A stretch of DNA of 64,000 nucleotides from an uncultured candidatus Porisulfidus sp. GTDB taxonomy: Bacteria > Pseudomonadota > Gammaproteobacteria > Poriferisulfidales > Oxydemutatoraceae. A model generated the notes under the pieces. It did not search any database, had not been told where the DNA came from, and saw only the letters and a program-made list of their open reading frames with translations. Location: assembly GCA_965215125.1 (NCBI GenBank), contig OZ244052.1, positions 1,242,468 through 1,306,467 on the forward strand. Direction: 5' to 3'. Each line of letters begins with the position of its first letter. The first letter of the stretch is position 1. The translations under genes and the position numbers were made by a program. This document shows, in pieces, positions 1 through 64,000 of the stretch.

Positions 1-793
1 TGGTTGCATAGTCTAGAGCGTCGGGCGGTGTTTCGTCCTTATAACGGATACCGAAGCCCCCACCTATATCAATGTGAGTAATTCGTAGCCCATTCTCGCA
101 AAGTCGGTCTGCCGTTTCAACGAGTTGTTGTAGCGCGGCGGCATAAGGTTCGGGAGACATAATTTGTGAACCGATATGGCATGCGATACCACATTCCCGT
201 AGCAAGGCACTGTGGTGTATTTTTTGATAAAGTGCTATCGCCTGTTGCCGGTCTACGCCGAATTTATTATGGTGTAAGCCGGTCGCAATATAAGGATGTG
301 TTTCGGCATCTACATCGGGGTTGACGCGTATTGCAACCGGGGCTGTCACATCGAGTGTACCGGCAACTTTTTCTACTAGTAGGAGTTCCGATTCCGATTC
401 TACGTTAATACAAAAAATACCTGCGCGTAGGGCAGCTTCTATTTCCCATTGTTGTTTGCCCACGCCCGAGAATACGGTTTTCCCGGTGTCGCCGCCGCCT
501 CGGCGCACCCGTTCAAGTTCGCCGCCCGAGACGATATCAAAACCGCTACCGAACTGCGCCAATAGATTGAGTATCGCGATATTGGAACACGCCTTGACCG
601 CATAATGGATTTGGTATTGTTGTCCGTTGAATGCGTCGGACAAGGTATGCAAGTTTTTTTCAATCGCGGCTTTTGAATAAACATAAACGGGTGTGCCACA
701 TTCATAGGCTATTTTTTCAAAAGGGACATCCTCGCAATATAGTTTTCGGTGCACCGAATGTAAGGACGGTGCCGTATAACTATAATCTTTCAT
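1..793 (-). CDS. lysA: Diaminopimelate decarboxylase, N-terminal ~264 codons (gene continues past the left window edge)
   Basis: Own minus-strand translation from ATG 793-791: MKDYSYTAPSLHSVHRKLYCEDVPFEKIAYECGTPVYVYSK...IHYAVKACSN (PLP-lysine motif)...GFDIVSGGELERV...CHIGSQI...IDIGGGFGIRY. Absent from the ORF track because no stop lies inside the window. Confidence 0.85.
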   Translation of the reverse strand, partial: MKDYSYTAPSLHSVHRKLYCEDVPFEKIAYECGTPVYVYSKAAIEKNLHTLSDAFNGQQYQIHYAVKACSNIAILNLLAQFGSGFDIVSGGELERVRRGGGDTGKTVFSGVGKQQWEIEAALRAGIFCINVESESELLLVEKVAGTLDVTAPVAIRVNPDVDAETHPYIATGLHHNKFGVDRQQAIALYQKIHHSALLRECGIACHIGSQIMSPEPYAAALQQLVETADRLCENGLRITHIDIGGGFGIRYKDETPPDALDYAT

Positions 794-903
794 TGCGTTT
801 CTTTTTGTTGCATTTCTTCGGGCGGCAGGTACAGCGGTCCCGATTGCCCGCAAGCACCGAGCAGTAATATCATCAATAAGCAAAAAGCAGTGGTGGTTCG
901 CAA
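790..903 (-). CDS. lptM: Small lipoprotein of LptM/YifL type (37 aa, TTG start)
   Basis: Minus-strand ORF (M)RTTTAFCLLMILLLGACGQSGPLYLPPEEMQQKETQ. Lipobox LLGAC followed by GPLYLP signature. Its stop overlaps the lysA start (ATGA). The position upstream of lysA is classical. Confidence 0.6.
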   Translation of the reverse strand: MRTTTAFCLLMILLLGACGQSGPLYLPPEEMQQKETQ

Positions 904-963
904 ATCAAGCCCTATCTAAGTATGTTATAATTGCCTAGTTTATCAGATGAGAGGTAGCAATAT

Positions 964-1407
964 ATGGACAATCGTCGTAGAGAATTTATCGAAAAAAGCA
1001 TCGCCGCCGGCATTGCCTCTTTGGTGGCACCGTCGTTGGCATTCGCCGAGTGGCCGCAAGTTGCATTTGAGAAGACCGACTTGGCGCAAGCAATCGCCGC
1101 TATTTCGCAAGGCGATCCACAAGACGGAGACATCACTTTGGTCGCACCCAAAATTGCCGAAAACGGAGCTCAAGTCAGAGTTGAAGTGGAGGCTAATATG
1201 GACAATGTAGAGTGGATTAGTATTCTAGTCGATAAAAATCCCGTGCCGTTGACCTCTCAATTTCTAATGATGGGAGAGAGCGAGCCTTTTGTTGCCGCGA
1301 ACATAAAAGTGCGTGAGACTTCTAATGTGATCGCACTCGTCAAAGCCGATGGCAGATATTATAGTGCGCGCCAAGAAGTCAAGGTCACCGCCGGCGGTTG
1401 TGGTTAG
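964..1407 (+). CDS. soxY: Sulfur carrier protein SoxY
   Basis: Tat-type signal RRREFI..AFA. C-terminal carrier-cysteine motif ...VTAGGCG. Followed 16 nt later by soxZ. Confidence 0.9.
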   Translation: MDNRRREFIEKSIAAGIASLVAPSLAFAEWPQVAFEKTDLAQAIAAISQGDPQDGDITLVAPKIAENGAQVRVEVEANMDNVEWISILVDKNPVPLTSQFLMMGESEPFVAANIKVRETSNVIALVKADGRYYSARQEVKVTAGGCG

Positions 1408-1422
1408 CCTTGGGAGCGAATA

Positions 1423-1734
1423 ATGGAAAAAACGATCAAAATGCGGATTAGCAAACAAGATGACGAAGTAATCGTCAAAGCGTTAATCAAGCATCCTATG
1501 GAAACCGGACGTAGGGTTGACGAAGAAACCGGCGAGACGATCCCGGCAAACTTCATACAGACGGTGATCGGCGAATACGAAGGTAAAAAAGTCTTCACCG
1601 CCTACTGGGGAACCGGTGTCTCTCAAAATCCGTTTATCTCTTTCAAGTTCAAGGGAGGGGAAGAATCCAAAGTAGTCAAACTGAGTTGGTTTGATAACCA
1701 AGGACAATCGGATAGTTTAGAGGTTGCTATCTGA
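1423..1734 (+). CDS. soxZ: Sulfur compound chelating protein SoxZ
   Basis: 103 aa with SoxZ-like sequence (KVFTAYWGTGVSQNPFISFKFKGG). Tightly paired with soxY. Confidence 0.85.
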   Translation: MEKTIKMRISKQDDEVIVKALIKHPMETGRRVDEETGETIPANFIQTVIGEYEGKKVFTAYWGTGVSQNPFISFKFKGGEESKVVKLSWFDNQGQSDSLEVAI

Positions 1735-1800
1735 CTACCTGACACCCCTCCTGCAGAGGAAGGCTAACATGCTCTTCCATAAAGGGAATAGTTCGCCCTT

Positions 1801-1836
1801 AAATATGTAGCTTACGGTAGGGTGTGCTACATATTT
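1801..1836 (+). terminator. 11-bp-stem hairpin downstream of soxZ (possible terminator)
   Basis: AAATATGTAGC-14 nt-GCTACATATTT, followed by an A/T-rich stretch but no clean U-tract. Confidence 0.3.
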
Positions 1837-1981
1837 ATAGCACGTAGTTTTCCTTATATCGTGTATCATAGGTACTAGTGAATATGCATTTTGATGCTTA
1901 AAGCTGTAAGCAACGAGATACAGGCATAAATCAACTATCCCTACACCATGAACATAGTTTTAGTACTTATAGCTTATCGGT

Positions 1982-3343
1982 ATGTTAATTGAAGTCAAAA
2001 AAGGGCTGGATATTCCGCTATCGGGTGAACCCGAACAGCGCATAGAAGACCGCGCTCCACCCTCGCGCGTTGCAGTGGTATTTAGGGCTTATCATAATCT
2101 AAAGCCGCATTTGAATGTGTCGGTAGGTGATGAAGCGGCAAAGGGTCAAGTGTTGGCGGAAAATAAAGTTTTACCGGGCGTTTGCTATACCTCGCCGGCG
2201 AGCGGTGTTATAGAAGCTATCCACCGCGGCGAGCGACGCAAACTTTTATCGATAGTGATACGTCTCGAAGGTCAACGCAATAGGCAATTTGATAAATTCG
2301 ATGTAGACCAACTGGCATCGTTGGATAGGGCGCAAGTACAAAGCCAACTGTTGACCTCGGGTTTATGGACAACCTTGCGTACCCGTCCCTATAGTGAGAC
2401 TCCGGAACCCGACAGCATGCCTCATTCTATTTTTGTAACCGCAATGGACAGTCGTCCGCTGGCTGCCGACCCGCAAGTGGTAATCACTGCCACTAAGAAG
2501 CAATCGCAATACTTTAACGCCGGATTGAAGATACTCTCGCGGTTGGGAGACAACACAATATATGTTTGTGTTGCCCAAGGTTCCAAAATCACCGTGCCGG
2601 AGAATCAACAGCTAAAGCGCGTAGAATTTTCCGGTCCGCATCCTGCCGGTTTGTTAGGAACGCATATACATTTCTTAGATCCTATCTACGGCGATAAAAC
2701 CGTATGGGGAATAGGTTATCAAGATGTTGTTGCGATAGGCGAGCTATTTTTAACCGGCATCTATCCGGCGCATCGGGTTATTTCTTTCGCCGGTCCTGCG
2801 GTTAAAAGCCCGCGTTTGTTACGGGTACAGATAGGTACTCCGTTGCACGATATATGTAGCGGAGAGTTGCATACCGACGCAGCGCGCATCATCGCAGGTT
2901 CGCCGTTGGACGGCTCCGATATTGTCGAAGAAACCGCATATCTAGGTGCATTTGAGTTGCAAGTCTCGGTTCTGCCCAAACAAGCACAGGTACCTTTGCT
3001 GGCGTGGCTGCGTCCGAGTCTCAATTTATTTTCAATCACCCGAGCTTTCCCGTTGTCCTCGTTCGGGAAAGATAAACCCAAATGGTCTTTTACATGCATG
3101 CAAAACGGTAGCAAGCGCGCAATAGTTCCTATAGCACTTTACGAACGTGTAATGCCGTTGGATTTATTGGCAACCCAACTGATTAAATCGCTATTGGTTA
3201 TGGACACCGATACATCGCAACAACTAGGGTGTCTGGAACTCGACGAAGAGGATTTGGCTTTATGTGCTTATGTCTGCCCCGGCAAGCACGATTTAGGACC
3301 TATATTGCGTAGGAACTTGGAAAAAATCAAACAGGAAGGATAA
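1982..3343 (+). CDS. nqrA: Na+-translocating NADH:quinone oxidoreductase subunit A
   Basis: N-terminus MLIEVKKGLDIPLSGEP is typical of NqrA. First gene of a complete nqrABCDEF order. Confidence 0.95.
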   Translation: MLIEVKKGLDIPLSGEPEQRIEDRAPPSRVAVVFRAYHNLKPHLNVSVGDEAAKGQVLAENKVLPGVCYTSPASGVIEAIHRGERRKLLSIVIRLEGQRNRQFDKFDVDQLASLDRAQVQSQLLTSGLWTTLRTRPYSETPEPDSMPHSIFVTAMDSRPLAADPQVVITATKKQSQYFNAGLKILSRLGDNTIYVCVAQGSKITVPENQQLKRVEFSGPHPAGLLGTHIHFLDPIYGDKTVWGIGYQDVVAIGELFLTGIYPAHRVISFAGPAVKSPRLLRVQIGTPLHDICSGELHTDAARIIAGSPLDGSDIVEETAYLGAFELQVSVLPKQAQVPLLAWLRPSLNLFSITRAFPLSSFGKDKPKWSFTCMQNGSKRAIVPIALYERVMPLDLLATQLIKSLLVMDTDTSQQLGCLELDEEDLALCAYVCPGKHDLGPILRRNLEKIKQEG

Positions 3344-4557
3344 TGGCGCGCTTTAGAAGTTGGCTCGGATCTCGTCAGCCTTTGTTCGAAAAAGGCGGGC
3401 GACTTAATAAATACTATCCGATTTACGAAATGGTCGATACTTTCTTGTATTGGACCAAGGAAACAACGCAATGTGCGCCGCACATACGCGACGGCATCGA
3501 TATCAAGCGAGTGATGAGCTATGTCGTGTTGGCAACATTACCTTGCGTAGTAATGTCTTGGTTTAATACCGGCTATCAAGCGAACCTCGCATTGCTTGAA
3601 CTCAATCAGCAGGCGTTATCGGGGTGGCGAGGTGCGCTGACGACACAATTCGGTATCCCCTACGACCCGAACAATGTTTTGGCTTGCTTGTGGCTGGGAT
3701 TTTTGCATTTTCTGCCGGTGTATCTAGTGACGATAATCGCCGGCGGATTATGGGAAGTATTGTTTGCCACGGTACGCAAGCACGAGGTCAATGAAGGATT
3801 TTTGGTGACCTCGATGCTTTATACATTAACCTTGCCGCCGGATATTCCCTTGTGGATGGTAGCCTTGGGTATCTCTTTCGGTGTGGTGATAGGTAAAGAA
3901 GTTTTCGGCGGTACCGGCAAAAACTTTCTCAACCCGGCATTGACCGGGCGCGCCTTCCTTTATTTTGCCTATCCGGCTTTTATGTCGGGCGATGAAGTGT
4001 GGGTAGCGGTAGACGGTTATAGTTATGCAACGCCTCTGGGTATTGCCGCAACCGCCGGCTTGGAAGGTGCCATCGCACAAGGATATACTTGGTGGCAAGC
4101 CTTTTTAGGTTTGTTGCCGGGATCACTCGGCGAGACCTCGACATTGGCTTGTTTGCTGGGCGGAATTTTTTTGGTCTATACAAGGATTGCGTCATGGCGT
4201 ATTATATTAGGTGTATTTTTCGGCATGATGCTGACCTCGCTATTGTTTAATTGGATAGGAAGTACCACGAATCCGATGTTTTCTATGCCGTGGCATTGGC
4301 ATTTGGTGTTGGGGGGGTTTGCATTCGGTATGATATACATGGCAACCGACCCGGTGTCTGCTGCAGGCACCGAAGCCGGCCGCTGGATTTTTGGTTTATT
4401 AATTGGTTTTATGGTAGTGCTCATACGCGTAATCAACCCTGCTTTCCCGGAAGGCATGATGCTGGCGATTTTGTTCGCTAACATTTTTGCACCTACGATA
4501 GACTATTGTGTGGTCCGCATACACACCCACCGAAGGCTGAGACGTTATGCACAATGA
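3343..4557 (+). CDS. nqrB: Na+-NQR subunit B
   Basis: Polytopic membrane protein with an NqrB/RnfD-like sequence (GGTGKNFLNPALTGRAFLYFAYP). ATG overlaps the nqrA stop. Confidence 0.95.
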   Translation: MARFRSWLGSRQPLFEKGGRLNKYYPIYEMVDTFLYWTKETTQCAPHIRDGIDIKRVMSYVVLATLPCVVMSWFNTGYQANLALLELNQQALSGWRGALTTQFGIPYDPNNVLACLWLGFLHFLPVYLVTIIAGGLWEVLFATVRKHEVNEGFLVTSMLYTLTLPPDIPLWMVALGISFGVVIGKEVFGGTGKNFLNPALTGRAFLYFAYPAFMSGDEVWVAVDGYSYATPLGIAATAGLEGAIAQGYTWWQAFLGLLPGSLGETSTLACLLGGIFLVYTRIASWRIILGVFFGMMLTSLLFNWIGSTTNPMFSMPWHWHLVLGGFAFGMIYMATDPVSAAGTEAGRWIFGLLIGFMVVLIRVINPAFPEGMMLAILFANIFAPTIDYCVVRIHTHRRLRRYAQ

Positions 4558-5350
4558 TACTTTGACAAAAACGCTGATGGTTACAATCGGCTTATGTTTG
4601 CTATGCTCGTTGGTTGTTTCCACCGCAGCGGTTGTTTTATCACCGTTGCAGGAGAAAAATAAAAAAAATGCGCTCAATGTTAGTGTTCTGCAAGTTGCCG
4701 GCATCTACCGCCCCGATATTCCCGTTGAAGAGCAGTTCGCAAAGGTGCGGGCGAAGGTAATAGATCTTAGCGAAGGTGTCTATGTAGATACTCCCGAGCC
4801 CGACAATTTTGATATGGTCTCGGCAGCGCGCAACCCCGACTTCGGTACACCGTTATCCAAAGCCGACGATATCGCCGGAATAAGCTACCTGCCCCGCTAT
4901 GCCAAAATTTACTTGATATCTTCCGAGGGCGAACCGGATAAAATAGTGTTACCTATTTATGGTTATGGTCTGTGGTCTGTGTTGTACGGTTTTATCACAC
5001 TGGAAGCCGATGCCAACACGGTTTATGCCTTACAATTTTATCAACACGGTGAAACACCCGGGTTGGGTGGCCGTGTCGACGACCCTAAATGGCGGGCATT
5101 GTGGCAAGGTAAAAAAGTCTACGCAACAGACTCAGAACCCCGGTTATCCGTAGTCAAGGGTCAAGTGAATGATCGCGACCCCCTTTCCTCTTATAAGGTA
5201 GACGGATTATCGGGTGCCACTTTGACCGGATTAGGCGTCGATCACATGATAGACTTTTGGTTCGGACAAATGGGTTATAGAAAATTTTTAGAGAAACAGT
5301 TTTATGGAATGGCAACAAGGCAAAAAGGTTCTGTTAGATCCGCTGGTTGA
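4547..5350 (+). CDS. nqrC: Na+-NQR subunit C
   Basis: N-terminal TM segment and an FMN-attachment region ([11 protein letters not shown]). Position in the operon fits. Confidence 0.93.
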
Positions 5351-5960
5351 TAACAACCCGATTACTTTACAAATACTCGGTATTTGTTCGGCGTTGGCGG
5401 TAACCACAACCCTGGCGGCATCGCTGATTATGTGTTTGGCATTGACCTCGGTATTGGCATTATCCAATAGTTCGATCAGCATGATCCGAAACCACATACC
5501 GACCAATGTACGCATCATCATACAAATGACGATTATTGCGTCGCTGGTTATTTTAGTAGATCAAATACTCAAAGCCTACGCTTACGAGATCAGTAAATCG
5601 TTATCGGTCTTCGTCGGATTGATTATTACCAACTGTATCGTGTTGGGGCGTGCCGAGGCTTTTGCAATGAAAAGCCCGGTTGCCGAGAGCTTTATGGACG
5701 GCTTGGGGAACGGTTTGGGATATAGTTTGGTTTTAATCGTGGTCGGCACAATCCGGGAGTTATTCGGATCCGGCACCTTATTGGGTTATCCGGTGCTACT
5801 GCCGTTATCGGAAGGTGGGTGGTATCAACCCAACGGCTTGTTGCTGTTGCCGCCGAGTGCTTTTTTCATTATCGGTCTGATGATTTGGGTCATACGGGCT
5901 TATCGCCCGGTACAAGTAGAACAAGCCGAGTTTAGGATACAAACCGCAAAAACCGCTTAG
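5304..5960 (+). CDS. nqrD: Na+-NQR subunit D
   Basis: [28 protein letters not shown] matches the NqrD N-terminus from the first Met. This implies a 47-nt overlap with nqrC. Confidence 0.93.
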
Positions 5961-5962
5961 TC

Positions 5963-6571
5963 ATGGAAGCGCAGTTATCGTTATTAATCAGAGCCGTCTT
6001 TATAGAAAATCTGGCACTCGCTTTCTTTCTGGGTATGTGCACTTTTCTGGCCATCTCCAAGAAAATGGAGAACGCTATCGGTTTAGGGATTGCGGTGATT
6101 GTCGTGCAAAGTCTGACCGTGCCTATCAATAATCTGATTTATCAATTCGTACTGAAGAAGGGTGCCCTAGCATGGGCGGGTCTACCGGAGATAGATTTAT
6201 CGTTTTTGGGTTTCATCAGCTATATCGGTATCATCGCTGCAGTGGTACAGATACTAGAGATGTTTTTGGATCGTTTCGTGCCGGTGCTATATAACGCATT
6301 GGGCATTTTTCTGCCGTTGATTACGGTGAACTGTGCGATCCTCGGTGGTTCGCTTTTTATGGTTGAACGTAGCTACGATTTCAACGAAAGCGTAATTTAT
6401 GGTTTCGGCAGCGGGCTGGGGTGGGCATTGGCGATTATTGCGCTTGCCGGCATCCGTGAAAAACTCAAGTACAGCGATGTGCCGGAAGGCTTACGTGGTT
6501 TGGGTATTACCTTTATCACAGTGGGCTTGATGTCGTTGGGCTTTATGGCGTTTTCCGGTATACAATTATAG
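5963..6571 (+). CDS. nqrE: Na+-NQR subunit E
   Basis: 202-aa polytopic protein ([18 protein letters not shown]...TVNCAILGG), NqrE/RnfA-like. Confidence 0.93.
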
Positions 6572-6584
6572 TTGGAGTATAGAA

Positions 6585-7805
6585 ATGTTGGAGATTAGTT
6601 TAGGTGTAGGTTTTTTTATCGCTATCGTTTTGATGCAAGTGCTGATTATCCGCGTTGCACGCGGCTTTTTGGTCTCAACCGGCAATGTCAAATTAACGGT
6701 GAATAACGAGCGCGAATTGAATGCGCAAGTCGGTAGTAAATTGCTTCCGGCACTTGCGAACAACGGTTTATTCGTATCTTCGGCTTGCGGCGGCGGCGGC
6801 ACTTGCGGTCAATGCCGCGTCAAGGTGTTGTCCGGCGGCGGTGCGATCTTGCCTACCGAGGAAACCTATATCAACAAGCGAGAACAACACGAAGGCTATA
6901 GGCTATCCTGCCAGTTGACGGTTAAGCAAGATATACGGCTGGAGTTGTTGCCCGAAGTGTTCGGATGCAAGCAGTGGTTGTGCAAAGTAAGGTCTAACGA
7001 GAATGTCGCAACCTTTATCAAGAATTTGGTTCTGGAGCTTCCCGAAGGCGAGGTTGTAGATTTTCGTGCCGGCGGTTATATACAAATAGAATGTCCACCG
7101 CACCGAGTTTGTTTTTCGGATTTTGATATCAACACCGAGTTCAGAGATGCATGGGATAATTTTAATCTATGGCAATACGAATCGGAGACCAAAGCGGCGG
7201 TCTCACGCGCGTATTCAATGGCGAACTATCCCGACGAAAAAGGCATCATCATGTTGAATGTGCGTATTGCCACACCACCACCGAAGAGTGATTTTGCACC
7301 CGGTATTATGTCGTCTTATTTGTTTTCCTTACAGCCCGGCGACACGGTTAAAATTTCCGGCCCCTTCGGTGAATTCTTTGCCAAAGACACTTTGAACGAG
7401 ATGATTTTTATCGGTGGCGGCGCAGGTATGGCACCTATGCGTTCTCATATATTCGATCAACTAAAGCGGCTACATAACGACCGGCGTAAAATTAGCTTTT
7501 GGTACGGCGCGCGTAGTTATAGAGAAGCCTTTTTTATAGAAGACTTCGACACCTTGCAAAAACAGTTTGACAACTTTGAATGGCACCTTGCGCTATCGGA
7601 CCCGCAACCGGAAGATCAGTGGCAAGGTTATACCGGTTTTATACACCAAGTGTTGTACGATAATTATCTGGGGCAACACGAAGCCCCCGAGGATTGCGAG
7701 TACTATATTTGTGGTCCGCCGATGATGAACACCGCAGTGATAGAAATGCTACGCCGATTGGGCGTTGAAGACGATAATGTCTTCTTCGACGATTTCGGCG
7801 GATGA
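6585..7805 (+). CDS. nqrF: Na+-NQR subunit F (2Fe-2S ferredoxin plus FAD/NADH domain)
   Basis: N-terminal TM segment, [10 protein letters not shown]...C 2Fe-2S motif, RAYSMAN FAD motif, [12 protein letters not shown] motif. Confidence 0.95.
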
Positions 7806-8863
7806 ATGTGTTCAACTTGACGATAGTCGGTTATCATCGTTCCGGCAAGCTCGTTTTGTCGACGGCACTCTTGTTGATGCTCGTTGCATGTGGTGGTGAA
7901 CTGCCGCATAACGAGCGCCGTCTCGGCGGTGAAACGATGGGAACCTCATGGTCTATCAAGCTATACAGTCCCATCTCCGACGAGCAATTCAGTTTAATCT
8001 CCACGGAGAGCATCGACATGCTTGCCGATCTGAACCAAAAACTATCTACCTACAAACAGGACTCGGAGATTACCCGTTTTAATTTATCGTCCGAACTCGG
8101 CTGGCAGCCGGTTTCCGATGAATTCGCTACTTTGGTTGAAAAGGCACTTCTCATCAGCGAATTATCGCAAGGTGCGTTTGATATAACGGTATCGCCTTTG
8201 GTTGATTTATGGGGGTTCTCCAAAGATGAAAAAGAGACGATGGCCTTCCCGAGCGCAGATGAGATTGCACGTGTTAAGGCGACTACCGGGTATCGGTATT
8301 TACAAGTGCGCAAGCAACCGCCGGCATTAAAAAAAGTGCTTCCCGAACTCCATATAGATTTATCGGCAATCGCCAAAGGCTACGCCGCAGATCGCTTGGC
8401 AACAATGTTGGAAGCGCACGGTGTGATTAATTATCTTGCCGAGGTCGGAGGCGAACTGAAGGCATCCGGTATTAGCAAGGCGTTGCGTCCTTGGCTTGTG
8501 GGTGTTGAAAAGCCGGTTCCGGGATGGCGCGAAATCATGCGCGCCGTAGAAGTGCGCGGCAACGGTGTTGGCACTTCGGGAGACTACCGCAATTTTATAG
8601 AAATAAACGGCACGCGCTATTCTCATACCATAGACCCGCGTAGTGGAATGCCAACCGTCTACAAGGGGGCATCGGTAACCGTAATTACGGAAAGCGCGTT
8701 GGCGGCAGATGCTTGGGCAACTGCCTTTTTTATTCTGCCCAAGGATGAAGCACTACGGCTTTCGGAACAGCATCAGTTGGGCATCTATTATGTAGAGCAG
8801 TCCGAAGACGGATTTGTACAAACGATGAACAGCCGGTTCGCCGATTATTTGGTACACGAATAA
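7802..8863 (+). CDS. apbE: FAD:protein FMN transferase ApbE (lipoprotein)
   Basis: Lipobox LLMLVACGG and ApbE-like core ([20 protein letters not shown]). Canonical position after nqrF. Confidence 0.9.
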
Positions 8864-8884
8864 ATGTTTCTATAGAGTGATAGT

Positions 8885-9070
8885 ATGTGGTTGACCTTTG
8901 TTATTGCGTTTATCGTGTTTGTGCTTGTAGCTTTGGCACTGGCAATAGGCTTGCTGATCTCGGGTAAAACGATAAAAGGGAGTTGCGGTGGCATAAACTG
9001 CGGGTTATGTAAAGACGAATCCACTGCGTGTAAGCGAGCAGATATGTTCAAAGATACGGCAAAAGACTAA
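8885..9070 (+). CDS. nqrM: Na+-NQR maturation protein NqrM
   Basis: 61 aa with one TM segment plus a Cys-rich tail (GSCGGINCGLCKDESTAC). Canonical position after apbE. Confidence 0.8.
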   Translation: MWLTFVIAFIVFVLVALALAIGLLISGKTIKGSCGGINCGLCKDESTACKRADMFKDTAKD

Positions 9071-9072
9071 GT

Positions 9073-10248
9073 ATGGAGAAAATAACGAAGCAAGCACTGA
9101 AAAATGTAATTGATACAAGAAGAGAAGCATCGATTCTGGATGTTAGGACGCTTAGAGAATACATTGACTTTAGCATAAAAAACATACCGTTTATACCTCT
9201 TGAGTTGTTAGACCATATTCAACACCCGGAAGCGAAGTGGAATAAATCTAAACCTGTTTATGTCATATCTTACGCCGAGGCGCGTGCTAAAGCATTTTGT
9301 CATAAATTGGAGGCTTTAGGTTATCGCACATTTTACATAAAGGAGGGTGGAGTAAAGGCATGGTGCAGGAAAAATCTTTCTATAATAAACATAATAGATC
9401 TTCGGGACACTGATAAATCGGCATTATTGGCTACAAACGGCACAGGATCTGATTTTGTCTTTAATTTTAAGATACTCAAACAGCAAGCAGCAGGTTGGGC
9501 AAATTATCTGAATGAGATAATAAGCATAGCGTGGGTTTTTGAAAAAATGAATTGCAATATTAAGTTTGTCTTTGAGGAAGATTCTAGTTATTTTGAAAAT
9601 TCTACTCCTAAAGTTTTGCAGGAGTCTTCGTTTGAGAATTGTATAGCTTTACGATTTATCAGGAGAGCATTTGGCGATTATTCTATGTTAATTTCTTCGG
9701 AATATGCATACAGCGTAATGTCAAGACTAACCATTAACAAAAAGATACAAGAGCAAGCCGATGAATGGGTTCGCGCCAATCTAAAAGGCAATTGGATCGG
9801 AGTTCATTTTCGGGGAACTGATTTAACAAAACAGCGCAGCAAAGATTATATAGAACCAGATACTTATATTTCTTACTTAAAGAAAGTTGTAGCTAAGAAC
9901 CTTAATATTTTCGCCTGCTCCGATCAAGCCCAGTTTATTGACAAAATGCATGAGGCATTTCCCGATAGAGTGTTCGCTAGAAGTATTCGACGTTCTTACG
10001 ATCAAAAGCCCTTGCACCGTCGTACTCATTATAAAGGACCTCAACAAAAAAAAGATGCGCTGATAGATATTTTAATTTTATCTAAAGCCGATCTAATCTA
10101 TAAGACGGGAGGTAGGTTTTCGAACTCAACTAGATATTTCAATCCTGAAATCAAAATTATTACTCCTAATAAACGGTGGTGTGCATATATTTCCGAGAAT
10201 TTTGTCGGTATCCCTAAAGCAGATTTACCGGCAAGGTCAAATTTTTGA
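9073..10248 (+). CDS. Fusion protein: catalytically degenerate rhodanese domain plus fucosyltransferase-like (O-FucT/NodZ-like) C-terminal domain (tentative)
   Basis: The N-terminal ~100 aa are paralogous to the rhodanese gene at 11189, but the active-site Cys is replaced (VYVISYAEAR versus VYAMCRGGQR). The C-terminal domain has WIGVHFRGTD and DALIDILILSKADLIYKTGGRFSNSTRYF, resembling HxRxxD and DxxxLSxxDxxIGTxxSxFS fucosyltransferase motifs. AT-rich. Starts 2 nt after the nqrM stop. Confidence 0.55.
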   Translation: MEKITKQALKNVIDTRREASILDVRTLREYIDFSIKNIPFIPLELLDHIQHPEAKWNKSKPVYVISYAEARAKAFCHKLEALGYRTFYIKEGGVKAWCRKNLSIINIIDLRDTDKSALLATNGTGSDFVFNFKILKQQAAGWANYLNEIISIAWVFEKMNCNIKFVFEEDSSYFENSTPKVLQESSFENCIALRFIRRAFGDYSMLISSEYAYSVMSRLTINKKIQEQADEWVRANLKGNWIGVHFRGTDLTKQRSKDYIEPDTYISYLKKVVAKNLNIFACSDQAQFIDKMHEAFPDRVFARSIRRSYDQKPLHRRTHYKGPQQKKDALIDILILSKADLIYKTGGRFSNSTRYFNPEIKIITPNKRWCAYISENFVGIPKADLPARSNF

Positions 10249-10308
10249 AACACTACTATGGGAAATTACGCGCCCGATTGACGAACATTTAGTGTTATTA
10301 TTGAACCT

Positions 10309-11145
10309 ATGTATTCTACGATTATTTCAGTGCAAGAAATTGCAACACAACTAGATAACCCTAAATGGATTGTTTTTGATTGTTGTTTCAACGTCACTCA
10401 ACCCCAATGGGGAAGAGAGCAATATAACGCGGGGCACATACCCGGTGCTTACTACTGCGATTTAGACCGGGATTTATCGTCACCGCCTACGCCCGATAGT
10501 GGTCGTCATCCGTTGCCCGACCCTCAAACTTTAGGCGCAAAATTAGCCTCTTGGGGCGTGTCTGCCGATAGTCAGGTCGTGGTGTATGACGAAGCGGTCG
10601 GGGCGGTTGCAGCCAGAATGTGGTGGGTGTTGCGGTGGCTCGGACATACCTCGGTTGCGGTACTAGACGGCGGTTTAAGTAAATGGGAGGAAGCAGGTCA
10701 TCCGTTGAGTACGGAATTGCCTCAAGAAAGAGCAAAGGGTAATTTTCAACCGCATCCTGACGATGATTTATGGGTATCTACCACCAAGATTGAACGGATT
10801 AGAGCAGACGAACAAACGATTTTAATAGATGCCCGTTCCAAAGCTCGTTTTTGTGGTGAAGAAGAGCAGGTAGACCCTGTAGGTGGCCATATTCCCGGCG
10901 CGGTGAATCGTCCTTTAACCGATAATATGGGGAGCGACGGTTTTTTCCTCTCACCGCAAAGATTACGCGAGGATTATGAACCGCTATGCCGTGAGCGTAT
11001 CATTCACTATTGCGGTTCGGGTGTAACCGCATGCCATAATTTATTGGCGATGGAGATGTCGGGTTTAGGCCTACGGCAATTGTACGTAGGCTCTTGGAGT
11101 GAATGGATACGCGACAAGGCGCGTCCGATAGCAACGGGTGACTAA
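10309..11145 (+). CDS. sseA: Tandem-rhodanese sulfurtransferase (3-mercaptopyruvate/thiosulfate sulfurtransferase, SseA-like)
   Basis: Two rhodanese domains, active-site loop HYCGSGVTAC, and N-terminal GHIPGA motif. Confidence 0.85.
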   Translation: MYSTIISVQEIATQLDNPKWIVFDCCFNVTQPQWGREQYNAGHIPGAYYCDLDRDLSSPPTPDSGRHPLPDPQTLGAKLASWGVSADSQVVVYDEAVGAVAARMWWVLRWLGHTSVAVLDGGLSKWEEAGHPLSTELPQERAKGNFQPHPDDDLWVSTTKIERIRADEQTILIDARSKARFCGEEEQVDPVGGHIPGAVNRPLTDNMGSDGFFLSPQRLREDYEPLCRERIIHYCGSGVTACHNLLAMEMSGLGLRQLYVGSWSEWIRDKARPIATGD

Positions 11146-11188
11146 AAGTTTTAGACCAAGTACATTCCAACAATTATGGAGAATCAAT

Positions 11189-11731
11189 ATGGAAAAGATA
11201 ACAGTACAAGAGTTGAAAAAAGAAATTGATGCGGGCACCTCTGCACAAATCGTTGATGTCAGAACGCCCAGCGAATACATTGGCGAGAGGATAGAGCAAG
11301 CGGTATCGGTTCCGTTGATTCATTTTGATCGATTGGCGATGAGTTTGGACAAATCCCGCGATGTTTATGCGATGTGTCGTGGCGGACAACGTGCCTCGGA
11401 GTTTTGTCGCAAATTGGATGCTTTAGGTTATCGTACATTTTGTGTGGAAGGTGGTTTGTCGGCATGGCTTAAACAAGATTTTCCCGTGGTACGTGCCCCG
11501 AGCCAACCGTGGTCGCTTGAACGGCAGACACGGTTTGCAATCGGGTTTATAGTATTCATCGGGGTATTTTTGGCATTGACCGTACATCCTCATTTTATCT
11601 ATTTATCCGGTTTTGTCGGGATCGGGCTGATGTATTCGGGGGTCGCCGATTTTTGTGGAATGTCTTTGTTGTTGGCGAAGATGCCTTGGAATAAAGTACG
11701 AGACGAGCCTATCAAACAGGCTTTGTCGTGA
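11189..11731 (+). CDS. Membrane-anchored rhodanese (YgaP-like: rhodanese plus DUF2892-type C-terminal TM hairpin)
   Basis: Start chosen at the ATG preceded by GGAGAA. Active-site loop AMCRGGQRAS. C-terminal hydrophobic region ending ADFCGMSLLLAKMPWN. Confidence 0.8.
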   Translation: MEKITVQELKKEIDAGTSAQIVDVRTPSEYIGERIEQAVSVPLIHFDRLAMSLDKSRDVYAMCRGGQRASEFCRKLDALGYRTFCVEGGLSAWLKQDFPVVRAPSQPWSLERQTRFAIGFIVFIGVFLALTVHPHFIYLSGFVGIGLMYSGVADFCGMSLLLAKMPWNKVRDEPIKQALS

Positions 11732-12294
11732 AGTACTGCAGTGCATGTGGGTCCGATAATTTAGTTCATAAACTGCCGAGAGGCGACACCAAAGAACGCA
11801 TCGTATGCAATAACTGCGGTCATATTTTCTATCATAATCCTAAAATAGTAACGGGTTGCATACTTGAATGGCAACAACGGATTCTGTTATGCAAGCGTGC
11901 AATAGAGCCGCGAGTCAATTTTTGGACGGTACCCGCCGGTTTTCTGGAAAACGGCGAGTCGGTTATCGAAGCGGCTGCCCGCGAAGCCGAGGAGGAAGCG
12001 TGTGCGGAAAGCGAAGGTTTGGTTATGCACAGTTTTTATAACATCAGGCATGTCAACCAAGTTTATATACTCTACCGCGGCATTCTAAAGGACGGACGCT
12101 ACGGTGTCGGACAAGAAAGCAACGATGCCATGTTATGTGCCGAAGCCGAGATACCCTGGGATCAAATCGCTTTTCCGGTAATAAAGGAAGGATTGAGGCT
12201 TTATTTTAAGGACCGTAGCCATAAAACTTATGGTTACCACGAAGGCGATATCTATAGGGACGGCGACGGGAAAATACAGATCACTCGTTATTGA
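11728..12294 (+). CDS. NUDIX hydrolase with N-terminal zinc ribbon
   Basis: CSACG...CNNCG zinc ribbon. Nudix box GFLENGESVIEAAAREAEEEA. Confidence 0.8.
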   Translation: MKYCSACGSDNLVHKLPRGDTKERIVCNNCGHIFYHNPKIVTGCILEWQQRILLCKRAIEPRVNFWTVPAGFLENGESVIEAAAREAEEEACAESEGLVMHSFYNIRHVNQVYILYRGILKDGRYGVGQESNDAMLCAEAEIPWDQIAFPVIKEGLRLYFKDRSHKTYGYHEGDIYRDGDGKIQITRY

Positions 12295-12608
12295 GACTCG
12301 TTTGCGGAGCCGCCCAAACAAGGCGGCGATTCGGGTACGCGTGCTTTTTTAGCCTGCCACTCATCGGGGCTTAGTGTGTGTAATGCCAACGCATGCATGC
12401 CGTCTTCCATCAACTCGGAAAGTGCGGCATATACCGCTTGATGACGTTTGACTAATCCCAGCTGTTCAAATTCGGTTGCTACAATGGTCACCTTAAAATG
12501 AGACTCGGAACCGGACGGCACATTGTGTTGTCCGCTCTCGTCCACGACTTCAAGATAATCCGGTGCGAAACTTTGGGTTAATTTATCCGCGATCTGCTGT
12601 TGCTTCAT
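12288..12608 (-). CDS. BolA family protein
   Basis: LEVVDESGQHNVPSGSESHFKVTIVATEF...RHQAVYAAL is a typical BolA/YrbA fold signature. Confidence 0.8.
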   Translation of the reverse strand: MKQQQIADKLTQSFAPDYLEVVDESGQHNVPSGSESHFKVTIVATEFEQLGLVKRHQAVYAALSELMEDGMHALALHTLSPDEWQAKKARVPESPPCLGGSANESQ

Positions 12609-12618
12609 TACATTAAAA

Positions 12619-13431
12619 CTATCTGCTTGATTGTGTCGGTTCTATTATAACGTCCCCATAAAAATTACGGCTATTATTAATAGTTTGGGTGATCAAATCG
12701 TCGATTCCGATATTGCGTCTTTGTGCAATATGTTGTGCGATGTGCGGGAGGAATGAAGGTTCGTTCGGTTTGCTATAAAAGTGTTTTCCCAGCGTGCGAG
12801 GTATTAGATAAGGCGCATCGGTTTCCAGCAACAAACGGTTTTCGGGTATCGCTGCAACTGCGGTGCGCAAGTCTTCTGCCCGTCGCTCGTCGCAAATCCA
12901 CCCGGTTACACCGATATATAAATCCATGGTCGTATAATCGTCCAGCATAGACCGATTGCCGGTAAAACAATGCACGACCGCATTGCTAAGATATTTACGG
13001 TGGGGTTTCAGTATCTCTATAAAATCTTCGTGGGCATTGCGTTGATGCATGAACAGAGGCAGCCCGGTATCGACTGCCAACTCAATTTGTTTTTCAAAAA
13101 CGAATCGCTGTGTTTTAGGTGTAGACAAGTTTCTATAATAGTCAAGGCCGGCCTCTCCGATTGCTATGGCTTTAACATCGGCAGCTAGCCTTTTGAGGGT
13201 GGTGTAGCTTGCATCGGTCCATCGGTCGGCATGGTGGGGATGTATGCCCACATTTGCCCAAAGCACGTTGGCATGTTGATGTGCCAATTTCAATGCTACG
13301 GCACTGTCCTCTACATCGGAGCCGGGGACAATCATAGCCTGCACACCGGCTTGCCTTGCGCGTTTCAACACATCGAGTAATTGCGCGTTCAACGCAGTGT
13401 GGCTAAGGTTGCAGCAAATATCAATCATCAC
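12619..13431 (-). CDS. TatD-family metal-dependent hydrolase/DNase
   Basis: MIDICCNL start, GIHPHHA, GEAGLDYY, VVHCFTG and ETDAPYL motifs. Confidence 0.85.
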   Translation of the reverse strand: MMIDICCNLSHTALNAQLLDVLKRARQAGVQAMIVPGSDVEDSAVALKLAHQHANVLWANVGIHPHHADRWTDASYTTLKRLAADVKAIAIGEAGLDYYRNLSTPKTQRFVFEKQIELAVDTGLPLFMHQRNAHEDFIEILKPHRKYLSNAVVHCFTGNRSMLDDYTTMDLYIGVTGWICDERRAEDLRTAVAAIPENRLLLETDAPYLIPRTLGKHFYSKPNEPSFLPHIAQHIAQRRNIGIDDLITQTINNSRNFYGDVIIEPTQSSR

Positions 13432-13447
13432 GGAATAGTCGCTATCG

Positions 13448-14386
13448 TCACAGCATCAATTTGTCCAACTCAAATTGCAACTGCTTTAGACTTTTGCACT
13501 GAATCAGTTTTATCTCTTTGGTTACGTCTCTATAACTATTTCCCGTCGGTGCGTACAAGATAATGTCTATTTTGGGTTCGCGTAGGCGGATTTTGCGAAG
13601 TAGGTTGGGTGCATCGTCGTTGGTTTCGCTGCCGCAGCTCACGAAGATAAGCACCTTAGCCGAGGCTTGGTTGATCAGGTCGGCGATATCTTCTACGGAG
13701 GTTCGGGTATCTAAATAAATAGGATGCCATTTATACGCCGCTACCAGAGCTAAGGTCTTTAAGCCGCTTAATTCTAGATCGTCCTCCAACGAACAAACCA
13801 CCGCTGTGAATCGCTCTTTTTCTCTGCGGGTGCCTAACATAATCAGATATGTTTTGATTAGGTTATTAAAAATCTTGCGGTGTCCATCCAACAGATTACC
13901 TCTGCGACATTCGTCGCGTATATGAGTGAGTAGGGGCGTTAATAGATCTTCTACCATAAACACCGTGCCTAGAGATTTCTCGGCTTTCGTTAAAGTTTGA
14001 AATAAGGTGTGTGAGTCAAAATCCTTGATTGCGGTGATACAAGACTCTATATAATCCGACACCAAAAAAGTACTCTGTCTTTGATGTCGGGTGACGATAG
14101 GTTCGTTGGTGCCTTCGTCCTGCTCGATCATGTCAACCAATTTGGCATCGGATAGTTGCACGATGTCACTAATACGCCGCCCGCCTCTGCAGGCCTTAGC
14201 CAATAAAATGAGACGTTGAATATCCGCATCGCTATAGACGCGTTGTCCGCTTTCGGTGCGTTGAGGTGAGATGGCACGATAACGAGTCTCCCATGCGCGT
14301 ATGACTTCGGGACTCAACCCGCAGTAGCGGGCGACGACACCTATCGTGTGTATAGATGTTTTTTTCTGCTGAATCATTTTGTACAA
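13448..14386 (-). CDS. MerR-family regulator with C-terminal cobalamin-binding-like domain (CarH/LitR-like, His ligand apparently absent)
   Basis: N-terminal MerR HTH (IGVVARYCGLSPEVIRAWETRY...SGQRVYSDADIQRL). C-terminal Rossmann-like segment VVCSLEDDLELSGLKTLALVAAYKWHPIYLD, where the canonical DxHxxG reads DLELSG. Confidence 0.6.
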   Translation of the reverse strand: MYKMIQQKKTSIHTIGVVARYCGLSPEVIRAWETRYRAISPQRTESGQRVYSDADIQRLILLAKACRGGRRISDIVQLSDAKLVDMIEQDEGTNEPIVTRHQRQSTFLVSDYIESCITAIKDFDSHTLFQTLTKAEKSLGTVFMVEDLLTPLLTHIRDECRRGNLLDGHRKIFNNLIKTYLIMLGTRREKERFTAVVCSLEDDLELSGLKTLALVAAYKWHPIYLDTRTSVEDIADLINQASAKVLIFVSCGSETNDDAPNLLRKIRLREPKIDIILYAPTGNSYRDVTKEIKLIQCKSLKQLQFELDKLML

Positions 14387-14427
14387 GTATTATTCATGCT
14401 AATTATGCCTTTATTTGGGTAATCATA

Positions 14428-14440
14428 GCAATTAAATTGC
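14428..14440. promoter_or_regulatory. Palindrome GCAATTAAATTGC in the divergent merR-like/alkB-like intergenic region
   Basis: Perfect 6-1-6 palindrome, related to a second palindrome at 14509-14521. Confidence 0.25.
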
Positions 14441-14508
14441 TCTTGTATTGTACAAAACGCCAAAAAAAAACTTTTTTTCTTTGCAAAAAGCTATATTATT
14501 TTGTCTAT

Positions 14509-14521
14509 GAGCAATTTGCTC
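14509..14521. promoter_or_regulatory. Palindrome GAGCAATTTGCTC ~47 nt upstream of the alkB-like start
   Basis: Perfect 6-1-6 palindrome sharing the GCAAT/ATTGC half-sites with 14428-14440. TTGCAA (14481-14486) and TATGAG lie 19 nt apart just upstream, a MerR-like long spacer. Confidence 0.25.
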
Positions 14522-14567
14522 TAGTCATGAAAATAGATTTTTTAACATTTAACGAGGAGATATAATT

Positions 14568-15710
14568 ATGAATAAATTTATGATAAATGCTCGCTACATG
14601 TTGGCACCTGCCACAATACTGCTCGCTATGTGGGGCGTCTTTATCGGCGGCCCGTGGGTATGGTTGGGTGTCTATATGCTAGGTGCAGGTATTCTTATAG
14701 ACACGCTAGTCCCTAAGAAAACAATGGGCGCGGGTTTTGACGAAAACGGCGATACCAACGGTATTCCGAATTTCCAAAACGGTATCATGTATTTCATGCT
14801 AGCGGTGTTTGTGTTACTGCAAATAAACTTGGCATGGCGGATTTACGAATATGCTACGGGTGTTCCTTTGGGGACGACCGAGATGTTCGGTATCACCGTC
14901 TACCAAGGCATCACCGGGCTGCAATTAGTCGGTGCGACGATCTCGTCCGGAATCTTTGCCGGGATAGGCATTATATATGGACACGAATTGGCGCACACCA
15001 AAGGCTTCAGCTTCGTGATTGCACGCTGGATGATGGCACTGAGCGGTTCTTCTCATTTTTGCTATGCGCATGTCTACAATCACCACCTGGAGCTAGGTTG
15101 CTCGGACGATCCGGCAACCGCACCGCGTGGTCGTAGTCTATTCGGTCATCTTCCGTTGTCTTATCTGGGACAATCAAAGTTCCTTTACGGCATGGAAAAA
15201 GATCGTTTAGCACGCAAAGGTGTGCCGTTCTTATCGTGGCAGAACCGCTGGCTTAGAGGTTATGCAATGAGCTTGCCGTCTCTATTCCTGTTTTGGTTGG
15301 CAGGCGGATGGCTTGGTGTTGCGTGTCTTGCGCTGGTTTGGTTAATTTCCAATTTTGAATTGGAAGCACTGAACTATCTAGAGCATTACGGCTTGATTCG
15401 TGAGAAAGGTCAGCCTATAGACTACCGTCATTCGTGGGATAACTCTACTGCTTTGACCAGTTGGTATTTCATAGAAATCGGTCGTCAGGCGGATCACCAC
15501 GATCGTGGTGAGACACACTTTTGGGAACTCGACGAAGTCGGCGCACCCAACACCAACTGCGGTTATTTTATGTTGTTTGCCATCGCATTGTTCCCGATGT
15601 TGTTCCATAAATTGATGGAAACCGAACTCAAGAAATGGGACGACAACGAAGCCGTAGAAGGCGAGCGTCAAATTGCCGATGCAATGAATCAACATGCGGG
15701 TTATGCTTAA
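14568..15710 (+). CDS. AlkB-type integral-membrane di-iron hydroxylase (alkane 1-monooxygenase/fatty-acid desaturase superfamily)
   Basis: Histidine boxes HELAHT, HVYNHH and ADHHDRG, plus the AlkB-family NYLEHYGL motif. Several TM segments. Confidence 0.75.
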   Translation: MNKFMINARYMLAPATILLAMWGVFIGGPWVWLGVYMLGAGILIDTLVPKKTMGAGFDENGDTNGIPNFQNGIMYFMLAVFVLLQINLAWRIYEYATGVPLGTTEMFGITVYQGITGLQLVGATISSGIFAGIGIIYGHELAHTKGFSFVIARWMMALSGSSHFCYAHVYNHHLELGCSDDPATAPRGRSLFGHLPLSYLGQSKFLYGMEKDRLARKGVPFLSWQNRWLRGYAMSLPSLFLFWLAGGWLGVACLALVWLISNFELEALNYLEHYGLIREKGQPIDYRHSWDNSTALTSWYFIEIGRQADHHDRGETHFWELDEVGAPNTNCGYFMLFAIALFPMLFHKLMETELKKWDDNEAVEGERQIADAMNQHAGYA

Positions 15711-15737
15711 TTTATAAGTATTTATTTGTATGTTAGG

Positions 15738-15773
15738 AAGCCGCCGATGCGAGCGCGTCGGCGGCTTTTTTTA
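15738..15773 (+). terminator. Rho-independent terminator after the alkB-like gene
   Basis: GAAGCCGCCGA-9 nt-TCGGCGGCTTC-type GC stem followed by T7. Confidence 0.75.
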
Positions 15774-15792
15774 TTGGGTTATAATCGTTGTC

Positions 15793-16485
15793 GTGAGTAG
15801 TGACCTAATAGATCAAATCATATCGGGTAGCGATGAGAGGCAAACCCGTGCCGGCTTGGAAAATCACTTGCGAGAGATCGAACGAAATCTCGCACGGTTG
15901 CCTGCCGCTGCTATGAATGAACGGCAAATGCTCTCGCTTGAGAAAGCTGGGGTTTTAGTAGAACTGGAGGACAAACCACAAGCGTGGAAACTCGCCCGCA
16001 CCGGCTTTGATTATTTTTTGGAAACCGATCAGTGGCAATTCGCAGTGGAAGCGTGCGAACTTGTCTACCGTTGCGACTGCGAGGATTCAATTCCGGCATT
16101 GGGTATGGCGTGCTGGCTTGCGATTACCTACCCGATTGACCCGATTTTATCAATTCGTGTTCTGCACTATGTCATAGACGAAACCCCGGATGACTCGGAC
16201 GGCGGTGCCGTGGCAGCGGTCGTTGCGCATTATGTTGCCGATTTGCGAGTATCCGGCGAACAGCGAGATAGCTTGTTGTTTATAACCAAACAGAAGATTG
16301 CCGATGTCGCTCGTCGTCATCGTAATATCACCGACGAGGAAAGCATCAATATCTGGATGGAGATCTTGGGACTCAAAGATGCCGAGGAATTTTTACCGGC
16401 AATGGCAAAAGTAATAGATGTTATTACCGGCGACACATGGTGGTTTGATAGAGAACGGTTGCGCGCCCGACTACCGTTCAATTGA
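15793..16485 (+). CDS. Hypothetical protein (function unknown)
   Basis: The long ORF is trimmed to the GTG at 15793, because the annotated 5' extension is the terminator hairpin of the upstream gene. No motif recognised. Confidence 0.5.
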   Translation: MSSDLIDQIISGSDERQTRAGLENHLREIERNLARLPAAAMNERQMLSLEKAGVLVELEDKPQAWKLARTGFDYFLETDQWQFAVEACELVYRCDCEDSIPALGMACWLAITYPIDPILSIRVLHYVIDETPDDSDGGAVAAVVAHYVADLRVSGEQRDSLLFITKQKIADVARRHRNITDEESINIWMEILGLKDAEEFLPAMAKVIDVITGDTWWFDRERLRARLPFN

Positions 16486-16499
16486 TATGTCGTAGCAAG

Positions 16500-17570
16500 A
16501 TGTCAGAACATCGGTGTATTATTCATTTTGATATGGATGCTTTTTTCGCATCTATAGAACAACGCGATTTTCCCGAATATGTCGGCAAACCTATCGTGGT
16601 CGGCGGCAAGCCGGGCGAGCGTGGCGTAGTAGCAACATGTAGTTATGAGGCGCGCCCTTTCGGTGTACATTCGGCAATGCCGTCGTCAACCGCCGCCCGT
16701 TTGTGTCCGCAAGCAATTTTTGTAAAACCTCGTTTTGAAGTTTATAGGCAGGTCTCCGCACAAATACGAGAAATCTTTCATTGCTACACCGATATTGTAG
16801 AAATGCTATCGCTGGACGAAGCTTATTTAGATGTCGGCAACTCGGTAGCGGATATCAACGCTGCCGGTAATCTTGCCTACCGGGTTAAAAAACAAGTGCT
16901 CGACGAGACTCAACTCACCGTATCGGCAGGTGTTTCTTATAATAAGTTTTTGGCTAAAATCGCATCGGATATGGATAAGCCGGACGGCTGCTACCTCGTC
17001 GCTCCCGATAACGGTTTGGATTTTGTTGCCCGTCTGCCGATCGGTCGTTTTCACGGCATAGGCAAGGTTACGCAAAAGCGTATGCAGGAGATGGGAATCG
17101 AAAACGGCTCGGACCTTAGACGATGCACGCGTGAGTTACTGGTTGCAACCTTCGGCAAAGCAGGCCATTATTATTACGATGCCGCACGCGGCGTAGACCA
17201 CAGAGAAGTGGTTCCGGAGCGTCCGCGTAAATCTATAGGGGCAGAGACTACCTTTAGAAGCGACCTCGTGAAAGAAAAAGTTATTCAAGAGGAGTTAAAA
17301 CAGTATGCAACCAAGGTTGCCCGCATACTTGCGGCGCGCAACTTGAGCGGAAGAACGGTCACCTTAAAAGTCAAATATGCGAATTTTCAGCAAATCACCC
17401 GTAGCCATACCCTAGATCATCCGTTGAGCGGTTTGAAAGAAATGTGGTCTGTATTACACGGGCTACTGCAAAAAACGGAAATCGGCAAACGACCGATACG
17501 CTTGCTCGGAGTCGCAGTGTCTAATTTGTGTGCTTCCGGCTCGTTGCGTCAAGAACAACTAAAGTTTTAA
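16500..17570 (+). CDS. dinB: DNA polymerase IV
   Basis: IIHFDMDAFFASIEQRD, SLDEAYLDV and SAGVSYNKFLAKIASD are Y-family polymerase motifs. Start placed at the ATG giving MSEHRCIIHFD. Confidence 0.92.
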   Translation: MSEHRCIIHFDMDAFFASIEQRDFPEYVGKPIVVGGKPGERGVVATCSYEARPFGVHSAMPSSTAARLCPQAIFVKPRFEVYRQVSAQIREIFHCYTDIVEMLSLDEAYLDVGNSVADINAAGNLAYRVKKQVLDETQLTVSAGVSYNKFLAKIASDMDKPDGCYLVAPDNGLDFVARLPIGRFHGIGKVTQKRMQEMGIENGSDLRRCTRELLVATFGKAGHYYYDAARGVDHREVVPERPRKSIGAETTFRSDLVKEKVIQEELKQYATKVARILAARNLSGRTVTLKVKYANFQQITRSHTLDHPLSGLKEMWSVLHGLLQKTEIGKRPIRLLGVAVSNLCASGSLRQEQLKF

Positions 17571-17763
17571 CCACTTATCCCTCTGTAGGTGGTTTGCGTA
17601 ATTATGTGGCGCAAGACGGTTGATGATATTCCTCCAAAAATGGACAAAAAAGCCGTGTTATCTATCGGCCTGTCGAATAATCAAGAGAGTAATGAGCAAT
17701 AAAGATATCATGGCTTTACCGGCGCATGCTTGTATTATAAAAGACGGTTCTGTGTCAATTCCC

Positions 17764-18681
17764 TTAAGTGTGCCAATCGTATCCCGAGAAAAAATCATAT
17801 TTTTCAGTAAGCGATGCTATAGCCTGTTTTTCGTCTTCTGTCCAATCACATTCATAACGACTCTTATGAGGTTTTTTATTAACTACAGAGGCGCAGTCAT
17901 CTAGATAATCGGGAGAGGCGGGTACTTGTAAAAAATCACAAATTTTAGCTAATTCTGAGCGAGGATCTGCAACCATATTTTCATGCCTCGCTATAAATAT
18001 ATCTCTAGAATCAGTTTGTTTAAGTAACTTTTCACTTTTTTTAGACAACCTCAACAAAGTACCTATCGTATCAGAACCACTAAATCTTGTCCTTGTAGCA
18101 TACATATCGTAAGGGTTGCGAACCGTAAGAATTAATTTCATTGCAATGTTTCTTTTCTTAAGGGTATTTTTGAGCATTTCCAGTGTGGGATTATTATTTA
18201 GAAACTTCATATTTCTTACAGAAGCTTTATTCCCTATAATATTCAGTTGTTTGAAAGAACCTTGATGCTGATTAAGAATTAATATAGCACCCGCTATTCT
18301 AGCTCGTCTGAGAACAACTTTCGTCCGATTGCGGCTTGACAATTTTTTTTTGACTTTAGCCAAACGCAATTTTTCAAGCCACAGATTATAATCAGAGTTC
18401 AAAATATAACAAAATATTCCGTCTAGATTGGTTTTTAGTTTGATTTTTTTGTCAATATAGGGAGCTTCGTCGGCAATGACTATATTAGAATGTGCCGTTA
18501 GCAAATAACCGAGTAATGAAGAACCAGCTCGAGGGAAGCCTATTGTAAGCAACATTATCTGCACATCTCTCAAAGAGTTTTTCAAAACTACTTTTTTAGG
18601 AAAAGCGAGGAAATCATATATGTATATATTATATAAATACCGCTTTTTTTTTATATTAATAGCGTTGTTAAGAAATCGCAT
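17764..18681 (-). CDS. Sulfotransferase family protein
   Basis: PAPS 5'-phosphosulfate-binding loop GFPRAGSSLLGYLL and 3'-phosphate motif VRNPYDMY. Very AT-rich. The true start may be the internal ATG at 18555 (MLLTIGFPRAGSS). Confidence 0.7.
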   Translation of the reverse strand: MRFLNNAINIKKKRYLYNIYIYDFLAFPKKVVLKNSLRDVQIMLLTIGFPRAGSSLLGYLLTAHSNIVIADEAPYIDKKIKLKTNLDGIFCYILNSDYNLWLEKLRLAKVKKKLSSRNRTKVVLRRARIAGAILILNQHQGSFKQLNIIGNKASVRNMKFLNNNPTLEMLKNTLKKRNIAMKLILTVRNPYDMYATRTRFSGSDTIGTLLRLSKKSEKLLKQTDSRDIFIARHENMVADPRSELAKICDFLQVPASPDYLDDCASVVNKKPHKSRYECDWTEDEKQAIASLTEKYDFFSGYDWHT

Positions 18682-18698
18682 CTGTCAACTATTTTACT

Positions 18699-18950
18699 TT
18701 AGGTTACTTTGAAGGTGGTATACATTCGCTCTCTATTAAATACTGAAGGCTCTCGGATTATATCAAAGGTATCACCGTTCACCAACACCTCCATAGGCTT
18801 GGGTCTAGTATTGTAGTTTCCGGACATACTAACGCCGTAAGCACCGGTTGATAGTGCGGCGAGTAAATCGTTTGGGTGTAAAACTAACCGGCACCGATAG
18901 CCCAAAACATCTGCGCTTTCGCATACCGGCCCCATGATATCATAGTCTTT
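18699..18950 (-). pseudogene. Orphan 3' fragment of a diaminopimelate decarboxylase gene
   Basis: KDYDIMGPVCESADVLGYRCRLVLHPNDLLAALSTGAYGVSMSGNYNTRPKPMEVLV is the conserved C-terminal ~80 aa of LysA. An in-frame TAA lies immediately upstream and no N-terminal part is present. Confidence 0.8.
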
Positions 18951-19003
18951 ATGTGTACTTTGTGTGCTTTAACCGGCACGATGTCGTGCTACGTCTGATA
19001 TAA

Positions 19004-19086
19004 CGAAAGGCGTAACAGGTCGTTCAACGCCACTTGCGCTACTGCAACAAGTGGCGATTCTGTGTGCTAAAATCCCTTTCGGGTAG
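19004..19086 (+). repeat. Copy A of a two-copy structured intergenic element (9-bp-stem hairpin with conserved loop GCTACTGCA)
   Basis: Aligns with the minus strand of 45813-45922: CGAAAGGC..ACGCC-stem-GCTACTGCAAC-stem-GGCG.TTCT...ATCCCTT. Ends 10 nt before tRNA-Thr. Confidence 0.6.
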
Positions 19087-19096
19087 TTTTCTTTAT

Positions 19097-19169
<73 letters not shown>

Positions 19170-19180
19170 CCGGTTCAAGC

Positions 19181-19256
19181 GCGCCCGTAGCTCAGTGGAT
19201 AGAGCGCTGCCCTCCGGAGGCAGAAGTCGCAGGTTCGAATCCTGCCGGGCGCGCCA
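19181..19256 (+). tRNA. tRNA-Arg (anticodon CCG)
   Basis: Manual cloverleaf: GCGCCCG/TA/GCTC-AGTGGATA-GAGC/G/CTGCC-CTCCGGA-GGCAG/AAGTC/GCAGG-TTCGAAT-CCTGC/CGGGCGC/G-CCA. Confidence 0.92.
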
Positions 19257-19264
19257 TTCAGACA

Positions 19265-20866
19265 TTATTGCGTGTTCCAATGCAAGGTTTCACGCAGTTT
19301 GACCTTTAATAGCAATAAGGCTATGAAATAAAAGCCGGCACCTAATATAATCGTGCCTGCCAGCGCGGCGACGCGATACACCGCATCCCATACATTCCAA
19401 TCGGGCAACCGATGTATAAGGTATATCAGTAGTAATCCCATAAGCAAAGAGGCGACCAGTATCTTCTTGATAAGCGCGCTTGTTTCTGCATTGATACGAA
19501 ATATACGATGGCGGACGAGTGCACGATACAGTAAAAAACTATTCAATAGTGCCGATAAACTGGTTGCTAATGCCAATGCAGCATGCGGCGCAAGCAAGCC
19601 TATGTATTGCCACAATAAGACCAGCACGATATTCAACGCAATGTTGCTCAGCATGGCAACGACGGCAATCCGCATCGGGAGTTTGGTGTTTTGATGAGCA
19701 AAAAAAGCACAAGAAAATATCTTAATGAGCATAAACATAGGCAAACCTAGTGCATAAGCGATTAGGCTAATGCTCACCATCAGCGTATCGTCGTAGGTGA
19801 ATTGACGGTATTGTATCAACGAGATTAGTATGGGTTGCGCCAATACGACGAGTCCGACCACACAGGGGAAAGCGAGCATCATCGCAGCGCGCACTCCCCA
19901 ATCCATGGTTTGTTGAAAGTACTTTAGATCGGAGGCAACCCGATGCGCAGACAGCCGTGCCAACAACACCGTGCTGATGGCAATCCCGAAAACTCCCATC
20001 GGCAATTCCACGAAGCGATCCGAGATATAAAGCCAGCTAATACTGCCGGCAACGAGGAAAGATGCTATCAATGTATCGAACAAAAGATTGACTTGTACGA
20101 TTGCGGAGCTAAAGATTGCCGGAAGCATCAATCGTCCTACCCGTCGCACGCCCTTATGTCGGAAATCCAACCTAAATCCGAAAGTCCAGTCAATACGCTT
20201 TAGCCAAAGCACGACAAAAGACAGTTGCGCAATGCCGGCGACCAAAACTCCCCATGCGAGAGCGGTTATGGGTTCGTCCATCTTGGGTGCCACCCATAGT
20301 GTCGCGGTGATCAAGGATAGATTCATCAATACCGGTGTGAAAGCCGGTGCCCCGAAATGACCATAGCTGTTGAGTATGCCGGTGGCAAGTGCGGTTAAAG
20401 AAATGAATAACACATAAGGAAAAGTGATGCGTAGCATTTGTGCCGACAAATCAAATCTATCACCTTCGTCTATAAAGCCGGGGGCAAAGACGGCAATTAA
20501 TACAGGTGCTACGAGTATTCCGACGACGGTGATAACCAGCAATATCATGCCGAGGGTGCCGGCAGCACAATCTGCAAACCTATGCAATTCGGTAGGGCTA
20601 CGATGTGTTTTATATTCTTGGAACACCGGTACGAAAGCCTGAGAGAGTGCACCTTCTCCGAAAAGCCGTCGCATCAAATTGGGTAATCTGAAGGCGACTA
20701 GAAAAGCATCGGTAGCACCACCGGCTCCGAAGACAATAAAAATGATCGCATCTCTGGTATAGCCTAAAACGCGCGACAGCATAGTCAAAAGACTGAAAGA
20801 AGCCGTTGATTTAAGCAGCTTTTTTCCTAATCCGGGCGATTTTGTATCGGTTGCGATTTGCGTCAA
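19265..20866 (-). CDS. murJ: Lipid II flippase MurJ (MviN)
   Basis: 533-aa polytopic protein. N-terminus SRVLGYTRDAIIFIVFGAGGATDAFLVAFRLPNLMRRLFGEGALSQAFVP is a diagnostic MurJ sequence. Confidence 0.92.
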   Translation of the reverse strand: MTQIATDTKSPGLGKKLLKSTASFSLLTMLSRVLGYTRDAIIFIVFGAGGATDAFLVAFRLPNLMRRLFGEGALSQAFVPVFQEYKTHRSPTELHRFADCAAGTLGMILLVITVVGILVAPVLIAVFAPGFIDEGDRFDLSAQMLRITFPYVLFISLTALATGILNSYGHFGAPAFTPVLMNLSLITATLWVAPKMDEPITALAWGVLVAGIAQLSFVVLWLKRIDWTFGFRLDFRHKGVRRVGRLMLPAIFSSAIVQVNLLFDTLIASFLVAGSISWLYISDRFVELPMGVFGIAISTVLLARLSAHRVASDLKYFQQTMDWGVRAAMMLAFPCVVGLVVLAQPILISLIQYRQFTYDDTLMVSISLIAYALGLPMFMLIKIFSCAFFAHQNTKLPMRIAVVAMLSNIALNIVLVLLWQYIGLLAPHAALALATSLSALLNSFLLYRALVRHRIFRINAETSALIKKILVASLLMGLLLIYLIHRLPDWNVWDAVYRVAALAGTIILGAGFYFIALLLLKVKLRETLHWNTQ

Positions 20867-20894
20867 TTTATCAAAGCCTTTTCAGAGTATACGA

Positions 20895-22007
20895 TTAGGC
20901 GTTTTGCCGATGGCACCACAACTTGGGGTCAAGTTGTTCGTTAAATCTGCGTATTTCAAAATACAAGCCGGTATCGCCGGAGGTTCCGCCGTTGCCTACC
21001 TCTGCAATACGCTCCCCGGTTCGCACACTATCTCCTACTTCCTTATAGAGTGTTTCGTTGTTTGCATAAAGCGACATATAACCGTCCCCGTGGTCAATGA
21101 TTAATAGCATGCCGTAGCTACGGAACCAATCACTGAATACTACATGGCCGTCGTAGATACTTTTGACTTTCGTGTCGGCAGTAGCCGGCAAAAAAATTCC
21201 CGGCAGTTTTTTATTGTCGCTTCGTATAGTGATAGGTCTGTCCAAGGGCCAGGGTAAGCTACCCTTGAGTGTGCCGAATTGTAATACCGAAGCCGACGAT
21301 GTTCCAAACCGCGCAATGAGTCGTTGCAGTTCTTCGGCATCTTTTTGTAGCGTGGCAATCGCAATCTGTTCTTGCGTGATCTTCTGCTCTAAGGTATTGA
21401 TTATCTCTTGTTTCTTTTGTCGTTTCTGTTCAATTTCTCGTACTATCCGCTGTTGTCGTGCGTGTTCCAGTTCTAGGGCGCGGTTTTGCACCTTGAGTTC
21501 CGTTCGTATCTCCGATAGATGCGATAATTGTTCCGAAAGTTCGGATAATTTATTTGCTCTTTCCCGATTAAAGTAATCGTAATAGACCGCCCTTCGTTCA
21601 AAGCCACGCCAGTCGTCGGCACCGAGTAAATAGCTAAACCGCCGGGTTCGCACATCGTGTTGCATAGAGCGCAAGCCCGACTTAAGCGAGGATAAGTGAT
21701 CGGCGTGCTGCTCGGACAAGTCTTCGGCTTGTTCGGTGAGCGTGGATAATTTTGATTTCAATTCGGAAAGATTCTTAACCGATTTTTCATAACCGCGTTT
21801 GGCATCACTAAGACTGCGCGCACTGTATCCTAATTGTTGTTGTAATTGTTCAAGTGCCTTAGACGCAGAACCTAGATCGCGTTGCTTTTCAAGCACTTGC
21901 GATTCGATGGATTGTAGGCGCTCATCGTAAGTTTGAGGGTAAGCTGCCGTTCCTGCGCATAATGCGAAAAACAATGCGATTAGCCTTAATTTATGTTGCG
22001 AAATCAT
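20895..22007 (-). CDS. envC: Murein hydrolase activator EnvC-like (coiled coil plus LytM/M23 domain)
   Basis: Signal peptide, long Q/E/L-rich coiled coil, and a C-terminal M23 domain (LLIIDHGDGYMSLYANN...GLYFEIR). Confidence 0.8.
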   Translation of the reverse strand: MISQHKLRLIALFFALCAGTAAYPQTYDERLQSIESQVLEKQRDLGSASKALEQLQQQLGYSARSLSDAKRGYEKSVKNLSELKSKLSTLTEQAEDLSEQHADHLSSLKSGLRSMQHDVRTRRFSYLLGADDWRGFERRAVYYDYFNRERANKLSELSEQLSHLSEIRTELKVQNRALELEHARQQRIVREIEQKRQKKQEIINTLEQKITQEQIAIATLQKDAEELQRLIARFGTSSASVLQFGTLKGSLPWPLDRPITIRSDNKKLPGIFLPATADTKVKSIYDGHVVFSDWFRSYGMLLIIDHGDGYMSLYANNETLYKEVGDSVRTGERIAEVGNGGTSGDTGLYFEIRRFNEQLDPKLWCHRQNA

Positions 22008-22073
22008 CGGTAACTATTATATGAGACCATTGCGTATTATAATGTAATCAGGAAGATGTTATCAGGTAGTTAT

Positions 22074-22436
22074 ATGGAGATACTAGAAAGCACTACAAAT
22101 ATTAATAATACCATGCCGACCGGCAATATGGATCAGATTATAGAAGAGGCTGCCGAAACCTTAAAAGCAATGGCACACCCCTTGCGTCTTAAGATACTCT
22201 GTATCTTGGACAGCAGCGAAATGAGCGTGCAGGAGCTGGTAGAAAAGGTGGGAACTTCTCAAAGTAATGTTTCGCAACACCTATCTATATTGAAAGAAAA
22301 AGGTGTGTTAGCTAGCAGAAAGGAAATCAATCGTGTACTATATCGAATCGGAGATCAGCGCACTTTGCTACTGATAGATATGATGCATAAGGTGTTCTGC
22401 TCGCATGCCTCTAACGATAACGGTACTTTAAGATAA
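22074..22436 (+). CDS. ArsR/SmtB-family transcriptional regulator
   Basis: LKAMAHPLRLKILCIL...MSVQELVEKVGTSQSNVSQHLSILKEKGVL is the winged-helix ArsR signature. The start codon is uncertain (22056, 22074 or 22113). Confidence 0.8.
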   Translation: MEILESTTNINNTMPTGNMDQIIEEAAETLKAMAHPLRLKILCILDSSEMSVQELVEKVGTSQSNVSQHLSILKEKGVLASRKEINRVLYRIGDQRTLLLIDMMHKVFCSHASNDNGTLR

Positions 22437-22440
22437 AAGT

Positions 22441-22869
22441 ATGCAAACCGATTATATGGATTTTGTTGCCGATAATTTATTTCTGGTGACACTGTTATTG
22501 ATATTGTTGACGGCGATCGTTATTACGGAAGCCAAAAAGCTGACGAAGAAATATAAGGATTTAACACCCACCGAGGTAGTGCAAATGATAAATCATGAAA
22601 ATGCGGTTATGTTGGATGTGCGTGAAGCCACCGAACTCGGTGGCAGTGGAATACGCGATGCAAAGCATGTGTCGTTTAGCACACTGGGCGACCGTTTTTC
22701 CGAGTTGGCGAAGTTAAAAGACAAACCGGTGATTGCTTTTTGCATGAACGGATTTAAGTCGCCTAAAGCGTGTGGCTTGCTTTGTAAGCAAGGTTTTACT
22801 AAAGTGTATAGCTTGAAAGGAGGTATTACGGCATGGAAAGAGGCGAACATGCCGGTTGTAAAAAAATGA
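22441..22869 (+). CDS. yibN: Membrane-anchored rhodanese YibN-like
   Basis: N-terminal TM segment plus a single rhodanese domain (active-site loop AFCMNGFKS). Conserved yibN-grxC-secB-gpsA order. Confidence 0.8.
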   Translation: MQTDYMDFVADNLFLVTLLLILLTAIVITEAKKLTKKYKDLTPTEVVQMINHENAVMLDVREATELGGSGIRDAKHVSFSTLGDRFSELAKLKDKPVIAFCMNGFKSPKACGLLCKQGFTKVYSLKGGITAWKEANMPVVKK

Positions 22870-23138
22870 GTAAAGCTAAAGTCTTAATTTATACTTCGGC
22901 AAACTGCCCCTATTGCGCATGGTCTAAGCGGTTACTCGATAAAAAGCAAGCAAGCTACGATGAGATAAGAGTAGATCAAGACGAGGTAGCTAGAACAGAG
23001 TTGCAAGCGCGTACCGAGCGCACATCGGTGCCGCAGATATTCATAGATGATTTTCATGTGGGTGGATATCAGGATATGGTGGAACTCGATCAGGAAGGCA
23101 AACTGGATAAACTGTTGGGCGGTGAGTCTGCACTATAA
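22866..23138 (+). CDS. grxC: Glutaredoxin 3
   Basis: MSKAKVLIYTSANCPYCAWSKRLLD contains the CPYC active site. ATG overlaps the yibN stop (ATGA). Confidence 0.9.
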   Translation: MSKAKVLIYTSANCPYCAWSKRLLDKKQASYDEIRVDQDEVARTELQARTERTSVPQIFIDDFHVGGYQDMVELDQEGKLDKLLGGESAL

Positions 23139-23183
23139 GTTTCAGGTTTAATCAATGTTTAAGAACATAGCGAGACTAAGAAT

Positions 23184-23624
23184 ATGATAGAAATAAAACA
23201 CATATATGTTAAGGATGCTTCTTTTGAATCTCCGCATGCACCACAGATACTAGAGACACAATGGAGCCCCAATGTAGATATCAAGTTGCACAGTCTTAAC
23301 ACGAAGATGGAAGGAAATGACGATCTATACGAGTCCATTCTTCATGTTACGGTAACCGCAAAACACGACGAGACGACCATTTTTATGGTCGAAATCGAAC
23401 AAGCCGGAGTGTTTCAAATATCCGAACTTATGGGCGAAGAATTAGATAAAACCTTACAGGTGGAGTGTCCTAATATCCTTTTCCCGTATGCGCGAGAAGC
23501 CATATCAAGCATGGTTTCTAAAGGTGGGTTTCCACAGTTGCTGATGGCACCGATCAATTTTGAAAGCATATACATACAAAAGAACTACGCAAAAAACGAG
23601 CAGGTGACGAGTAAGCCCCATTAA
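23184..23624 (+). CDS. secB: Protein-export chaperone SecB
   Basis: IYVKDASFESPHAP...CPNILFPYAREAISSMVSKGGFPQLLMAPINFE is the SecB signature. Confidence 0.92.
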   Translation: MIEIKHIYVKDASFESPHAPQILETQWSPNVDIKLHSLNTKMEGNDDLYESILHVTVTAKHDETTIFMVEIEQAGVFQISELMGEELDKTLQVECPNILFPYAREAISSMVSKGGFPQLLMAPINFESIYIQKNYAKNEQVTSKPH

Positions 23625-23642
23625 GCGGCTACACCGCATACG

Positions 23643-24641
23643 ATGCACAGTTTAACGATTATCGGTGCAGGTATATGGGGGACGGCACTTGCCGTACAAT
23701 TTGCCGAGCGTGGATGCAAGGTTAATCTATGGGGGCGCAATCAAACACTGATGAAAAAAATGGTAGCCAGCAGCTACAACGAAACCTACCTTCCGAACAC
23801 CAGATTACCCGATGAAATTAAATGTCATCAAGACTTTGCGACGGCGATTGCCGACGGTGACATCCTTTTATTCGCAACCCCGACTGCGACGATACGCCGC
23901 CTGATTGAGCGTATCAACCCGATACTCGATGAGCGACATCAAGGGATTGCTTGGGCGTGTAAGGGTGTGGAAGCGGATAGCGGTCGTTGGATACACGAAG
24001 TCGTCTCGGAAACGCTCGGCAACCAACTGCCGTTGGCAGCCGTGTCGGGACCCTCTTTTGCACACGAAGTAGCAGCGGGTCTACCGACGGCATTGGTCAT
24101 CGCTTGCGAACAAAAATCTTTTGCCGATATGCTTGCCGAATTATTGCACGGCGACAGGCTGCGTGTTTATACAACCGACGATATGATCGGTGTAGAATGT
24201 GGTGGTGCGTTGAAAAACATCATTGCGATTGCCGCCGGTATAGCCGACGGACTGGCATTAGGAGAAAATGCCAAAGCGGCACTTATCACCCGTGGTATAA
24301 ACGAAGCGATTCGCTTTACCGAAGCGGTAGGGGGACGCGCCGAGACGATAGTCGGATTGGCAGGAATAGGCGATATTGTGTTGTCGTGTGCAAGCAACCG
24401 ATCCCGTAATCAAAATTTCGGTAGAATGATTGTAGAATACGGGGGTGCTCGCAAAGCGCGCGAGCAGAATACCAAGGTGGTTGAAGGTGTAGACGCTACA
24501 GAGGCGGTGTTGAAGATAGCCCATCGGCACAAAATAGAAATGCCCATCTGTGAACAGATTGCATTGATTTTAGCCGATCGGATTCGTGCCGAAGCGGCGG
24601 TGGAACAACTGCTCCGGCGGCAAGCACCTTTCAAACCGTAA
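23643..24641 (+). CDS. gpsA: NAD(P)H-dependent glycerol-3-phosphate dehydrogenase
   Basis: IIGAGIWGTALA dinucleotide fold and GALKNIIAIAAGI motif. Synteny after secB. Confidence 0.92.
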   Translation: MHSLTIIGAGIWGTALAVQFAERGCKVNLWGRNQTLMKKMVASSYNETYLPNTRLPDEIKCHQDFATAIADGDILLFATPTATIRRLIERINPILDERHQGIAWACKGVEADSGRWIHEVVSETLGNQLPLAAVSGPSFAHEVAAGLPTALVIACEQKSFADMLAELLHGDRLRVYTTDDMIGVECGGALKNIIAIAAGIADGLALGENAKAALITRGINEAIRFTEAVGGRAETIVGLAGIGDIVLSCASNRSRNQNFGRMIVEYGGARKAREQNTKVVEGVDATEAVLKIAHRHKIEMPICEQIALILADRIRAEAAVEQLLRRQAPFKP

Positions 24642-24682
24642 TAACTTATGCCGTGTATAAAAAATTTCGGTGATATTTGAGC

Positions 24683-25651
24683 ATGTCAAAAAATGCCGCC
24701 CCTAAAAATCCCGAATTAGGGATAGAGTTTTGCAACTTAGATTTTAATTCCCCTTTAGTACTGTTATCGGGATGTGTAGGTTTCGGCGACGAGTATACTC
24801 GCGTAGACGGATTCTCGCTTGAAGAAGTCGGTGCGGTATGTCTCAAGGGCACAACTTTGGAAAAACGTATCGGCAATCCCACCCATAGGGTTGCCGAGAC
24901 CGACGACGGTATGCTCAATGCAATCGGCTTACAAAATCCAGGCATCGATGTGTTGGTTGACGATATATTGCCGACATTGGATTTTTCTAAAACCCGCTAC
25001 ATTGCCAACATCGCAGGCACTTACATTGAAGAGTACGGCGAGTTGGCACGCCGCCTCGACGATACCGAAATTGATGCAATAGAGATTAATATATCGTGTC
25101 CTAATGTGAAAAAAGGTGGCACCGAGTTCGGTAACGACCCCACGGTCTCGGCACAAATCGTAGAGGTTTGCCGTAAAGCGACCTCTAAAACGCTGATCAC
25201 CAAACTTTCTCCCAATCAAACCGATATTGCCGAGAATGCGAGACGTTGTTTGGAAGCCGGTAGCGATGCCTTTGCGGTTATTAATACGATTTCAGGTATG
25301 AAGATAGACATAGATAAGCGGATGCCGGTATTGGGCAACGATTGCGGTGGTTTGTCGGGCCCGGCGATTAAACCGATAGCACTGCTTAAAGTATTTGAGG
25401 TTTATCAAGTGTGCCGTGCGCACCGCATACCGATTATCGGGCAAGGCGGCGTAGTCGACGGACAAGATGCGATTGAGTTTATGCTGGCAGGTGCGACCGC
25501 GGTCGGCATAGGCACCGCTTTGTTTTATGAACCACTGATTTGTGCAAAAATAAATCGGGATATTGCCGCCTATCTGATTAAACATAAATTATCAAATGTT
25601 CAAGCACTAATCGGCTCTCTAAAGACCCACCGACTCCCGGGGCATCAGTGA
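24683..25651 (+). CDS. pyrD: Class 1 dihydroorotate dehydrogenase-like flavoenzyme (PyrD 1A/1B catalytic-subunit type)
   Basis: AIEINISCPNVKKGG (Cys catalytic base), GGLSGPAIKPIAL and IIGQGGV FMN-binding motifs. No N-terminal membrane helix of class 2 enzymes. Confidence 0.75.
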   Translation: MSKNAAPKNPELGIEFCNLDFNSPLVLLSGCVGFGDEYTRVDGFSLEEVGAVCLKGTTLEKRIGNPTHRVAETDDGMLNAIGLQNPGIDVLVDDILPTLDFSKTRYIANIAGTYIEEYGELARRLDDTEIDAIEINISCPNVKKGGTEFGNDPTVSAQIVEVCRKATSKTLITKLSPNQTDIAENARRCLEAGSDAFAVINTISGMKIDIDKRMPVLGNDCGGLSGPAIKPIALLKVFEVYQVCRAHRIPIIGQGGVVDGQDAIEFMLAGATAVGIGTALFYEPLICAKINRDIAAYLIKHKLSNVQALIGSLKTHRLPGHQ

Positions 25652-26388
25652 TTATTTCGCATAGGCTCAAAGTAATACACATAAAGTTAATAAAGGTGGC
25701 CGGCAGTTCTTTTGAGACGGCACTCTCAAAATACTGCGGCCCTAACGATGTGCTGTCTAGGATACATGGGCCGGACATGAAACTGCGAGAGACTTTAGGA
25801 TTTCCTTCTGCACAAAACTATGAGCCTTTTATGGTAAGAAATCGCATAGATCATTTAGATGCCGATAAAATAAAAGAATTAATCGGACCGTACCTTTTTG
25901 ATAATTATCTAAAGATAGCAATTATACGGAACCCATACCAAAAAGCTATTTCATGGTATTTTTGGAAAAAAAGGCGTGAAAAGCTAAGCGAGATAAAAGA
26001 AGACTTTGAAGAATTTATAGCTTCCAGCTGTCGTGAAAAAAGGATCAGATTCAGCCCCTTTCTGGATTATTATCAGATACATATTGACGGGAAGTCGGTC
26101 GCTGATTTTATAATTAGATATGAACGCTTGAATGAGGATATCAAAAAGCTGGAAGAGAAAATAGTATGTCCCGGTTTACTGGAAACATTTTTAAGCCTTA
26201 ACGCGAAAAGGAATATACGTCCTGAAAAAACGACTTCCCTTTATGATGTATATTCCAAATATCCGAAAGCGAAGGCGATGATAGACGAGGTGTATTACAG
26301 ACATTCGGACAAATACGAATTAATGCAAGAATATTGGCCGGCGTATAAAGCCGAATTAGATGCCATTTTAGGGCGCATTTCCAAGTAG
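25648..26388 (+). CDS. Sulfotransferase family protein, tandem paralog 1
   Basis: VIHIKLIKVAGSSFE (PAPS 5'-PSB-like loop) and IAIIRNPYQKAISWY (3'-PB-like RNPxxxxxS). GTG start overlaps the pyrD stop (GTGA). AT-rich. Confidence 0.65.
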   Translation: MIISHRLKVIHIKLIKVAGSSFETALSKYCGPNDVLSRIHGPDMKLRETLGFPSAQNYEPFMVRNRIDHLDADKIKELIGPYLFDNYLKIAIIRNPYQKAISWYFWKKRREKLSEIKEDFEEFIASSCREKRIRFSPFLDYYQIHIDGKSVADFIIRYERLNEDIKKLEEKIVCPGLLETFLSLNAKRNIRPEKTTSLYDVYSKYPKAKAMIDEVYYRHSDKYELMQEYWPAYKAELDAILGRISK

Positions 26389-26403
26389 TTTATTAGGGTA
26401 TAG

Positions 26404-27144
26404 ATGATTATTTCGCATAAGCTCAAAGTAATACACATAAAGTTAAAAAAGGTTGCCGGCAGTTCTTTTGAGATGGCACTCTCAAGATATTGCGATCTTG
26501 ACGATATTTTCTCTAAGAGATATAAGCCGGATATGAAACTACGAGAGACTTTAGGGTTTTCTTCTGTACAAAATTATGAGCCTTTTGTGATAAAAGGTAA
26601 CATAGATCATTTAGGTGCCGATAAAATAAGAGAATTAATCGGACCGGATATTTTTGATAATTACTTGAAAATAGCAATTATACGGAACCCATACCAAAAA
26701 GCTATTTCATGGTATTTTTGGAAAAAAAGGAATGAGAAGCTAAGCGAGATAAAAGAAGACTTTGAAGAATTTATAGCTTCCATCTTTCGTCAAAAAAAGA
26801 CCAGACTCAACCCCATAATGGATTATCATCTGATACATATCGACGGGAAGTCGGTCGCTGATTTTATAATTAGGTATGAACGCTTGAATGAGGATATCAA
26901 AAAGCTGGAAGAGAAAATAGCATGTCCCGGTTTGTTAGAAACATTTCTGAGCCTTAATCTGAAAGGGAATATACGCCCTGAAAAAACGACTTCCCTCTAT
27001 GATGTATATTCCAAATATCCGAAAGCGAAGGCGATGATAGACGAGATGTATTACAGATATCTAGACAAATACGAATTAATGCAAGAATATTGGCCGGCGT
27101 ATAAAGCCGAATTAGATGCTATCTTGAACCACGTTTCCAAGTAA
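26404..27144 (+). CDS. Sulfotransferase family protein, tandem paralog 2
   Basis: 246 aa, the same length as paralog 1 and about 84 percent identical by eye. Same motifs. Its stop lies 1 nt from the convergent hda stop. Confidence 0.65.
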   Translation: MIISHKLKVIHIKLKKVAGSSFEMALSRYCDLDDIFSKRYKPDMKLRETLGFSSVQNYEPFVIKGNIDHLGADKIRELIGPDIFDNYLKIAIIRNPYQKAISWYFWKKRNEKLSEIKEDFEEFIASIFRQKKTRLNPIMDYHLIHIDGKSVADFIIRYERLNEDIKKLEEKIACPGLLETFLSLNLKGNIRPEKTTSLYDVYSKYPKAKAMIDEMYYRYLDKYELMQEYWPAYKAELDAILNHVSK

Positions 27145-27145
27145 T

Positions 27146-27865
27146 TCAAAAATCACTTGTTTCTTTGAGTACTTGTTTGACGAAAGGAACCGTAAGCCGT
27201 CGTTTGCACTGAAATCCGACTCGGCTGATACGATCAACCACCTTAGTTAAATAATCCATATCGCGAGGATAATGGTTTAGTAAATAAGTAATCGTTGTCT
27301 TCGGTATCTCCGAACCGTTAAACTTGGCATGTAGAGAGAGCGCGGTTGGCTTCTCTATATCGGGAACCGCCGTCAACCGAAAGACGCTGCCCCATAGCAA
27401 ACGCGAGTGTAAGTCGGCTAATCGAAGGGTCAAATGCTTGGGATTGCTGCGCCCTGCCATAAGCAAACAACCATTTTCGCTACGTAGCCGATTTATCAAA
27501 TGAAAAAGTGGATATTCAAGTTTAAGTTCTGTGTGGGTAATTAAGTCGATGTCGTCTATACAGACTAGGTCGACCGATTCTAACCCTTTGAGAATTTGGT
27601 CGGCTTCCTGCCTCACATGTTGCAGAGGTAGATAGATGCTACTTTTAGTGCAGTGTGATACTTCACTGCAGGCGGCTTGCAACAAATGGCTTTTACCACT
27701 TGCAGCTTTCCCCCAAAGATAAGTTTGATTACCCTTAAGGCTATCGTTTCGGCATAGACCAAGCAAATGGTCTACTGCGGTTCGGTTATTTGTCGCTAGG
27801 AAATTATCAAAGACTTTATTTTTTTCCGGGCTCAGCCGTAGCAACAATTGCTTGGGCAAACTCAT
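27146..27865 (-). CDS. hda: DnaA regulatory inactivator Hda
   Basis: QLLLRL..F.NF....N......L start, Walker A-like WGKAASGKSHLLQA, and size ~235 aa. Confidence 0.85.
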   Translation of the reverse strand: MSLPKQLLLRLSPEKNKVFDNFLATNNRTAVDHLLGLCRNDSLKGNQTYLWGKAASGKSHLLQAACSEVSHCTKSSIYLPLQHVRQEADQILKGLESVDLVCIDDIDLITHTELKLEYPLFHLINRLRSENGCLLMAGRSNPKHLTLRLADLHSRLLWGSVFRLTAVPDIEKPTALSLHAKFNGSEIPKTTITYLLNHYPRDMDYLTKVVDRISRVGFQCKRRLTVPFVKQVLKETSDF

Positions 27866-28905
27866 GTTAAAAGTTCCGATGTATTAGGCAGTGAATTTTC
27901 ACGCCACACTCTCAGCATTGCGAGCAGTATAGAGGCGACGGGTAACGCCAACAGAACACCTAAAAAACCGAATAGCTGTCCGCCGACAATCACCGAGAAG
28001 ATTACCGCGAGCGGATGCAATCCTAGACGGTTACCGATCAACTGGGGGTTTAAAAAAAACGACTCGACGAACTGCACGACGACGAACAATAGAACCAAAT
28101 AGAGCATCTGCGTCCAATCCAATCCGAACTGCACCAACAAGGCCATCGACGCTGCCGCCAAGCCGATTAACCAGCCTGCGTAAGGGATAAAGCTCAGCAA
28201 CCCGGTGAGTATGCCTATAACCAGTGCCAGCTTTAAGCCGATAAGATAGAGGCCGATGCTATAGAGGGTCGCAAGCGACAACATCACCGTTAACTGTCCG
28301 CGCATAAAAGCCGAAAAGATTTTGTCGGTCTCACTACCTAAGCGGCAAACGGTTGTTCGGATCGAGGCGGCTAATAAATCTTTGAGATTATCGAACATCT
28401 TGTTCCAATCTCGCAACAGATAAAAACTGATCAGCGGCGTTAATAACAGTGTTATCAGTAATGTGAAGAAAGCACCGCCGCCGATTGCCAACCATCCGAT
28501 CAGTCGGTCGGTGGTAACTGCGGCACTACGCCAATGCTCGCTTAGCAACTGCCTGATACTTTCTATACTCCATTGGCGTTCGTAAGCTGGGAACAGTCCG
28601 ACAATCTTTTGTTGAAACCATTGTATGAGTTCCGGCAAATGCATCGTTATCCACCCGATCTGTGCTTGAACGATCGGAACCAATAGTAACAAGACAATAC
28701 TCAAGCTAAGCAAAATGACGACGAGTATTAGCAAAGCCGAAGGTGTGCGACCTAATCCCATACGCGTCAACCAAGACACGCCCGGGGTGCCGAGGTATGC
28801 CAATAAAAAGCCCAACGCAAAGGGCGTTAATATCGGCTTTAGACTATAAATTGCTAGAGCCGATAAAGCCAGTCCTATCAAAATAACCAATAGTTTTGAG
28901 GACAT
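27862..28905 (-). CDS. AI-2E family transporter (PerM/YhhT-like permease)
   Basis: 347-aa polytopic protein with the conserved FIPYAGW...QFVESFFLNPQLIGNRLGLHPLAVIFS region. Confidence 0.8.
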   Translation of the reverse strand: MSSKLLVILIGLALSALAIYSLKPILTPFALGFLLAYLGTPGVSWLTRMGLGRTPSALLILVVILLSLSIVLLLLVPIVQAQIGWITMHLPELIQWFQQKIVGLFPAYERQWSIESIRQLLSEHWRSAAVTTDRLIGWLAIGGGAFFTLLITLLLTPLISFYLLRDWNKMFDNLKDLLAASIRTTVCRLGSETDKIFSAFMRGQLTVMLSLATLYSIGLYLIGLKLALVIGILTGLLSFIPYAGWLIGLAAASMALLVQFGLDWTQMLYLVLLFVVVQFVESFFLNPQLIGNRLGLHPLAVIFSVIVGGQLFGFLGVLLALPVASILLAMLRVWRENSLPNTSELLT

Positions 28906-28927
28906 TGTCGGGTTGCGGCAAGTTTAT

Positions 28928-29479
28928 TCAGGCTCGTGCTCTAATCGCACTACGCCCCCAAGTCCATACATAAGCTATACCGCTTAGTAAAGTCGTGGTT
29001 GCAACGATATTTATCAGCCCCCCGATCCATTGTGCGGGAACAAAATTGATTTGGCTGTATATCACGATAACGGTGAGCAACAGTTGAAAAAAAGTATTTG
29101 CTTTGCTCAGCATCGAGGGACTTGCACGAAACTTCTCGATGTATAAATAATAGGTATAACCACCGGCTACGATTATCAAATCACGCGCAATAATGAGCAA
29201 AACCAACCAAACCGGTAGCAATCCTATATAAGCTAAGGTTATCGTGGTGCCGATTAGCATAAACTTATCGCAGATCGGATCGAAGAACTCGCCGAAGCGA
29301 GAAACACAATTTAGTTTTTTAGCGAGAAAACCGTCAAATGCATCGGTTAAGCCCATCACAATAATCAGATAGAGCGCGCCGTCAAAGTTGCCGCGCAACA
29401 AAAGATATATCAGCACCGGTATCAACAGTAGCCGGATACCGGTTAATAAATTGGGTATATGTCTCGTTACGTAGTTCAT
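28928..29479 (-). CDS. CDP-alcohol phosphatidyltransferase (PgsA-like)
   Basis: DAFDGFLAKKLNCVSRFGEFFDPICDK matches DGx2ARx8Gx3Dx3D. N-terminal NLLTGIRLLLIP. Confidence 0.8.
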   Translation of the reverse strand: MNYVTRHIPNLLTGIRLLLIPVLIYLLLRGNFDGALYLIIVMGLTDAFDGFLAKKLNCVSRFGEFFDPICDKFMLIGTTITLAYIGLLPVWLVLLIIARDLIIVAGGYTYYLYIEKFRASPSMLSKANTFFQLLLTVIVIYSQINFVPAQWIGGLINIVATTTLLSGIAYVWTWGRSAIRARA

Positions 29480-29508
29480 TATAGTTAATAAAACCTAGCC
29501 TTGAATCA

Positions 29509-29528
29509 GGTAAAATAATTATTTTACC
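29509..29528. promoter_or_regulatory. Perfect 20-bp palindrome in the divergent pgsA-like/purM promoter region
   Basis: GGTAAAATAA|TTATTTTACC, located 23 nt upstream of the purM ATG. Confidence 0.3.
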
Positions 29529-29550
29529 CTAAAGAAGCAAACATATTTTA

Positions 29551-30603
29551 ATGTCCCAAAATAACCCCAAACATTCAAGCGAACATTATCAACAAGCCGG
29601 TGTGGATATTGCCGCAGGTGAGGCGTTGGTCGAGAAAATCAAACCACTTTGCGAACAAACCGTTCGCAAAGGTGTAGTAAGCCACATCGGCGGATATGCA
29701 GGATTATTCGATATAGCGGCTGCAGGCTATAAAGCACCGGTAATGCTCGCTGCAACCGACGGTGTGGGGACCAAGCTAAAACTCGCGCAGGCAATGAATA
29801 AACATGACACCCTAGGCATAGATTTAGTCGCAATGTGTGTCAACGATATCCTCGCACAGGGCGGAGAGCCGCTTATCTTTCTGGATTATCTTGCCTGTGG
29901 AAAACTTGAGGTAGATGCCGCGTACGAGACTATTCAAGGCATCGTGCAAGGATGCAAGGAAGCGAATACTACATTGCTCGGCGGCGAAACCGCCGAGATG
30001 CCGGGGTGTTATCGGCAGGGTGAATACGATCTTGCCGGTTTCGCTGTGGGCTTGGCCGAACGCGGTAGCCTGCTACCCAAGAAAGACATTAAAGCGGGTG
30101 ACATCATCATAGGGATTGCATCGAGTGGTTTGCATTCCAACGGCTATTCGATCGTCAACAAACTCATTGCCGAGCACCGTGTCAAATTGGATGAACCTTT
30201 GGGAGATAGTACGCTCGGAGAACTTTTATTGCGTCCCACAACGATTTATGTACGCACATTATTGCCGTTGATACGGCGAGGATTGATAGCCGCGCTCGCA
30301 CATATTACCGGCGGTGGCATCAGTTCCAACCTGCCGCGTGTTTTACCCGAACACCGCTGTGCTTATATCAATACAGATAGTTGGCAACGACCCGAAGTTT
30401 TTGATTGGTTGCAGACACAATGCAATGTGCCTGCCGAAGAAATGCTAAGTGTCTATAACTGCGGTATCGGTATGGTGTTGATTATCGCCCCGCAACAGCA
30501 AGCCGAAGTTATACGGCACTTAGAACATGCGAAGATGTCTGCATGGCAAATCGGTAAGATCGCATCGCATCAAGAAGCACAACCTTGTGTAATTTATCAT
30601 TAG
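29551..30603 (+). CDS. purM: Phosphoribosylformylglycinamidine cyclo-ligase
   Basis: YQQAGVDIAAGEALV, GGYAGLF, DGVGTKLKLA and LGGETAEMPG motifs. Confidence 0.95.
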   Translation: MSQNNPKHSSEHYQQAGVDIAAGEALVEKIKPLCEQTVRKGVVSHIGGYAGLFDIAAAGYKAPVMLAATDGVGTKLKLAQAMNKHDTLGIDLVAMCVNDILAQGGEPLIFLDYLACGKLEVDAAYETIQGIVQGCKEANTTLLGGETAEMPGCYRQGEYDLAGFAVGLAERGSLLPKKDIKAGDIIIGIASSGLHSNGYSIVNKLIAEHRVKLDEPLGDSTLGELLLRPTTIYVRTLLPLIRRGLIAALAHITGGGISSNLPRVLPEHRCAYINTDSWQRPEVFDWLQTQCNVPAEEMLSVYNCGIGMVLIIAPQQQAEVIRHLEHAKMSAWQIGKIASHQEAQPCVIYH

Positions 30604-30619
30604 TACGCCGAGTTAGTCG

Positions 30620-31258
30620 GTGAAACGAATCGTTGTTTTAGTCTCCGGTCGCGGGAGTAATTTAGAAGCACTGATCGCAGCAACTAAAGCAGGTTCTATC
30701 AACGGTGAAATCGTATGCGTGATCAGCGATCGCACTGATGCAATCGCGTTGCACAAGGCACAATACGAGCAGATTGCCACATCGGTGGTTGATGACCAAG
30801 CCGATTCCACCGACAGTGTGTATTTTGAAACCGCTTTAATTGAAAACATACGACAACATCAACCCGACTTGATATTGTTGGCAGGCTTTATGAAGATATT
30901 GAGTCCCCGTTTTGTCGACACTTTTGAAGCGCATATTCTAAATATCCACCCGTCTTTATTGCCGGCGTATAAAGGGTTGGATACACATCGACGAGTTCTG
31001 GAAGCGGGTGAGCGGTTTCACGGCTGTAGCGTGCATTTTGTGACCTCCGAATTGGACGGCGGACCGGTGATAATACAAGCGCGTGTTGCCGTAAAAGAAG
31101 ACGATAACCCCCAAACACTTGCCACACGAGTGCTTGTGCAAGAACACCGCATCTACCCGTATGCAACGGCACTGTTTTGCGAAGATCGCATCATCATGCA
31201 AGCCGAGCAATGCTGGTTGGATAATAAAATTTTAGATCGTCCACTGAGCCTAGATTAA
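30620..31258 (+). CDS. purN: Phosphoribosylglycinamide formyltransferase
   Basis: IVVLVSGRGSNLEALI, LAGFMKIL, NIHPSLLPAYKG and HFVTSELDGGPVI motifs. GTG start. Confidence 0.93.
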   Translation: MKRIVVLVSGRGSNLEALIAATKAGSINGEIVCVISDRTDAIALHKAQYEQIATSVVDDQADSTDSVYFETALIENIRQHQPDLILLAGFMKILSPRFVDTFEAHILNIHPSLLPAYKGLDTHRRVLEAGERFHGCSVHFVTSELDGGPVIIQARVAVKEDDNPQTLATRVLVQEHRIYPYATALFCEDRIIMQAEQCWLDNKILDRPLSLD

Positions 31259-31322
31259 TGTTCACGAATTACTGCCGAGTACAGTTGTTAGTACATCCCC
31301 CTTTTGACGGGGTGGTTATCGT

Positions 31323-32555
31323 TTAATTGCCGAGCTTGCGCGGTACCCGCATTAGAAAAATAATCAACCCGAGTACCAGCATGAAAATTAACGACAACAA
31401 ACCCACCCTCGGATTATCGCTGATATGCGTTGCGGTGCCGAATAGTAGCGGACCTAAAACGACTGCAAACTTGCCCAGCATGTTGTAAATTCCAAAAAAT
31501 TGAGCGGCGTGCTTTTTAGGTACTAACTCGGCGTAGAAAGCGCGGCTCTGGGCTTGTAGCCCACCCTGTACTAAGGCGATTAACACCACTAAAAAATAAA
31601 AACCTGCGATGGATTCTAATAAAGCCCCCCAAATGCAGATAACGATATAAATAATAATGCCGATTACTATCATAAGGTGCGTGCCCAAGCGTTCCGCTAG
31701 ACGACCGTAAATCAAGGTCGCCGGGAAGGCGATGAATTGCACCAGCAATAGAGCAGCTAAGAGATCATTCGTTGAAAATCCGATAACCTGCCCGTAATGC
31801 ACTGCAATTCTGATAACCGTATCTACCGCATCTATATAAAGCCAGTATGCCAATAAAAACCATGCTATGGCAGGTTGGGCACGTAATAGCCTAAGCGGTT
31901 TTAGAAAACCGAAAGCAGACGACTGGCGTTTGTGTCTCTCGCCTACCCATAGAAATAGCGGGATGCTGAATAATAGCCACCATATACCTACTCCGGCAAA
32001 AGTATCTTGCATTTTTTCAATACCGCTTTGCCATATAATCAATACGCTAACAATCAGGGCTATCCCGCCGCCTAGGTAGCCCAAAGCAAAACCGGTTGAC
32101 GAGATACGGTTGTAATAAGTGGGAGAAGTGACGCTGACCAGTAGCGAATCGTAAAAAACATTACCTGCCATAAACATAAAGACCGATAGAACATAACAAG
32201 CGATTGCCGCCTGCCACGCCCCTTCATTGATGAAAGCAAAAGCGATAGTTGCGAGAGATCCGATAAATACGCAAATGGCCAGATAAGGTTTTTTTACCGC
32301 TTTGAGGTCGGCTAAATATCCTATCACCGGTGCCGCCAAGACGAGCAGCAACCCGGACAGCGAAGCGGCAATGCCTAAAAGCAGACTAATTTGGCTATCC
32401 GCTAATTGATTCCCCCAGTAGTCTCTAAATAAAATAGGGAAAAAACCTGCCAATACCACGGTTGCGAAAGCGGAGTTTGCCCAATCGTACAAAGCCCACG
32501 ATAAAGTGGCTTTATTCCATCCCTTGCGGGTTAAACTTTCTAATAAATAGTACAT
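31323..32555 (-). CDS. MFS transporter (UMF1/Atg22-like family)
   Basis: 410-aa protein with ~12 TM segments. N-terminus WALYDWANSAFATVVLAGFFPILF is typical of the UMF1 family. Confidence 0.75.
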   Translation of the reverse strand: MYYLLESLTRKGWNKATLSWALYDWANSAFATVVLAGFFPILFRDYWGNQLADSQISLLLGIAASLSGLLLVLAAPVIGYLADLKAVKKPYLAICVFIGSLATIAFAFINEGAWQAAIACYVLSVFMFMAGNVFYDSLLVSVTSPTYYNRISSTGFALGYLGGGIALIVSVLIIWQSGIEKMQDTFAGVGIWWLLFSIPLFLWVGERHKRQSSAFGFLKPLRLLRAQPAIAWFLLAYWLYIDAVDTVIRIAVHYGQVIGFSTNDLLAALLLVQFIAFPATLIYGRLAERLGTHLMIVIGIIIYIVICIWGALLESIAGFYFLVVLIALVQGGLQAQSRAFYAELVPKKHAAQFFGIYNMLGKFAVVLGPLLFGTATHISDNPRVGLLSLIFMLVLGLIIFLMRVPRKLGN

Positions 32556-32706
32556 AAACTGTATTAATAATTAAAAGTAAGGCGTGATTACAGAAATTTC
32601 AGTATAAAAGAACTGTATTAGAGAAAATTACAAATATACCCTACAAAATATCTCATTATTCTAGTATTATAAGCATGTGCCCCGATACAGACTTAATAAC
32701 AATATC

Positions 32707-33804
32707 ATGAATACGAATAATTTTGGGGGAATAATTATTGATGACACATCGCTGTTCGGTATGTGTGTTTTGTTTGAAAAATCCCAAAGTATTGCGCTGG
32801 ACACCGAATATGTTCGTGAATCCACTTATTATCCGCAACCGTCCTTAGTACAAATCAGCGACGGTACTGTCCATGCGCTATTAGACATCATGGTACTTAA
32901 GGATCTACATCCGTTAAGAAAATTACTTGCGCAACCTACAATCACAAAGATCATTCATAGCTATCAACAGGACCTCATGTTATTGGAGTGCATCGCTTGT
33001 CCTATTAAAGAATCTTTATTCGATACACAGTTGGCGGCATCGTTTCTCGGTTTTGGTCGTATGATTAGCTATCAGGATCTAGTTCGGGAAAGTTTAGGCA
33101 TAAAATTAAAAAAAGGATACGCAAGGTCCGATTGGCTAACTAGACCTTTGTCCAAGGCACAAATCAAGTATGCAATTGAGGATGTTATTTACTTAAATGA
33201 ACTGCGAGATTTATTAAAACAACGATTGCAGGAATCGGGAAAATTAGAATGGTTTGAAGAGGACAGCAAGCGTATTTTAGAGGATTACTATGCACATAGT
33301 TTTGAACGTGCCGTACCTAAAGTATCGGGCGAAGGCCAACTCGTTTCCGCAGACGAGAAAAGGCGTTTAAGAAAACTGGTTGAATGGCGTGAGGAAAAAG
33401 CGATGGAAGTTAATGTACCGAGACGTTGGTTGATTAAAGACGAATTCCTTATAGCGGCCGCTAAAAACCAAATGTCGCTTCGTGCGTTGGCAGAAATTTG
33501 TAAAGATCATACAGATATAGACATAGATGATCTTGAAATGCGTCTGCAGTCTACCGAACCGGTATTTTATGATACCGCTCCTATGTCAATAAAGGACAAA
33601 AAGTTGGTAGAAAAAATAAAACTCGTCGTGTCGCAAACGGCTAAGGATCACGAAATAGACAAGTCTTTAATTGCAAGCTACAAACAGATACTGAAATTTG
33701 TCAGAGATAAACGAAACAGAAAAAATATGGCATTATCGTCCGGCTGGCGTTATCGCATTATCCAGCCGCCGATCCAAGAACTGATCGACGATGATGATAA
33801 TTAA
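32707..33804 (+). CDS. rnd: Ribonuclease D
   Basis: DEDDy 3'-5' exonuclease motifs (IALDTEYVRE, KIIHSYQQDL, YAIEDVIYL) plus an HRDC-like region. Start placed at the ATG giving MNTNNF. Confidence 0.85.
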   Translation: MNTNNFGGIIIDDTSLFGMCVLFEKSQSIALDTEYVRESTYYPQPSLVQISDGTVHALLDIMVLKDLHPLRKLLAQPTITKIIHSYQQDLMLLECIACPIKESLFDTQLAASFLGFGRMISYQDLVRESLGIKLKKGYARSDWLTRPLSKAQIKYAIEDVIYLNELRDLLKQRLQESGKLEWFEEDSKRILEDYYAHSFERAVPKVSGEGQLVSADEKRRLRKLVEWREEKAMEVNVPRRWLIKDEFLIAAAKNQMSLRALAEICKDHTDIDIDDLEMRLQSTEPVFYDTAPMSIKDKKLVEKIKLVVSQTAKDHEIDKSLIASYKQILKFVRDKRNRKNMALSSGWRYRIIQPPIQELIDDDDN

Positions 33805-33879
33805 CTACGCAAGTGCGTTACGTTTGAGATCTCCTCGTCTACGAGTGTCGAAAATAAACCACGAGCACTTGATTATTGA

Positions 33880-34542
33880 TTATGTGCGGCATAAGGTTTT
33901 TACGCCTTGCGGAGTTGCCACCAATAATTCATCGGCATGCCGTTTTGCGAATAGTCCCGATGCCACGACACCGGCCAATTGATTGATATCCGATTCGAGT
34001 TTTAAGGGGTCACTCATATCCAATGCGGTGACATCTAAAATCGTATTTCCGTTATCGCTTAAAAAATTTTCCCGCCATCTAGGTACGCCGCCCATTTTTG
34101 ATAATTCGCGCGCGACAAAACTCCTTGCCATAGGAATCACCTCTACCGCTAAAGGGAAGGTGCCGAACGGTTCGGTGATTTTTGTCTCGTCCACGATACA
34201 TATAAAACGAGAGCTTGCCGTGGCGATGATTTTCTCACGGGTGAGTGCACCGCCGCCGCCTTTAATCAGACATAAGTTTTGATCGGCTTGATCGGCACCG
34301 TCTACATAGAGTGGCAAGGTGTCGGTGGTATTCAAGTCAACCACCGGAATATTCAATGCCTGCAACTGTTCGGTGGTTCTTTTTGAACTTGAGACCGCAC
34401 CCTCTATACGAGTGGATATACGCGCCAATGTAGCAATGAAATAATCTACCGTGGAACCCGTACCCACGCCGACCAAATCGCCGGCTTGTATATATTCTAT
34501 TGCTGCTTCGGCAGCTGTTTTCTTAAGCGTATCAACGGACAT
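33880..34542 (-). CDS. rpiA: Ribose-5-phosphate isomerase A
   Basis: [32 protein letters not shown] and [12 protein letters not shown] motifs. Confidence 0.95.
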
Positions 34543-34609
34543 AATTTCTAATAAACTGCATATTATAAGCAGTTAGATTATACTATTGTTCACTGCAACA
34601 TACGATTTT

Positions 34610-36160
34610 ATGACTCATTCCCGACAAAACATGACTGATATATTTTCAGGCTATATTGAAGCAATTGAAAATTGCAAGGTCTACGATGTGGCCTCCGTTA
34701 CGGCACTGCAAGCTGCCCCCTATTTATCAAATCGCTTCGGGCAAAACATACTTTTGAAACGAGAAGACCAACAGTCGGTTTTCTCGTTTAAACTGCGGGG
34801 CGCATACAACAAAATTGCTCAATTATCGGATAAAGAAAAACAGGCGGGTATCGTCGCCGCTTCGGCGGGTAACCATGCGCAGGGAGTTGCGTTGGCAATC
34901 CAAAGATTGGGTGTCAAAGCAATTATCGTTATGCCGTTGACTACGCCGATGATTAAAGTCAAGGCGGTTGCACTGTTCAACCCGGATATTGTGCGGCACG
35001 GAGACACCTACGACGAGGCATATGCATATGCAGTCAAACTCGCCGCAAAACACGGCTACACTTTCGTACATCCGTACGACGACCCGCAAGTAATCGCCGG
35101 GCAGGGCAGCATCGGCATGGAGATACATCGGCAATGCAAAGAGTCCATAGACGCTGTCTTTGTTCCGGTCGGCGGCGGCGGGTTGATTGCCGGGGTCTCG
35201 CTGTATTTGAAAAAATTCCGCCCGCAAACAAAAATCATCGGGGTTGAGCCCGATGATGCGGCAACCTTATATACTGCCCTGCAGCATGGTAAGGCTGTCA
35301 CGCTGGATAAAGTCGGATTATTCTCCGACGGTACTGCGGTACGATGCATCGGCGAAGAGACTTTCAGAATCTCAAAAGCGTTGGTGGACGAAGTTATATT
35401 GGTCAACACCGATCAGATATGTGCTGCGATCAAAGATAATTTTGACGAAAATCGCACCTTGCTGGAGCCCGCCGGTGCGTTATCGATAGCAGGCTTAAAA
35501 CGCTATATCGCTAAGTACCGATGTCTCAATGAAACTTTGGTCGCTATCGCTTCGGGAGCGAATATCAATTTTGACCGCCTGAAGCATGTTGTCGAACGTT
35601 ATGAGATTGGCGAGGGCACCGAATCCTTGTTGTCAGTGACAATACCGGAGCGACCGGGCAGTTTTGTCGACTTTTGTCGGACTATAGGCAAGCGAAAACT
35701 TACCGAGTTTAATTATCGTTATTCCGACAATGCCGAAGCCCGAGTATTTGTCGGCTTAGAGTTTGAGAATCTCAAGCGCGACAAACCCGAGACCATTGCC
35801 TCATTGCGGCGCAAAGGCTATGAAGTCGTCGATCTCTCGGATAACGAAATGGCAAAACTACATATACGACACATGGTCGGCGGGCATCTGCAAGATAAGC
35901 AAGAAAACGAGCAATTATGTCGTTTTCAATTCCCGGAAAGACCGGGTGCGTTGCTGGAATTTTTGGAGTATTTTGCCACCCAAGACCTGAATATCAGCCT
36001 ATTCCATTTTTCCAGCCACGGTTCGGAATATGGACGCATACTGGTCGGTGTGCAAGTACCGTCCAATAAAATAGATCACTTCAAAAAAGCGATGCGGGAG
36101 TCTCGTTACCAATATCAGGACGAGTCGGATAATCCCGCGTATCAACTATTTTTACGCTAG
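34610..36160 (+). CDS. ilvA: Biosynthetic threonine dehydratase (two C-terminal ACT-like domains)
   Basis: KREDQQSVFSFKLRGAYN (PLP Lys), SAGNHAQGVA and VPVGGGGLIAG motifs. C-terminal regulatory repeats end in NPAYQLFL. Start at 34610 or 34631. Confidence 0.93.
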   Translation: MTHSRQNMTDIFSGYIEAIENCKVYDVASVTALQAAPYLSNRFGQNILLKREDQQSVFSFKLRGAYNKIAQLSDKEKQAGIVAASAGNHAQGVALAIQRLGVKAIIVMPLTTPMIKVKAVALFNPDIVRHGDTYDEAYAYAVKLAAKHGYTFVHPYDDPQVIAGQGSIGMEIHRQCKESIDAVFVPVGGGGLIAGVSLYLKKFRPQTKIIGVEPDDAATLYTALQHGKAVTLDKVGLFSDGTAVRCIGEETFRISKALVDEVILVNTDQICAAIKDNFDENRTLLEPAGALSIAGLKRYIAKYRCLNETLVAIASGANINFDRLKHVVERYEIGEGTESLLSVTIPERPGSFVDFCRTIGKRKLTEFNYRYSDNAEARVFVGLEFENLKRDKPETIASLRRKGYEVVDLSDNEMAKLHIRHMVGGHLQDKQENEQLCRFQFPERPGALLEFLEYFATQDLNISLFHFSSHGSEYGRILVGVQVPSNKIDHFKKAMRESRYQYQDESDNPAYQLFLR

Positions 36161-36444
36161 CTTTTTGCAGTTGCCAAACCGGATATCGCTTTTTTGACCG
36201 AATAGATTAAAAAGATTGCAATCATGACCAGCAATGCCCCGGTGAAAAAGCTAAGTGCGTATAAAGAGATGACGCCACCGATAGCGGCTAATAATATAAC
36301 TGTGTTTATGGTGCCCAATAGTCCTTGGACGAAGTTTCTTTGCATTTTATCTATTAGATTATTAAAAAATAGAAATACGAACCACATAATTATTATCAGC
36401 ACACTACATACTAAAAAATAAAACAAATGCATTAAAAAATCCAT
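36157..36444 (-). CDS. Small membrane protein, unknown function
   Basis: 95 aa with three hydrophobic segments. AAGGAGA Shine-Dalgarno 7 nt upstream of the ATG. Overlaps the ilvA stop by 4 nt. Confidence 0.45.
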   Translation of the reverse strand: MDFLMHLFYFLVCSVLIIIMWFVFLFFNNLIDKMQRNFVQGLLGTINTVILLAAIGGVISLYALSFFTGALLVMIAIFLIYSVKKAISGLATAKS

Positions 36445-36514
36445 AATCGATCTCCTTGAGTTAAACGGTATTTTCGATGTTCCATAATATCATAATTAGT
36501 ATCGTTCACTCATT

Positions 36515-37773
36515 GGGAATTATATAGATAACTTGACAGATTTATTAGACCGCCTTGCTACCCTATCTTTTTGACGCTTCACAGACCAGCCAACGCTGCA
36601 ATCTCCACGCCCGGTTGCGGTATTCCCGACCGCCAAAATGTTTAATGCAGCATTGACATCTGCATTGTCCTCGTGTCCGCAGTGCCGACACTTGAATATC
36701 GCTTGTGTTTTGCGGTTCGCTTTATCTACGCTTCTGCACTTGTTGCAGGTTTGACTTGTATATGCTGGATTGACCTTTCCTACATATGCTTTGTAGCTTA
36801 AGCATTGCTCCAGTTTATACCAGCCACTCTTTAGTATCTCTCTGTTCAAACCTGACTTCGCTCCCACATTCTTGCCCGGGCTGTCTATCGTCCCCTTCGC
36901 CGACTTCGTCATGCCTGCTGTATTCAGTCCTTCCATATAGACGATGTCGTATTTGTCCGCTATTAGCTTGCTGGTTTTATGACACCAATTCGCCCTCGTA
37001 AATCGCTCCGCTTGATACGCTTTCTGTAATTTATACTTCGCTAGCTTACGCCTGTTGCTTCCCTTAACCCGTCTAACAACCATTCGCTGATAACGCTTGC
37101 GTCTTGCTTCCTTACGCTGTAAGTCGGGTAGGTAATACATGGTCCCGTCCGACAATGCTATCTGTCCCACATTCCTATCCAAACCCACTTCCTTTAGCAT
37201 CTGCGATTTGTCCGCTAGCTCCACTTCATAGCAAATATATGCATACCAATTACCACATTCATACTTGACTTGACCCGATACAAACTTCTCACCTTTATAC
37301 CTATCACCACCGGCAAACTTCATCCAGCCTACCTTCTGTATATACAAGTGACAACCCGATAGTTTTGCCGATTGATAATTGATTGGGAATGACGGGCTAT
37401 GCGTATATTTGCCGTGAAACTTCGGCAATCCGTTGTTGCTCTTGAAAAATCCTTTGTATGCTATCTCTATCGGTTGTAATGATGATTTCACGATATAAGC
37501 GGAATAACCTTGCAACCACTTGTCGCAATGCTTTCGCAATGTCGTAAATTGCTTGCCTAGGGTGAAAAAGCTAAACCGGCTCTCGCCATAATACTCGTAT
37601 TCATCCTTTAACTCAGCTACAAAGTGATTCCAAACATAACGACACGCTCCGGCAGTTCCGTGTAATTGCCGATGCTTTTCATAGGTCGCTGGATACAAGC
37701 GATATCTGATTGTTCTATGAGTTTTCATCGATGTAATTTAACATTTCTTTGTCAAGTTATCTATATAATTCCC
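36515..37773 (-). mobile_element. TnpB-only element copy 1 (1259 bp) with 24/25-bp terminal inverted repeats and 8-bp target duplication
   Basis: IR GGGAATTATATAGATAACTTGACA(G) at 36515-36539. Its reverse complement is at 37750-37773. Direct repeat CACTCATT at 36507-36514 and 37774-37781. Confidence 0.85.
36520..37728 (-). CDS. tnpB: TnpB (OrfB_IS605-type RuvC/zinc-ribbon RNA-guided nuclease family)
   Basis: RTIRYRLYP start, RuvC-I GLDRNVG, RuvC-II DIVYMEGLN, zinc ribbon CNKC...CRHC, RuvC-III DNADVNAALNI. The last four codons and the stop lie inside the terminal IR. Confidence 0.9.
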   Translation of the reverse strand: MKTHRTIRYRLYPATYEKHRQLHGTAGACRYVWNHFVAELKDEYEYYGESRFSFFTLGKQFTTLRKHCDKWLQGYSAYIVKSSLQPIEIAYKGFFKSNNGLPKFHGKYTHSPSFPINYQSAKLSGCHLYIQKVGWMKFAGGDRYKGEKFVSGQVKYECGNWYAYICYEVELADKSQMLKEVGLDRNVGQIALSDGTMYYLPDLQRKEARRKRYQRMVVRRVKGSNRRKLAKYKLQKAYQAERFTRANWCHKTSKLIADKYDIVYMEGLNTAGMTKSAKGTIDSPGKNVGAKSGLNREILKSGWYKLEQCLSYKAYVGKVNPAYTSQTCNKCRSVDKANRKTQAIFKCRHCGHEDNADVNAALNILAVGNTATGRGDCSVGWSVKRQKDRVARRSNKSVKLSI

Positions 37774-37841
37774 CACTCATTTATCCGAGAATTATATACT
37801 TTAAGTATGTAAATCATGTTTTACCGATTTCCACTTTGTTT

Positions 37842-38375
37842 TTAGTTCCTTTTAAGCCACTTACATGCTAATCCATAAGTTGTAACTTGAGGCTCAACAT
37901 TCTTCTTAGGGTGGATATTAGATTTTAGTATCTCAAATACAGGTTCGCTATCTAACCTAAACTTGATTTGTTTATAATGGCTTTTGCTATCATGTCTATC
38001 CTCAATCTGCCCTATTTGCTTATTATGCAATAATGAAAAAAACACTACTTTTTGATCATCCATTTGTTTACTGTGCCTGGCTTTAGAATTGCGGAGCGAG
38101 ACATTAGTGCATAAAGTGTCAACTACTTTATTCTTGTGGAATACATGAAAATGTTTTTTCTCTTTCAAGTCTTTTGCGAGACCAGGATATATACTAAGAT
38201 AATCGGCATTCCCACCATCAAATAATGCCTTAGCAAGTAATGATGCTAACATTTTTGGTTTGTTTAACTCTTCTAAGAGTCTTCTCATGTGTGGCTGAAG
38301 TCGTAGCTTTGCAGCTGTTTTATTAGAAAGATATTCATCATAAGTTGTTGGGTATGCATCAAGACAATCAATCAT
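37842..38375 (-). CDS. Hypothetical protein; candidate C-terminal part or second subunit of a restriction endonuclease
   Basis: 177 aa with no recognised motif. Sits 17 nt downstream of the 80-aa ORF, in a different frame, in the methyltransferase operon. Confidence 0.4.
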   Translation of the reverse strand: MIDCLDAYPTTYDEYLSNKTAAKLRLQPHMRRLLEELNKPKMLASLLAKALFDGGNADYLSIYPGLAKDLKEKKHFHVFHKNKVVDTLCTNVSLRNSKARHSKQMDDQKVVFFSLLHNKQIGQIEDRHDSKSHYKQIKFRLDSEPVFEILKSNIHPKKNVEPQVTTYGLACKWLKRN

Positions 38376-38392
38376 TATGTTTGCAATGTTCC

Positions 38393-38635
38393 CTAATCCT
38401 TGAAAGATAGTGTTAGTTTTAAGGCGATTTTACTGTATAAGAAAATCTGCCACCGCTCCCCAGCTTTTACTGAGTGATACCTGTCTTGTTCATCCGCAAC
38501 ATCTTTTTTGTCTGTATGATGCCCTCTTTGTACATGACCACCAATTAGTTCAGCAAAATGCTCTTCATTTGCATGCCCAGCTCTTTTTACCATGCTTGCG
38601 TGTTCGCTGGTCATAGCTCTTCGTTTGGGCATCAT
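38393..38635 (-). CDS. Hypothetical protein with PD-(D/E)xK-like motif; candidate nuclease (N-terminal part or small subunit)
   Basis: 80 aa. ...TDKKDVADEQDRYHSVKAGERW resembles D-x(n)-(D/E/S)-x-K nuclease cores. Its start overlaps the methyltransferase stop by 4 nt. Confidence 0.4.
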   Translation of the reverse strand: MMPKRRAMTSEHASMVKRAGHANEEHFAELIGGHVQRGHHTDKKDVADEQDRYHSVKAGERWQIFLYSKIALKLTLSFKD

Positions 38636-39558
38636 CCCAACACCAAGAGTTCATGTGAATGTTTTATATGATTGTTTGTTCCGTTCTCTATTCTATTCTT
38701 ACCTATCCTTGTTTCACCTTGCCCTAGGGTGTATTGCCACTTTACTTCTATAATATTAAAATCAGAATACCAGTCTCTTATCGTCTCACAATCATTATAT
38801 GAAAGAATAAACCCGCCCTCATGCTGATATAATAAATCGCGCAACAGTTCATGATTGAATTGGTTATGGTGAACAGGGAAGTTTCTTTGTGGATATATTC
38901 CCTTAAACATCTTGCTATTACCATTCAAATAATAAGGGGGGTCACAATACATGAACGAATCTATGTGTTGAGGTATAGTTCTACTAAAGTTCCCCGAACA
39001 TACCGATAGATTGGGACAAGTGAAGTTTCTAACTTTATCAAGCAACCTAATATATCTGCTCTCTTCTTCGTATATTTTTGACATCCAACCTAAAAAACCA
39101 GGTCCGTAAGATAGATTATGATTAAACCAATAATGGGCAGCTAAAGATACTTTGTCCTCTATTTTTTGTGACTTGTCCCAATGCTTACGAAGTCTGTTCT
39201 TTACTTGTGAATATTTACTCTTTGTTGGTTTCCATTTGCACAAGCGGCTATATAGTTCTAATGGTTTCTTTAGTTGTATTTGCCAGTAATTTGTTAATAT
39301 ATTGAAAACATCATAACCTTTGACTTTTAACCCTAGCTCTTTGGCGCAAGCAATTTCAACACTTCCACCACCAAAAAACGGAGATACTAATGAAGTAATA
39401 TCAGGTGGCAGATGTTCTATTATGTGTCCAACAGCAAGGGTTTTACCACCAGCATATCGCAATGGTAGCCCATTATACCTAGAATACTTATATTTGCCTT
39501 TTCCATTAAGCCTATTTAATAAAAGGCTTTGCCTAGTGTCCGGCTTTAATGCAAACAT
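38632..39558 (-). CDS. DNA N6-adenine methyltransferase, D12 (Dam) class
   Basis: LRYAGGKTLAV (SAM/FxGxG-equivalent region of Dam family), PFFGGGSVEI, and catalytic YCDPPYY. Confidence 0.85.
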   Translation of the reverse strand: MFALKPDTRQSLLLNRLNGKGKYKYSRYNGLPLRYAGGKTLAVGHIIEHLPPDITSLVSPFFGGGSVEIACAKELGLKVKGYDVFNILTNYWQIQLKKPLELYSRLCKWKPTKSKYSQVKNRLRKHWDKSQKIEDKVSLAAHYWFNHNLSYGPGFLGWMSKIYEEESRYIRLLDKVRNFTCPNLSVCSGNFSRTIPQHIDSFMYCDPPYYLNGNSKMFKGIYPQRNFPVHHNQFNHELLRDLLYQHEGGFILSYNDCETIRDWYSDFNIIEVKWQYTLGQGETRIGKNRIENGTNNHIKHSHELLVLG

Positions 39559-39587
39559 GGTGACTACTTTATCAGTTTTTTATAAAG

Positions 39588-39875
39588 TTAATCTCTTGCC
39601 TCACGGACACGCCGAAGCATAAACCAAAACGACTTCTGAGTAATACCTAGTTCCTTTGATAGCTGTAAAGACGATATACCCTTTCGCGCGGTCACTACCA
39701 AATAAATCGCTATATCCCAGCATTGCAAAGGTAGTAGCGATCTGTTCATTTCGCTATCGGTTTTTATCGTAAATGCTCTGCGACAACGATTGCAGTAATG
39801 ATTGTACTTTCTAGGTTTGTATATTTTAACCTTCTCTATTTTTTTACATTTAGGACAGATAGGTTTGCTTCCCAA
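39588..39875 (-). pseudogene. N-terminal fragment (95 aa) of an IS1595-family transposase; DDE domain missing
   Basis: Zinc ribbon CPKC...CNRC followed by an HTH (ISSLQLSKELGITQKSFWFMLRRVREA), typical of the IS1595/ISXO2-like N-terminus. The ORF stops where the catalytic domain should begin. Confidence 0.65.
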
Positions 39876-40092
39876 ATCACACCTTCAATCTACCTAACTG
39901 CTTTTGTTTCAGTAGAAAATATTTTAAGTAATTCAGCTATGCTGATTGTTTGAGTCGTGTGTTTCAATTTCATCTCCATATTTTGCATACTAAAATATCA
40001 AAAATGGAAATAGTGTCAAGTGTCTTACAGATTTTATTTTCAATATTTTTAGTAGGATTTTTACATACTTAAGTATATGATTCTATTTATTT

Positions 40093-40953
40093 TTAACGGG
40101 GTGTGTCGGTTTTTGCGTTTTTCCATCGCCAGCGAGGTTGTCCCCAATACCAGTTTGCAGGAGCCTGTTTTAAGCCTTGTGCTAACTTTTGCGTGTATGA
40201 TGTCAGCAAGGCTCTTTCGTGTCCTTCGCCTTGGTTTTCAATAGGTTCAAGATAGATTCTATAATATCCCTTTTTAATTTTTTCGGTTCTTACGAAGAAC
40301 ACAGCGCATTGTGCCGTGCAGGCAAGCTGTGCGGTGCCCGAGTAAAAATCGGTATGTTGTCCTCCTAGCCATTTCAATTCAATGGATTTTTGGTGACGAT
40401 CGGGTTCACGGTCCGATAATACATAAAAAAAGCATCGTTGCTTGCGATGTTTTACTAGCGTTTTCACAAATTGTTTATGGGGTAGCGGCGTGCCACCGAA
40501 GCAGCTTCTTATGGTATACACCAAACGCTCCAGATGAGGCGATCTTAGGGGTTTGTAGACACCGTAGAAAGGATGCCCGCAATGCAAAAATAGTACTTGA
40601 GCCGCCCATTCCCAGTTGCTTTGATGGCTGGATAATAACAGCACCGGTCGGTTTGTATCGACATCGTCTAAGAGGTCGGGATTCATCAAACGAGCACGCT
40701 TTTGCAACCATTGTTTTCTGCACGATAACAGTTTCACCGTTTCAACCAAAAACTCGGTTTGTAAGAAATAATATCTTCTGCATAAAGCACGAATCTCGTT
40801 TGCGTCATACTCGGGGAATGCTCCGTACAGATTATTTAATACTACCGTACGTTTAGCGCGTAGGATATAGCAATTAAAGGCGGCTAATAACCAAGCAATC
40901 GCATAGAGCAACGATAACGGCAGGCGAGATATAAGAACAGCTAAGCGCATCAT
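40093..40953 (-). CDS. lpxL: Lipid A biosynthesis late acyltransferase (LpxL/LpxM family)
   Basis: N-terminal TM segment, LLLSSHQSNWEW (Hx4E acyltransferase motif), and C-terminal PANWYW. Confidence 0.8.
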   Translation of the reverse strand: MMRLAVLISRLPLSLLYAIAWLLAAFNCYILRAKRTVVLNNLYGAFPEYDANEIRALCRRYYFLQTEFLVETVKLLSCRKQWLQKRARLMNPDLLDDVDTNRPVLLLSSHQSNWEWAAQVLFLHCGHPFYGVYKPLRSPHLERLVYTIRSCFGGTPLPHKQFVKTLVKHRKQRCFFYVLSDREPDRHQKSIELKWLGGQHTDFYSGTAQLACTAQCAVFFVRTEKIKKGYYRIYLEPIENQGEGHERALLTSYTQKLAQGLKQAPANWYWGQPRWRWKNAKTDTPR

Positions 40954-41182
40954 TTGTTATATTTTAAGCCATAGCGGTTTGCGCAAAGTGATTTTTATTG
41001 CAACCCGATGAATAGGCAGCTATTGGTTTGGGAAATCCTATAGGTGGGGTATTTACCGGCGAGTTTTTGTATGTATAACGCTTTTGAGCATAGAAAATTG
41101 TCTGTTCGTATTGAATCATCGTCGTTTAACTGGTATATTCATCAATACTTTTTCACAACTTAACAAAAAGGAGGATATTATA

Positions 41183-41545
41183 ATGAGTGAAGCAAGTTTA
41201 TACGAACGCCTAGGCGGACCGGATAAAATACGCGAGATTTGTACGGATATATACGATAACCATGCAAGCAACCCTAGAATTAAGAGTCGCTTCGTGGATA
41301 GTAATCGTGATGAAGTTATCCAGAGAGTCTGGGAATTTTTCTGTTCCGGTATCGGCGGACCCGAAAGCTATAGCGGCCAAGATATGAAGACTGCACATCG
41401 CGGGATGAATATCGCTGCCGATGAGTTTGTAGAGGTCTGCGATGATGTCATCGCAGCCTTAGATAAACATAATGTCGGGCAAAAAGAGAAAGACGAAGTG
41501 CTGTGCATTTTGTATTCTATGAAACCCGATATCGTCGGTGGCTAA
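41183..41545 (+). CDS. glbN: Group I truncated hemoglobin
   Basis: SLYERLGGPDKIREI...F...M..AHRGMNI..DEF is the trHbN signature. AAGGAGGA Shine-Dalgarno upstream of ATG 41183. Confidence 0.8.
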   Translation: MSEASLYERLGGPDKIREICTDIYDNHASNPRIKSRFVDSNRDEVIQRVWEFFCSGIGGPESYSGQDMKTAHRGMNIAADEFVEVCDDVIAALDKHNVGQKEKDEVLCILYSMKPDIVGG

Positions 41546-41591
41546 AGCCTCGATATAAAAACTGCCCTAGCCATGGAGTATTTAAGTCCAC

Positions 41592-41610
41592 AACATAGTT
41601 AAACTATGTT
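41592..41610. promoter_or_regulatory. Perfect 9-1-9 palindrome upstream of sctQ
   Basis: AACATAGTT-A-AACTATGTT, 43 nt upstream of the sctQ ATG. Nested inside a longer inverted pair CCCTAGCC...GGCTAGGG. Confidence 0.3.
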
Positions 41611-41652
41611 CATTATTTATGGAGGGAGGCTAGGGTCAGCTTAAGCGAACCG

Positions 41653-42927
41653 ATGGAGTGGCAGGTTTCACAGTACCCTCGATTATCGGCACAAACCGTT
41701 GAGTTTGCTAATAAGCTAACTCATAAAGCATCAAACCATTTAGAATTTATCTCGGGTGGGCAGCCGTATGTGCTATGCCCCGATACCACAGTACCGTCTG
41801 CCGAGTTTCCTGCCGCCGTGCAGTGCAGTATCAACGGACACAGTGTGCGGTTCGGTCTTGATTCCGGTGTGTGCGCTTTCCTGTTGTCGGATTGGCTACC
41901 GCTAGAGGATGTTGCGGCGTTGCCGGATAATTTGAAAAAATCGGTCATAATAGCCGTCTTAAATCCAATTGCCGATTTTTTTTCTCAACATTCCGTCGGA
42001 AGTTTTAATGTGGAAGACATTGAATGTCAATCTGCCTATCCGTCCCACTCAAGTTTATTTTTTAACCTATCGTCCATGAACGGAACTGTAGTTGGTCGGA
42101 TATTTGTCAATGTTGATGAGCAAACGACGGACATGCTACATAAAATATGGCAGGCTACTGCGAAACCTGCACCGCTCGGCAATACCGAAGAATTACCTGT
42201 TTGGGTTGAAGTTATTGCTGCCGGCACAAAGCTGAGCTTGAATGAATTTAGTGAATTAAGGAAAGACGATATTATTTTGCTCGATATGGCATTTTCGGAA
42301 CTAAAAGAAGTCTATGCTAGAATTAGTGATAATATATGCTTTTCATCCGTAATTGATGGAAACAAGTTAATAATTCAAAAACCGGGAGGGGTCGTAATGG
42401 CAAGTGACACACAACCGCCGATAGACCGAAATATTGAAGATCAGGCAATTGATGAAGAGATTGCCTTAGGCGAAGACCAAATGCCATTTTCTAATGAAGA
42501 CGAACCCGACGAGGAATCGTTGGATGAGCCTTCTATGGGTGCGGAAAATTCCGACGAGGAATCGCTGGATGCGTCTTCTGTGGAAACAGAAAATTCTGTT
42601 GAAGAGCCTTTTGATACACTACTTTCCGGCGAGACATCCCCAGCTGTATCCGAGGCTGCCGATAGCAAACGAACCGTCTCTCAATTGAACGATCTAGGAG
42701 AGTTGCCGGTAGAATTGTTGTTCATCGTAGATCAATTCAAGACGACCGTGAAAGAGGTTGAGCGTATCAAGCCGGGCTATGTATTTGAATTGAAAAATAA
42801 AGCGATAGGGCAAGCCGAGATTCGTGCCAACGGGACACTCATCGGTGTCGGTGAGTTGGTACAAATCGAGGACCGTGCGGGCGTGCGCGTCATAAAGTTG
42901 TACGGACAGACGAATACCGAAAAATGA
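41653..42927 (+). CDS. sctQ: Type III secretion cytoplasmic-ring protein SctQ (YscQ/SpaO/HrcQ family) with acidic repeat insertion
   Basis: C-terminal SpoA domain (LPVELLFIVDQFKTTVKEVERIKPGYVFEL...IRANGTLIGVGELVQIEDRAGVRVIKL). N-terminal PRLSAQTVEFANKL. Followed by sctRSTU. Confidence 0.8.
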   Translation: MEWQVSQYPRLSAQTVEFANKLTHKASNHLEFISGGQPYVLCPDTTVPSAEFPAAVQCSINGHSVRFGLDSGVCAFLLSDWLPLEDVAALPDNLKKSVIIAVLNPIADFFSQHSVGSFNVEDIECQSAYPSHSSLFFNLSSMNGTVVGRIFVNVDEQTTDMLHKIWQATAKPAPLGNTEELPVWVEVIAAGTKLSLNEFSELRKDDIILLDMAFSELKEVYARISDNICFSSVIDGNKLIIQKPGGVVMASDTQPPIDRNIEDQAIDEEIALGEDQMPFSNEDEPDEESLDEPSMGAENSDEESLDASSVETENSVEEPFDTLLSGETSPAVSEAADSKRTVSQLNDLGELPVELLFIVDQFKTTVKEVERIKPGYVFELKNKAIGQAEIRANGTLIGVGELVQIEDRAGVRVIKLYGQTNTEK

Positions 42928-43046
42928 CTAATCAACCACTGCCGGTGGCAAAGTGCTACTTAATTAAAAGACGACACTAGTCGCATGATAAAGGGGGGGA
43001 AATTCTTGTATATACTCGTTGAGCGAGCTTGTGGAGGGGACTTCTG

Positions 43047-43697
43047 ATGGAAGGTCTGCCTTCTCCTTTTACGTTAATCCTGATTATAGGTGCGATAGGG
43101 ATCATGCCGTTTGTGATTGTTATGGCAACTTCTTTTGCCAAGTTAGTTATAGTCTTTTCATTGATACGCAACGCTTTGGGTATTCAACAAATACCTCCGA
43201 ATACGGCTTTGAACGGTTTGGCTCTGATATTAACGGTATATATCATGATGCCGGTCGTTATCGCAAGCTACGAAGTTATTGCGAGGGAAGACCTACGCTT
43301 GGACGATAAAGAGTCGGTAATACAGGTTTTTAAGGAGGCGTCGGAACCGTATCGCAACTTTCTGCGCAAACACAGCGACCCTAGAGAGAGAGAGTTTTTT
43401 ATGGAGACTGCATACAATTTGTGGGGATACGAACATGTAGAGGAAATGACGGAAGACAATTTATTAATTCTAATGCCGTCTTTCACCGTGAGCGAGTTGA
43501 CCACTGCCTTTGAAATAGGTTTTTTAATTTACCTGCCGTTTATAGTTATAGACTTGATCGTGTCCAATATCCTTTTGGCGATGGGTATGATGATGGTCTC
43601 ACCGATGACTATATCCTTGCCGTTCAAGCTACTTTTGTTTGTTTTTCTTGACGGCTGGACCTATCTTATTCACGGTTTGGTGCTTTCTTATCAATAG
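43047..43697 (+). CDS. sctR: Type III secretion export-apparatus protein SctR (FliP/YscR family)
   Basis: IMPFVIVMATSFAKLVIVFSLIRNALGIQQIPPN and FLIYLPFIVIDLIVSNILLAMGMMM. Start moved to the ATG preceded by GGAGGGG. 216 aa with no FliP-type long signal peptide. Confidence 0.9.
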   Translation: MEGLPSPFTLILIIGAIGIMPFVIVMATSFAKLVIVFSLIRNALGIQQIPPNTALNGLALILTVYIMMPVVIASYEVIAREDLRLDDKESVIQVFKEASEPYRNFLRKHSDPREREFFMETAYNLWGYEHVEEMTEDNLLILMPSFTVSELTTAFEIGFLIYLPFIVIDLIVSNILLAMGMMMVSPMTISLPFKLLLFVFLDGWTYLIHGLVLSYQ

Positions 43698-43699
43698 TC

Positions 43700-43969
43700 A
43701 TGACCGAAGGTGAAATAGTCCAACACGCCAGTAATGCGATGCTACTCGTGCTGATGTTATCGATGCCGCCGATTGTCGTAGCGGCGTTGGTGGGTTTGAT
43801 AGTTAGTCTGATTCAGGCTTTGACGCAAATACAAGAGCAGACTATATCTTTTGCATTTAAGCTCATCGCAATAGTCGTCACGATGTTTTTAACTATGGGT
43901 CAATTAGGAGAGGAATTGTTTGCCTACGGTGAGATTTCCTTCCGCAAGATTTCCGAGGTTGTCTTTTAA
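43700..43969 (+). CDS. sctS: Type III secretion export-apparatus protein SctS (FliQ/YscS family)
   Basis: 89 aa with two TM segments. SLIQALTQIQEQTISFAFKL motif. Confidence 0.9.
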   Translation: MTEGEIVQHASNAMLLVLMLSMPPIVVAALVGLIVSLIQALTQIQEQTISFAFKLIAIVVTMFLTMGQLGEELFAYGEISFRKISEVVF

Positions 43970-44769
43970 TGGAAGTGTTGACTGCTCTTTTCAAAGACTA
44001 TATCGCTATCTATAGTTTGGCGTTACCGAGGCTTATCAGTATCTTTGCCATGCTCGCCTTTTTAAGCCAGCAGACTCTAGGCGGTGCTTTGACGAGAAAC
44101 GGCATACTGCTTAGTTTGGCACTGGTGTTGCATCCTGTAGTTTCTGCCGAAATGGAAACTTTGGATTCACTACCGCACGGGATTTTGTTATTAATTATTA
44201 TTAAAGAGACACTTATAGGTGTGGTTATGGGTTTTTCGGTTGCCTTAATATTTTGGTCGGTAGAGGCGGTCGGTGCTTTTATAGACAACCAGCGCGGTGC
44301 CACTATGGCAAGTTCTATGGATCCTCTGAGCGGCGATCAATCCTCACCGATGGGTACTTTTTTTGTCAACACGATTACCGCAATATTTTTCGTCACCGGA
44401 TTATTTTCCATGTTCATGGCAAACGTTTATGCGAGTTATAAGATATGGCCGGTTACATCTTTTTTCCCCGATCTGAATTTTGATTTGGTGATTTTTTTAC
44501 TCAAGCATTTCGGGCAAATTGTCCTTCTAGCCGTGCTGTTGGGCGCGCCGATAATTATTGCGATGTTTGTGGCAGAATTCGGTTTGATGCTAATCGGTCG
44601 TTTTGCACCGCAGCTCAATATCTTTTTTATGTCTATGTCTATAAAGAGCGCGGTATCCAATTTTATGTTGGTGATATTTTTGGGAATAATGGTTGCCTTT
44701 TTTAGTACCAAGTTGGGAACTATAACCGAGATTTACGCAGAATTGAACGAAGTATGGAGTGAACGATGA
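43969..44769 (+). CDS. sctT: Type III secretion export-apparatus protein SctT (FliR/YscT family)
   Basis: 266-aa polytopic protein in the canonical position between sctS and sctU. Confidence 0.85.
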   Translation: MEVLTALFKDYIAIYSLALPRLISIFAMLAFLSQQTLGGALTRNGILLSLALVLHPVVSAEMETLDSLPHGILLLIIIKETLIGVVMGFSVALIFWSVEAVGAFIDNQRGATMASSMDPLSGDQSSPMGTFFVNTITAIFFVTGLFSMFMANVYASYKIWPVTSFFPDLNFDLVIFLLKHFGQIVLLAVLLGAPIIIAMFVAEFGLMLIGRFAPQLNIFFMSMSIKSAVSNFMLVIFLGIMVAFFSTKLGTITEIYAELNEVWSER

Positions 44770-45809
44770 GCGGTAGTAGCGGTAATAAGACCGAACCTCC
44801 TACGCAGAAAAGGCTGCGCGACGCGCGTAAAAAGGGGCAAGTTGCCAAAAGCAAAGAGGTGGTTAGTGCTTCGCTAATTATTTTTCTACTCGGTTATTTG
44901 TGGCTCTCCAGCGATTACTACATGGAGAAATTTCGCCAGCTGATCGCCCTGCCGGTGACTACCTATGGTATTGATTTTGACGCGGCACTGGGCGAAATAA
45001 TAGTAGAGACTTTCAAGTTTGCAGTTGTTTTGGTTTTGCCGGTAGTCGGTATCGCGCTGATAGTCGGTATCGCCGCTAATTTTTTGCAAATCGGTGCGTT
45101 GTTTGCACCGGAAGTGATTAAAGAGGCCCCTAAAAAGCTCAATCCCGGCAAGGCGTTGAAAAATATATTTTCTAGAAAAAATTTCATTGAATTAATTAAA
45201 TCTATTCTCAAGATTGTATTTCTAGGGTATTTGATCTACTTGGCATTGCGCCACAATATTGGTAATTTAATCGGAATCCCAAACTGCGGATTAGCATGTT
45301 TGTTGCCGATATTCGGTAACCTGATGGGAAAGATTATCACCTATGCAATCATCGCATTTATAATCGTTGCGGTTGCCGATTATTTTTTTCAGAAATTCGA
45401 TTACATCAAAAACCTGAAGATGACCAAAGACGAAGTCAAACGGGAGTTTAAGGAAATGGAGGGCAGCCCGGAAATAAAAAGCCATCGTCGCCAATTATTT
45501 CAAGAAATCGTCAACAGCCAAGTTGCTAATAATGTGAGCCGCTCAAGCGTTATTATCACCAACCCCACCCGCATGGCAATCGGCATCTATTACGATGAGG
45601 AAGAGACACCCTTGCCCGTGGTGACCCTGAAGGAACAAGGGACGATGGCAAAACGCGTCATAGAAATCGCCCGTGAAAAGGGCATCCCGGTGATGGAAAA
45701 TGTGCCGCTTGCACATGCACTGATGGATCAAGCCGATATCAACCAGTACATTCCGTCCGATTTAATCAAACCGATTGCCGAAGTGCTGCGTGTTATAAAA
45801 GAGCTCTAG
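44766..45809 (+). CDS. sctU: Type III secretion substrate-specificity switch protein SctU (FlhB/YscU family), autocleavage motif reads NPTR
   Basis: N-terminus KTEPPTQKRLRDARKKGQVAKSKE, four TM segments, and C-terminal domain ...VIITNPTRMAIGIYYDEEETPLPVV... Confidence 0.9.
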   Translation: MSGSSGNKTEPPTQKRLRDARKKGQVAKSKEVVSASLIIFLLGYLWLSSDYYMEKFRQLIALPVTTYGIDFDAALGEIIVETFKFAVVLVLPVVGIALIVGIAANFLQIGALFAPEVIKEAPKKLNPGKALKNIFSRKNFIELIKSILKIVFLGYLIYLALRHNIGNLIGIPNCGLACLLPIFGNLMGKIITYAIIAFIIVAVADYFFQKFDYIKNLKMTKDEVKREFKEMEGSPEIKSHRRQLFQEIVNSQVANNVSRSSVIITNPTRMAIGIYYDEEETPLPVVTLKEQGTMAKRVIEIAREKGIPVMENVPLAHALMDQADINQYIPSDLIKPIAEVLRVIKEL

Positions 45810-45812
45810 CAA

Positions 45813-45922
45813 CCCTCTTGAAGGGATGGCAGGCGCGATAGAACCGCCGTTTGTTGCAGTAGCACAAACGGCGTGACATTGTGCAGAACCTTAACACATA
45901 TTGCAAAATGTAAAGCCTTTCG
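45813..45922 (-). repeat. Copy B of the two-copy structured intergenic element (10-bp-stem hairpin, loop GCTACTGCA on the minus strand)
   Basis: The minus strand aligns with 19004-19086. Hairpin CGCCGTTTGT-TGCAGTAGC-ACAAACGGCG at 45845-45873. Begins 4 nt after the sctU stop. Confidence 0.6.
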
Positions 45923-45945
45923 CCGGGGTGGTCTTCCCATTCTAT

Positions 45946-45998
45946 GGAAGGGTGGCAGGCGTAACCTGACGGGAGGATCACAGCTGCCACACGCTTCC
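45946..45998. other. Interrupted 12-bp-stem hairpin in the sctU/tlpA-like convergent intergenic region
   Basis: GGAAG-G-GTGGCAG...24 nt...CTGCCAC-ACG-CTTCC, followed on the plus strand by AATTTTGGTTT. Its 5' arm repeats GAAGGG(A)TGGCAGGCG, also found at 45820-45835. Confidence 0.35.
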
Positions 45999-46017
45999 AA
46001 TTTTGGTTTCCGTAGGT

Positions 46018-46584
46018 TCAATCGCGCGCCACTAAAGCGAGCAACGGTTCAATCTGCGAGACGAGTGTTTGCTTGTCAAGTTCACCGGCTTTGATGTAGC
46101 GGATCGTGCCTTGCCGATCGAGTAGCACACTGTAAGGGAGTCCACCCGATTGGTTGCCGAGCACCGATGCGACTTTCAAAGCATCGTCGTAGCCTATCAG
46201 TTGAGGATACTGCACTTGAGGAATAGATTCTAGAAACTCCAAGACTTCTTCTTTTTCATCAATCGCAATGCCGACGACCTCAAAGCCGTCGTCGTGGAAA
46301 AATTCACGGACTTCGTTGAATACCGGAATTTCTCGGCGACACGGTGGACACCACGCTGCCCAAAAATTTAGTAGCACAATTTTTCCGTCCCAAGTTGAGA
46401 CCGAGGTGTAGTTTTCATCTAAATCATAAAGACTGAAGTCGGGGCGCACGGTGCCGATTAACGGATGGTCTGTTGTCGTCGTAGCTTCGGGCAGGAGGTA
46501 GTAGTTTATATAAAAAGCGGTAAAAGCACCGATTGCAGCGGATAGTAGCGCAGTGATTAGTATTAGACGGCTACGGATGGTCAT
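46018..46584 (-). CDS. Membrane-anchored thiol:disulfide oxidoreductase (TlpA/ResA/DsbE-like thioredoxin)
   Basis: N-terminal TM segment and WAAWCPPCRREIP active site. Confidence 0.85.
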   Translation of the reverse strand: MTIRSRLILITALLSAAIGAFTAFYINYYLLPEATTTTDHPLIGTVRPDFSLYDLDENYTSVSTWDGKIVLLNFWAAWCPPCRREIPVFNEVREFFHDDGFEVVGIAIDEKEEVLEFLESIPQVQYPQLIGYDDALKVASVLGNQSGGLPYSVLLDRQGTIRYIKAGELDKQTLVSQIEPLLALVARD

Positions 46585-46589
46585 CGTTT

Positions 46590-48428
46590 TTAAGTATTTG
46601 TTTTATTTACAGTGCGGTGACTTAGTTTGTGCGCATCTCCTAAATGTTCTACAAAAGAATCGGCACCGATAAAACCGACGATGCGCATCTGCGGAATTTC
46701 TTCGCCTCTGGTGTCGAAAAACAAAATGGCCGGCGGTCCGAACAAACCGAATTGCTTGAGCATCTCTTCGCTATTCGCATCGGGTATGGTCACATCGGCT
46801 TCAAAGACCGAAAAGTCGTTCATTGCTTGTTGCACCGAAGAGTTTGCGAAAGTGAAATTTTCAAGTTCTTTGCAACTGATACACCAGTCGGCATAAAAGA
46901 TGAGTATTGCGGGTTTTTCTACTGCTTCCGCTTGAGTAATCGCCTCGCGCACCTCTGCTAGTGCGGTGTAGCGCACAAAGCGATGGGGTGTTTCGGATGC
47001 GTGTAGGTTGTCCGCCTGTATCATCCAAGGTTGCAGCCATAGACTGCTTCTCCCGACAATTGCATTCACCGACCATAGCGTTCCGTAAAGAGTCGCGACA
47101 AGCGTAATCATTATCACAGACAACCGTGCCGGTGGGGTGGCAAGTTTTAAGTTCATCAGATAGACGGCAAAGGAAAGTAGTAGTATGCCTGCCAACAGCA
47201 TCGTCGCATAACCGGTGGCGATGCGGTCTAGAAGCCATATCGCAAAACCCAGCATAATAAAGCCGAATATGTTTTTGAAGATGTCCAATGCGGGTCCGGG
47301 TTTGGGCATTAACTTCGACAGCGAAGTGCCTACCAATAAAAGCGGTGCCCCCATTCCTAGGCCTAGAAAGAGCAAGGCGACACCGCCGGTTGCGATGTCA
47401 CCGCTTTGGGCGACGAATAACAATGCGCCGATTAGCGGCGGGGTCACACACGGGCTAACGACCAGAGAAGATAAAAGCCCCATTGTTGCAGCACCGTATA
47501 GGCTACCTTGCCGGTTTTGACCGACTTGACTTAAGCGGGTTTGCAGCGATACCGGTAGCCTGAGTTCATAAGTACCGAACATCGCCAATGCGAGCAATAC
47601 GAAGACTGCGGCGAACGGCACCAGTACCATGGGTCTTTGGAACCACGCCTGTATATTTTGCCCGTATAGTGCAACCGCAATACCGGCGATACTAAATGTG
47701 ATTGCCATAGACAACACATAGACGAGAGACAAGGTAAATGCTTTGTGCGGCGACGCACTTTGTTTTGCCATAGTGATAACCATAGAAAGAATCGGCACCA
47801 TAGGCAACACGCAGGGTGTAAATGCCAATAGCAACCCCATGCCGAAGAAAGCAATTGCCGCAAGCCATAGCTTAGTATCACGCAAGTAGTCGGCAAGCGA
47901 CTGCTGTTCGGATTTTTGTGCGCTACCGCCGCCACCGTCACTCATCGTTGCGCCGCCGACTGGGGTTGCGCCGCCGACCGGTGTGGCATCGGCGAGTAGG
48001 AATTGTTTGGTTTGCACGGGGTAGCACAACCCGGCATCGGCACAACCTTGATAAGAGAGTGTCACCGCCTCGCCTTGAGCTATAAACGGCACCGAAAGCA
48101 CATCGCGATAGACTTCGGTTTTACCGAAGAAGGGATCCTCCAGTATCTCGCCTGCCGGCATTTGGTATTGGCTCGGACGATTGCCATCCTGCTCGACAAT
48201 GGTTGTTTTATCTCGGTAAATATAGTATTCGGGCGCAATCCGCCACTGTGCGACATAACGCTCGGAAGAGATACGCTCGACACGCAACGCAAACGCTTCG
48301 TCGGGTGGCAGGAATTCATCCTGTTGTTGGACGATGACAGAGTTCTGCGCAAACACGGCATCTGCCGATACAAGCAAGCAAAGCACCAACAGATTTCTAA
48401 TGCAAGACATCATTGATTGCAAACCCAC
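46590..48428 (-). CDS. dsbD: Thiol:disulfide interchange protein DsbD
   Basis: Signal peptide, N-terminal DsbD-alpha domain (SYQGCADAGLCYPV), central TM domain with FTPCVLPMVPI and SPCVTPPL, and C-terminal thioredoxin YADWCISCKE. The linker has an ATPVGG duplication. The exact start is uncertain. Confidence 0.92.
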   Translation of the reverse strand: MGLQSMMSCIRNLLVLCLLVSADAVFAQNSVIVQQQDEFLPPDEAFALRVERISSERYVAQWRIAPEYYIYRDKTTIVEQDGNRPSQYQMPAGEILEDPFFGKTEVYRDVLSVPFIAQGEAVTLSYQGCADAGLCYPVQTKQFLLADATPVGGATPVGGATMSDGGGGSAQKSEQQSLADYLRDTKLWLAAIAFFGMGLLLAFTPCVLPMVPILSMVITMAKQSASPHKAFTLSLVYVLSMAITFSIAGIAVALYGQNIQAWFQRPMVLVPFAAVFVLLALAMFGTYELRLPVSLQTRLSQVGQNRQGSLYGAATMGLLSSLVVSPCVTPPLIGALLFVAQSGDIATGGVALLFLGLGMGAPLLLVGTSLSKLMPKPGPALDIFKNIFGFIMLGFAIWLLDRIATGYATMLLAGILLLSFAVYLMNLKLATPPARLSVIMITLVATLYGTLWSVNAIVGRSSLWLQPWMIQADNLHASETPHRFVRYTALAEVREAITQAEAVEKPAILIFYADWCISCKELENFTFANSSVQQAMNDFSVFEADVTIPDANSEEMLKQFGLFGPPAILFFDTRGEEIPQMRIVGFIGADSFVEHLGDAHKLSHRTVNKTNT

Positions 48429-48724
48429 TTTGCATAATCCTCGCTTGCGTCGTCTATGTGCAGAACGATGATTTCCGGTAAATCATAAGTATGCAGTTGC
48501 ATCAAACGAGTTTTGCATGCCGAGACTTTAGCCCGCGCCGTTTTAGCACTGAGCAGATATTCTTGGTCGTTGACGACGCGTCCGTCCCAGCGATAAATAG
48601 AAGTCATAGGTCCTACAATATGAATACACGCACAAAGTTTCTCCTCTATCAGTGTGTCGGCAATACGCTCTGCTTGTTCGTATTTATCTATACTGCTTTG
48701 CACCAAAGAAATTAAGTTGTCCAT
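48410..48724 (-). CDS. cutA: Divalent-cation tolerance protein CutA
   Basis: 104 aa. LCACIHIVGPMTSIYRWDGRV...E..L..KT matches the CutA1 fold. Classical cutA-dsbD order. Confidence 0.88.
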   Translation of the reverse strand: MDNLISLVQSSIDKYEQAERIADTLIEEKLCACIHIVGPMTSIYRWDGRVVNDQEYLLSAKTARAKVSACKTRLMQLHTYDLPEIIVLHIDDASEDYAKWVCNQ

Positions 48725-48741
48725 CCGTATTCTTAGCTAAT

Positions 48742-50010
48742 GGGAATTATATAGGTAACTTGACAGACTTTTTAGCCTGCCTTGCCCACCCTATCTTTTT
48801 GACGCTTCATTGACCGACTTGTGTTGCCACTGTCGCCGTCTCCACACCCGGTTGCAGTACTCCCAGCCGCCAAAACGTTTAATGCAGCATTTACATCCGC
48901 ATTGTCCTCGTGTCCACAATACCGACACTTGAAAATTGATCGGGTCTTACGGCTTGCTTTATTTACGCTTCCGCATTGATTACAGGTTTGACTCGTATAG
49001 GCCGGATTGACCTTTTCTATACATGCCTTGTAGCTTAAGCATTGCTCCAGTTTATACCAGCCACTCTTTAGTATCTCCCTGTTCAAACCTGATTTTGCCC
49101 TCACATTCTTACCCGGGTTGTCTATCGTCCCCTTCGCCGACTTCGTCATGCCGGTTGTATTCAATCCTTCCATATACACAATGTCGTATTGGTCTGCTAT
49201 TAACCGGCTGGTTTGATGACACCAATTCGCCCTCGCAAACCGCTCCGCTTGATACGCTTTCCGTAGCCTATGTTTTGCTAGTTTGCGCCTGTTGCTCCCC
49301 TTCACCCGTCTAGCAACCATTCGCTGATAACGCCTACGCCTTGCCTCCTTACGCTTTAAGTCGGGCAGGTGATACATCGTTCCGTCCGACAATGCCACCT
49401 GACCACAATTCCTATCTAGTCCTACTGCTGCCACTGGATGCGACCTGCTTGGCACTTCCACTTCATAGGTGATATATGCATACCATTTACCACATTCATA
49501 CTTGACTTGACCGGATACAAACTTCTCACCTTTATACCTATCGCCACCGGCAAACTTCATCCAGCCTAGCTTCTGTATATACAAGTGACAACCCGATATC
49601 TTTGCCGATTGATAATTGATCGGGAATGACGGGCTATGCGTATATTTGCCGTGAAACTTCGGCAATACGTTGTTGCCCTTGAAAAATCCTTTGTATGCTA
49701 TCTCTATCGGTTGTAATGATGATTTGACTATATAAGTGGAATAACCTTGCAACCACTGGTCGCAATACTTTCTTAATGTCGTAAATTGCTTGCCTAGGGT
49801 GAAATAGCTAAACCGGCTCTCGCCGTAATACTCGTATTCGTCCTTCAGCTTGGCTACAAAGTGATTCCAGACATAGCGGCATGCGCCTGCTGTGCCGTGT
49901 AATTGCCGGTGTTTTTTCTGTGTCGCCGGATATAAATGGTATCTAATTGTTCTATGGGTTTGCATTGATATAATTTAACATTTCTTTGTCAAGTTAACTA
50001 TATAATTCCC
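48742..50010 (-). mobile_element. TnpB-only element copy 2 (1269 bp) with terminal inverted repeats and 7/8-matching 8-bp target duplication
   Basis: IR GGGAATTATATAGGTAACTTGACAG at 48742-48766. Its inverted copy is at 49987-50010 (one internal mismatch). Flanks are TAGCTAAT (48734-48741) and TCGCTAAT (50011-50018). Confidence 0.85.
48772..49965 (-). CDS. tnpB: TnpB (second, diverged copy; catalytic motifs intact)
   Basis: About 85 percent identical by eye to the copy at 36520-37728. GLDRNCG, DIVYMEGLN, CNQC...CRYC and DNADVNAALNV are conserved. The C-terminal tail differs (ends ...DRVGKAG). Confidence 0.9.
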   Translation of the reverse strand: MQTHRTIRYHLYPATQKKHRQLHGTAGACRYVWNHFVAKLKDEYEYYGESRFSYFTLGKQFTTLRKYCDQWLQGYSTYIVKSSLQPIEIAYKGFFKGNNVLPKFHGKYTHSPSFPINYQSAKISGCHLYIQKLGWMKFAGGDRYKGEKFVSGQVKYECGKWYAYITYEVEVPSRSHPVAAVGLDRNCGQVALSDGTMYHLPDLKRKEARRRRYQRMVARRVKGSNRRKLAKHRLRKAYQAERFARANWCHQTSRLIADQYDIVYMEGLNTTGMTKSAKGTIDNPGKNVRAKSGLNREILKSGWYKLEQCLSYKACIEKVNPAYTSQTCNQCGSVNKASRKTRSIFKCRYCGHEDNADVNAALNVLAAGSTATGCGDGDSGNTSRSMKRQKDRVGKAG

Positions 50011-50045
50011 TCGCTAATTTTCATGATTTATTATATTGTAACGTC

Positions 50046-50465
50046 ATGCGTTTATTACTCGGAATTATTTTTATTGCTCTCCCTCTGCTTGAGATTTATT
50101 TATTCATCGTCATCGGTGCCGAAATCGGTGCATTATCGGTGATTGCGTTGATATTGATCACTGCGCTCATCGGTATTTTGGTGTTGCAAAATCAAGGATT
50201 TGCAACGATGAGAAGATTTAGAGAAACCGTAGCCCGAGGCGAGCCGCCGGAGATAGCGTTGGCAGAGAGTTTCTTATGTTTGGTAGGCGGATTGTTATTG
50301 ATCGCACCCGGATTTTTCACCGATGCTGTCGGTCTTTTGTGTTTGTTGCCGTTGACACGCCGTTTTTTCATTATCAGATATTTGATGCCGTATTTGAATG
50401 TTAGACGGGTTTCCCGTTTTAGATGCAAAACATCGGGGCGCATCATTGATATAGAAAAAGATTGA
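50046..50465 (+). CDS. fxsA: FxsA family inner-membrane protein
   Basis: LPLLEIYLFIVIGAEIGALSVIALILITALIGILVL...GGLLLIAPGFFTDAVGLLCLLP is the UPF0716/FxsA signature. Confidence 0.85.
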   Translation: MRLLLGIIFIALPLLEIYLFIVIGAEIGALSVIALILITALIGILVLQNQGFATMRRFRETVARGEPPEIALAESFLCLVGGLLLIAPGFFTDAVGLLCLLPLTRRFFIIRYLMPYLNVRRVSRFRCKTSGRIIDIEKD

Positions 50466-50478
50466 AGCGAGGGTTGTC

Positions 50479-51032
50479 AAAAATTGACATACAAAATACT
50501 TATCCTATAGATATTTGTGTTGTTTGCTATGCCGTGGCAGTTTGCCACGACGCAGACATCGCCGTTATCCCTTTGTTCGTTGACCGATATAGACAAGGAT
50601 AACGATAACTGATCGATATTTGCGACTTGGAGCGATTGAATGCCATTCGCTATCAACCGGACGGCACCGGTTATAGAGCCAACGAGTCGGCAGAGTTACT
50701 AAAAGCTATGCGACAGGTCGTGTGAGAAGAGATACGAATACCGGTGGCCTAATCGGAGAGAATAGGGACGGTCATGTTGAAAAAAGTTATTGGAATAAAA
50801 CCAATAACCCTACTGTAGTAAGTGCCGGTGGCATTTCTAGGACCAGCGTAGAGATGCAAACACCTACGCAACCGGTCTTTTAGTAGAAGGTGGCAGCCTA
50901 TTTCGCGTCAAAGTAACTTATACAGATGGTCAAGACCATAGCGAAGAGGTGTCTTTGTCAGGGCGTGTTTATACAACTCGTCCGCTGCTTAAGATTCTCA
51001 CCAAAGTATTTTTAGAAGGCCCTCTCCAATAA
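50479..51032 (+). pseudogene. Collapsed ~0.55-kb relic of the giant adhesin gene (5' end, one internal piece and 3' end, with in-frame stop)
   Basis: 50479-50696 matches 53880-54098. 50697-~50875 matches ~58076-58252. ~50876-51039 matches ~62885-63066, including the same stop context CAATAAATGATAC. A TGA interrupts the frame at GATAACGATAACTGATCG. Confidence 0.85.
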
Positions 51033-51122
51033 ATGATACTTATGTCGGTTAGCTACATAAAACTTGCAGTTGCGAAACTGTTTTTCTTATAATAGTATTA
51101 TGAAGTCATATAGAGTTATAAA

Positions 51123-53861
51123 ATGTTAGAACACTACAACGGATGTTATTATAAGTCTTACATCAAAAAAATGTTGTTGGGGGGAGCAGGTGCACAGTTT
51201 CACTCCCACGATAAGCAATTTTACCCGCTTGTTTTGATCTTTTTGAGTTTATGGACTAGCCCGGTTTACTCGCAATGCGAGGTTGTGAACAACAATCGGG
51301 GTAAAATTGTAGAATGTGATATTTCGTATTCAATGCATCCAGCTGATCCTTCGGAGTGGGAAGGAGAGGCCAGAGATGCTGTGAACGAAGAGATTAGACA
51401 ATTTGCGGATTCTTGGTGTCAATCCTCTGTGGCTAATTCAAGGATACGCAGGGTTTCTATTTATACGGATGGACGTCCTGCCGATGTCACTTACCGTAAT
51501 TCTGCAGGAATATCAAGTGCCTCTCTAGGAGGGTTTACTTATGGAACATCTATCACACAACACATTTATGATAATGTTGGTGGTCTGGTTATGGCCCACG
51601 AACTAGGCCATAGTCTATGGTCTCTATACGATGAATATACTTTTGCCTTGGCAGCTTCATGCCAAATAACCGTAACAATGCATGATCAACTGCCTACTCT
51701 AATGGGGGTAATAAACGAAGATTTTCGTAGGTTTAGTCATCCCGGAGATTATCCGAAGGAAGGAAATATCATCACTGTGCAATCAGATTGTTACGGGAAA
51801 TCGGCATGGGAAGTCCTTATACAACCCGCCTACCTTGATCGTATTAGGGCAGCCCAACTGAACGCACGTTTCCCGAGACAAGACTATTTATTCCAAGCAG
51901 GTGTCGGTTTGCCGGATTTTGATCGGCTATTCGACTCTTATACCTGTACGCCGCCGACAATCGATTGGGTTTCAAGTGCCGGCACCGTTGTTATGATGAT
52001 GGATCATTCTGCGAGTATGGGGGATAATCAACGGTTGGCAGTGGTAAAACAAGCTACCAAAGATGTAGTAGAGGTACTCTATGCAGAGGCTCCTCCGATA
52101 GAACTGGGAATTATTGGTTTTGACGACATTGCCAGAACCGAGGTGATGCCGAGCCGATTGGATGCTATAGAAAACCTGAGGATGATCCAGTCGGTGATTG
52201 ATTCATTGGTTGCCGACGGTGGCACCGACTATGAAGCGGCTTTGGCGGAGGCACAGACACTTTTTGCGAATGTAGCGAGCGACGGTCACCACGCCCTGGT
52301 CATCATTTCCGACGGCGAGACCGGGCAGTCGGACTACGGGTATTTTAAGGACAACGGCATATCGGTCTACACGGTGGAACTGGACACCGACGGTCGGGTG
52401 CTTTTGCAGGATGCCACGCTAAAGACGAGAAACCGATTCAAGATGGAAGTAGACTCACAAAGATTGCCTAGCTTTTTGCCTAGTGTGTTCAGAAACGAGT
52501 CGTTAATCCGCAATGCCCAGTTGGCAAAATCGGTATCGTTGCATAACCGCATCATTGAGGATGTGGTGACGACCGATACGGTCATATCGGAGATGACCGA
52601 GTCGGCAAGTTTTATTTTGAGGTGGGATGATGATGCTTACTTTGACAGCTTTACGCTACAAGACCCGACCGGTGTGATCATAGATCAAGCATACGCCGAC
52701 AACTTAGCAACCGACGGGGTGCGTTATTTAGAAAGCGATACACAAGCAATCTATTATATCGGTTCCCCGACACCGGGTATATGGGAAGTGCGCATTACCG
52801 GTACCGGCAACTTTGCGTATGAGGCGGCGGTGCGTAGCGATATCGTTGTCGGCATCAATGCCGGTGCGGAAATTATCGTTCAGGAGGTTCCGAGCGAGGT
52901 GGTCACCTATCCCGAGCCTATCCCGATTTTGGTCAATGTCGCCGGTGGGTTGCCGATAACCCGTGCCGATGTGAAGGCGGATATTACGATGCCGGATGAT
53001 TCTACGATGTCTGTTGTATTGACCGACGACGGCAATGCGCCGGATGAGACTGCAGCCGACGGTTTGTATTCGGCGATGTTGGCGGATTATTCTCAAGACG
53101 GGATATGCGAGATTAAGGTGACCGTAAGCAACCTTGACGGTCATGCATTGTTGGACGATACGAGTTTGTTATATCATCCGGTGCTGTCACCGGGCGACTC
53201 GCCGATTTTCAATGTACCGACGGTGCTGCAACAAGCCCCGATATTTGAGCGGGTTGTTTATGACCAAGTGGATGTGGTGAATACCGAAGAGAAGCTGATG
53301 CCACCGCCGTTGTCGGTTCAACCGACGACGATTACGAGCATACCGTATTTGGATAAAAGTTCAATCGAGCGTGCCGGCCAGGTGAATTGGTATGTGTTTA
53401 ATACGATGCGCGAGGGTGAAAGCTATTATCTACAGACGAGTAATTTAATGGGCTACGATAATACCCGAATGGCGACGGATTTGAGCTTATACGAGCCGGA
53501 CGGGACGAGTTTAATAGAGCGAAGTGTGCGTTATCGTGGCAGCGATGTATCGAGCATTGAATGGATTGCCCCTAGAGCGGGTGATTATTTGGCATCGGTT
53601 GCCCATGCCGAGGGGGGTAGAGGGTATTATGAGTTCACGGTCAGCGGTGAGAACCTTTTGTCGGAGAGTGAGATGAGAGAAGCGGAGAATCGTAGTAGCA
53701 ACGAGAACCTTTTGTCGGAGAGTGAGATGAGAGAAGCGGAGAATCGTAGTAGCAGTAGCAGTGGTGGTTTTGTGGGTTATCCGTTGTTGCTACTCTTATT
53801 GCTTGCGATAGTTTTGTTATACCGCATGCACACGGCTTTCTCAAATCGTCCGACACCATAA
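51123..53861 (+). CDS. Secreted multidomain protein: HExxH metallopeptidase (M64-like, tentative) - vWA - PPC domain - GlyGly-CTERM-like sorting tail
   Basis: VMAHELGHSLWSLYDEY; vWA MIDAS VVMMMDHSASMG...DGGTDYEAAL...VIISDGE; PPC-like GQVNWYVFNTMREGESYYLQ...GYYEFTVS. C-terminus SSSSGGFVGYPLLLLLLLAIVLLYR (GG, then TM, then basic). Signal-like FYPLVLIFLSLWTSPVYSQ. The start may be 51171. Confidence 0.75.
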   Translation: MLEHYNGCYYKSYIKKMLLGGAGAQFHSHDKQFYPLVLIFLSLWTSPVYSQCEVVNNNRGKIVECDISYSMHPADPSEWEGEARDAVNEEIRQFADSWCQSSVANSRIRRVSIYTDGRPADVTYRNSAGISSASLGGFTYGTSITQHIYDNVGGLVMAHELGHSLWSLYDEYTFALAASCQITVTMHDQLPTLMGVINEDFRRFSHPGDYPKEGNIITVQSDCYGKSAWEVLIQPAYLDRIRAAQLNARFPRQDYLFQAGVGLPDFDRLFDSYTCTPPTIDWVSSAGTVVMMMDHSASMGDNQRLAVVKQATKDVVEVLYAEAPPIELGIIGFDDIARTEVMPSRLDAIENLRMIQSVIDSLVADGGTDYEAALAEAQTLFANVASDGHHALVIISDGETGQSDYGYFKDNGISVYTVELDTDGRVLLQDATLKTRNRFKMEVDSQRLPSFLPSVFRNESLIRNAQLAKSVSLHNRIIEDVVTTDTVISEMTESASFILRWDDDAYFDSFTLQDPTGVIIDQAYADNLATDGVRYLESDTQAIYYIGSPTPGIWEVRITGTGNFAYEAAVRSDIVVGINAGAEIIVQEVPSEVVTYPEPIPILVNVAGGLPITRADVKADITMPDDSTMSVVLTDDGNAPDETAADGLYSAMLADYSQDGICEIKVTVSNLDGHALLDDTSLLYHPVLSPGDSPIFNVPTVLQQAPIFERVVYDQVDVVNTEEKLMPPPLSVQPTTITSIPYLDKSSIERAGQVNWYVFNTMREGESYYLQTSNLMGYDNTRMATDLSLYEPDGTSLIERSVRYRGSDVSSIEWIAPRAGDYLASVAHAEGGRGYYEFTVSGENLLSESEMREAENRSSNENLLSESEMREAENRSSSSSGGFVGYPLLLLLLLAIVLLYRMHTAFSNRPTP
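53649..53756 (+). repeat. Perfect-looking 2 x 54-nt tandem repeat (ENLLSESEMREAENRSS[N/S]) in the linker before the sorting tail
   Basis: GAGAACCTTTTGTCGGAGAGTGAGATGAGAGAAGCGGAGAATCGTAGTAGCA.. occurs twice in tandem. The decayed gene copy at 63.7 kb carries a single unit. Confidence 0.9.
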
Positions 53862-53885
53862 ACAAGCACGGCAGCCATTAAAAAA

Positions 53886-56800
53886 TTGGCACACAAAATA
53901 TTTATTCTATTGGCATTTTTTCTTTGTGCTATGCCATGGCAGTTTGCCGCGGCACAGACATCGCCTTTATCTCCTTGTTCGTCGACCGATATAGACAAGG
54001 ATAACGATGGGTTAATAGATATTTGCGATTTGGAGGGATTGAATGTCATTCGTTATCAACTGGACGGCACCGGTTATAAAGCCAACGAGTTGGCAGAGAA
54101 GATCACCGCAGGTTGTCCCGGTAATCGTTGTAGGGGTTATGAGCTGATGAGAGATTTAGATTTTCTAGATGCTAACAGTTATCGCAGTGGAGTAATTCGG
54201 AGGGATTGGGTGGTAGGTTCGGGTTGGCTACCGATCGGGAGTGTTGTAGCACCTTTCGGGAGTGGGAATGTGATCCAGGATAGTATGTTCGAAGGTAATG
54301 GTTATGCTATCCGAAATTTGATGATCAATAGGCCTAATAGCGATAATGTCGGTCTATTTGCTGTTAATGGTTTGGGGGGGGGAATTAAGGATATTCGGCT
54401 ACTGGATGTGAATATTCAGGGGAAATCAAGAGTAGGGGCTTTGGTTGCTCGTAACGAGCCCGGAAAAATTAGAAATAGCTATGTTAGCGGCAGTATAAGA
54501 GGTGTTTCTCGGATAGGTGCACTGGTTGGTTATAATAGTTTTACATCTCTTGCATCTCCCGTTCTTGAGAACAGTTCTGCCACCGGTGTTGTGATAGGAA
54601 CAGGCGATAAAGTGGGTGGTTTAGTAGGTAGCACTTATTCCACAATTAAAAATAGTCAAGCATTCAACACCGTATCAGGAGTTGCGGAAGTAGGTGGGTT
54701 AGTCGGAACAACTGCCGAAACTAGCCTCAGAACCGGTCAAATCATTAATAGTCGTGCAGTCGGGAATGTTACCGGAGTTAATAGCGTAGGTGGACTAATA
54801 GGTAGGGCTGGGACAGCATTCGGTTCTAATCCAGATAGCCCGTGGAGAATTATTAACAGTCATGCCACCGGGACGGTGGAAGGGCAAATCTGGGTAGGTG
54901 GATTAGTTGGTAATGCCGATATTATACACATTGAGAATAGTTCTGCTCATGGTGAAGTGATCGCAACAGGCTCGGCACAGTGGGCAGGTGGCCTAGTAGG
55001 TCTTATCAATAAAGAAGGCGGAAGGATTGATAAAAGCCATGCAACCGGAAGTGTGACAGGAATAAGGAGAGTGGGCGGTTTTTTGGGTGGGGCTACTGGA
55101 GTCCGTTTTGATGACAGCTATGCGACCGGTCGTGTGCAAGGAGGTCAGGGAAGCAGAGATGTTGGTGGTTTTACCGGAATTAGTTCAGGTGGTAGTATTA
55201 CCAATAGCTATGCAACCGGTATGGTGCAAGTACGCGGAAAAAGCGAAGACATTGGCGGTTTTATCGGGGAAAATGTGGGAACACATATTATGAATAGTTA
55301 TGCTATCGGTAATGTACGAGGAGGTCAAGGAAGTTCAGGAGTAGGCGGCCTTATCGGGAGTACTGAGAGGGTAAATATTATCAATGGCTATGCGACCGGT
55401 CGTGTGCAAGGAGGTCAGGGAAGCAGAGATGTTGGTGGTTTTATCGGAATTAGTTCGGGTGGTATTATTAGAAATAGTCATGCTACCGGCGATGTGGAGG
55501 GAGGCGGTAGAGTCGGTGGTTTTGTCGGACAAAGTGAGGGAACACGCATTATGAATAGTTATGCGGCTAGCCATGTGCGAGGAGACGGAACCGTTGGCGG
55601 TTTTATCGGAGATAGTTCAGCTGTTATTACCAATAGTTATGCGACCGGTCATGTGGAGGGAGGCGGTAGAGTCGGTGGTTTTGTCGGATTTCATGACAAT
55701 GGTAGTATTACAAATAGCTATGCTATCGGCAATGTGGCATCGGGGCGCGATGCTGGCGGTTTTGTCGGATTTCATAACAATGGTAGTATTACAAATAGCT
55801 ATGCTATCGGCAATGTGAAAGCGGAACGCGCTAGCGGTTTTAACGCAGGTGGTTCAGGTTTTATTACAAATAGCTATTGGGATAGGCAGACCAGCGGTAG
55901 AACGAGTAGTGTCGGTGGCAGAGGCAAGACGACTTCGGAGTTGCAATTGCCCACGACATCGACCGGGATATATAGTAGCTGGGATGACGATGTATGGGAT
56001 TTCGGTACATCCGAACAATACCCTGCTCTCAAGTATAGTGATGGCACATTGCAGCCGAACCAGCGTTTCGGTTTGCTCCGAGTAGGTTTGCCGAGTGGCT
56101 TGATATTGTCGCCGTCTTTTAAGTCCGAAGTATTAAGTTATCGCGTTATAGGCGAGACCGGCATAAGGCAAATCCGTCTGACCCCAATTGCTGCTAACTT
56201 TGATGCCGATATTATTATTGAAAGTAGTGGAGGTTTCAGAGAACGGATGCCGAGTGGTACTACGAGTTCCGAGATTTCATTGAACACCGCCGGTGTTACC
56301 ACGGCTACCGTTGAAGTGCGAACACCCTATGATGTACCGATCCGATATACACTTGCCTTTAACGATAGAACTTTTAACGAGGGTGAGCGCATTATATTAG
56401 AGAGAATAACCGCTCGAGATGTAGATGACAGTGTATTGCGTTATAAATGGACACAAACATCGGGAATGCTTCGTCTACTACCGGTGGAAGGAATTAGTCA
56501 AGCGGTTTTGGATGTACCGATACCCGAGCTTTTCCTGAGCGAAACCGAAGATGATCGTGAGATTACGATTAGATTGGAAATCAACGATGGCACGAAGACT
56601 GAGACTAAAGACCTAAGATTGACAATCGCTAAGGCGGATAATGGTACCGCAGTACAGTCGGATCCTATTATTACACGATCGGATAGAACATTAACTGCCC
56701 CCGAAGTAGACTTGTCAACAGACCCGGACGGTTCCGGCACGATAAATAGTTATTTGTGGCAACGGCGAGCGAATATAAACGCCGATTGGATAGACATAGA

Positions 56801-59800
56801 AGGTGTTACCGGCAATATGTATCGTGTTCCCGAAGATACGGCCTACGCCGAGTATCGCGTACAGTATGCTTATACCGACGGGCAAGGCTATATACAAGCA
56901 CTTATATCCGAAGTATTTATTTTTATATCAGATGTTGATATAGACAACAACGGCTTGATAGAAATAAATGATTTGGAAGGTTTGGATGCCATTCGCTATC
57001 AACCGGACGGCACCGGTTATAGAGCCAACAAGACGGCGGATAAGATTACCACAGGTTGTCCCGATGCGGGTTGCGAGGGCTACGAACTAACACGGAGTTT
57101 AGATTTTGAGCAAGGCACAAGTTATCGCAATGGAATTATCGGCACGGCTTGGACGACGGGTTCGGGTTGGCTACCGATCGGTACTTCGGAAGCACCTTTT
57201 GATGCCACATTCAATGCAAGTAGTCATACAATTTCTAATTTGCGAATAGATAGGAGTAATGCTGCCAGAGGTGTTGGTTTATTCGGTATCACGGCAAGTA
57301 ATGCCGAGATAGCAAATGTCGGCTTATTAGATGTGGATATTTCGGGTAATCAAGGTGTAGGTGGATTAGTCGGGTACAAACAGGGCGGTTCTATCATCGG
57401 TAGTTATGTAACAGGACAAGTGAAAGGGAGTGGCACGTACGATGTGGGAGGATTAGTCGGTTGGCATCGTGGTGGGACGATTTCCGATAGTTATTCAAGC
57501 AGTACGGTAGTGGGATTTCGTCGCAATGTCGGTGGTTTGGTGGGTGATAACGACGGTGGCACAATCAGCGATAGCTATGCAAAAGGGAGTGTGAACGGTG
57601 AGGAAGAAGTCGTCGGTGGTCTGGTTGGCAGGAACAGCAATACGGGGATTATCATGCGTAGCAGAGCGGAAGTCAAGGTGGACGGAGGCGGTAGAGTCGG
57701 TGGTTTGGTTGGGGAAAATAGCGGGATTATTACAAATAGTTATACCCGAGAGCGCATCATAGGCATGGCGGATGTGGGGGGGATGGTTGGTTGGAATTTG
57801 GGCGATATTACGAATAGCTATGCTCTCGGATTTGTAAAAGGCGATAACGGAGTCGGAGGCTTTGTCGGTAATAATCTTCAGGGTACGATTACGAATAGTT
57901 ATGCTAGAGGTAATGTGGACGGTGCGAATCGCTATGTCGGGGGCTTTGTCGGATGGAGTGCAAGAGGAGCCATTATAAACAGCTATGCTCAAGGTAATGT
58001 GAGAGGCAAAGACGGGGTCGGAGGATTAGTCGGGGTTAATCTAGGTCTAGCTAACAACTCGGGTGTCGGCAGAGTTACTAAAAGCTATGCGACAGGTCGT
58101 GTGAGAGGAGATACCAATACCGGCGGACTAATAGGAGAGAATAGGGACGGTCATGTTGAAAAAAGTTATTGGAATAAAACCAATAACCCTACTGTAGTAA
58201 GTGCCGGTGGCATTTCTAGGACCAGCGTAGAGATGCAAACACCTACGCAGCCGGGCAATAATGCGACAGAGATTTATTACGATTGGAGTCCTGCCGATTG
58301 GGATTTTAGCGCAACCGATCAATACCCGACGCTCAAAAACGCAGTGGGACCCGATCAAAGTCAACCGGCATGTGGCACTGCCGAAGATCCGGATTGCGGC
58401 ACACCGTTAACCGAGCAACTTCAAATCGTACGCACATCACCTATAGAACCGATATCGGATATCAGATTATTGACGGGATTCGTGAAAGAATTGAATGTCG
58501 TATTAAGTGTCGGTATTGGCGACGGTCCGACCCAATTCAAGACCAGTGTTAAGTCTAGCAACCGCAACATTGCAACGGCGAGCATAGCCGAAGGCGGCGG
58601 TTTAATTCGTACACTTCGTGTTTTAACCGGTTCGGATATCGGTAGGTCGGAGATTATGGTGTCGGTGAACGACGGTGAAGGTTTAGCCGATTCTGTAAGT
58701 AGTACGGAATTTGTGGTGACCACAGAAACGAACGATGCCCCTAAAATTACAATCACATCACTGTCCGAATTAGTACCGGTGGATGACAGGATAGTGATCT
58801 CGGTCGAAGTGATGGATGATAATTTTGATGCCGGCGATAGAGTGCTCTTAACATCATCCGTGGTGCCGGAAGTGTTGGTGGAGCCGAGACAAATTGTCGG
58901 AATAAGTAGTAATAAGACGGAGCGCATTACGCTGAAGGGTGTTAGAGGGGGTACTGCGATGGTTGGGTTTACTGTAATCGATAGCAAAGGGGCGTCCGAT
59001 AGTGAAACCGTATCGGTGCGTGTTGATGCGAAGCCGACCGGTAGTGTGCGCATAAGTTTCACTAATAAATGGTTATTGGGTTCGACTTCAACGATAGAGG
59101 ATGCGGGCGGTATAGCCGAGGTGAATTATCGGTGGTATAGAAACGGCGTTGCTATAGCGAATGCAACCAGCCGAACCTATATGATAGCGGATAATAAAGC
59201 GGGACGCGCTACCGGCACAAGCTATCGCTTAGAACTGACGGTTATAGACAGTATAGGGCAATCGGTAGTTATTCAATCCAACTCGCTTAGAGTTGCGAAT
59301 GAACGGCCGGTTATCGCAAGCACTACTGCAACGGAGATGATCGATGAAGGCGATACGCAAGATATTAGCGTCAGTGCGAGCGATCCGAACTATGACGACT
59401 TAATGTATCGCTGGAGCGAGGACTCCGGGGTATTGATTAATGATAATCGCAACCCGGCAACACTCGGTATTCCACCCGACTATATAAAAGATGCCGCATC
59501 CTCGCAGACAACAGTTAATTTAGAGGTGAGAGTAAGCGACGGAGATCTCGCTACGACCGGGACGGTATCGGTGGTGGTCAACAAGCAGAACAATGGTTCT
59601 GCAACTTTAGGAAATCTCATAGAAATAGGAAGCAGAGAGACGACATTAACGGCGACGGTATTATCCGACGATCCCGACAATGGAGTTAGTGGGGCTGTAG
59701 GATATCAATGGCAAGTCTGTGAAGGGAATGAAGGGAGTTGTCCATCGGAGAGTAATTGGATGAATATTAACGACGCCGGCGGAACACAATACATCATATC

Positions 59801-62800
59801 GGATTCTGGTATTTTGTTGGAAGGTGGCAGTACATTTCCCTTAGTACGGAATGGCAGTCTATTTCGCGCAGCAGGGACTTATACCGATGGTCAAGGTTAT
59901 CGCGAAGTAGTGTATTCGCAAGGCTATAGTTATTCGGGGCGTGTCAATGCGTCGCCGACGATTAGCGGCCTACCTGCGCAACGGATCAGGCTGTTTGAAG
60001 GCACAGAGACCGAGTTTGAGGTGGAACTAAACGATCCCGATGCCGACGATATTTCCGGCGATCTAGTATTCGGTGTTCAATCCGACACAACCGAAGTTGC
60101 AAGGGTTGATGTAGAAGGAGCGGGTACGACCCGTACGATTAAGATTACCGCTATCGGTGTCGGTATGGCGACAATCACTGCGACGGTCAACGATGGTAGA
60201 GGTGTGTCGAACTCCGAAGTCTCGGAACGGTTTGAGGTGGAGGTTGAAGGGAATGAAGCCCCGATGCTTGAGATTTTTGCCGCACCCAATCGAACGATAG
60301 GGCTGGGCAACACCACGCAAGTAATGGTTTTGGTGTCGGATGCCGATTTTGATGTGGGCGATCGTGTTGTTCTGGAGGCGGTGTCGTCAAGCCGATCTAT
60401 CGTATCGGTGAGACCGACGAGAACCGACCCTATAGCGACCGATATGAGCGTACCCTTTACACTAAGCGGTATTAAAGCAGGAGTAGCGACTATTGTATTC
60501 ACTGCAACGGATAGGAGCGTGTCAACCGATAGTGTATCTTTGCTGATATCCGTTGATGCGAAGCCGACCGGTGGTGTGCGCATAGAACCGGATAGCAGTA
60601 ATCAATGGTTACTGCGTGTGGCTTCAACGGTAGAGGATGCGAACGGCATTGTTGAGGTAAATTATCAATGGTATAGAGAGGGTGTTGCTATAGCGAGTGC
60701 TACCAACCAAACCTATATGATACCGGACAATAGAGATGGACGTGCCGCAGGCACAAGCTATAGTTTAGAAATGACGGTTATGGATAGTCTAGGGCAATCG
60801 GTAGTTATTCAATCGAACTTCTATAGAGTTGCAAATGAACAACCTGTTATTACCGTTCCTGTAGCAGAGATCAGTGAGGGTGACAGGCAGGATATTAGCG
60901 TGACAGCGGGTGATCCGAACTATGACGACTTAGTGTATCGCTGGATTGGGGACTCCGGGGTATTAAGCAATGAGAATAGCAACCCGGCGAGATTAAGCAT
61001 TCCACCCTACTATATAAGAGATGCCGTATCCACCCAAACAACACTCAATCTAGAGGTGGAAGTAAACGACGGGGAGCTCTTTACGACAAGCACGGTATCG
61101 GTCGTGGTGAACAAGAAAAATAATGGTTCTGCGAGATTAGGAGCCTCCCTAGACGAAATAAATGGAGATACGGCAATCATGGCAACCGTATTCTTAAATG
61201 ATCCTGACGGAGGCACCGGTGGAGCTGTGGCGTATCAATGGCAGGTATGTGAAGGGAACGAATTCTTTTGTCCGTCGGTGAATAATTGGCTGGATATTGA
61301 TGGAGCTAACGAAGCACAGTACATCATATCGGGTTCTAGTATTTTGGTGGAAGGTGGCAATAGATTTCAGATCGTAAAAGATATCAGTGTATTTCGTCCA
61401 GAAGTGACTTATACCGATGGTCAAGGTTATCGCGAAACGATTGACGCGCCGGGGTATACTCATTCACAGCGTGTGAATAATTCGCCGACGATTAGCGGTC
61501 TACCTGCGCAACGGATTAGGCTGTTGGAAGGGACAGAGACCAAGTTTGAGGTGAAACTGAACGATCCCGATGCCGACGATATTTCTAGCAATCTAGTATT
61601 CGGTGTTCAATCCGACACAACCGAAGTTGCAAGGGTTGATGCAGTAGGAGAGGGTACGACCCGCACGATTAAGATTACCGCTATGAGTGCCGGTATTACG
61701 ACAGTCACTGCGATGGTGAACGACCGCAGAGGTGTGTCGAACTCCGAAGTCTCGGAACGGTTTGAGGTGGAAGTCGAAGAGAACGAAGCCCCGATGTTTG
61801 AGGTTATTGCCGCACCGCAGCCGGCGATAAGGTTGGGTAACACCACACAGGTCGTGGTGTTGGTGTCGGACACTAATTTTGATGTCGGCGATCGTGTCGT
61901 TTTGGCGGCGAGGTCATCAAGCCGGTCTATCGTATCGGTGATACCGATGCAAACCGATGCGATAACGACTAATGCGAGTATAACCTTCACACTGACCGGT
62001 GTTACAGTAGGAACAGCCACTGTCGTATTCACCGCAATGGATAGCAGAGGATCAACCGGCAATATATCTTTGTTAGTGCGTGTTGGTGCGCATCCGACCA
62101 GTAGTGTGCGCATAGAACCGGATAGTAGCAATAAATGGTTACTGCGTGCGACCTCAACGATAGAGGATGCGGACGATATCGTTGGGGTGAATTATCGGTG
62201 GTATAGAAATGGCGTTGCTATAACGGATGCTACCAGCCGAACCTATATGATAGCGAATAATAGAGCGGGACGTGCGACCGGCACAAGTTATAGACTAGAC
62301 CTAATAATCATGGATAATCTAGGACAATCGGTGGTTACTCAATCCAACTCCTATATCGTTGCAAATGAACGACCGGTTATCACAAGCACTACTGCAACGG
62401 AGGTGATCGGTGAAGGCGATACGCAAAATATTAGCGTGAGTGCGAGTGATGCAAACTATGACGACTTAATGTATCGCTGGAGCGAGGATTCCGGGGTATT
62501 TAGCAATGACAATAGCAACCCGGCAACACTCGACATTCCACCCGACTATATAAAAGATGCTGCATCCACCCGAACGACGCTCAATTTGGAGGTAGAAGTG
62601 AGCGACGGGGAGCTCGCTACGACAAGTGCGGTATTGGTAGAAGTGAGGAAGAAAAATAATGGTTCTGCAACGATACGAATCTCCGTAGAAATAGTAAGCG
62701 GAGGGACGACATTAACGGCGATGATATTATCCGACGATCCCGACGGAGGCACTAGTGGGACTGTGGTGTATCAATGGCAAGTCTGTGAAGGGAATGAAGG

Positions 62801-63059
62801 GCGTTGTCCCTCGGAGAGTCATTGGATGAATATCGACGATGCCGGCGGGATACGGTACATGATATCGGGTTCTAGTATTTTGGTGGAAGGTGGCAACAGG
62901 TTCTCTGTAGTAGAGGATGGCAGTCTATTTCGCGTCAAAGGGACTTATACCGATGGTCAAGGTTATCGCGAAGCGGTTTATTCGCCGGAGCGTGTTTATA
63001 CAACTCGTCCGCTGCTTAGGATTCGCACCAAAGTATTTTTAGAAGGCCCTCTTCAATAA
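53886..63059 (+). CDS. Giant (3057 aa) secreted GLUG-repeat/Ig-like-repeat adhesin-like protein
   Basis: TTG start gives signal peptide MAHKIFILLAFFLCAMPWQFAAA|Q. Two modules start with DxDxDNDGLI(D/E)I.DLEGL..IRYQ.DGTGY, followed by dozens of ~20-aa VGGLVG...I.NSYA.G repeats (GLUG motif) and a YW(D/N)...TS..E(L/M)Q.PT...WDF...QYP.LK cap. Three ~510-aa macro-repeats of Ig/cadherin-like segments follow. Confidence 0.85.
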   Translation: MAHKIFILLAFFLCAMPWQFAAAQTSPLSPCSSTDIDKDNDGLIDICDLEGLNVIRYQLDGTGYKANELAEKITAGCPGNRCRGYELMRDLDFLDANSYRSGVIRRDWVVGSGWLPIGSVVAPFGSGNVIQDSMFEGNGYAIRNLMINRPNSDNVGLFAVNGLGGGIKDIRLLDVNIQGKSRVGALVARNEPGKIRNSYVSGSIRGVSRIGALVGYNSFTSLASPVLENSSATGVVIGTGDKVGGLVGSTYSTIKNSQAFNTVSGVAEVGGLVGTTAETSLRTGQIINSRAVGNVTGVNSVGGLIGRAGTAFGSNPDSPWRIINSHATGTVEGQIWVGGLVGNADIIHIENSSAHGEVIATGSAQWAGGLVGLINKEGGRIDKSHATGSVTGIRRVGGFLGGATGVRFDDSYATGRVQGGQGSRDVGGFTGISSGGSITNSYATGMVQVRGKSEDIGGFIGENVGTHIMNSYAIGNVRGGQGSSGVGGLIGSTERVNIINGYATGRVQGGQGSRDVGGFIGISSGGIIRNSHATGDVEGGGRVGGFVGQSEGTRIMNSYAASHVRGDGTVGGFIGDSSAVITNSYATGHVEGGGRVGGFVGFHDNGSITNSYAIGNVASGRDAGGFVGFHNNGSITNSYAIGNVKAERASGFNAGGSGFITNSYWDRQTSGRTSSVGGRGKTTSELQLPTTSTGIYSSWDDDVWDFGTSEQYPALKYSDGTLQPNQRFGLLRVGLPSGLILSPSFKSEVLSYRVIGETGIRQIRLTPIAANFDADIIIESSGGFRERMPSGTTSSEISLNTAGVTTATVEVRTPYDVPIRYTLAFNDRTFNEGERIILERITARDVDDSVLRYKWTQTSGMLRLLPVEGISQAVLDVPIPELFLSETEDDREITIRLEINDGTKTETKDLRLTIAKADNGTAVQSDPIITRSDRTLTAPEVDLSTDPDGSGTINSYLWQRRANINADWIDIEGVTGNMYRVPEDTAYAEYRVQYAYTDGQGYIQALISEVFIFISDVDIDNNGLIEINDLEGLDAIRYQPDGTGYRANKTADKITTGCPDAGCEGYELTRSLDFEQGTSYRNGIIGTAWTTGSGWLPIGTSEAPFDATFNASSHTISNLRIDRSNAARGVGLFGITASNAEIANVGLLDVDISGNQGVGGLVGYKQGGSIIGSYVTGQVKGSGTYDVGGLVGWHRGGTISDSYSSSTVVGFRRNVGGLVGDNDGGTISDSYAKGSVNGEEEVVGGLVGRNSNTGIIMRSRAEVKVDGGGRVGGLVGENSGIITNSYTRERIIGMADVGGMVGWNLGDITNSYALGFVKGDNGVGGFVGNNLQGTITNSYARGNVDGANRYVGGFVGWSARGAIINSYAQGNVRGKDGVGGLVGVNLGLANNSGVGRVTKSYATGRVRGDTNTGGLIGENRDGHVEKSYWNKTNNPTVVSAGGISRTSVEMQTPTQPGNNATEIYYDWSPADWDFSATDQYPTLKNAVGPDQSQPACGTAEDPDCGTPLTEQLQIVRTSPIEPISDIRLLTGFVKELNVVLSVGIGDGPTQFKTSVKSSNRNIATASIAEGGGLIRTLRVLTGSDIGRSEIMVSVNDGEGLADSVSSTEFVVTTETNDAPKITITSLSELVPVDDRIVISVEVMDDNFDAGDRVLLTSSVVPEVLVEPRQIVGISSNKTERITLKGVRGGTAMVGFTVIDSKGASDSETVSVRVDAKPTGSVRISFTNKWLLGSTSTIEDAGGIAEVNYRWYRNGVAIANATSRTYMIADNKAGRATGTSYRLELTVIDSIGQSVVIQSNSLRVANERPVIASTTATEMIDEGDTQDISVSASDPNYDDLMYRWSEDSGVLINDNRNPATLGIPPDYIKDAASSQTTVNLEVRVSDGDLATTGTVSVVVNKQNNGSATLGNLIEIGSRETTLTATVLSDDPDNGVSGAVGYQWQVCEGNEGSCPSESNWMNINDAGGTQYIISDSGILLEGGSTFPLVRNGSLFRAAGTYTDGQGYREVVYSQGYSYSGRVNASPTISGLPAQRIRLFEGTETEFEVELNDPDADDISGDLVFGVQSDTTEVARVDVEGAGTTRTIKITAIGVGMATITATVNDGRGVSNSEVSERFEVEVEGNEAPMLEIFAAPNRTIGLGNTTQVMVLVSDADFDVGDRVVLEAVSSSRSIVSVRPTRTDPIATDMSVPFTLSGIKAGVATIVFTATDRSVSTDSVSLLISVDAKPTGGVRIEPDSSNQWLLRVASTVEDANGIVEVNYQWYREGVAIASATNQTYMIPDNRDGRAAGTSYSLEMTVMDSLGQSVVIQSNFYRVANEQPVITVPVAEISEGDRQDISVTAGDPNYDDLVYRWIGDSGVLSNENSNPARLSIPPYYIRDAVSTQTTLNLEVEVNDGELFTTSTVSVVVNKKNNGSARLGASLDEINGDTAIMATVFLNDPDGGTGGAVAYQWQVCEGNEFFCPSVNNWLDIDGANEAQYIISGSSILVEGGNRFQIVKDISVFRPEVTYTDGQGYRETIDAPGYTHSQRVNNSPTISGLPAQRIRLLEGTETKFEVKLNDPDADDISSNLVFGVQSDTTEVARVDAVGEGTTRTIKITAMSAGITTVTAMVNDRRGVSNSEVSERFEVEVEENEAPMFEVIAAPQPAIRLGNTTQVVVLVSDTNFDVGDRVVLAARSSSRSIVSVIPMQTDAITTNASITFTLTGVTVGTATVVFTAMDSRGSTGNISLLVRVGAHPTSSVRIEPDSSNKWLLRATSTIEDADDIVGVNYRWYRNGVAITDATSRTYMIANNRAGRATGTSYRLDLIIMDNLGQSVVTQSNSYIVANERPVITSTTATEVIGEGDTQNISVSASDANYDDLMYRWSEDSGVFSNDNSNPATLDIPPDYIKDAASTRTTLNLEVEVSDGELATTSAVLVEVRKKNNGSATIRISVEIVSGGTTLTAMILSDDPDGGTSGTVVYQWQVCEGNEGRCPSESHWMNIDDAGGIRYMISGSSILVEGGNRFSVVEDGSLFRVKGTYTDGQGYREAVYSPERVYTTRPLLRIRTKVFLEGPLQ
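58420..62990 (+). repeat. Three tandem ~1.53-kb macro-repeats inside the adhesin gene
   Basis: Units start near 58420, 59950 and 61483 (SPTISGLPAQRIRL(F/L)EGTET(E/K)FEV). Units 2 and 3 are very similar and unit 1 is more diverged at its 5' part. Each ends with YQWQVCEGNE..CPS...TYTDGQGYRE. Boundaries are approximate. Confidence 0.8.
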
Positions 63060-63066
63060 ATGATAC

Positions 63067-63514
63067 TGACGTTCTCCCCGAATTTAGTACCAATGTTTAA
63101 GTTGGTTTTTCCGATAAACTAGAGAAGTTAAAAACATTACAGGAGAACTTAATTGATAGAACGGCTCGACGCAAAGCCGGTACGCATCGTCTGCGACAAT
63201 GGCACTGAGTTTAGATGCAATGCCATGTTCCACTGGAACCGAGACCAGCAGGTGGAATTGGACTTTATCCAACCCGGCAAACCGACCCAGAATGCCTTTG
63301 TAGAAAGTTTCAACGGCAAGTTCCGAGCTGGTTGCCTGAGCCAGTTCTGGTTTCGTTCAATAAAAGAGGCCAGAGAGATTATAGAAGACTGGCGCATAGA
63401 TTATGATGAAGTCCGTGCGCACCGCGCATTGAGGTATCAACCTCCGAGTGTATTTGCGGAGGCAATAGCATGAAAACTGACATTGCAGGTGGCCCTAAAA
63501 ATGGGGTAACGTCA
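63067..63514 (+). mobile_element. Internally deleted IS3-family element (448 bp) retaining both inverted repeats
   Basis: TGACGTTCTCCCCGAATTTAG at 63067 versus the reverse complement of GGCCCTAAAAATGGGGTAACGTCA at 63491-63514 (TGACGTTACCCCATTTTTAG). TG...CA termini. Only the transposase C-terminus remains. Confidence 0.75.
63153..63473 (+). pseudogene. C-terminal fragment of IS3-family transposase OrfB (integrase core)
   Basis: IVCDNGTEFRCNAMFHW...FIQPGKPTQNAFVESFNGKFRAGCL..FWFRSIKEAREIIEDWRIDYDEVRAHRAL includes the last D and the E of the DDE triad. Confidence 0.8.
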
Positions 63515-63860
63515 GGCTATGATAATACCCGAATGGTGACGGAGTTGAGCTTATATGAGCCCGACGCGACGAGTTTAATAGAACGGAGTGAGCGTTATCG
63601 TGGCAGCGATGTATCGAGCATTGAATGGATTGCCCCTAGAGCGGGTGATTATTTGGCATTGGTTGCCCATGTCGAAGGGGGGAGAGGATATTATGAGTTC
63701 ACGGTCAGCGACGAGAACCTTTTGTCGGAGCGTGAGATGAAAGAAGCGTAGTAGCAGTGGTGGTTTTGTGGGCTACTCGCTGTTGCTACTCTTATCGCTT
63801 GCGATAGTTGTGTTATACCGCATGCGCAGGGCTGTCTCACATTGCCCGAAACCATAGACA
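63515..63860 (+). pseudogene. 3' relic of a second copy of the HExxH-vWA-PPC gene (PPC end, one linker repeat, frameshifted sorting tail)
   Basis: GYDNTRMVTELSLYEPDATSLIERSERYRGSDVSSIEWIAPRAGDYLALVAHVEGGRGYYEFTVS parallels 53455-53645. A 7-nt deletion relative to 53690-53700 creates TAG and puts the GGFVGY...LLYR tail out of frame. Confidence 0.85.
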
Positions 63861-64000
63861 AGCACGCCAATTTAATTTTTTTAACTTTTTTTATTGAATT
63901 TTTAGAGATTACCCTTATATCTATGCCTAATTAGGTATAAAATGCGATACCTTAATTAAAATCATTGAAATAAACATTATAAATAGGAGTCTACGAAGAA

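Follow-up and report, generated by a model that had tools for sequence, protein, structure and literature searches.

A TnpB gene as the sole cargo of non-autonomous elements with IS1595-family ends and 8-bp target-site duplications

The window, a stretch of 64,000 nucleotides from an uncultured candidatus Porisulfidus sp., contains two elements of 1.26 kb in which tnpB is the sole gene. Copy 1 is bounded by a terminal inverted repeat of exactly 24 nt; the arm towards the 3′ end of tnpB (36515-36538) reads GGGAATTATATAGATAACTTGACA, and that towards the 5′ end (37750-37773) is its reverse complement. The 24-bp repeat has four matches in the window, compared with none in 100 shuffles used as the chance expectation. 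The element is flanked by a perfect 8-bp target-site duplication, CACTCATT, at 36507-36514 and 37774-37781 (downstream and upstream, respectively, in the reading direction of tnpB). Its only long ORF, on the minus strand at 36520-37728, encodes a TnpB of 402 aa with the RuvC residues D184/E266/D357 and the CxxC...CxxC motif intact, and the stop codon lies inside the inverted repeat, 5 nt from the tip. The original prediction had described the perfect direct repeat, the single 402-aa ORF with intact RuvC and zinc residues, and the end of this ORF within the terminal repeat. All three descriptions hold: the 8-mer was found on both sides, the ORF scan, the Pfam and NCBIfam matches and an alignment of relatives agree on the protein, and the coordinates place the stop codon where it had been claimed. 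The repeat itself had been given as 25 bp; an exact inverted copy is present over 24 nt, and the 25th base is unpaired.

Copy 2 (48742-50010) is built like copy 1. Its tnpB (48772-49965, minus strand) encodes 397 aa with the catalytic motifs present, at ~86% identity to copy 1 across the tnpB codons and 84% at the amino-acid level, and the similarity between the two copies ends exactly at the GGG...CCC tips. Each arm of its inverted repeat, at 48742-48765 towards the 3′ end of tnpB and at 49987-50010 towards the 5′ end, has one mismatch to copy 1, and the 8-bp flanks TAGCTAAT (48734-48741) and TCGCTAAT (50011-50018) match at 7/8 positions. A comparison with relatives, which had been proposed as a check, revealed an unoccupied allele for copy 2 with a single TAGCTAAT, both in the sister genome OZ244779.1 (L105) and in one other assembly (L104). 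The copy 1 site is occupied in the sister genome (L006) and carries the same duplication; a look-up through the neighbouring 95-aa ORF found no empty site for this copy. Because the boundaries follow from two copies and an empty site, a larger IS605 or IS607 unit as the true element, a possibility raised at the outset, is excluded.

The copy 1 ORF matches Pfam HTH_OrfB_IS605, OrfB_IS605 and Cas12f1-like_TNB as well as the NCBIfam family guided_TnpB (197 bits), and the ISDra2 TnpB structures 8bf8, 8exa and 8h1j match it over its full length (E = 7e-25). Among 13 relatives, down to 53% identity, the four cysteines of the zinc finger, D184 and E266 do not vary, and D357 hardly does. The protein therefore possesses the RuvC D-E-D triad, the zinc finger and the N-terminal HTH/WED-REC region of an OMEGA nuclease. 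Judged from its sequence, tnpB is under purifying selection, with dN/dS values of 0.09-0.16 between paralogues that have diverged by up to 25% at the nucleotide level; for copy 1 compared with its paralogues the range is 0.11-0.16.

Members of the IS1595 family have repeats that begin with GG, produce 8-bp duplications and encode a zinc ribbon together with DDE_Tnp_IS1595, and GG-starting repeats with 8-bp duplications are likewise found in their eukaryotic relatives, the Merlin elements (PMC8101967). The elements in the window share both features of the DNA: the perfect 24-bp repeats start with GGGAATTAT, and the 8-bp duplication matches at 8/8 positions in copy 1 and 7/8 in copy 2, with a single copy in the empty site. 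They differ from the family in lacking a transposase gene; there is no internal DDE_Tnp_IS1595 gene (usually accompanied by a zinc ribbon), and since the sole ORF is tnpB the element is not an autonomous IS1595 member. The start GGGAATTAT also fits what we take to be the end consensus of the ISNwi1 group (ggnnatTAT), the assignment made here being to the IS1595 family as a whole.

A search for a DDE transposase gene between identical repeats proved positive. Ends of 24 bp identical to those of copy 1 bound IS1595-family transposase genes, with Pfam DDE_Tnp_IS1595 and Zn_ribbon_IS1595 domains, at loci L012, L013, L002, L007 and L019. The L012 element is 2989 bp long, is flanked by a perfect 8-bp duplication (ATTCATAA) and matches DDE_Tnp_IS1595 at 135 bits, and the transposase-bearing L013 and L002 are each 1276 bp. 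The two kinds of content occur on one chromosome, OZ241323.1, which has the transposase-bearing L002 and the TnpB-bearing L009. No element holding tnpB and a transposase gene together was found, and the two are thus alternative contents of the same ends. Short gene-less derivatives with these ends also show 8-bp duplications. The carriers of the 24-bp ends are metagenome-assembled genome bins from several phyla.

Inspection of the flanks of other copies gave 8-bp duplications, either perfect or matching at 7/8 positions, around 18 TnpB elements and two short derivatives of them (n=20), in line with the original prediction; two unrelated short elements, L008 and L016, also have 8-bp duplications. 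A recognisable duplication is absent at L002, L013, L009, L020 and L023, which include both of the 1276-bp transposase-bearing copies. Repeat and duplication pairs flagged by an automated scan in L036, L040, L067, L098 and L102 were discarded, their number being close to that expected by chance.

The genome of the window encodes full-length IS1595 transposases of its own (P0125 and P0244). The ends of this resident transposase type, seen at locus L023, a cluster member from another assembly, are 19/24 identical and show no clean duplication, and a transposase-bearing copy with the exact ends was not found in the closest relative genome, OZ244779.1. For these two reasons any current mobility in this host is putative. 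Since the same ends flank IS1595 DDE genes and gene-less derivatives, with 8-bp duplications, the comparison supports reading both copies as non-autonomous derivatives of the IS1595 family, in which tnpB would stand in place of the DDE transposase gene. Given that tnpB is the sole gene between IS1595-family transposon ends, movement of the nuclease most likely depends on a borrowed transposase. The shared ends, the duplications and the empty site thus bear out the proposal that TnpB is the passenger of a non-autonomous DDE-type element.

These observations were weighed against an ordinary IS200/IS605 element of the IS1341 type, carrying only tnpB and moved by a Y1 TnpA, whose repeats would be incidental. 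The encoded protein belongs to the general TnpB family, and among its annotated relatives one sampled at ~35% identity, in a cultured bacterium, adjoins a Y1 tnpA, which is the canonical IS605 arrangement. As in the IS1341 group, tnpB stands alone here and a transposase would be needed in trans. IS200/IS605 elements, however, have hairpins near their ends and neither inverted repeats nor a duplication, and they insert 3′ of a fixed motif of 4-5 nt that doubles as the transposon-adjacent motif (TAM) (Kojima 2026). The elements described here instead have a perfect 24-bp inverted repeat and 8-bp duplications that vary from site to site, a single 8-bp copy remains in the empty site, and DDE transposase genes lie between identical ends. 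There is no hairpin near the 5′ end of copy 1, no tnpA gene adjoins copy 1 or copy 2, and the flanks of 20 elements contain no fixed motif upstream of the element. The empty-site comparison and the shared ends refute an IS200/IS605-type identity, to which we attach next to no credence.

An omega-RNA scaffold is predicted at 36515-36696 on the minus strand, where it overlaps the 3′ end of tnpB and extends to the transposon tip. RNAalifold recovered helices with compensatory changes at the 3′ end of the gene (for example, CG in nine and GC in six sequences at columns 120/132, and GC in nine and AU in seven at columns 149/184), and the single-sequence fold of the predicted scaffold has z = -3.1; Rfam gave no match within 36000-38300 at E values up to 1. 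Across subfamilies, the 5-7 nt at the very end of the inverted repeat covary with the loop of a hairpin. In copy 1 the loop GGGAAU (36622-36627, minus strand) is predicted to form the 5′ strand of a pseudoknot with the tip AUUCCC (36515-36520), which lies 107 nt downstream; the repeat arm at 36515-36538, which contains the stop codon, would accordingly also supply the last RNA hairpin with its 3′ arm and the pseudoknot with its 3′ strand. The corresponding loop in copy 2 is GGGAGU (48859-48864). Seven tip types were distinguished, with the loop/tip pairs GGGAAU/AUUCCC, GGAAUU/AAUUCC, GGGAC/GUCCC, GGGACUG/CAGUCCC, GGGGU/GCCCC, GGCGCU/AGCGCC and GGUAGUG/CACUACC. In a pseudoknot mini-alignment of 11 subfamilies, built by hand and anchored on the hairpin stems, 94% of cells pair and three of the six pairs change on both sides; this score was reached in 0/500 shuffles, and slid controls gave at most 58%. 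L030 and L032, in which the end is built differently, were included in the pseudoknot comparison only. In L033, loop and tip pair only if the register is moved by one nucleotide, and the distant member L038 has no clear loop-to-tip match. It is covariation that points to the second hallmark of an OMEGA system, a structured RNA that overlaps the end of the gene and whose pseudoknot abuts the guide, and this layout, over the gene end and directly before the guide, is that seen in the IS1341 group.

In the ISDra2 RNA, the pseudoknot immediately preceding the guide pairs nucleotides -5 to -3 with -105 to -103, and that of ISXfa1 pairs -130 with -3. Because the tip covaries with the loop at the position of the ISDra2 pseudoknot, the start of the guide most likely lies in the flank, its first nucleotides being the duplicated 8 bp. 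That the guide would start with the target duplication had been anticipated in the original prediction, which the covarying pseudoknot now supports in silico. For copy 1 the predicted guide is AATGAGTGAACGATAC; its putative template, AATGAGTGAACGATACTAAT at 36495-36514 (minus strand), would comprise the duplicated 8 bp and 12 nt of flank, such that the guide would open with the 8 nt AATGAGTG, the minus-strand form of 36507-36514. Alternatively, the scaffold might stop at the last hairpin (...CUGUC) and leave the remaining ~20 nt of the repeat as the guide, in which case TnpB would cut the ends of its own or related IS1595 elements, causing RNA-guided excision or an attack on competitors. The ~20-21 unpaired nt that separate the tip from the last of the predicted hairpins do have the length of a TnpB guide. 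Yet the covariation of the last 5-7 nt of the repeat with the upstream loop, over seven tip types, makes the tip part of the scaffold, as it is in ISDra2, and a guide of this kind would hit both ends of its own element. A guide made of the terminal 20 nt of the repeat was therefore rejected on pseudoknot covariation, and we consider this alternative very improbable.

The explanation that we favour overall, and hold to be probable, is that tnpB and its omega-RNA replace the DDE gene in an IS1595-type element that is moved in trans. An IS1595-family transposase supplied in trans would bind the repeats and move the element, with a staggered cut giving rise to the 8-bp duplication. The last ~180 nt of the tnpB strand would fold as the omega-RNA, and the guide-adjacent pseudoknot would include the outermost 6 nt of the inverted repeat; the scaffold would thus end at the transposon tip. 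As we infer the guide start, the TAM and any homing, the guide would be added by read-through transcription and copied from the flank, that is, from the duplicated 8 bp and the DNA downstream. It would match an unoccupied allele or a precisely excised donor site, where one 8-bp copy is followed by the same flank, and the occupied site would be spared because the repeat tip (...TTCCC) fills the TAM position. Cutting of an empty allele would cause the element to be recopied through homologous recombination, which would amount to retention or homing as in IS605. Since a DDE transposase guarantees no TAM, presumably only some insertions would be protected. The element apparently has no promoter of its own and would probably be co-transcribed with a co-oriented downstream host gene.

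Two further readings bear on what TnpB does within this arrangement. The nuclease could be an inert passenger in a MITE-like derivative of IS1595 with its interior replaced, TnpB and its RNA adding nothing to spread or retention. Consistent with this, tnpB-less short derivatives exist and have target duplications, a search for a sigma-70-like promoter inside copy 1 found none, and insertion by a DDE enzyme guarantees no TAM. An inert cargo is nonetheless difficult to reconcile with dN/dS values of 0.09-0.16 among paralogues up to 25% diverged in nucleotides, with catalytic and zinc-binding residues kept down to 53% identity, or with the covarying helices and pseudoknot of the RNA; moreover, the same packaging is seen for TnpB relatives down to about 31-40% identity. 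We regard an inert passenger as distinctly unlikely.

Alternatively, TnpB could be active in a role other than homing or retention, either in interference with rival elements or plasmids that bear the flank or in a host-linked role. The downstream host gene has the same orientation as tnpB in 9/9 loci with gene calls, and the element tip often lies 0-30 nt from the start codon of this gene, a strong co-orientation that would suit such a role. In addition, DDE cut-and-paste itself leaves a double-strand break, so that homing as a means of restoration brings a smaller gain than in IS605 (Kojima 2026). The nuclease residues, on the other hand, are intact, unlike those of TldR-type repressors, and a guide that differs at each insertion is more easily understood as part of a selfish role tied to the locus than of a host function. 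A role of this kind seems to us rather unlikely.

TnpB in DDE-type elements is not without precedent, and the general kind has already been published. Altae-Tran et al. 2023 (PNAS, PMC10691335) described six TnpB branches, DDE-1 to DDE-6, with DDE transposases and, in all cases, inverted ends; solo TnpBs were found to share near-identical ends with transposase-bearing elements, from which mobilisation in trans was inferred. Like DDE-1 to DDE-6, the elements described here have a prokaryotic TnpB between inverted terminal repeats, and tnpB stops no more than 250 bp short of the end of the transposon (PMC10691335). Unlike them, tnpB and the transposase gene are never in one element, and the partners reported there and in Kojima 2026 are IS630, ISL2 and IS1031, IS1595 being absent from the main text. 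The arrangement is rare in bacteria and reported for other transposon families. Our literature search found no paper linking TnpB to IS1595, nor any in which an IS1595-family element carries an RNA-guided nuclease and its guide RNA as passengers.

A further parallel is provided by the Fanzor1 and Fanzor2* elements, among them a Fanzor-only non-autonomous element with inverted repeats and target duplications in Spodoptera frugiperda ascovirus (Yoon et al. 2023, PMC10711439). These resemble the present elements in having a TnpB-family nuclease as sole cargo between inverted repeats with duplications, and in an inverted repeat that contributes to the guide-RNA scaffold (PMC10711439). In contrast to the elements in the window, they belong to eukaryotes or viruses and have short duplications, which the scaffold is predicted to incorporate (PMC10711439), and Fanzor1 RNAs have no pseudoknot. 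Here the duplication is most likely part of the guide, because the 8 bp vary and the canonical pseudoknot ends at the tip; folding of the duplicated bases into the scaffold is unlikely, as a variable 8-mer would be unable to form conserved scaffold pairing.

Taken together, these comparisons suggest a broader reading, which we entertain with slightly more doubt than belief. A large TnpB lineage, of which we found no description, may have switched vehicle from an IS605-type to an IS1595-family DDE element, creating a MITE armed with a guide RNA that writes its own guides and re-homes. Were this so, the inverted repeat would now end in what is also the 3′ strand of the omega-RNA pseudoknot, and evolution of two TnpB codons, of the RNA scaffold and of the end bound by the transposase would therefore have to go hand in hand. 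Each insertion would write a guide starting with its own target duplication, and the transposase would not have to supply a TAM for re-homing into empty or precisely excised alleles. IS1595, the bacterial family to which the eukaryotic Merlin elements are related, would join the few bacterial cases of TnpB outside IS605 and IS607 and provide a close bacterial parallel to the Fanzor-only elements with inverted repeats and target duplications. What use TnpB is to such cut-and-paste elements is treated as an open question (Kojima 2026 review), and the elements offer a natural system in which to ask what an RNA-guided nuclease does for a duplication-making cut-and-paste element that supplies no TAM. 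Because the loop-tip covariation fixes the expected start of the guide, guide and target can be written down for each insertion. The family would also supply a set of compact TnpBs with defined, if predicted, scaffolds.

The sites of insertion show a weak bias that depends on orientation. Read in the direction of tnpB (n=20), the flank mostly has T (12 cases) or A (six) at position -2, and A (13) or G (six) at position -1. The first duplicated base is A in 15/20, and a rule drawn from six copies, that every duplication starts with A, was dropped at this sample size. The flank bias could also come from insertion just upstream of co-oriented genes.

Copy 1 of the tnpB element is delimited by an inverted repeat that is exact over 24 nt, with GGGAATTATATAGATAACTTGACA at 36515-36538 and its reverse complement at 37750-37773. 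Directly outside both arms lies the 8-bp direct repeat CACTCATT (36507-36514 and 37774-37781), as the original prediction had it; of its 25-bp inverted repeat the exact pairing stands, at a length of 24 nt. A search of the window with up to three mismatches returned four repeat sites, compared with none in shuffled sequence, and the two further sites bound copy 2 (48742-50010). The two copies are ~86% identical across the tnpB codons and their similarity ends exactly at the GGG and CCC tips, which locates the element boundaries without recourse to the repeats.

Copy 2 is flanked by TAGCTAAT and TCGCTAAT. Empty sites had been suggested as a check in related genomes, and the FxsA-CutA spacer of chromosome OZ244779.1 and of a second assembly lacks the element and contains one TAGCTAAT. 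In this spacer the site that copy 2 occupies in the window is empty, and the single TAGCTAAT shows that the 8 bp are duplicated upon insertion; precise loss of the element would look identical. Compared with the empty sites (L105 on OZ244779.1 and L104 in the second assembly), 4 of ~9 nt differ at window positions 48725-48733, a stretch that directly follows the copy 2 duplication on the predicted guide side and also belongs to the cutA leader, and just 2 of 44 nt differ on the other flank. The divergence at 48725-48733 could have arisen because the site escaped targeting or the leader adapted, or by chance.

The sole long open reading frame of each copy is tnpB, encoding 402 aa in copy 1 and 397 aa in copy 2. 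The copy 1 product matches three TnpB-typical Pfam domains and the NCBIfam model guided_TnpB (197 bits), and it can be aligned over its full length with the solved ISDra2 TnpB structures. All 13 relatives compared retain RuvC residues D184 and E266 and all four zinc-finger cysteines, and D357 is nearly invariant among them, in agreement with the proposal that the only ORF is a TnpB with its catalytic and zinc-binding residues intact. The proximity of the ORF end to the element tip was likewise borne out, with the copy 1 stop codon 5 nt away. Pairwise dN/dS between copies is 0.09-0.16 (dS up to ~1.6), indicating that the protein is maintained by selection.

To find other elements with these ends, the 23-nt core of the repeat was searched against one genome per species, yielding 19 loci, all in MAGs. 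Nine are in OZ244779.1, a chromosome of the gammaproteobacterial family Candidatus Oxydemutatoraceae; one of these (L006) is orthologous to copy 1 and likewise occupied, sharing its duplication and encoding a TnpB that is 99% identical, which identifies OZ244779.1 as the closest relative of the window genome. The others lie in MAGs of Ca. Porisulfidus, Burkholderiales, Thalassobaculaceae, Pseudomonadales, Latescibacterota, Bryobacterales and Ca. Palauibacter, a member of Gemmatimonadota. At five of the 19 loci the same ends surround an IS1595-family transposase gene and tnpB is absent, providing the DDE transposase copies for which a search had been proposed. L012 (3474-6462) spans 2989 bp and is flanked by the perfect duplication ATTCATAA; its 313-aa ORF matches DDE_Tnp_IS1595 (135 bits) and the IS1595 zinc ribbon; it also holds additional unannotated ORFs. 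L013 (1680-2955) and L002 are 1276-bp elements, the former with one arm equal to the window repeat at 24/24 positions and an intact 306-aa transposase, and L007 and L019 (from 4884) are further transposase-bearing copies. The transposases of L012, L013 and L019 are merely 40-60% identical to one another, yet their 24-bp ends are almost identical in different phyla, reflecting either unusually strong conservation of the ends or their recent exchange.

Genome bins of Thalassobaculaceae, Bryobacterales and Oxydemutatoraceae also contain short derivatives (92-298 bp) with the same ends. Their duplications match at 8/8 positions in L008 (7367-7537), L016 (1809-2106) and L001 (3185-3276) and at 7/8 in L005 (5896-6035), and none was recognisable at L004 (4851-5074); L005 and L001 arose from the TnpB element by internal deletion. 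On one Porisulfidus chromosome the transposase-bearing L002 and a TnpB-bearing copy (L009) occur together. The 2.22-Mb contig from which the window comes has genes for two full-length IS1595 transposases (P0125 and P0244), and the element of a member of their cluster in another assembly (L023) has ends matching the window repeat at 19/24 positions. At one end of this resident-type element (2388-2450) the 15-nt motif ATTAGTTGACAAAC is doubled, a candidate duplicate transposase-binding site.

Taken together, the shared ends, the transposase-bearing loci, the short derivatives and the empty site establish that the element is a non-autonomous IS1595-family derivative with tnpB as its sole cargo. 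The proposed role of tnpB as a passenger in a DDE-type element is thereby upheld, the same ends enclosing IS1595 transposases at five loci. The boundaries shared by the two copies and the empty site rule out a larger IS605 or IS607 unit. According to a 2026 review, inverted repeats and duplications are both lacking in the IS200/IS605 and IS607 families; the element has both and therefore falls outside those families. It fits the IS1595 definition (PMC8101967) at the family level, differing in the absence of a transposase gene.

This packaging extends well beyond the two copies. TnpB relatives that are 56-89% identical have similar ends and 8-bp duplications (L010, L018, L020-L029, L035, L108-L111). 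In relatives at ~39-43% identity (L031, L033, L034, L036, L056, L067), and in some members at 31-35% (L038, L077, L100), the ends form inverted repeats beginning with GGG or GG, with perfect 8-bp duplications CTTAGTCC in L033, AAAGGGTT in L056 and TAATTATA in L100; all of these elements have tnpB as their lone gene and measure 1.15-1.56 kb. Among annotated cultured relatives sampled, a Methylophaga plasmid copy at ~35% identity adjoins a Y1 tnpA in the canonical IS605 layout, and no tnpA gene lies within 1.5 kb of an E. coli insQ copy of comparable identity. Given this wide spread and the IS605-type distant relative, the IS1595-packaged TnpBs look like an old, diversified lineage derived from IS605-type TnpBs rather than a one-off capture. 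Nested or adjacent insertions were also seen and may explain some absent duplications: an IS3-like ORF interrupts a TnpB element (L017, 534-1358), an IS1595 copy abuts an ORF that by eye resembles an rve-type integrase (L002, 3202-4260), and a TnpB element is inserted beside a further repeat tip TATATAATTCCC (L108, ~640-655).

For 16 elements the final 230 nt were folded with RNAalifold, which predicted several helices overlapping the end of tnpB, with compensatory changes. Columns 120/132 are CG in nine sequences and GC in six, columns 121/131 are UG in eight and GC in seven, and columns 149/184 are GC in nine and AU in seven. One helix is built with the conserved motif GAAGCGTCAA, and the 3′ arm of the last hairpin comes from the inner portion of the inverted repeat. 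After the RuvC-III codons follows a hairpin whose 7-nt loop is complementary to the final 5-7 nt of the transposon, and loop and tip covary between subfamilies as seven types: GGGAAU with AUUCCC in the window family, GGAAUU with AAUUCC (L033), GGGAC with GUCCC (L031, L067), GGGACUG with CAGUCCC (L056), GGGGU with GCCCC (L036), GGCGCU with AGCGCC (L100, L077) and GGUAGUG with CACUACC (L030, L032). In a mini-alignment of hairpin and tip from 11 subfamilies, which was anchored on the hairpin stems and, being hand-assembled, is not fully unbiased, pairing holds in 94% of pseudoknot cells, and both partners vary in three of the six pairs; the observed score was not attained in any of 500 shuffles, and slid partner columns paired at no more than 58%. 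As far as we have checked, this loop-tip coupling looks new.

In copy 1 the predicted pseudoknot joins the loop at 36622-36627 to the tip strand at 36515-36520, 107 nt downstream of it. The ISDra2 omega-RNA pseudoknot pairs nucleotides -5 to -3 with -105 to -103, immediately preceding the guide, and that of ISXfa1 pairs -3 with -130 (Yoon et al. 2023, PMC10711439). By homology with this placement, the omega-RNA scaffold would end at the transposon tip and the guide would be copied from the flank. The copy 1 guide would then read AATGAGTGAACGATAC..., its first 8 nt being the duplicated 8 bp; a guide of this kind had been predicted, and the loop-tip covariation and the ISDra2-like placement support it.

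The element combines DDE-type ends common to autonomous IS1595 elements, duplication of 8 bp on insertion, an intact TnpB under selection and a covarying RNA. In the model we propose, an IS1595 transposase would mobilise it in trans and read-through transcription would append the guide. TnpB would cut an unoccupied or precisely excised allele, in which one 8-bp copy is followed by the same flank, while the occupied site would be spared because its transposon-adjacent motif (TAM) position is filled by the tip ...TTCCC; the element would then be recopied by recombination, as in IS605. Whereas Y1 TnpA inserts next to a fixed motif, insertion by a DDE transposase is not tied to one, so that chance or selection alone would provide a TAM.

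Flank composition at the upstream junction was tabulated for 20 elements with verified duplications, in the reading direction of tnpB. Position -2 is T in 12 and A in 6, position -1 is A in 13 and G in 6, and the first duplicated base is A in 15; the mirror position at the other end is T in about 5. This orientation-dependent bias, which also looks new as far as checked, could reflect a short TAM or, equally, co-orientation with the downstream host gene. That gene is co-oriented with tnpB at all nine loci with gene calls (including copy 1, copy 2, L020-L022 and L108-L111) and at ~9 of 12 further loci under a longest-ORF rule, and its start codon is often 0-30 nt from the tip. The element lies between a release-factor gene and lysS in L111, precedes hisI in L022, with the ATG inside the duplication, and precedes cutA in copy 2. 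A sequence scan of copy 1 found no internal sigma-70-like promoter, and the two terminator-like sites it detected lie on the other strand from tnpB, so the element may be co-transcribed with its host operon. Such co-transcription would provide the guide by read-through and preserve downstream gene expression.

The general arrangement is already published. Altae-Tran et al. 2023 (PMC10691335) described six TnpB branches with DDE transposases, all with inverted terminal repeats, and inferred trans mobilisation of solo TnpBs whose ends match transposase-bearing elements; Yoon et al. 2023 (PMC10711439) described Fanzor-only elements with inverted repeats and duplications, both absorbed by the scaffolds. 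The 2026 review lists ISL2, IS630 and IS1031 as TnpB partner families, terms such associations rare and discusses the reasons. A full-text literature search found no paper linking TnpB with IS1595 ends, and a neighbourhood-based survey could have scored this clade as unassociated, since tnpB and transposase are never neighbours in these elements. The novelty is therefore moderate, consisting of the IS1595 partner and the lineage defined here within a known kind. While a TnpB in a DDE-type element is conceptually unsurprising after 2023, this one makes an open question, how TnpB benefits a DDE element, directly testable.

Several neighbouring loci were also recorded. A degenerate IS1595-type element (37788-40084) begins 6 bp from the copy 1 duplication and has repeat-like arms AGAATTATATACTT and AAGTATATGATTCT. 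All on the minus strand, it contains a D12-class N6-adenine DNA methyltransferase gene (38632-39558), two ORFs with no Pfam match (37842-38375 and 38393-38635) and an N-terminal IS1595 transposase remnant (~39597-39857), and may be a decayed insertion sequence with a restriction-modification passenger. On one Pseudomonadales contig, L019 (5960-6628) and L015 (791-1471) each have a single repeat arm with a similar ORF (222 and 226 aa), in L019 adjoining the transposase gene; this ORF may be a passenger gene or a piece of a larger composite element. Downstream of copy 2 lie two very large ORFs of 912 and 3057 aa (51123-63059), and VWA domains are found in the L105 orthologue of the 912-aa ORF.

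What the first reader, a model, noticed from the sequence alone, without database searches (positions are those of the whole stretch)
37788..40084. Restriction-modification-like cassette inside an IS1595-type shell whose terminal bases match the TnpB-element termini
Seen directly:
- Imperfect ~26-bp inverted repeats (AGAATTATATACTTTAAGTATGTAAA and AGAATCATATACTT-AAGTATGTAAA on the opposite strand) enclose four co-oriented ORFs.
- The ORFs are a 95-aa zinc-ribbon/HTH fragment of an IS1595-family transposase with the DDE domain gone, a Dam-class methyltransferase (RYAGGK, DPPY), and two unknown ORFs.
- The first ~12 nt of these repeats (GAGAATTATATA) closely resemble the first 12 nt of the TnpB-element IR (GGGAATTATATA).
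- TnpB copy 1 sits only 6 bp outside the left repeat.
- A degenerate possible TSD is present (ATTTATCC and ATTTATTT, 6 of 8 matching).

Inference:
- One transposase lineage (IS1595 family, which is known to carry passenger genes) may mobilise both a defence-type cassette and the TnpB elements.
- This copy is now non-autonomous.
Basis: partly seen in the sequence, partly recalled or inferred. Interest (0 to 1): 0.7.

Follow-up and report, generated by a model that had tools for sequence, protein, structure and literature searches.

The report
Decayed IS1595 transposon carrying restriction-modification genes
This is a worn-out IS1595-family jumping gene that carries a DNA methylase and restriction enzyme pair as cargo, and the neighbouring TnpB (RNA-guided nuclease) elements use the same kind of ends, so one transposase family very probably moves both.

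Summary
The 25/26-nt inverted repeats at 37787/8-37813 and 40060-40084/5 are real. They match the ends of IS1595-family transposase elements in other genomes.

The repeats enclose three genes, not four:
- an N-terminal IS1595 transposase remnant, which carries an in-frame stop and a frameshift and has lost its DDE domain;
- an intact D12/Dam-class methyltransferase;
- one restriction-endonuclease gene with a HinP1I-like fold. A missing A in an A5 run splits it into the 80-aa and 177-aa ORFs. It is intact in a sister genome.

Relatives show the parent architecture: IR, transposase, methyltransferase, endonuclease, IR. Full-length transposases of this subgroup have ends GGGAATTATATACTTGAC with perfect 8-bp target duplications. 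They repeatedly carry unrelated R-M systems.

The TnpB elements are not IS605-like. They have 24-nt terminal inverted repeats of the same end family. Ten of 19 relatives have perfect 8-bp duplications.

A relative has an empty lpxL-ilvA site, so the block is an insertion. The cassette's own target duplication is not convincing.

Both ideas have precedent (R-M units in an IS1595-like shell; DDE-associated TnpB), so this is a new member of known kinds.

One extra: the two-element block is about 99.4% identical to the sister genome, while flanking genes are 83-92% identical.

The parts
40060..40085 (-). Terminal inverted repeat of the R-M element on the transposase side. Read inward it is TAGAATCATATACTTAAGTATGTAAA.
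   Evidence: It matches the end of the IS1595 transposase element L001 (GGGAACTATATACTTAAGTATGCAAA). It lies 106 nt upstream of the transposase ATG, compared with 110 nt in L002.
39588..39979 (-). N-terminal remnant (zinc ribbon plus HTH, about 125 codons) of an IS1595-family transposase. It is a pseudogene with an in-frame TAG and a frameshift near the start, and the whole DDE domain is deleted. The 95-aa ORF is 39588-39875.
   Evidence: The same lesions occur in the sister genome L007, where a zinc-ligand Cys is also replaced by Phe.
38632..39558 (-). Intact D12 (Dam/DpnM) class N6-adenine DNA methyltransferase, 308 aa.
   Evidence: Pfam PF02086, E=3.6e-33. TIGR00571 dam. PDB Dam and DpnM relatives. 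Homologues in L003 and L005 have the same length.
37842..38635 (-). Type II restriction endonuclease gene of about 264 codons. A 1-nt deletion in an A5 run near 38395 splits it into the 80-aa and 177-aa ORFs.
   Evidence: It is intact at 264 aa in L007. It always sits next to the D12 methyltransferase. An AlphaFold model of an 88%-identical homologue has pLDDT 92. The top Foldseek PDB match is HinP1I (E=9e-6, probability 1.0). E23, D44, D47 and K56 are invariant within the S54-V55-K56 motif.
37787..37813 (+). Terminal inverted repeat on the cargo side, GAGAATTATATACTTTAAGTATGTAAA. It lies 28 nt beyond the endonuclease stop codon.
36515..37773 (-). TnpB element copy 1 (1259 bp). The tnpB gene is 36520-37728 (402 aa). 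It has perfect 24-nt terminal repeats (36515-36538 and 37750-37773) and a perfect 8-bp duplication, CACTCATT (36507-36514 and 37774-37781). It inserted 5 nt from the R-M element's end.
   Evidence: The terminal repeat overlaps the tnpB stop codon.
48742..50010 (-). TnpB element copy 2. The tnpB gene is 48772-49965 (397 aa). Its terminal repeats each differ by one base from those of copy 1. The 8-bp duplication is TAGCTAAT / TCGCTAAT (7 of 8).
   Evidence: The closest copy in the sister genome (L010, 94.7%) lies at a different locus.
36478..40131 (.). Tract that is about 99.4% identical to the sister genome. It covers both elements plus 37 nt and 46 nt of flank, and sits within chromosome that is only 83-92% identical.

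Best explanation
Positions 37787-40085 are a decayed, non-autonomous IS1595-family 'transporter IS'. Its ancestor had the order IR, transposase (about 305 aa: zinc ribbon, HTH, DDE), D12 m6A methyltransferase, HinP1I-fold type II endonuclease, IR. It moved by DDE transposition and made 8-bp target duplications.

In this lineage an internal deletion removed the DDE domain, and the remnant picked up a stop codon and a frameshift. The element can therefore move only if a related transposase acts in trans, or by homologous recombination. The methyltransferase is intact. The endonuclease is intact in the sister genome and frameshifted here, either truly or through a homopolymer sequencing error. 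This is the usual decay path towards an orphan methylase.

The two TnpB elements in the window belong to the same end family (GGGAATTATATA..., 8-bp duplications). They are best read as non-autonomous IS1595-ended elements whose only cargo is tnpB and its guide RNA, mobilised in trans by IS1595-family transposases rather than by an IS200/IS605 TnpA.

Shown here: the anatomy, the homologies, the end family, the duplications, the empty site and the recurrence of R-M cargo. Inferred: actual trans-mobilisation, enzyme activities and the order of decay steps.
For: Ends and anatomy.

Transposase remnant.

Parent architecture in relatives:
- L005 has the DDE C-terminus, the methyltransferase, the endonuclease and an IR.
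- L030 has an IR, an apparently uninterrupted full-length transposase frame and an immediately following beta-class methyltransferase.

Subgroup features. Eighty metagenomic full-length transposases were retrieved. Ten loci have GGGAATTATATACTTGAC-type repeats with perfect 8-bp duplications, and elements carry 0.75-3.2 kb of co-oriented cargo.

Unrelated R-M cargo in that subgroup:
- C5 methyltransferase plus an NgoBV endonuclease (L071);
- N6_N4 methyltransferase plus an MvaI/BcnI endonuclease (L103);
- C5 methyltransferases in L085 and L070, and by sequence clustering in L091.

Endonuclease identity.

Foreign origin. GC content is 35.5% against 45.5% for the flanks. An empty site exists in L122.

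TnpB elements:
- perfect repeats and duplications in the window;
- 10 of 19 relatives with 8 of 8 duplications;
- repeats matching IS1595 ends over up to about 24 nt;
- copies at different loci in sister genomes;
- dN/dS of 0.13-0.19 between copies.
Against: - No intact IS1595 transposase with these ends was found in the window. The source genome could not be scanned.
- The cassette's own target duplication is no better than chance, and both of its terminal GGG triplets are mutated (GAG and TAG).
- None of the 80 transposase loci carries tnpB. None of the TnpB loci has a transposase inside the same repeat pair, so the link rests on shared ends and duplications, not on a caught autonomous element.
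- In this window the TnpB repeats diverge from the cassette's repeats after 12 nt.
- The endonuclease frameshift lies in a homopolymer and may be an assembly error.
Confidence: 0.8

Rival explanations
1. The methyltransferase block is ancestral chromosome and the flanking inverted repeats are a chance or unrelated feature.
For: The cassette has no clean target duplication. The closest sister genome has the block at the same site.
Against: - An empty lpxL-orf93-ilvA site exists in L122.
- GC content is 10 points lower than the flanks.
- The repeats match the ends of IS1595 transposase elements elsewhere.
- The same cassette sits in unrelated contexts in L003, L005 and L006.
Confidence: 0.02
2. 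The cassette is a composite: an R-M pair trapped between two independent IS or solo ends, rather than cargo of a single unit transposon.
For: Only a transposase fragment remains, so unit structure cannot be read from this copy alone.
Against: - Relatives show a single repeat pair enclosing transposase plus co-oriented R-M genes with one 8-bp duplication.
- In L005 and L030 the methyltransferase starts 5 nt or less after the transposase stop codon.
- The spacing from the repeat to the transposase ATG equals that in intact elements.
Confidence: 0.05
3. The 95-aa zinc-ribbon/HTH remnant has been domesticated as a regulator of the R-M genes, like a C protein or IS1 InsA, rather than being dead.
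For: An open 95-aa frame with an HTH is retained immediately upstream of the methyltransferase in both sister genomes. IS1 InsA offers a precedent (own knowledge).
Against: - The natural start is destroyed by a stop and a frameshift, and the ORF begins at a TTG.
- In the sister genome a zinc-ligand Cys is replaced by Phe.
- The cassette lacks the remnant in L003 and L006.
- In L005 the opposite half of the transposase is retained.
Confidence: 0.05
4. The TnpB elements are ordinary IS200/IS605 (IS1341-type) elements moved by a Y1 TnpA, and the resemblance of their ends to the cassette's ends is coincidence.
For: TnpB matches IS200/IS605 TnpB models. In this window the shared stretch is only 12 nt.
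Against: - IS200/IS605 elements have no terminal repeats and no target duplications (PMC13565253). These elements have perfect 24-nt repeats and 8-bp duplications.
- Relatives' TnpB repeats match IS1595 ends over about 24 nt.
- With at most one mismatch, the 12-mer occurs only at element ends in the window.
Confidence: 0.03

Closest known systems
IS1595-family insertion sequences carrying passenger genes (ISfinder family; Siguier, Gagnevin and Chandler 2009, cited in PMC2853133 and PMC8101967)
   Same: The transposase has an N-terminal zinc ribbon and a DDE_Tnp_IS1595 domain. Ends begin with GG. Target duplications are 8 bp. Passenger genes lie downstream of the transposase inside the repeats.
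   Different: The window copy has lost the DDE domain and its terminal GGG. The subgroup consensus end GGGAATTATATACTTGAC and the recurrence of R-M cargo were derived here and were not checked against ISfinder entries. The 2009 paper could not be read.
Transposon-like R-M unit in Neisseria gonorrhoeae NCCP11945 (Furuta, Abe and Kobayashi 2010, PMC2853133)
   Same: R-M genes are flanked by 26-bp inverted repeats with an 8-bp target duplication, and the unit contains an inactivated transposase-like gene (COG3677). This is the same concept as the window element.
   Different: The R-M type differs: type IIG plus an S subunit there, a D12 methyltransferase plus a type IIP-like endonuclease here. 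That paper makes no link to TnpB elements. The window copy has no clean duplication.
DDE-transposase-associated TnpB branches (Altae-Tran et al. 2023, PMC10691335) and Fanzor in eukaryotic DDE transposons (PMC3627910, PMC10711439)
   Same: TnpB sits inside elements with symmetrical inverted terminal repeats. Solo TnpB copies carry ends nearly identical to those of transposase-bearing elements. The tnpB 3' end abuts the transposon end.
   Different: The families named in the literature I could read are IS630, ISL2 and IS1031. IS1595 is not mentioned. Here no transposase was seen inside the same repeat pair as tnpB.
HinP1I/MspI-type type IIP restriction endonucleases paired with Dam/DpnM-class methyltransferases
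   Same: The predicted fold matches HinP1I over the full length (Foldseek E=9e-6, TM 0.45-0.47). An N-terminal helix Glu, an Asp and an S-x-K motif are conserved. The methyltransferase aligns with Dam and DpnM structures.
   Different: Identity to HinP1I is only 14%. There is no Pfam or PDB sequence match. The recognition sequence is unknown. HinP1I's natural partner is a C5 methylase (own knowledge), not an m6A enzyme.

Membership tests
IS1595 family (for the R-M element) | Transposase with an N-terminal Zn_ribbon_IS1595 and HTH | tested here: met
   NCBIfam transpos_IS1595 positions 1-50, E=1.9e-10. The reconstructed remnant hits PF12760/PF12762 proteins at down to 4e-55 with 76% identity. 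Pfam alone is weak (E=0.2).
IS1595 family (for the R-M element) | DDE_Tnp_IS1595 catalytic domain | tested here: not met
   It is absent from the window copy. The remnant stops 30 nt before the methyltransferase ATG. It is present in related elements L005, L002, L030 and L039-L118. The window copy is therefore a deletion derivative, not an autonomous member.
IS1595 family (for the R-M element) | Terminal inverted repeats beginning 5'-GG | tested here: inconclusive
   The 25/26-nt repeats are present and match family ends, but the terminal bases are GAG and TAG instead of GGG.
IS1595 family (for the R-M element) | 8-bp target site duplication | tested here: inconclusive
   The window gives 6 of 8 only with asymmetric boundaries. 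Ten related transposase elements have perfect 8-bp duplications.
Type II restriction-modification system | DNA methyltransferase with SAM-binding and DPPY catalytic motifs | tested here: met
   PF02086, E=3.6e-33. The FFGGGS and DPPY motifs are in the translation.
Type II restriction-modification system | Adjacent endonuclease with a PD-(D/E)xK-type fold | tested here: met
   A high-confidence model of an 88%-identical homologue matches HinP1I. D44, D47 and K56 are invariant within the S54-V55-K56 motif. Adjacency to the methyltransferase is conserved in four independent contexts.
Type II restriction-modification system | Intact endonuclease reading frame | tested here: not met
   The window has a 1-nt deletion in an A5 run. 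The gene is intact in the sister genome L007. A sequencing error cannot be excluded.
Type II restriction-modification system | Demonstrated methylation and cleavage of a defined site | not testable with these tools
   This needs methylome data or enzymology.
IS200/IS605 family (for the TnpB elements) | TnpB RNA-guided nuclease | tested here: met
   NCBIfam guided_TnpB, E=5e-58. Pfam OrfB_IS605, Cas12f1-like_TNB and HTH_OrfB.
IS200/IS605 family (for the TnpB elements) | Asymmetric hairpin ends, no terminal repeats and no target duplication | tested here: not met
   The elements have perfect 24-nt terminal repeats and 8-bp duplications. The family definition comes from PMC13565253.
DDE-associated TnpB elements (Altae-Tran 2023) | Inverted terminal repeats shared between solo TnpB elements and elements bearing a DDE transposase | tested here: met
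   TnpB repeats match IS1595 transposase-element ends. Examples: L011-13 versus L005, L027-30 versus L030 and L002, and the window versus the subgroup consensus.
DDE-associated TnpB elements (Altae-Tran 2023) | tnpB and a DDE transposase inside one repeat pair in at least some members | tested here: not met
   No such case was found among 32 TnpB loci and 80 transposase loci. Sampling was limited.

The most novel reading that the evidence does not exclude
The IS1595-ended TnpB element acts as a homing device, which also explains how the dead R-M transposon next to it still spreads.

The whole two-element block is about 99.4% identical between two lineages whose flanking genes are only 83-92% identical. 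The identical tract stops just 37 nt and 46 nt beyond the elements.

One reading is that guide-RNA-directed TnpB cleavage of the empty allele, followed by repair from incoming donor DNA, copied TnpB and the adjacent R-M cargo into the same locus. That would be a bacterial counterpart of Fanzor in DDE transposons, with a defence cassette hitch-hiking.
Probability: 0.12. Interest if true: 0.8.

Novelty: new member of a known kind. Interest (0 to 1): 0.5.

Why it matters
The finding ties three kinds of selfish or defence modules to one machinery: a DDE transposase, R-M systems and TnpB RNA-guided nucleases. All use a single recognisable end family (GGGAATTATATA..., 8-bp duplications).

For R-M biology, it gives a concrete and repeatedly used vehicle for moving small type II systems.

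For TnpB/OMEGA biology, it adds IS1595 to the short list of DDE families that carry TnpB in bacteria. It also supplies a well-sampled clade (uncultured gammaproteobacterial MAGs: Oxydemutatoraceae, Porisulfidus, Chromatiales and unclassified) with clean repeats and duplications. That clade could be used to ask how a guide RNA whose 3' end crosses a terminal repeat and a duplication can support homing.

Practically, the end consensus allows these elements to be annotated. Current pipelines would label them as IS605-type TnpB, a 'hypothetical protein' and a transposase fragment.

Tried and rejected
- Pfam did not recognise the transposase fragment (E=0.2) or the endonuclease. NCBIfam and homologue searches were needed.
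- A PDB sequence-profile search for the endonuclease found nothing meaningful. Only the fold comparison worked.
- Rfam found no RNA family in 36000-40500, and only two tRNAs in the whole window.
- The right end of the L002 element was not found within the locus.
- I looked for a TAM-like motif upstream of the TnpB duplications. Nothing conserved was evident in 19 loci.
- I tested whether TnpB plus R-M could be one composite transposon using its outer ends. The outer 8-mers, CACTCATT and TTTATTTT, do not match, so I rejected this.
- L119 and L121, whose LpxL is closest to the window's, have a different gene neighbourhood downstream of lpxL. They gave no empty site. L122 did.
I therefore could not scan the source or sister genome for an intact IS1595 transposase.
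- The 2009 IS1595 paper and the supplements of the 2023 TnpB paper were not available. Whether IS1595 is among the published 'DDE' TnpB branches remains unchecked.
Full report
**1. The observation**

The sequence at 37788-37813 (AGAATTATATACTTTAAGTATGTAAA) and the reverse complement of 40060-40084 form inverted repeats. They differ by one mismatch and a 1-nt indel. No comparable match is expected by chance in shuffles of the window.

The enclosed DNA has 35.5% GC, against about 45.5% on both sides.

**2. What the genes are**

Transposase remnant.
- The 95-aa ORF matches the first 50 positions of NCBIfam transpos_IS1595 (E=1.9e-10). Pfam alone barely sees it.
- Translating upstream shows the true N-terminus (MEMKLKHTTQTISIAELLKIFSTETKAVR). 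It is followed by an in-frame TAG and then a frameshift into the 95-aa frame.
- The reconstructed 130-aa sequence hits 242 proteins carrying PF12760 and PF12762. The best is 76% identical.
- The remnant stops at about codon 125 of about 305, 30 nt before the next gene. The DDE domain is entirely gone.

Methyltransferase. The 308-aa protein is a D12 (Dam/DpnM) class enzyme. It matches PF02086 at E=3.6e-33 and has PDB relatives among the Dam and DpnM structures.

Endonuclease.
- The 80-aa and 177-aa ORFs are a single gene. Joined across the frameshift, they match about 261-aa single ORFs over 99% of their length in more than 120 database clusters.
- The lesion is the loss of one A from an AAAAA run that is intact in three relatives.
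- The family has no Pfam or PDB sequence match.
- An AlphaFold model of the 88%-identical P0121 is confident (pLDDT 92.3).
- Its only significant PDB fold match is the endonuclease HinP1I, over the full length (E=9.2e-6, probability 1.0, TM 0.45-0.47).
- E23, D44, D47 and K56 are invariant, the last within the S54-V55-K56 motif. This fits a PD-(D/E)xK-type site.
- The gene lies next to a D12 methyltransferase in every context examined.

The cassette is therefore a small type II R-M system. Its recognition site is unknown.

**3. The shell**

Relatives fill in what the window copy has lost.
- L001 encodes the closest transposase. Its element ends GGGAACTATATACTTAAGTATGCAAATCATC, nearly the window's repeat.
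- L002 begins GGGAATTATATACTTTAATCTGC, 110 nt upstream of its transposase. The window's spacing is 106 nt.
- L005 is from Chromatiales GCA_014323925.1. The same methyltransferase-endonuclease pair (92% and 75% aa identity) directly follows the C-terminal DDE part of an IS1595 transposase. The element ends GGGAATTATATACTATTCTGCAC.

The window keeps the N-terminal half of the transposase and L005 keeps the C-terminal half. The ancestor was therefore IR, transposase, methyltransferase, endonuclease, IR.

A metagenome scan with a transposase alignment returned 80 loci with full-length matches to the ~313-aa query transposase. Among them:
- Ten loci have repeats of the type GGGAATTATATACTTGACTCCC with perfect 8-bp duplications. 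An eleventh has 7 of 8.
- Elements carry 0.75-3.2 kb of cargo downstream of the transposase.
- Cargo includes unrelated R-M systems: a C5 methylase plus an NgoBV endonuclease (L071), and an N6_N4 methylase plus an MvaI/BcnI endonuclease (L103).
- C5 methylases occur in L085 and L070 by Pfam, and in L091 by sequence clustering with them.
- L030 has an apparently uninterrupted full-length transposase frame (tblastn), followed at once by a beta-class methyltransferase.

These properties fit the published definition of the IS1595 family: 8-bp duplications, GG ends, and a zinc-finger plus DDE_Tnp_IS1595 transposase (PMC8101967).

**4. Insertion or ancestral?**

A relative whose LpxL is 78% identical (L122) has lpxL, then 57 nt, then a 93-aa ORF, then ilvA and rpiA. 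It has neither element. Its sequence aligns to the window's flanks on both sides of the joined junction. The block is therefore an insertion.

The cassette's own target duplication cannot be recovered. The 6-of-8 match needs asymmetric boundaries, and both terminal triplets are mutated.

**5. The TnpB link**

Both TnpB elements in the window have 24-nt terminal inverted repeats, GGGAATTATATAG(A/G/T)TAACTTGACA. Their 8-bp duplications are CACTCATT/CACTCATT and TAGCTAAT/TCGCTAAT. IS200/IS605 elements have neither repeats nor duplications (PMC13565253).

Thirty-two related TnpB loci were recovered from uncultured gammaproteobacterial MAGs labelled Candidatus Oxydemutatoraceae, Porisulfidus, Chromatiales and unclassified Gammaproteobacteria. 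They show the same design.
- Nineteen have recognisable GGGAAT-type ends. Ten of these have perfect 8 of 8 duplications and two have 7 of 8.
- In several lineages the TnpB repeats match IS1595 ends well beyond 12 nt:
  - L011-13 GGGAATTATATACAATTCTGCACA versus the L005 R-M element GGGAATTATATACTATTCTGCACA;
  - L027-30 GGGAATTATATACTT(A/C)AGTCCGCA versus the transposase elements L030 and L002.
- In L030, a TnpB element and a transposase element with an apparently intact frame and the same first 15-16 nt lie 2.4 kb apart.

In the window, GGGAATTATATA with at most one mismatch occurs only at the four TnpB ends and the cassette's left end.

TnpB copies occupy different loci in sister genomes. They evolve under purifying selection, with dN/dS of 0.13-0.19 at dS up to 0.97. 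Their 3' 230 nt are strongly conserved, with a few compensatory pairs. This would be expected for an overlapping guide-RNA scaffold.

No locus has tnpB and the transposase inside one repeat pair. The TnpB elements therefore look like non-autonomous passengers of the IS1595 end family.

**6. Order of events at this locus**

The TnpB duplication is perfect. Removing the TnpB element restores ...GTTCACTCATTTATCC|GAGAATT... The R-M element therefore arrived first, and TnpB then inserted 5 nt from its end. The sister genome also has an IS1016-like IS just inside the other repeat (224-aa transposase, duplication TTTCAATA).

**7. An unexpected extra**

Against the sister MAG OZ244779.1, nucleotide identities are:

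| Segment | Identity |
|---|---|
| rpiA | 88.2% |
| ilvA | 91.8% |
| orf95 | 82.6% |
| lpxL | 83.2% |
| TnpB element | 99.4% |
| R-M element | 99.0-99.6% |

The identical tract includes 37 nt and 46 nt of flank and then ends abruptly.

The block, which is non-autonomous by transposition, has therefore recently moved between diverged lineages into the same site by homologous recombination. The co-conversion tracts are very short. Whether TnpB cleavage drove this (homing) is untested.

**8. Comparison with what is known**

- R-M units bounded by 26-bp inverted repeats, with 8-bp duplications and an inactivated COG3677 transposase, were described in Neisseria in 2010 (PMC2853133). Passenger genes are a known trait of IS1595-family elements.
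- TnpB inside DDE-type elements with inverted repeats is known, including solo TnpB copies that share ends with transposase-bearing elements (PMC10691335). A 2026 review names ISL2, IS630 and IS1031. I found no paper linking TnpB to IS1595.

The finding is therefore a correct and well-supported reading. It is a new member of known kinds rather than a new kind.

**9. Caveats**

- Mobilisation in trans is inferred from shared ends and duplications, not demonstrated.
- The source genome could not be scanned for an intact transposase.
- The endonuclease frameshift sits in a homopolymer and could be an assembly error.
- Enzyme activities and specificity are unknown.

Noticed in passing
window 36478-40131 versus L007 (OZ244779.1): The TnpB plus R-M block is about 99.4% identical between the two genomes, while flanking core genes are 83-92% identical. 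Perfect identity extends only 37 nt and 46 nt into the flanks. This indicates recent transfer of the whole block into the same locus by recombination, with very short conversion tracts.
   Followed up: partly
L007:929-1683 (corresponds to window about 40038-40045): The sister genome has an extra, apparently intact IS1016-group IS inserted just inside the R-M element's transposase-side repeat. It has a 224-aa transposase, repeats GGTACTTGACTAGTTTAGGGA and an 8-bp duplication TTTCAATA. Its repeat shares the 9-mer TACTTGACT with the subgroup consensus GGGAATTATATACTTGACTCCC.
   Followed up: partly
L003:2067-2846: In one metagenomic copy of the cassette, a second, paralogous endonuclease-like gene (34% identical, same D...SVK motif) follows the first. 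It lies inside the same AGAATTATATA-type end.
   Followed up: no
window 36515-36744 and 48742-48971 (minus strand); alignment A4: The last ~150 nt or so of the TnpB elements are far more conserved than expected for coding sequence, with a few compensatory base pairs. The terminal repeat overlaps the tnpB stop codon. A guide-RNA scaffold would therefore lie entirely inside the ORF and end in the repeat, with the 8-bp duplication as the first guide bases.
   Followed up: partly
Proteins P0001-P0120; L002:4660-4680: All of the 120 listed database homologues of the transposase N-terminus are 227 aa or shorter. Those I aligned (13 sequences) mostly break off within the DDE domain. In L002 the break is a frameshift in a G6 run. 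Long-read homopolymer errors or widespread pseudogenisation may explain this. A programmed frameshift as in IS1 was not examined.
   Followed up: no
window 45813-45921; also L008:1191-1299, L013:2968-3027, L119 and L121 downstream of lpxL: A short dispersed intergenic repeat containing GGCGTGACATTGTGCAGAACC recurs in several of these MAG genomes, up to 98% identical over 60 nt. It marks the synteny break next to lpxL in L119 and L121.
   Followed up: no
L030:9040-9070: A run of about 13 G interrupts the beta-class methyltransferase that follows the transposase. It is probably a long-read artefact or a phase-variable tract.
   Followed up: no
window 41653-45809 and 53886-63059: Next to lpxL lies a type III secretion or flagellar export cluster (FliMN_C, FliP, Bac_export_1-3, by orthology with L119 and L122). 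Further on is a 3057-aa ORF. Neither was examined.
   Followed up: no
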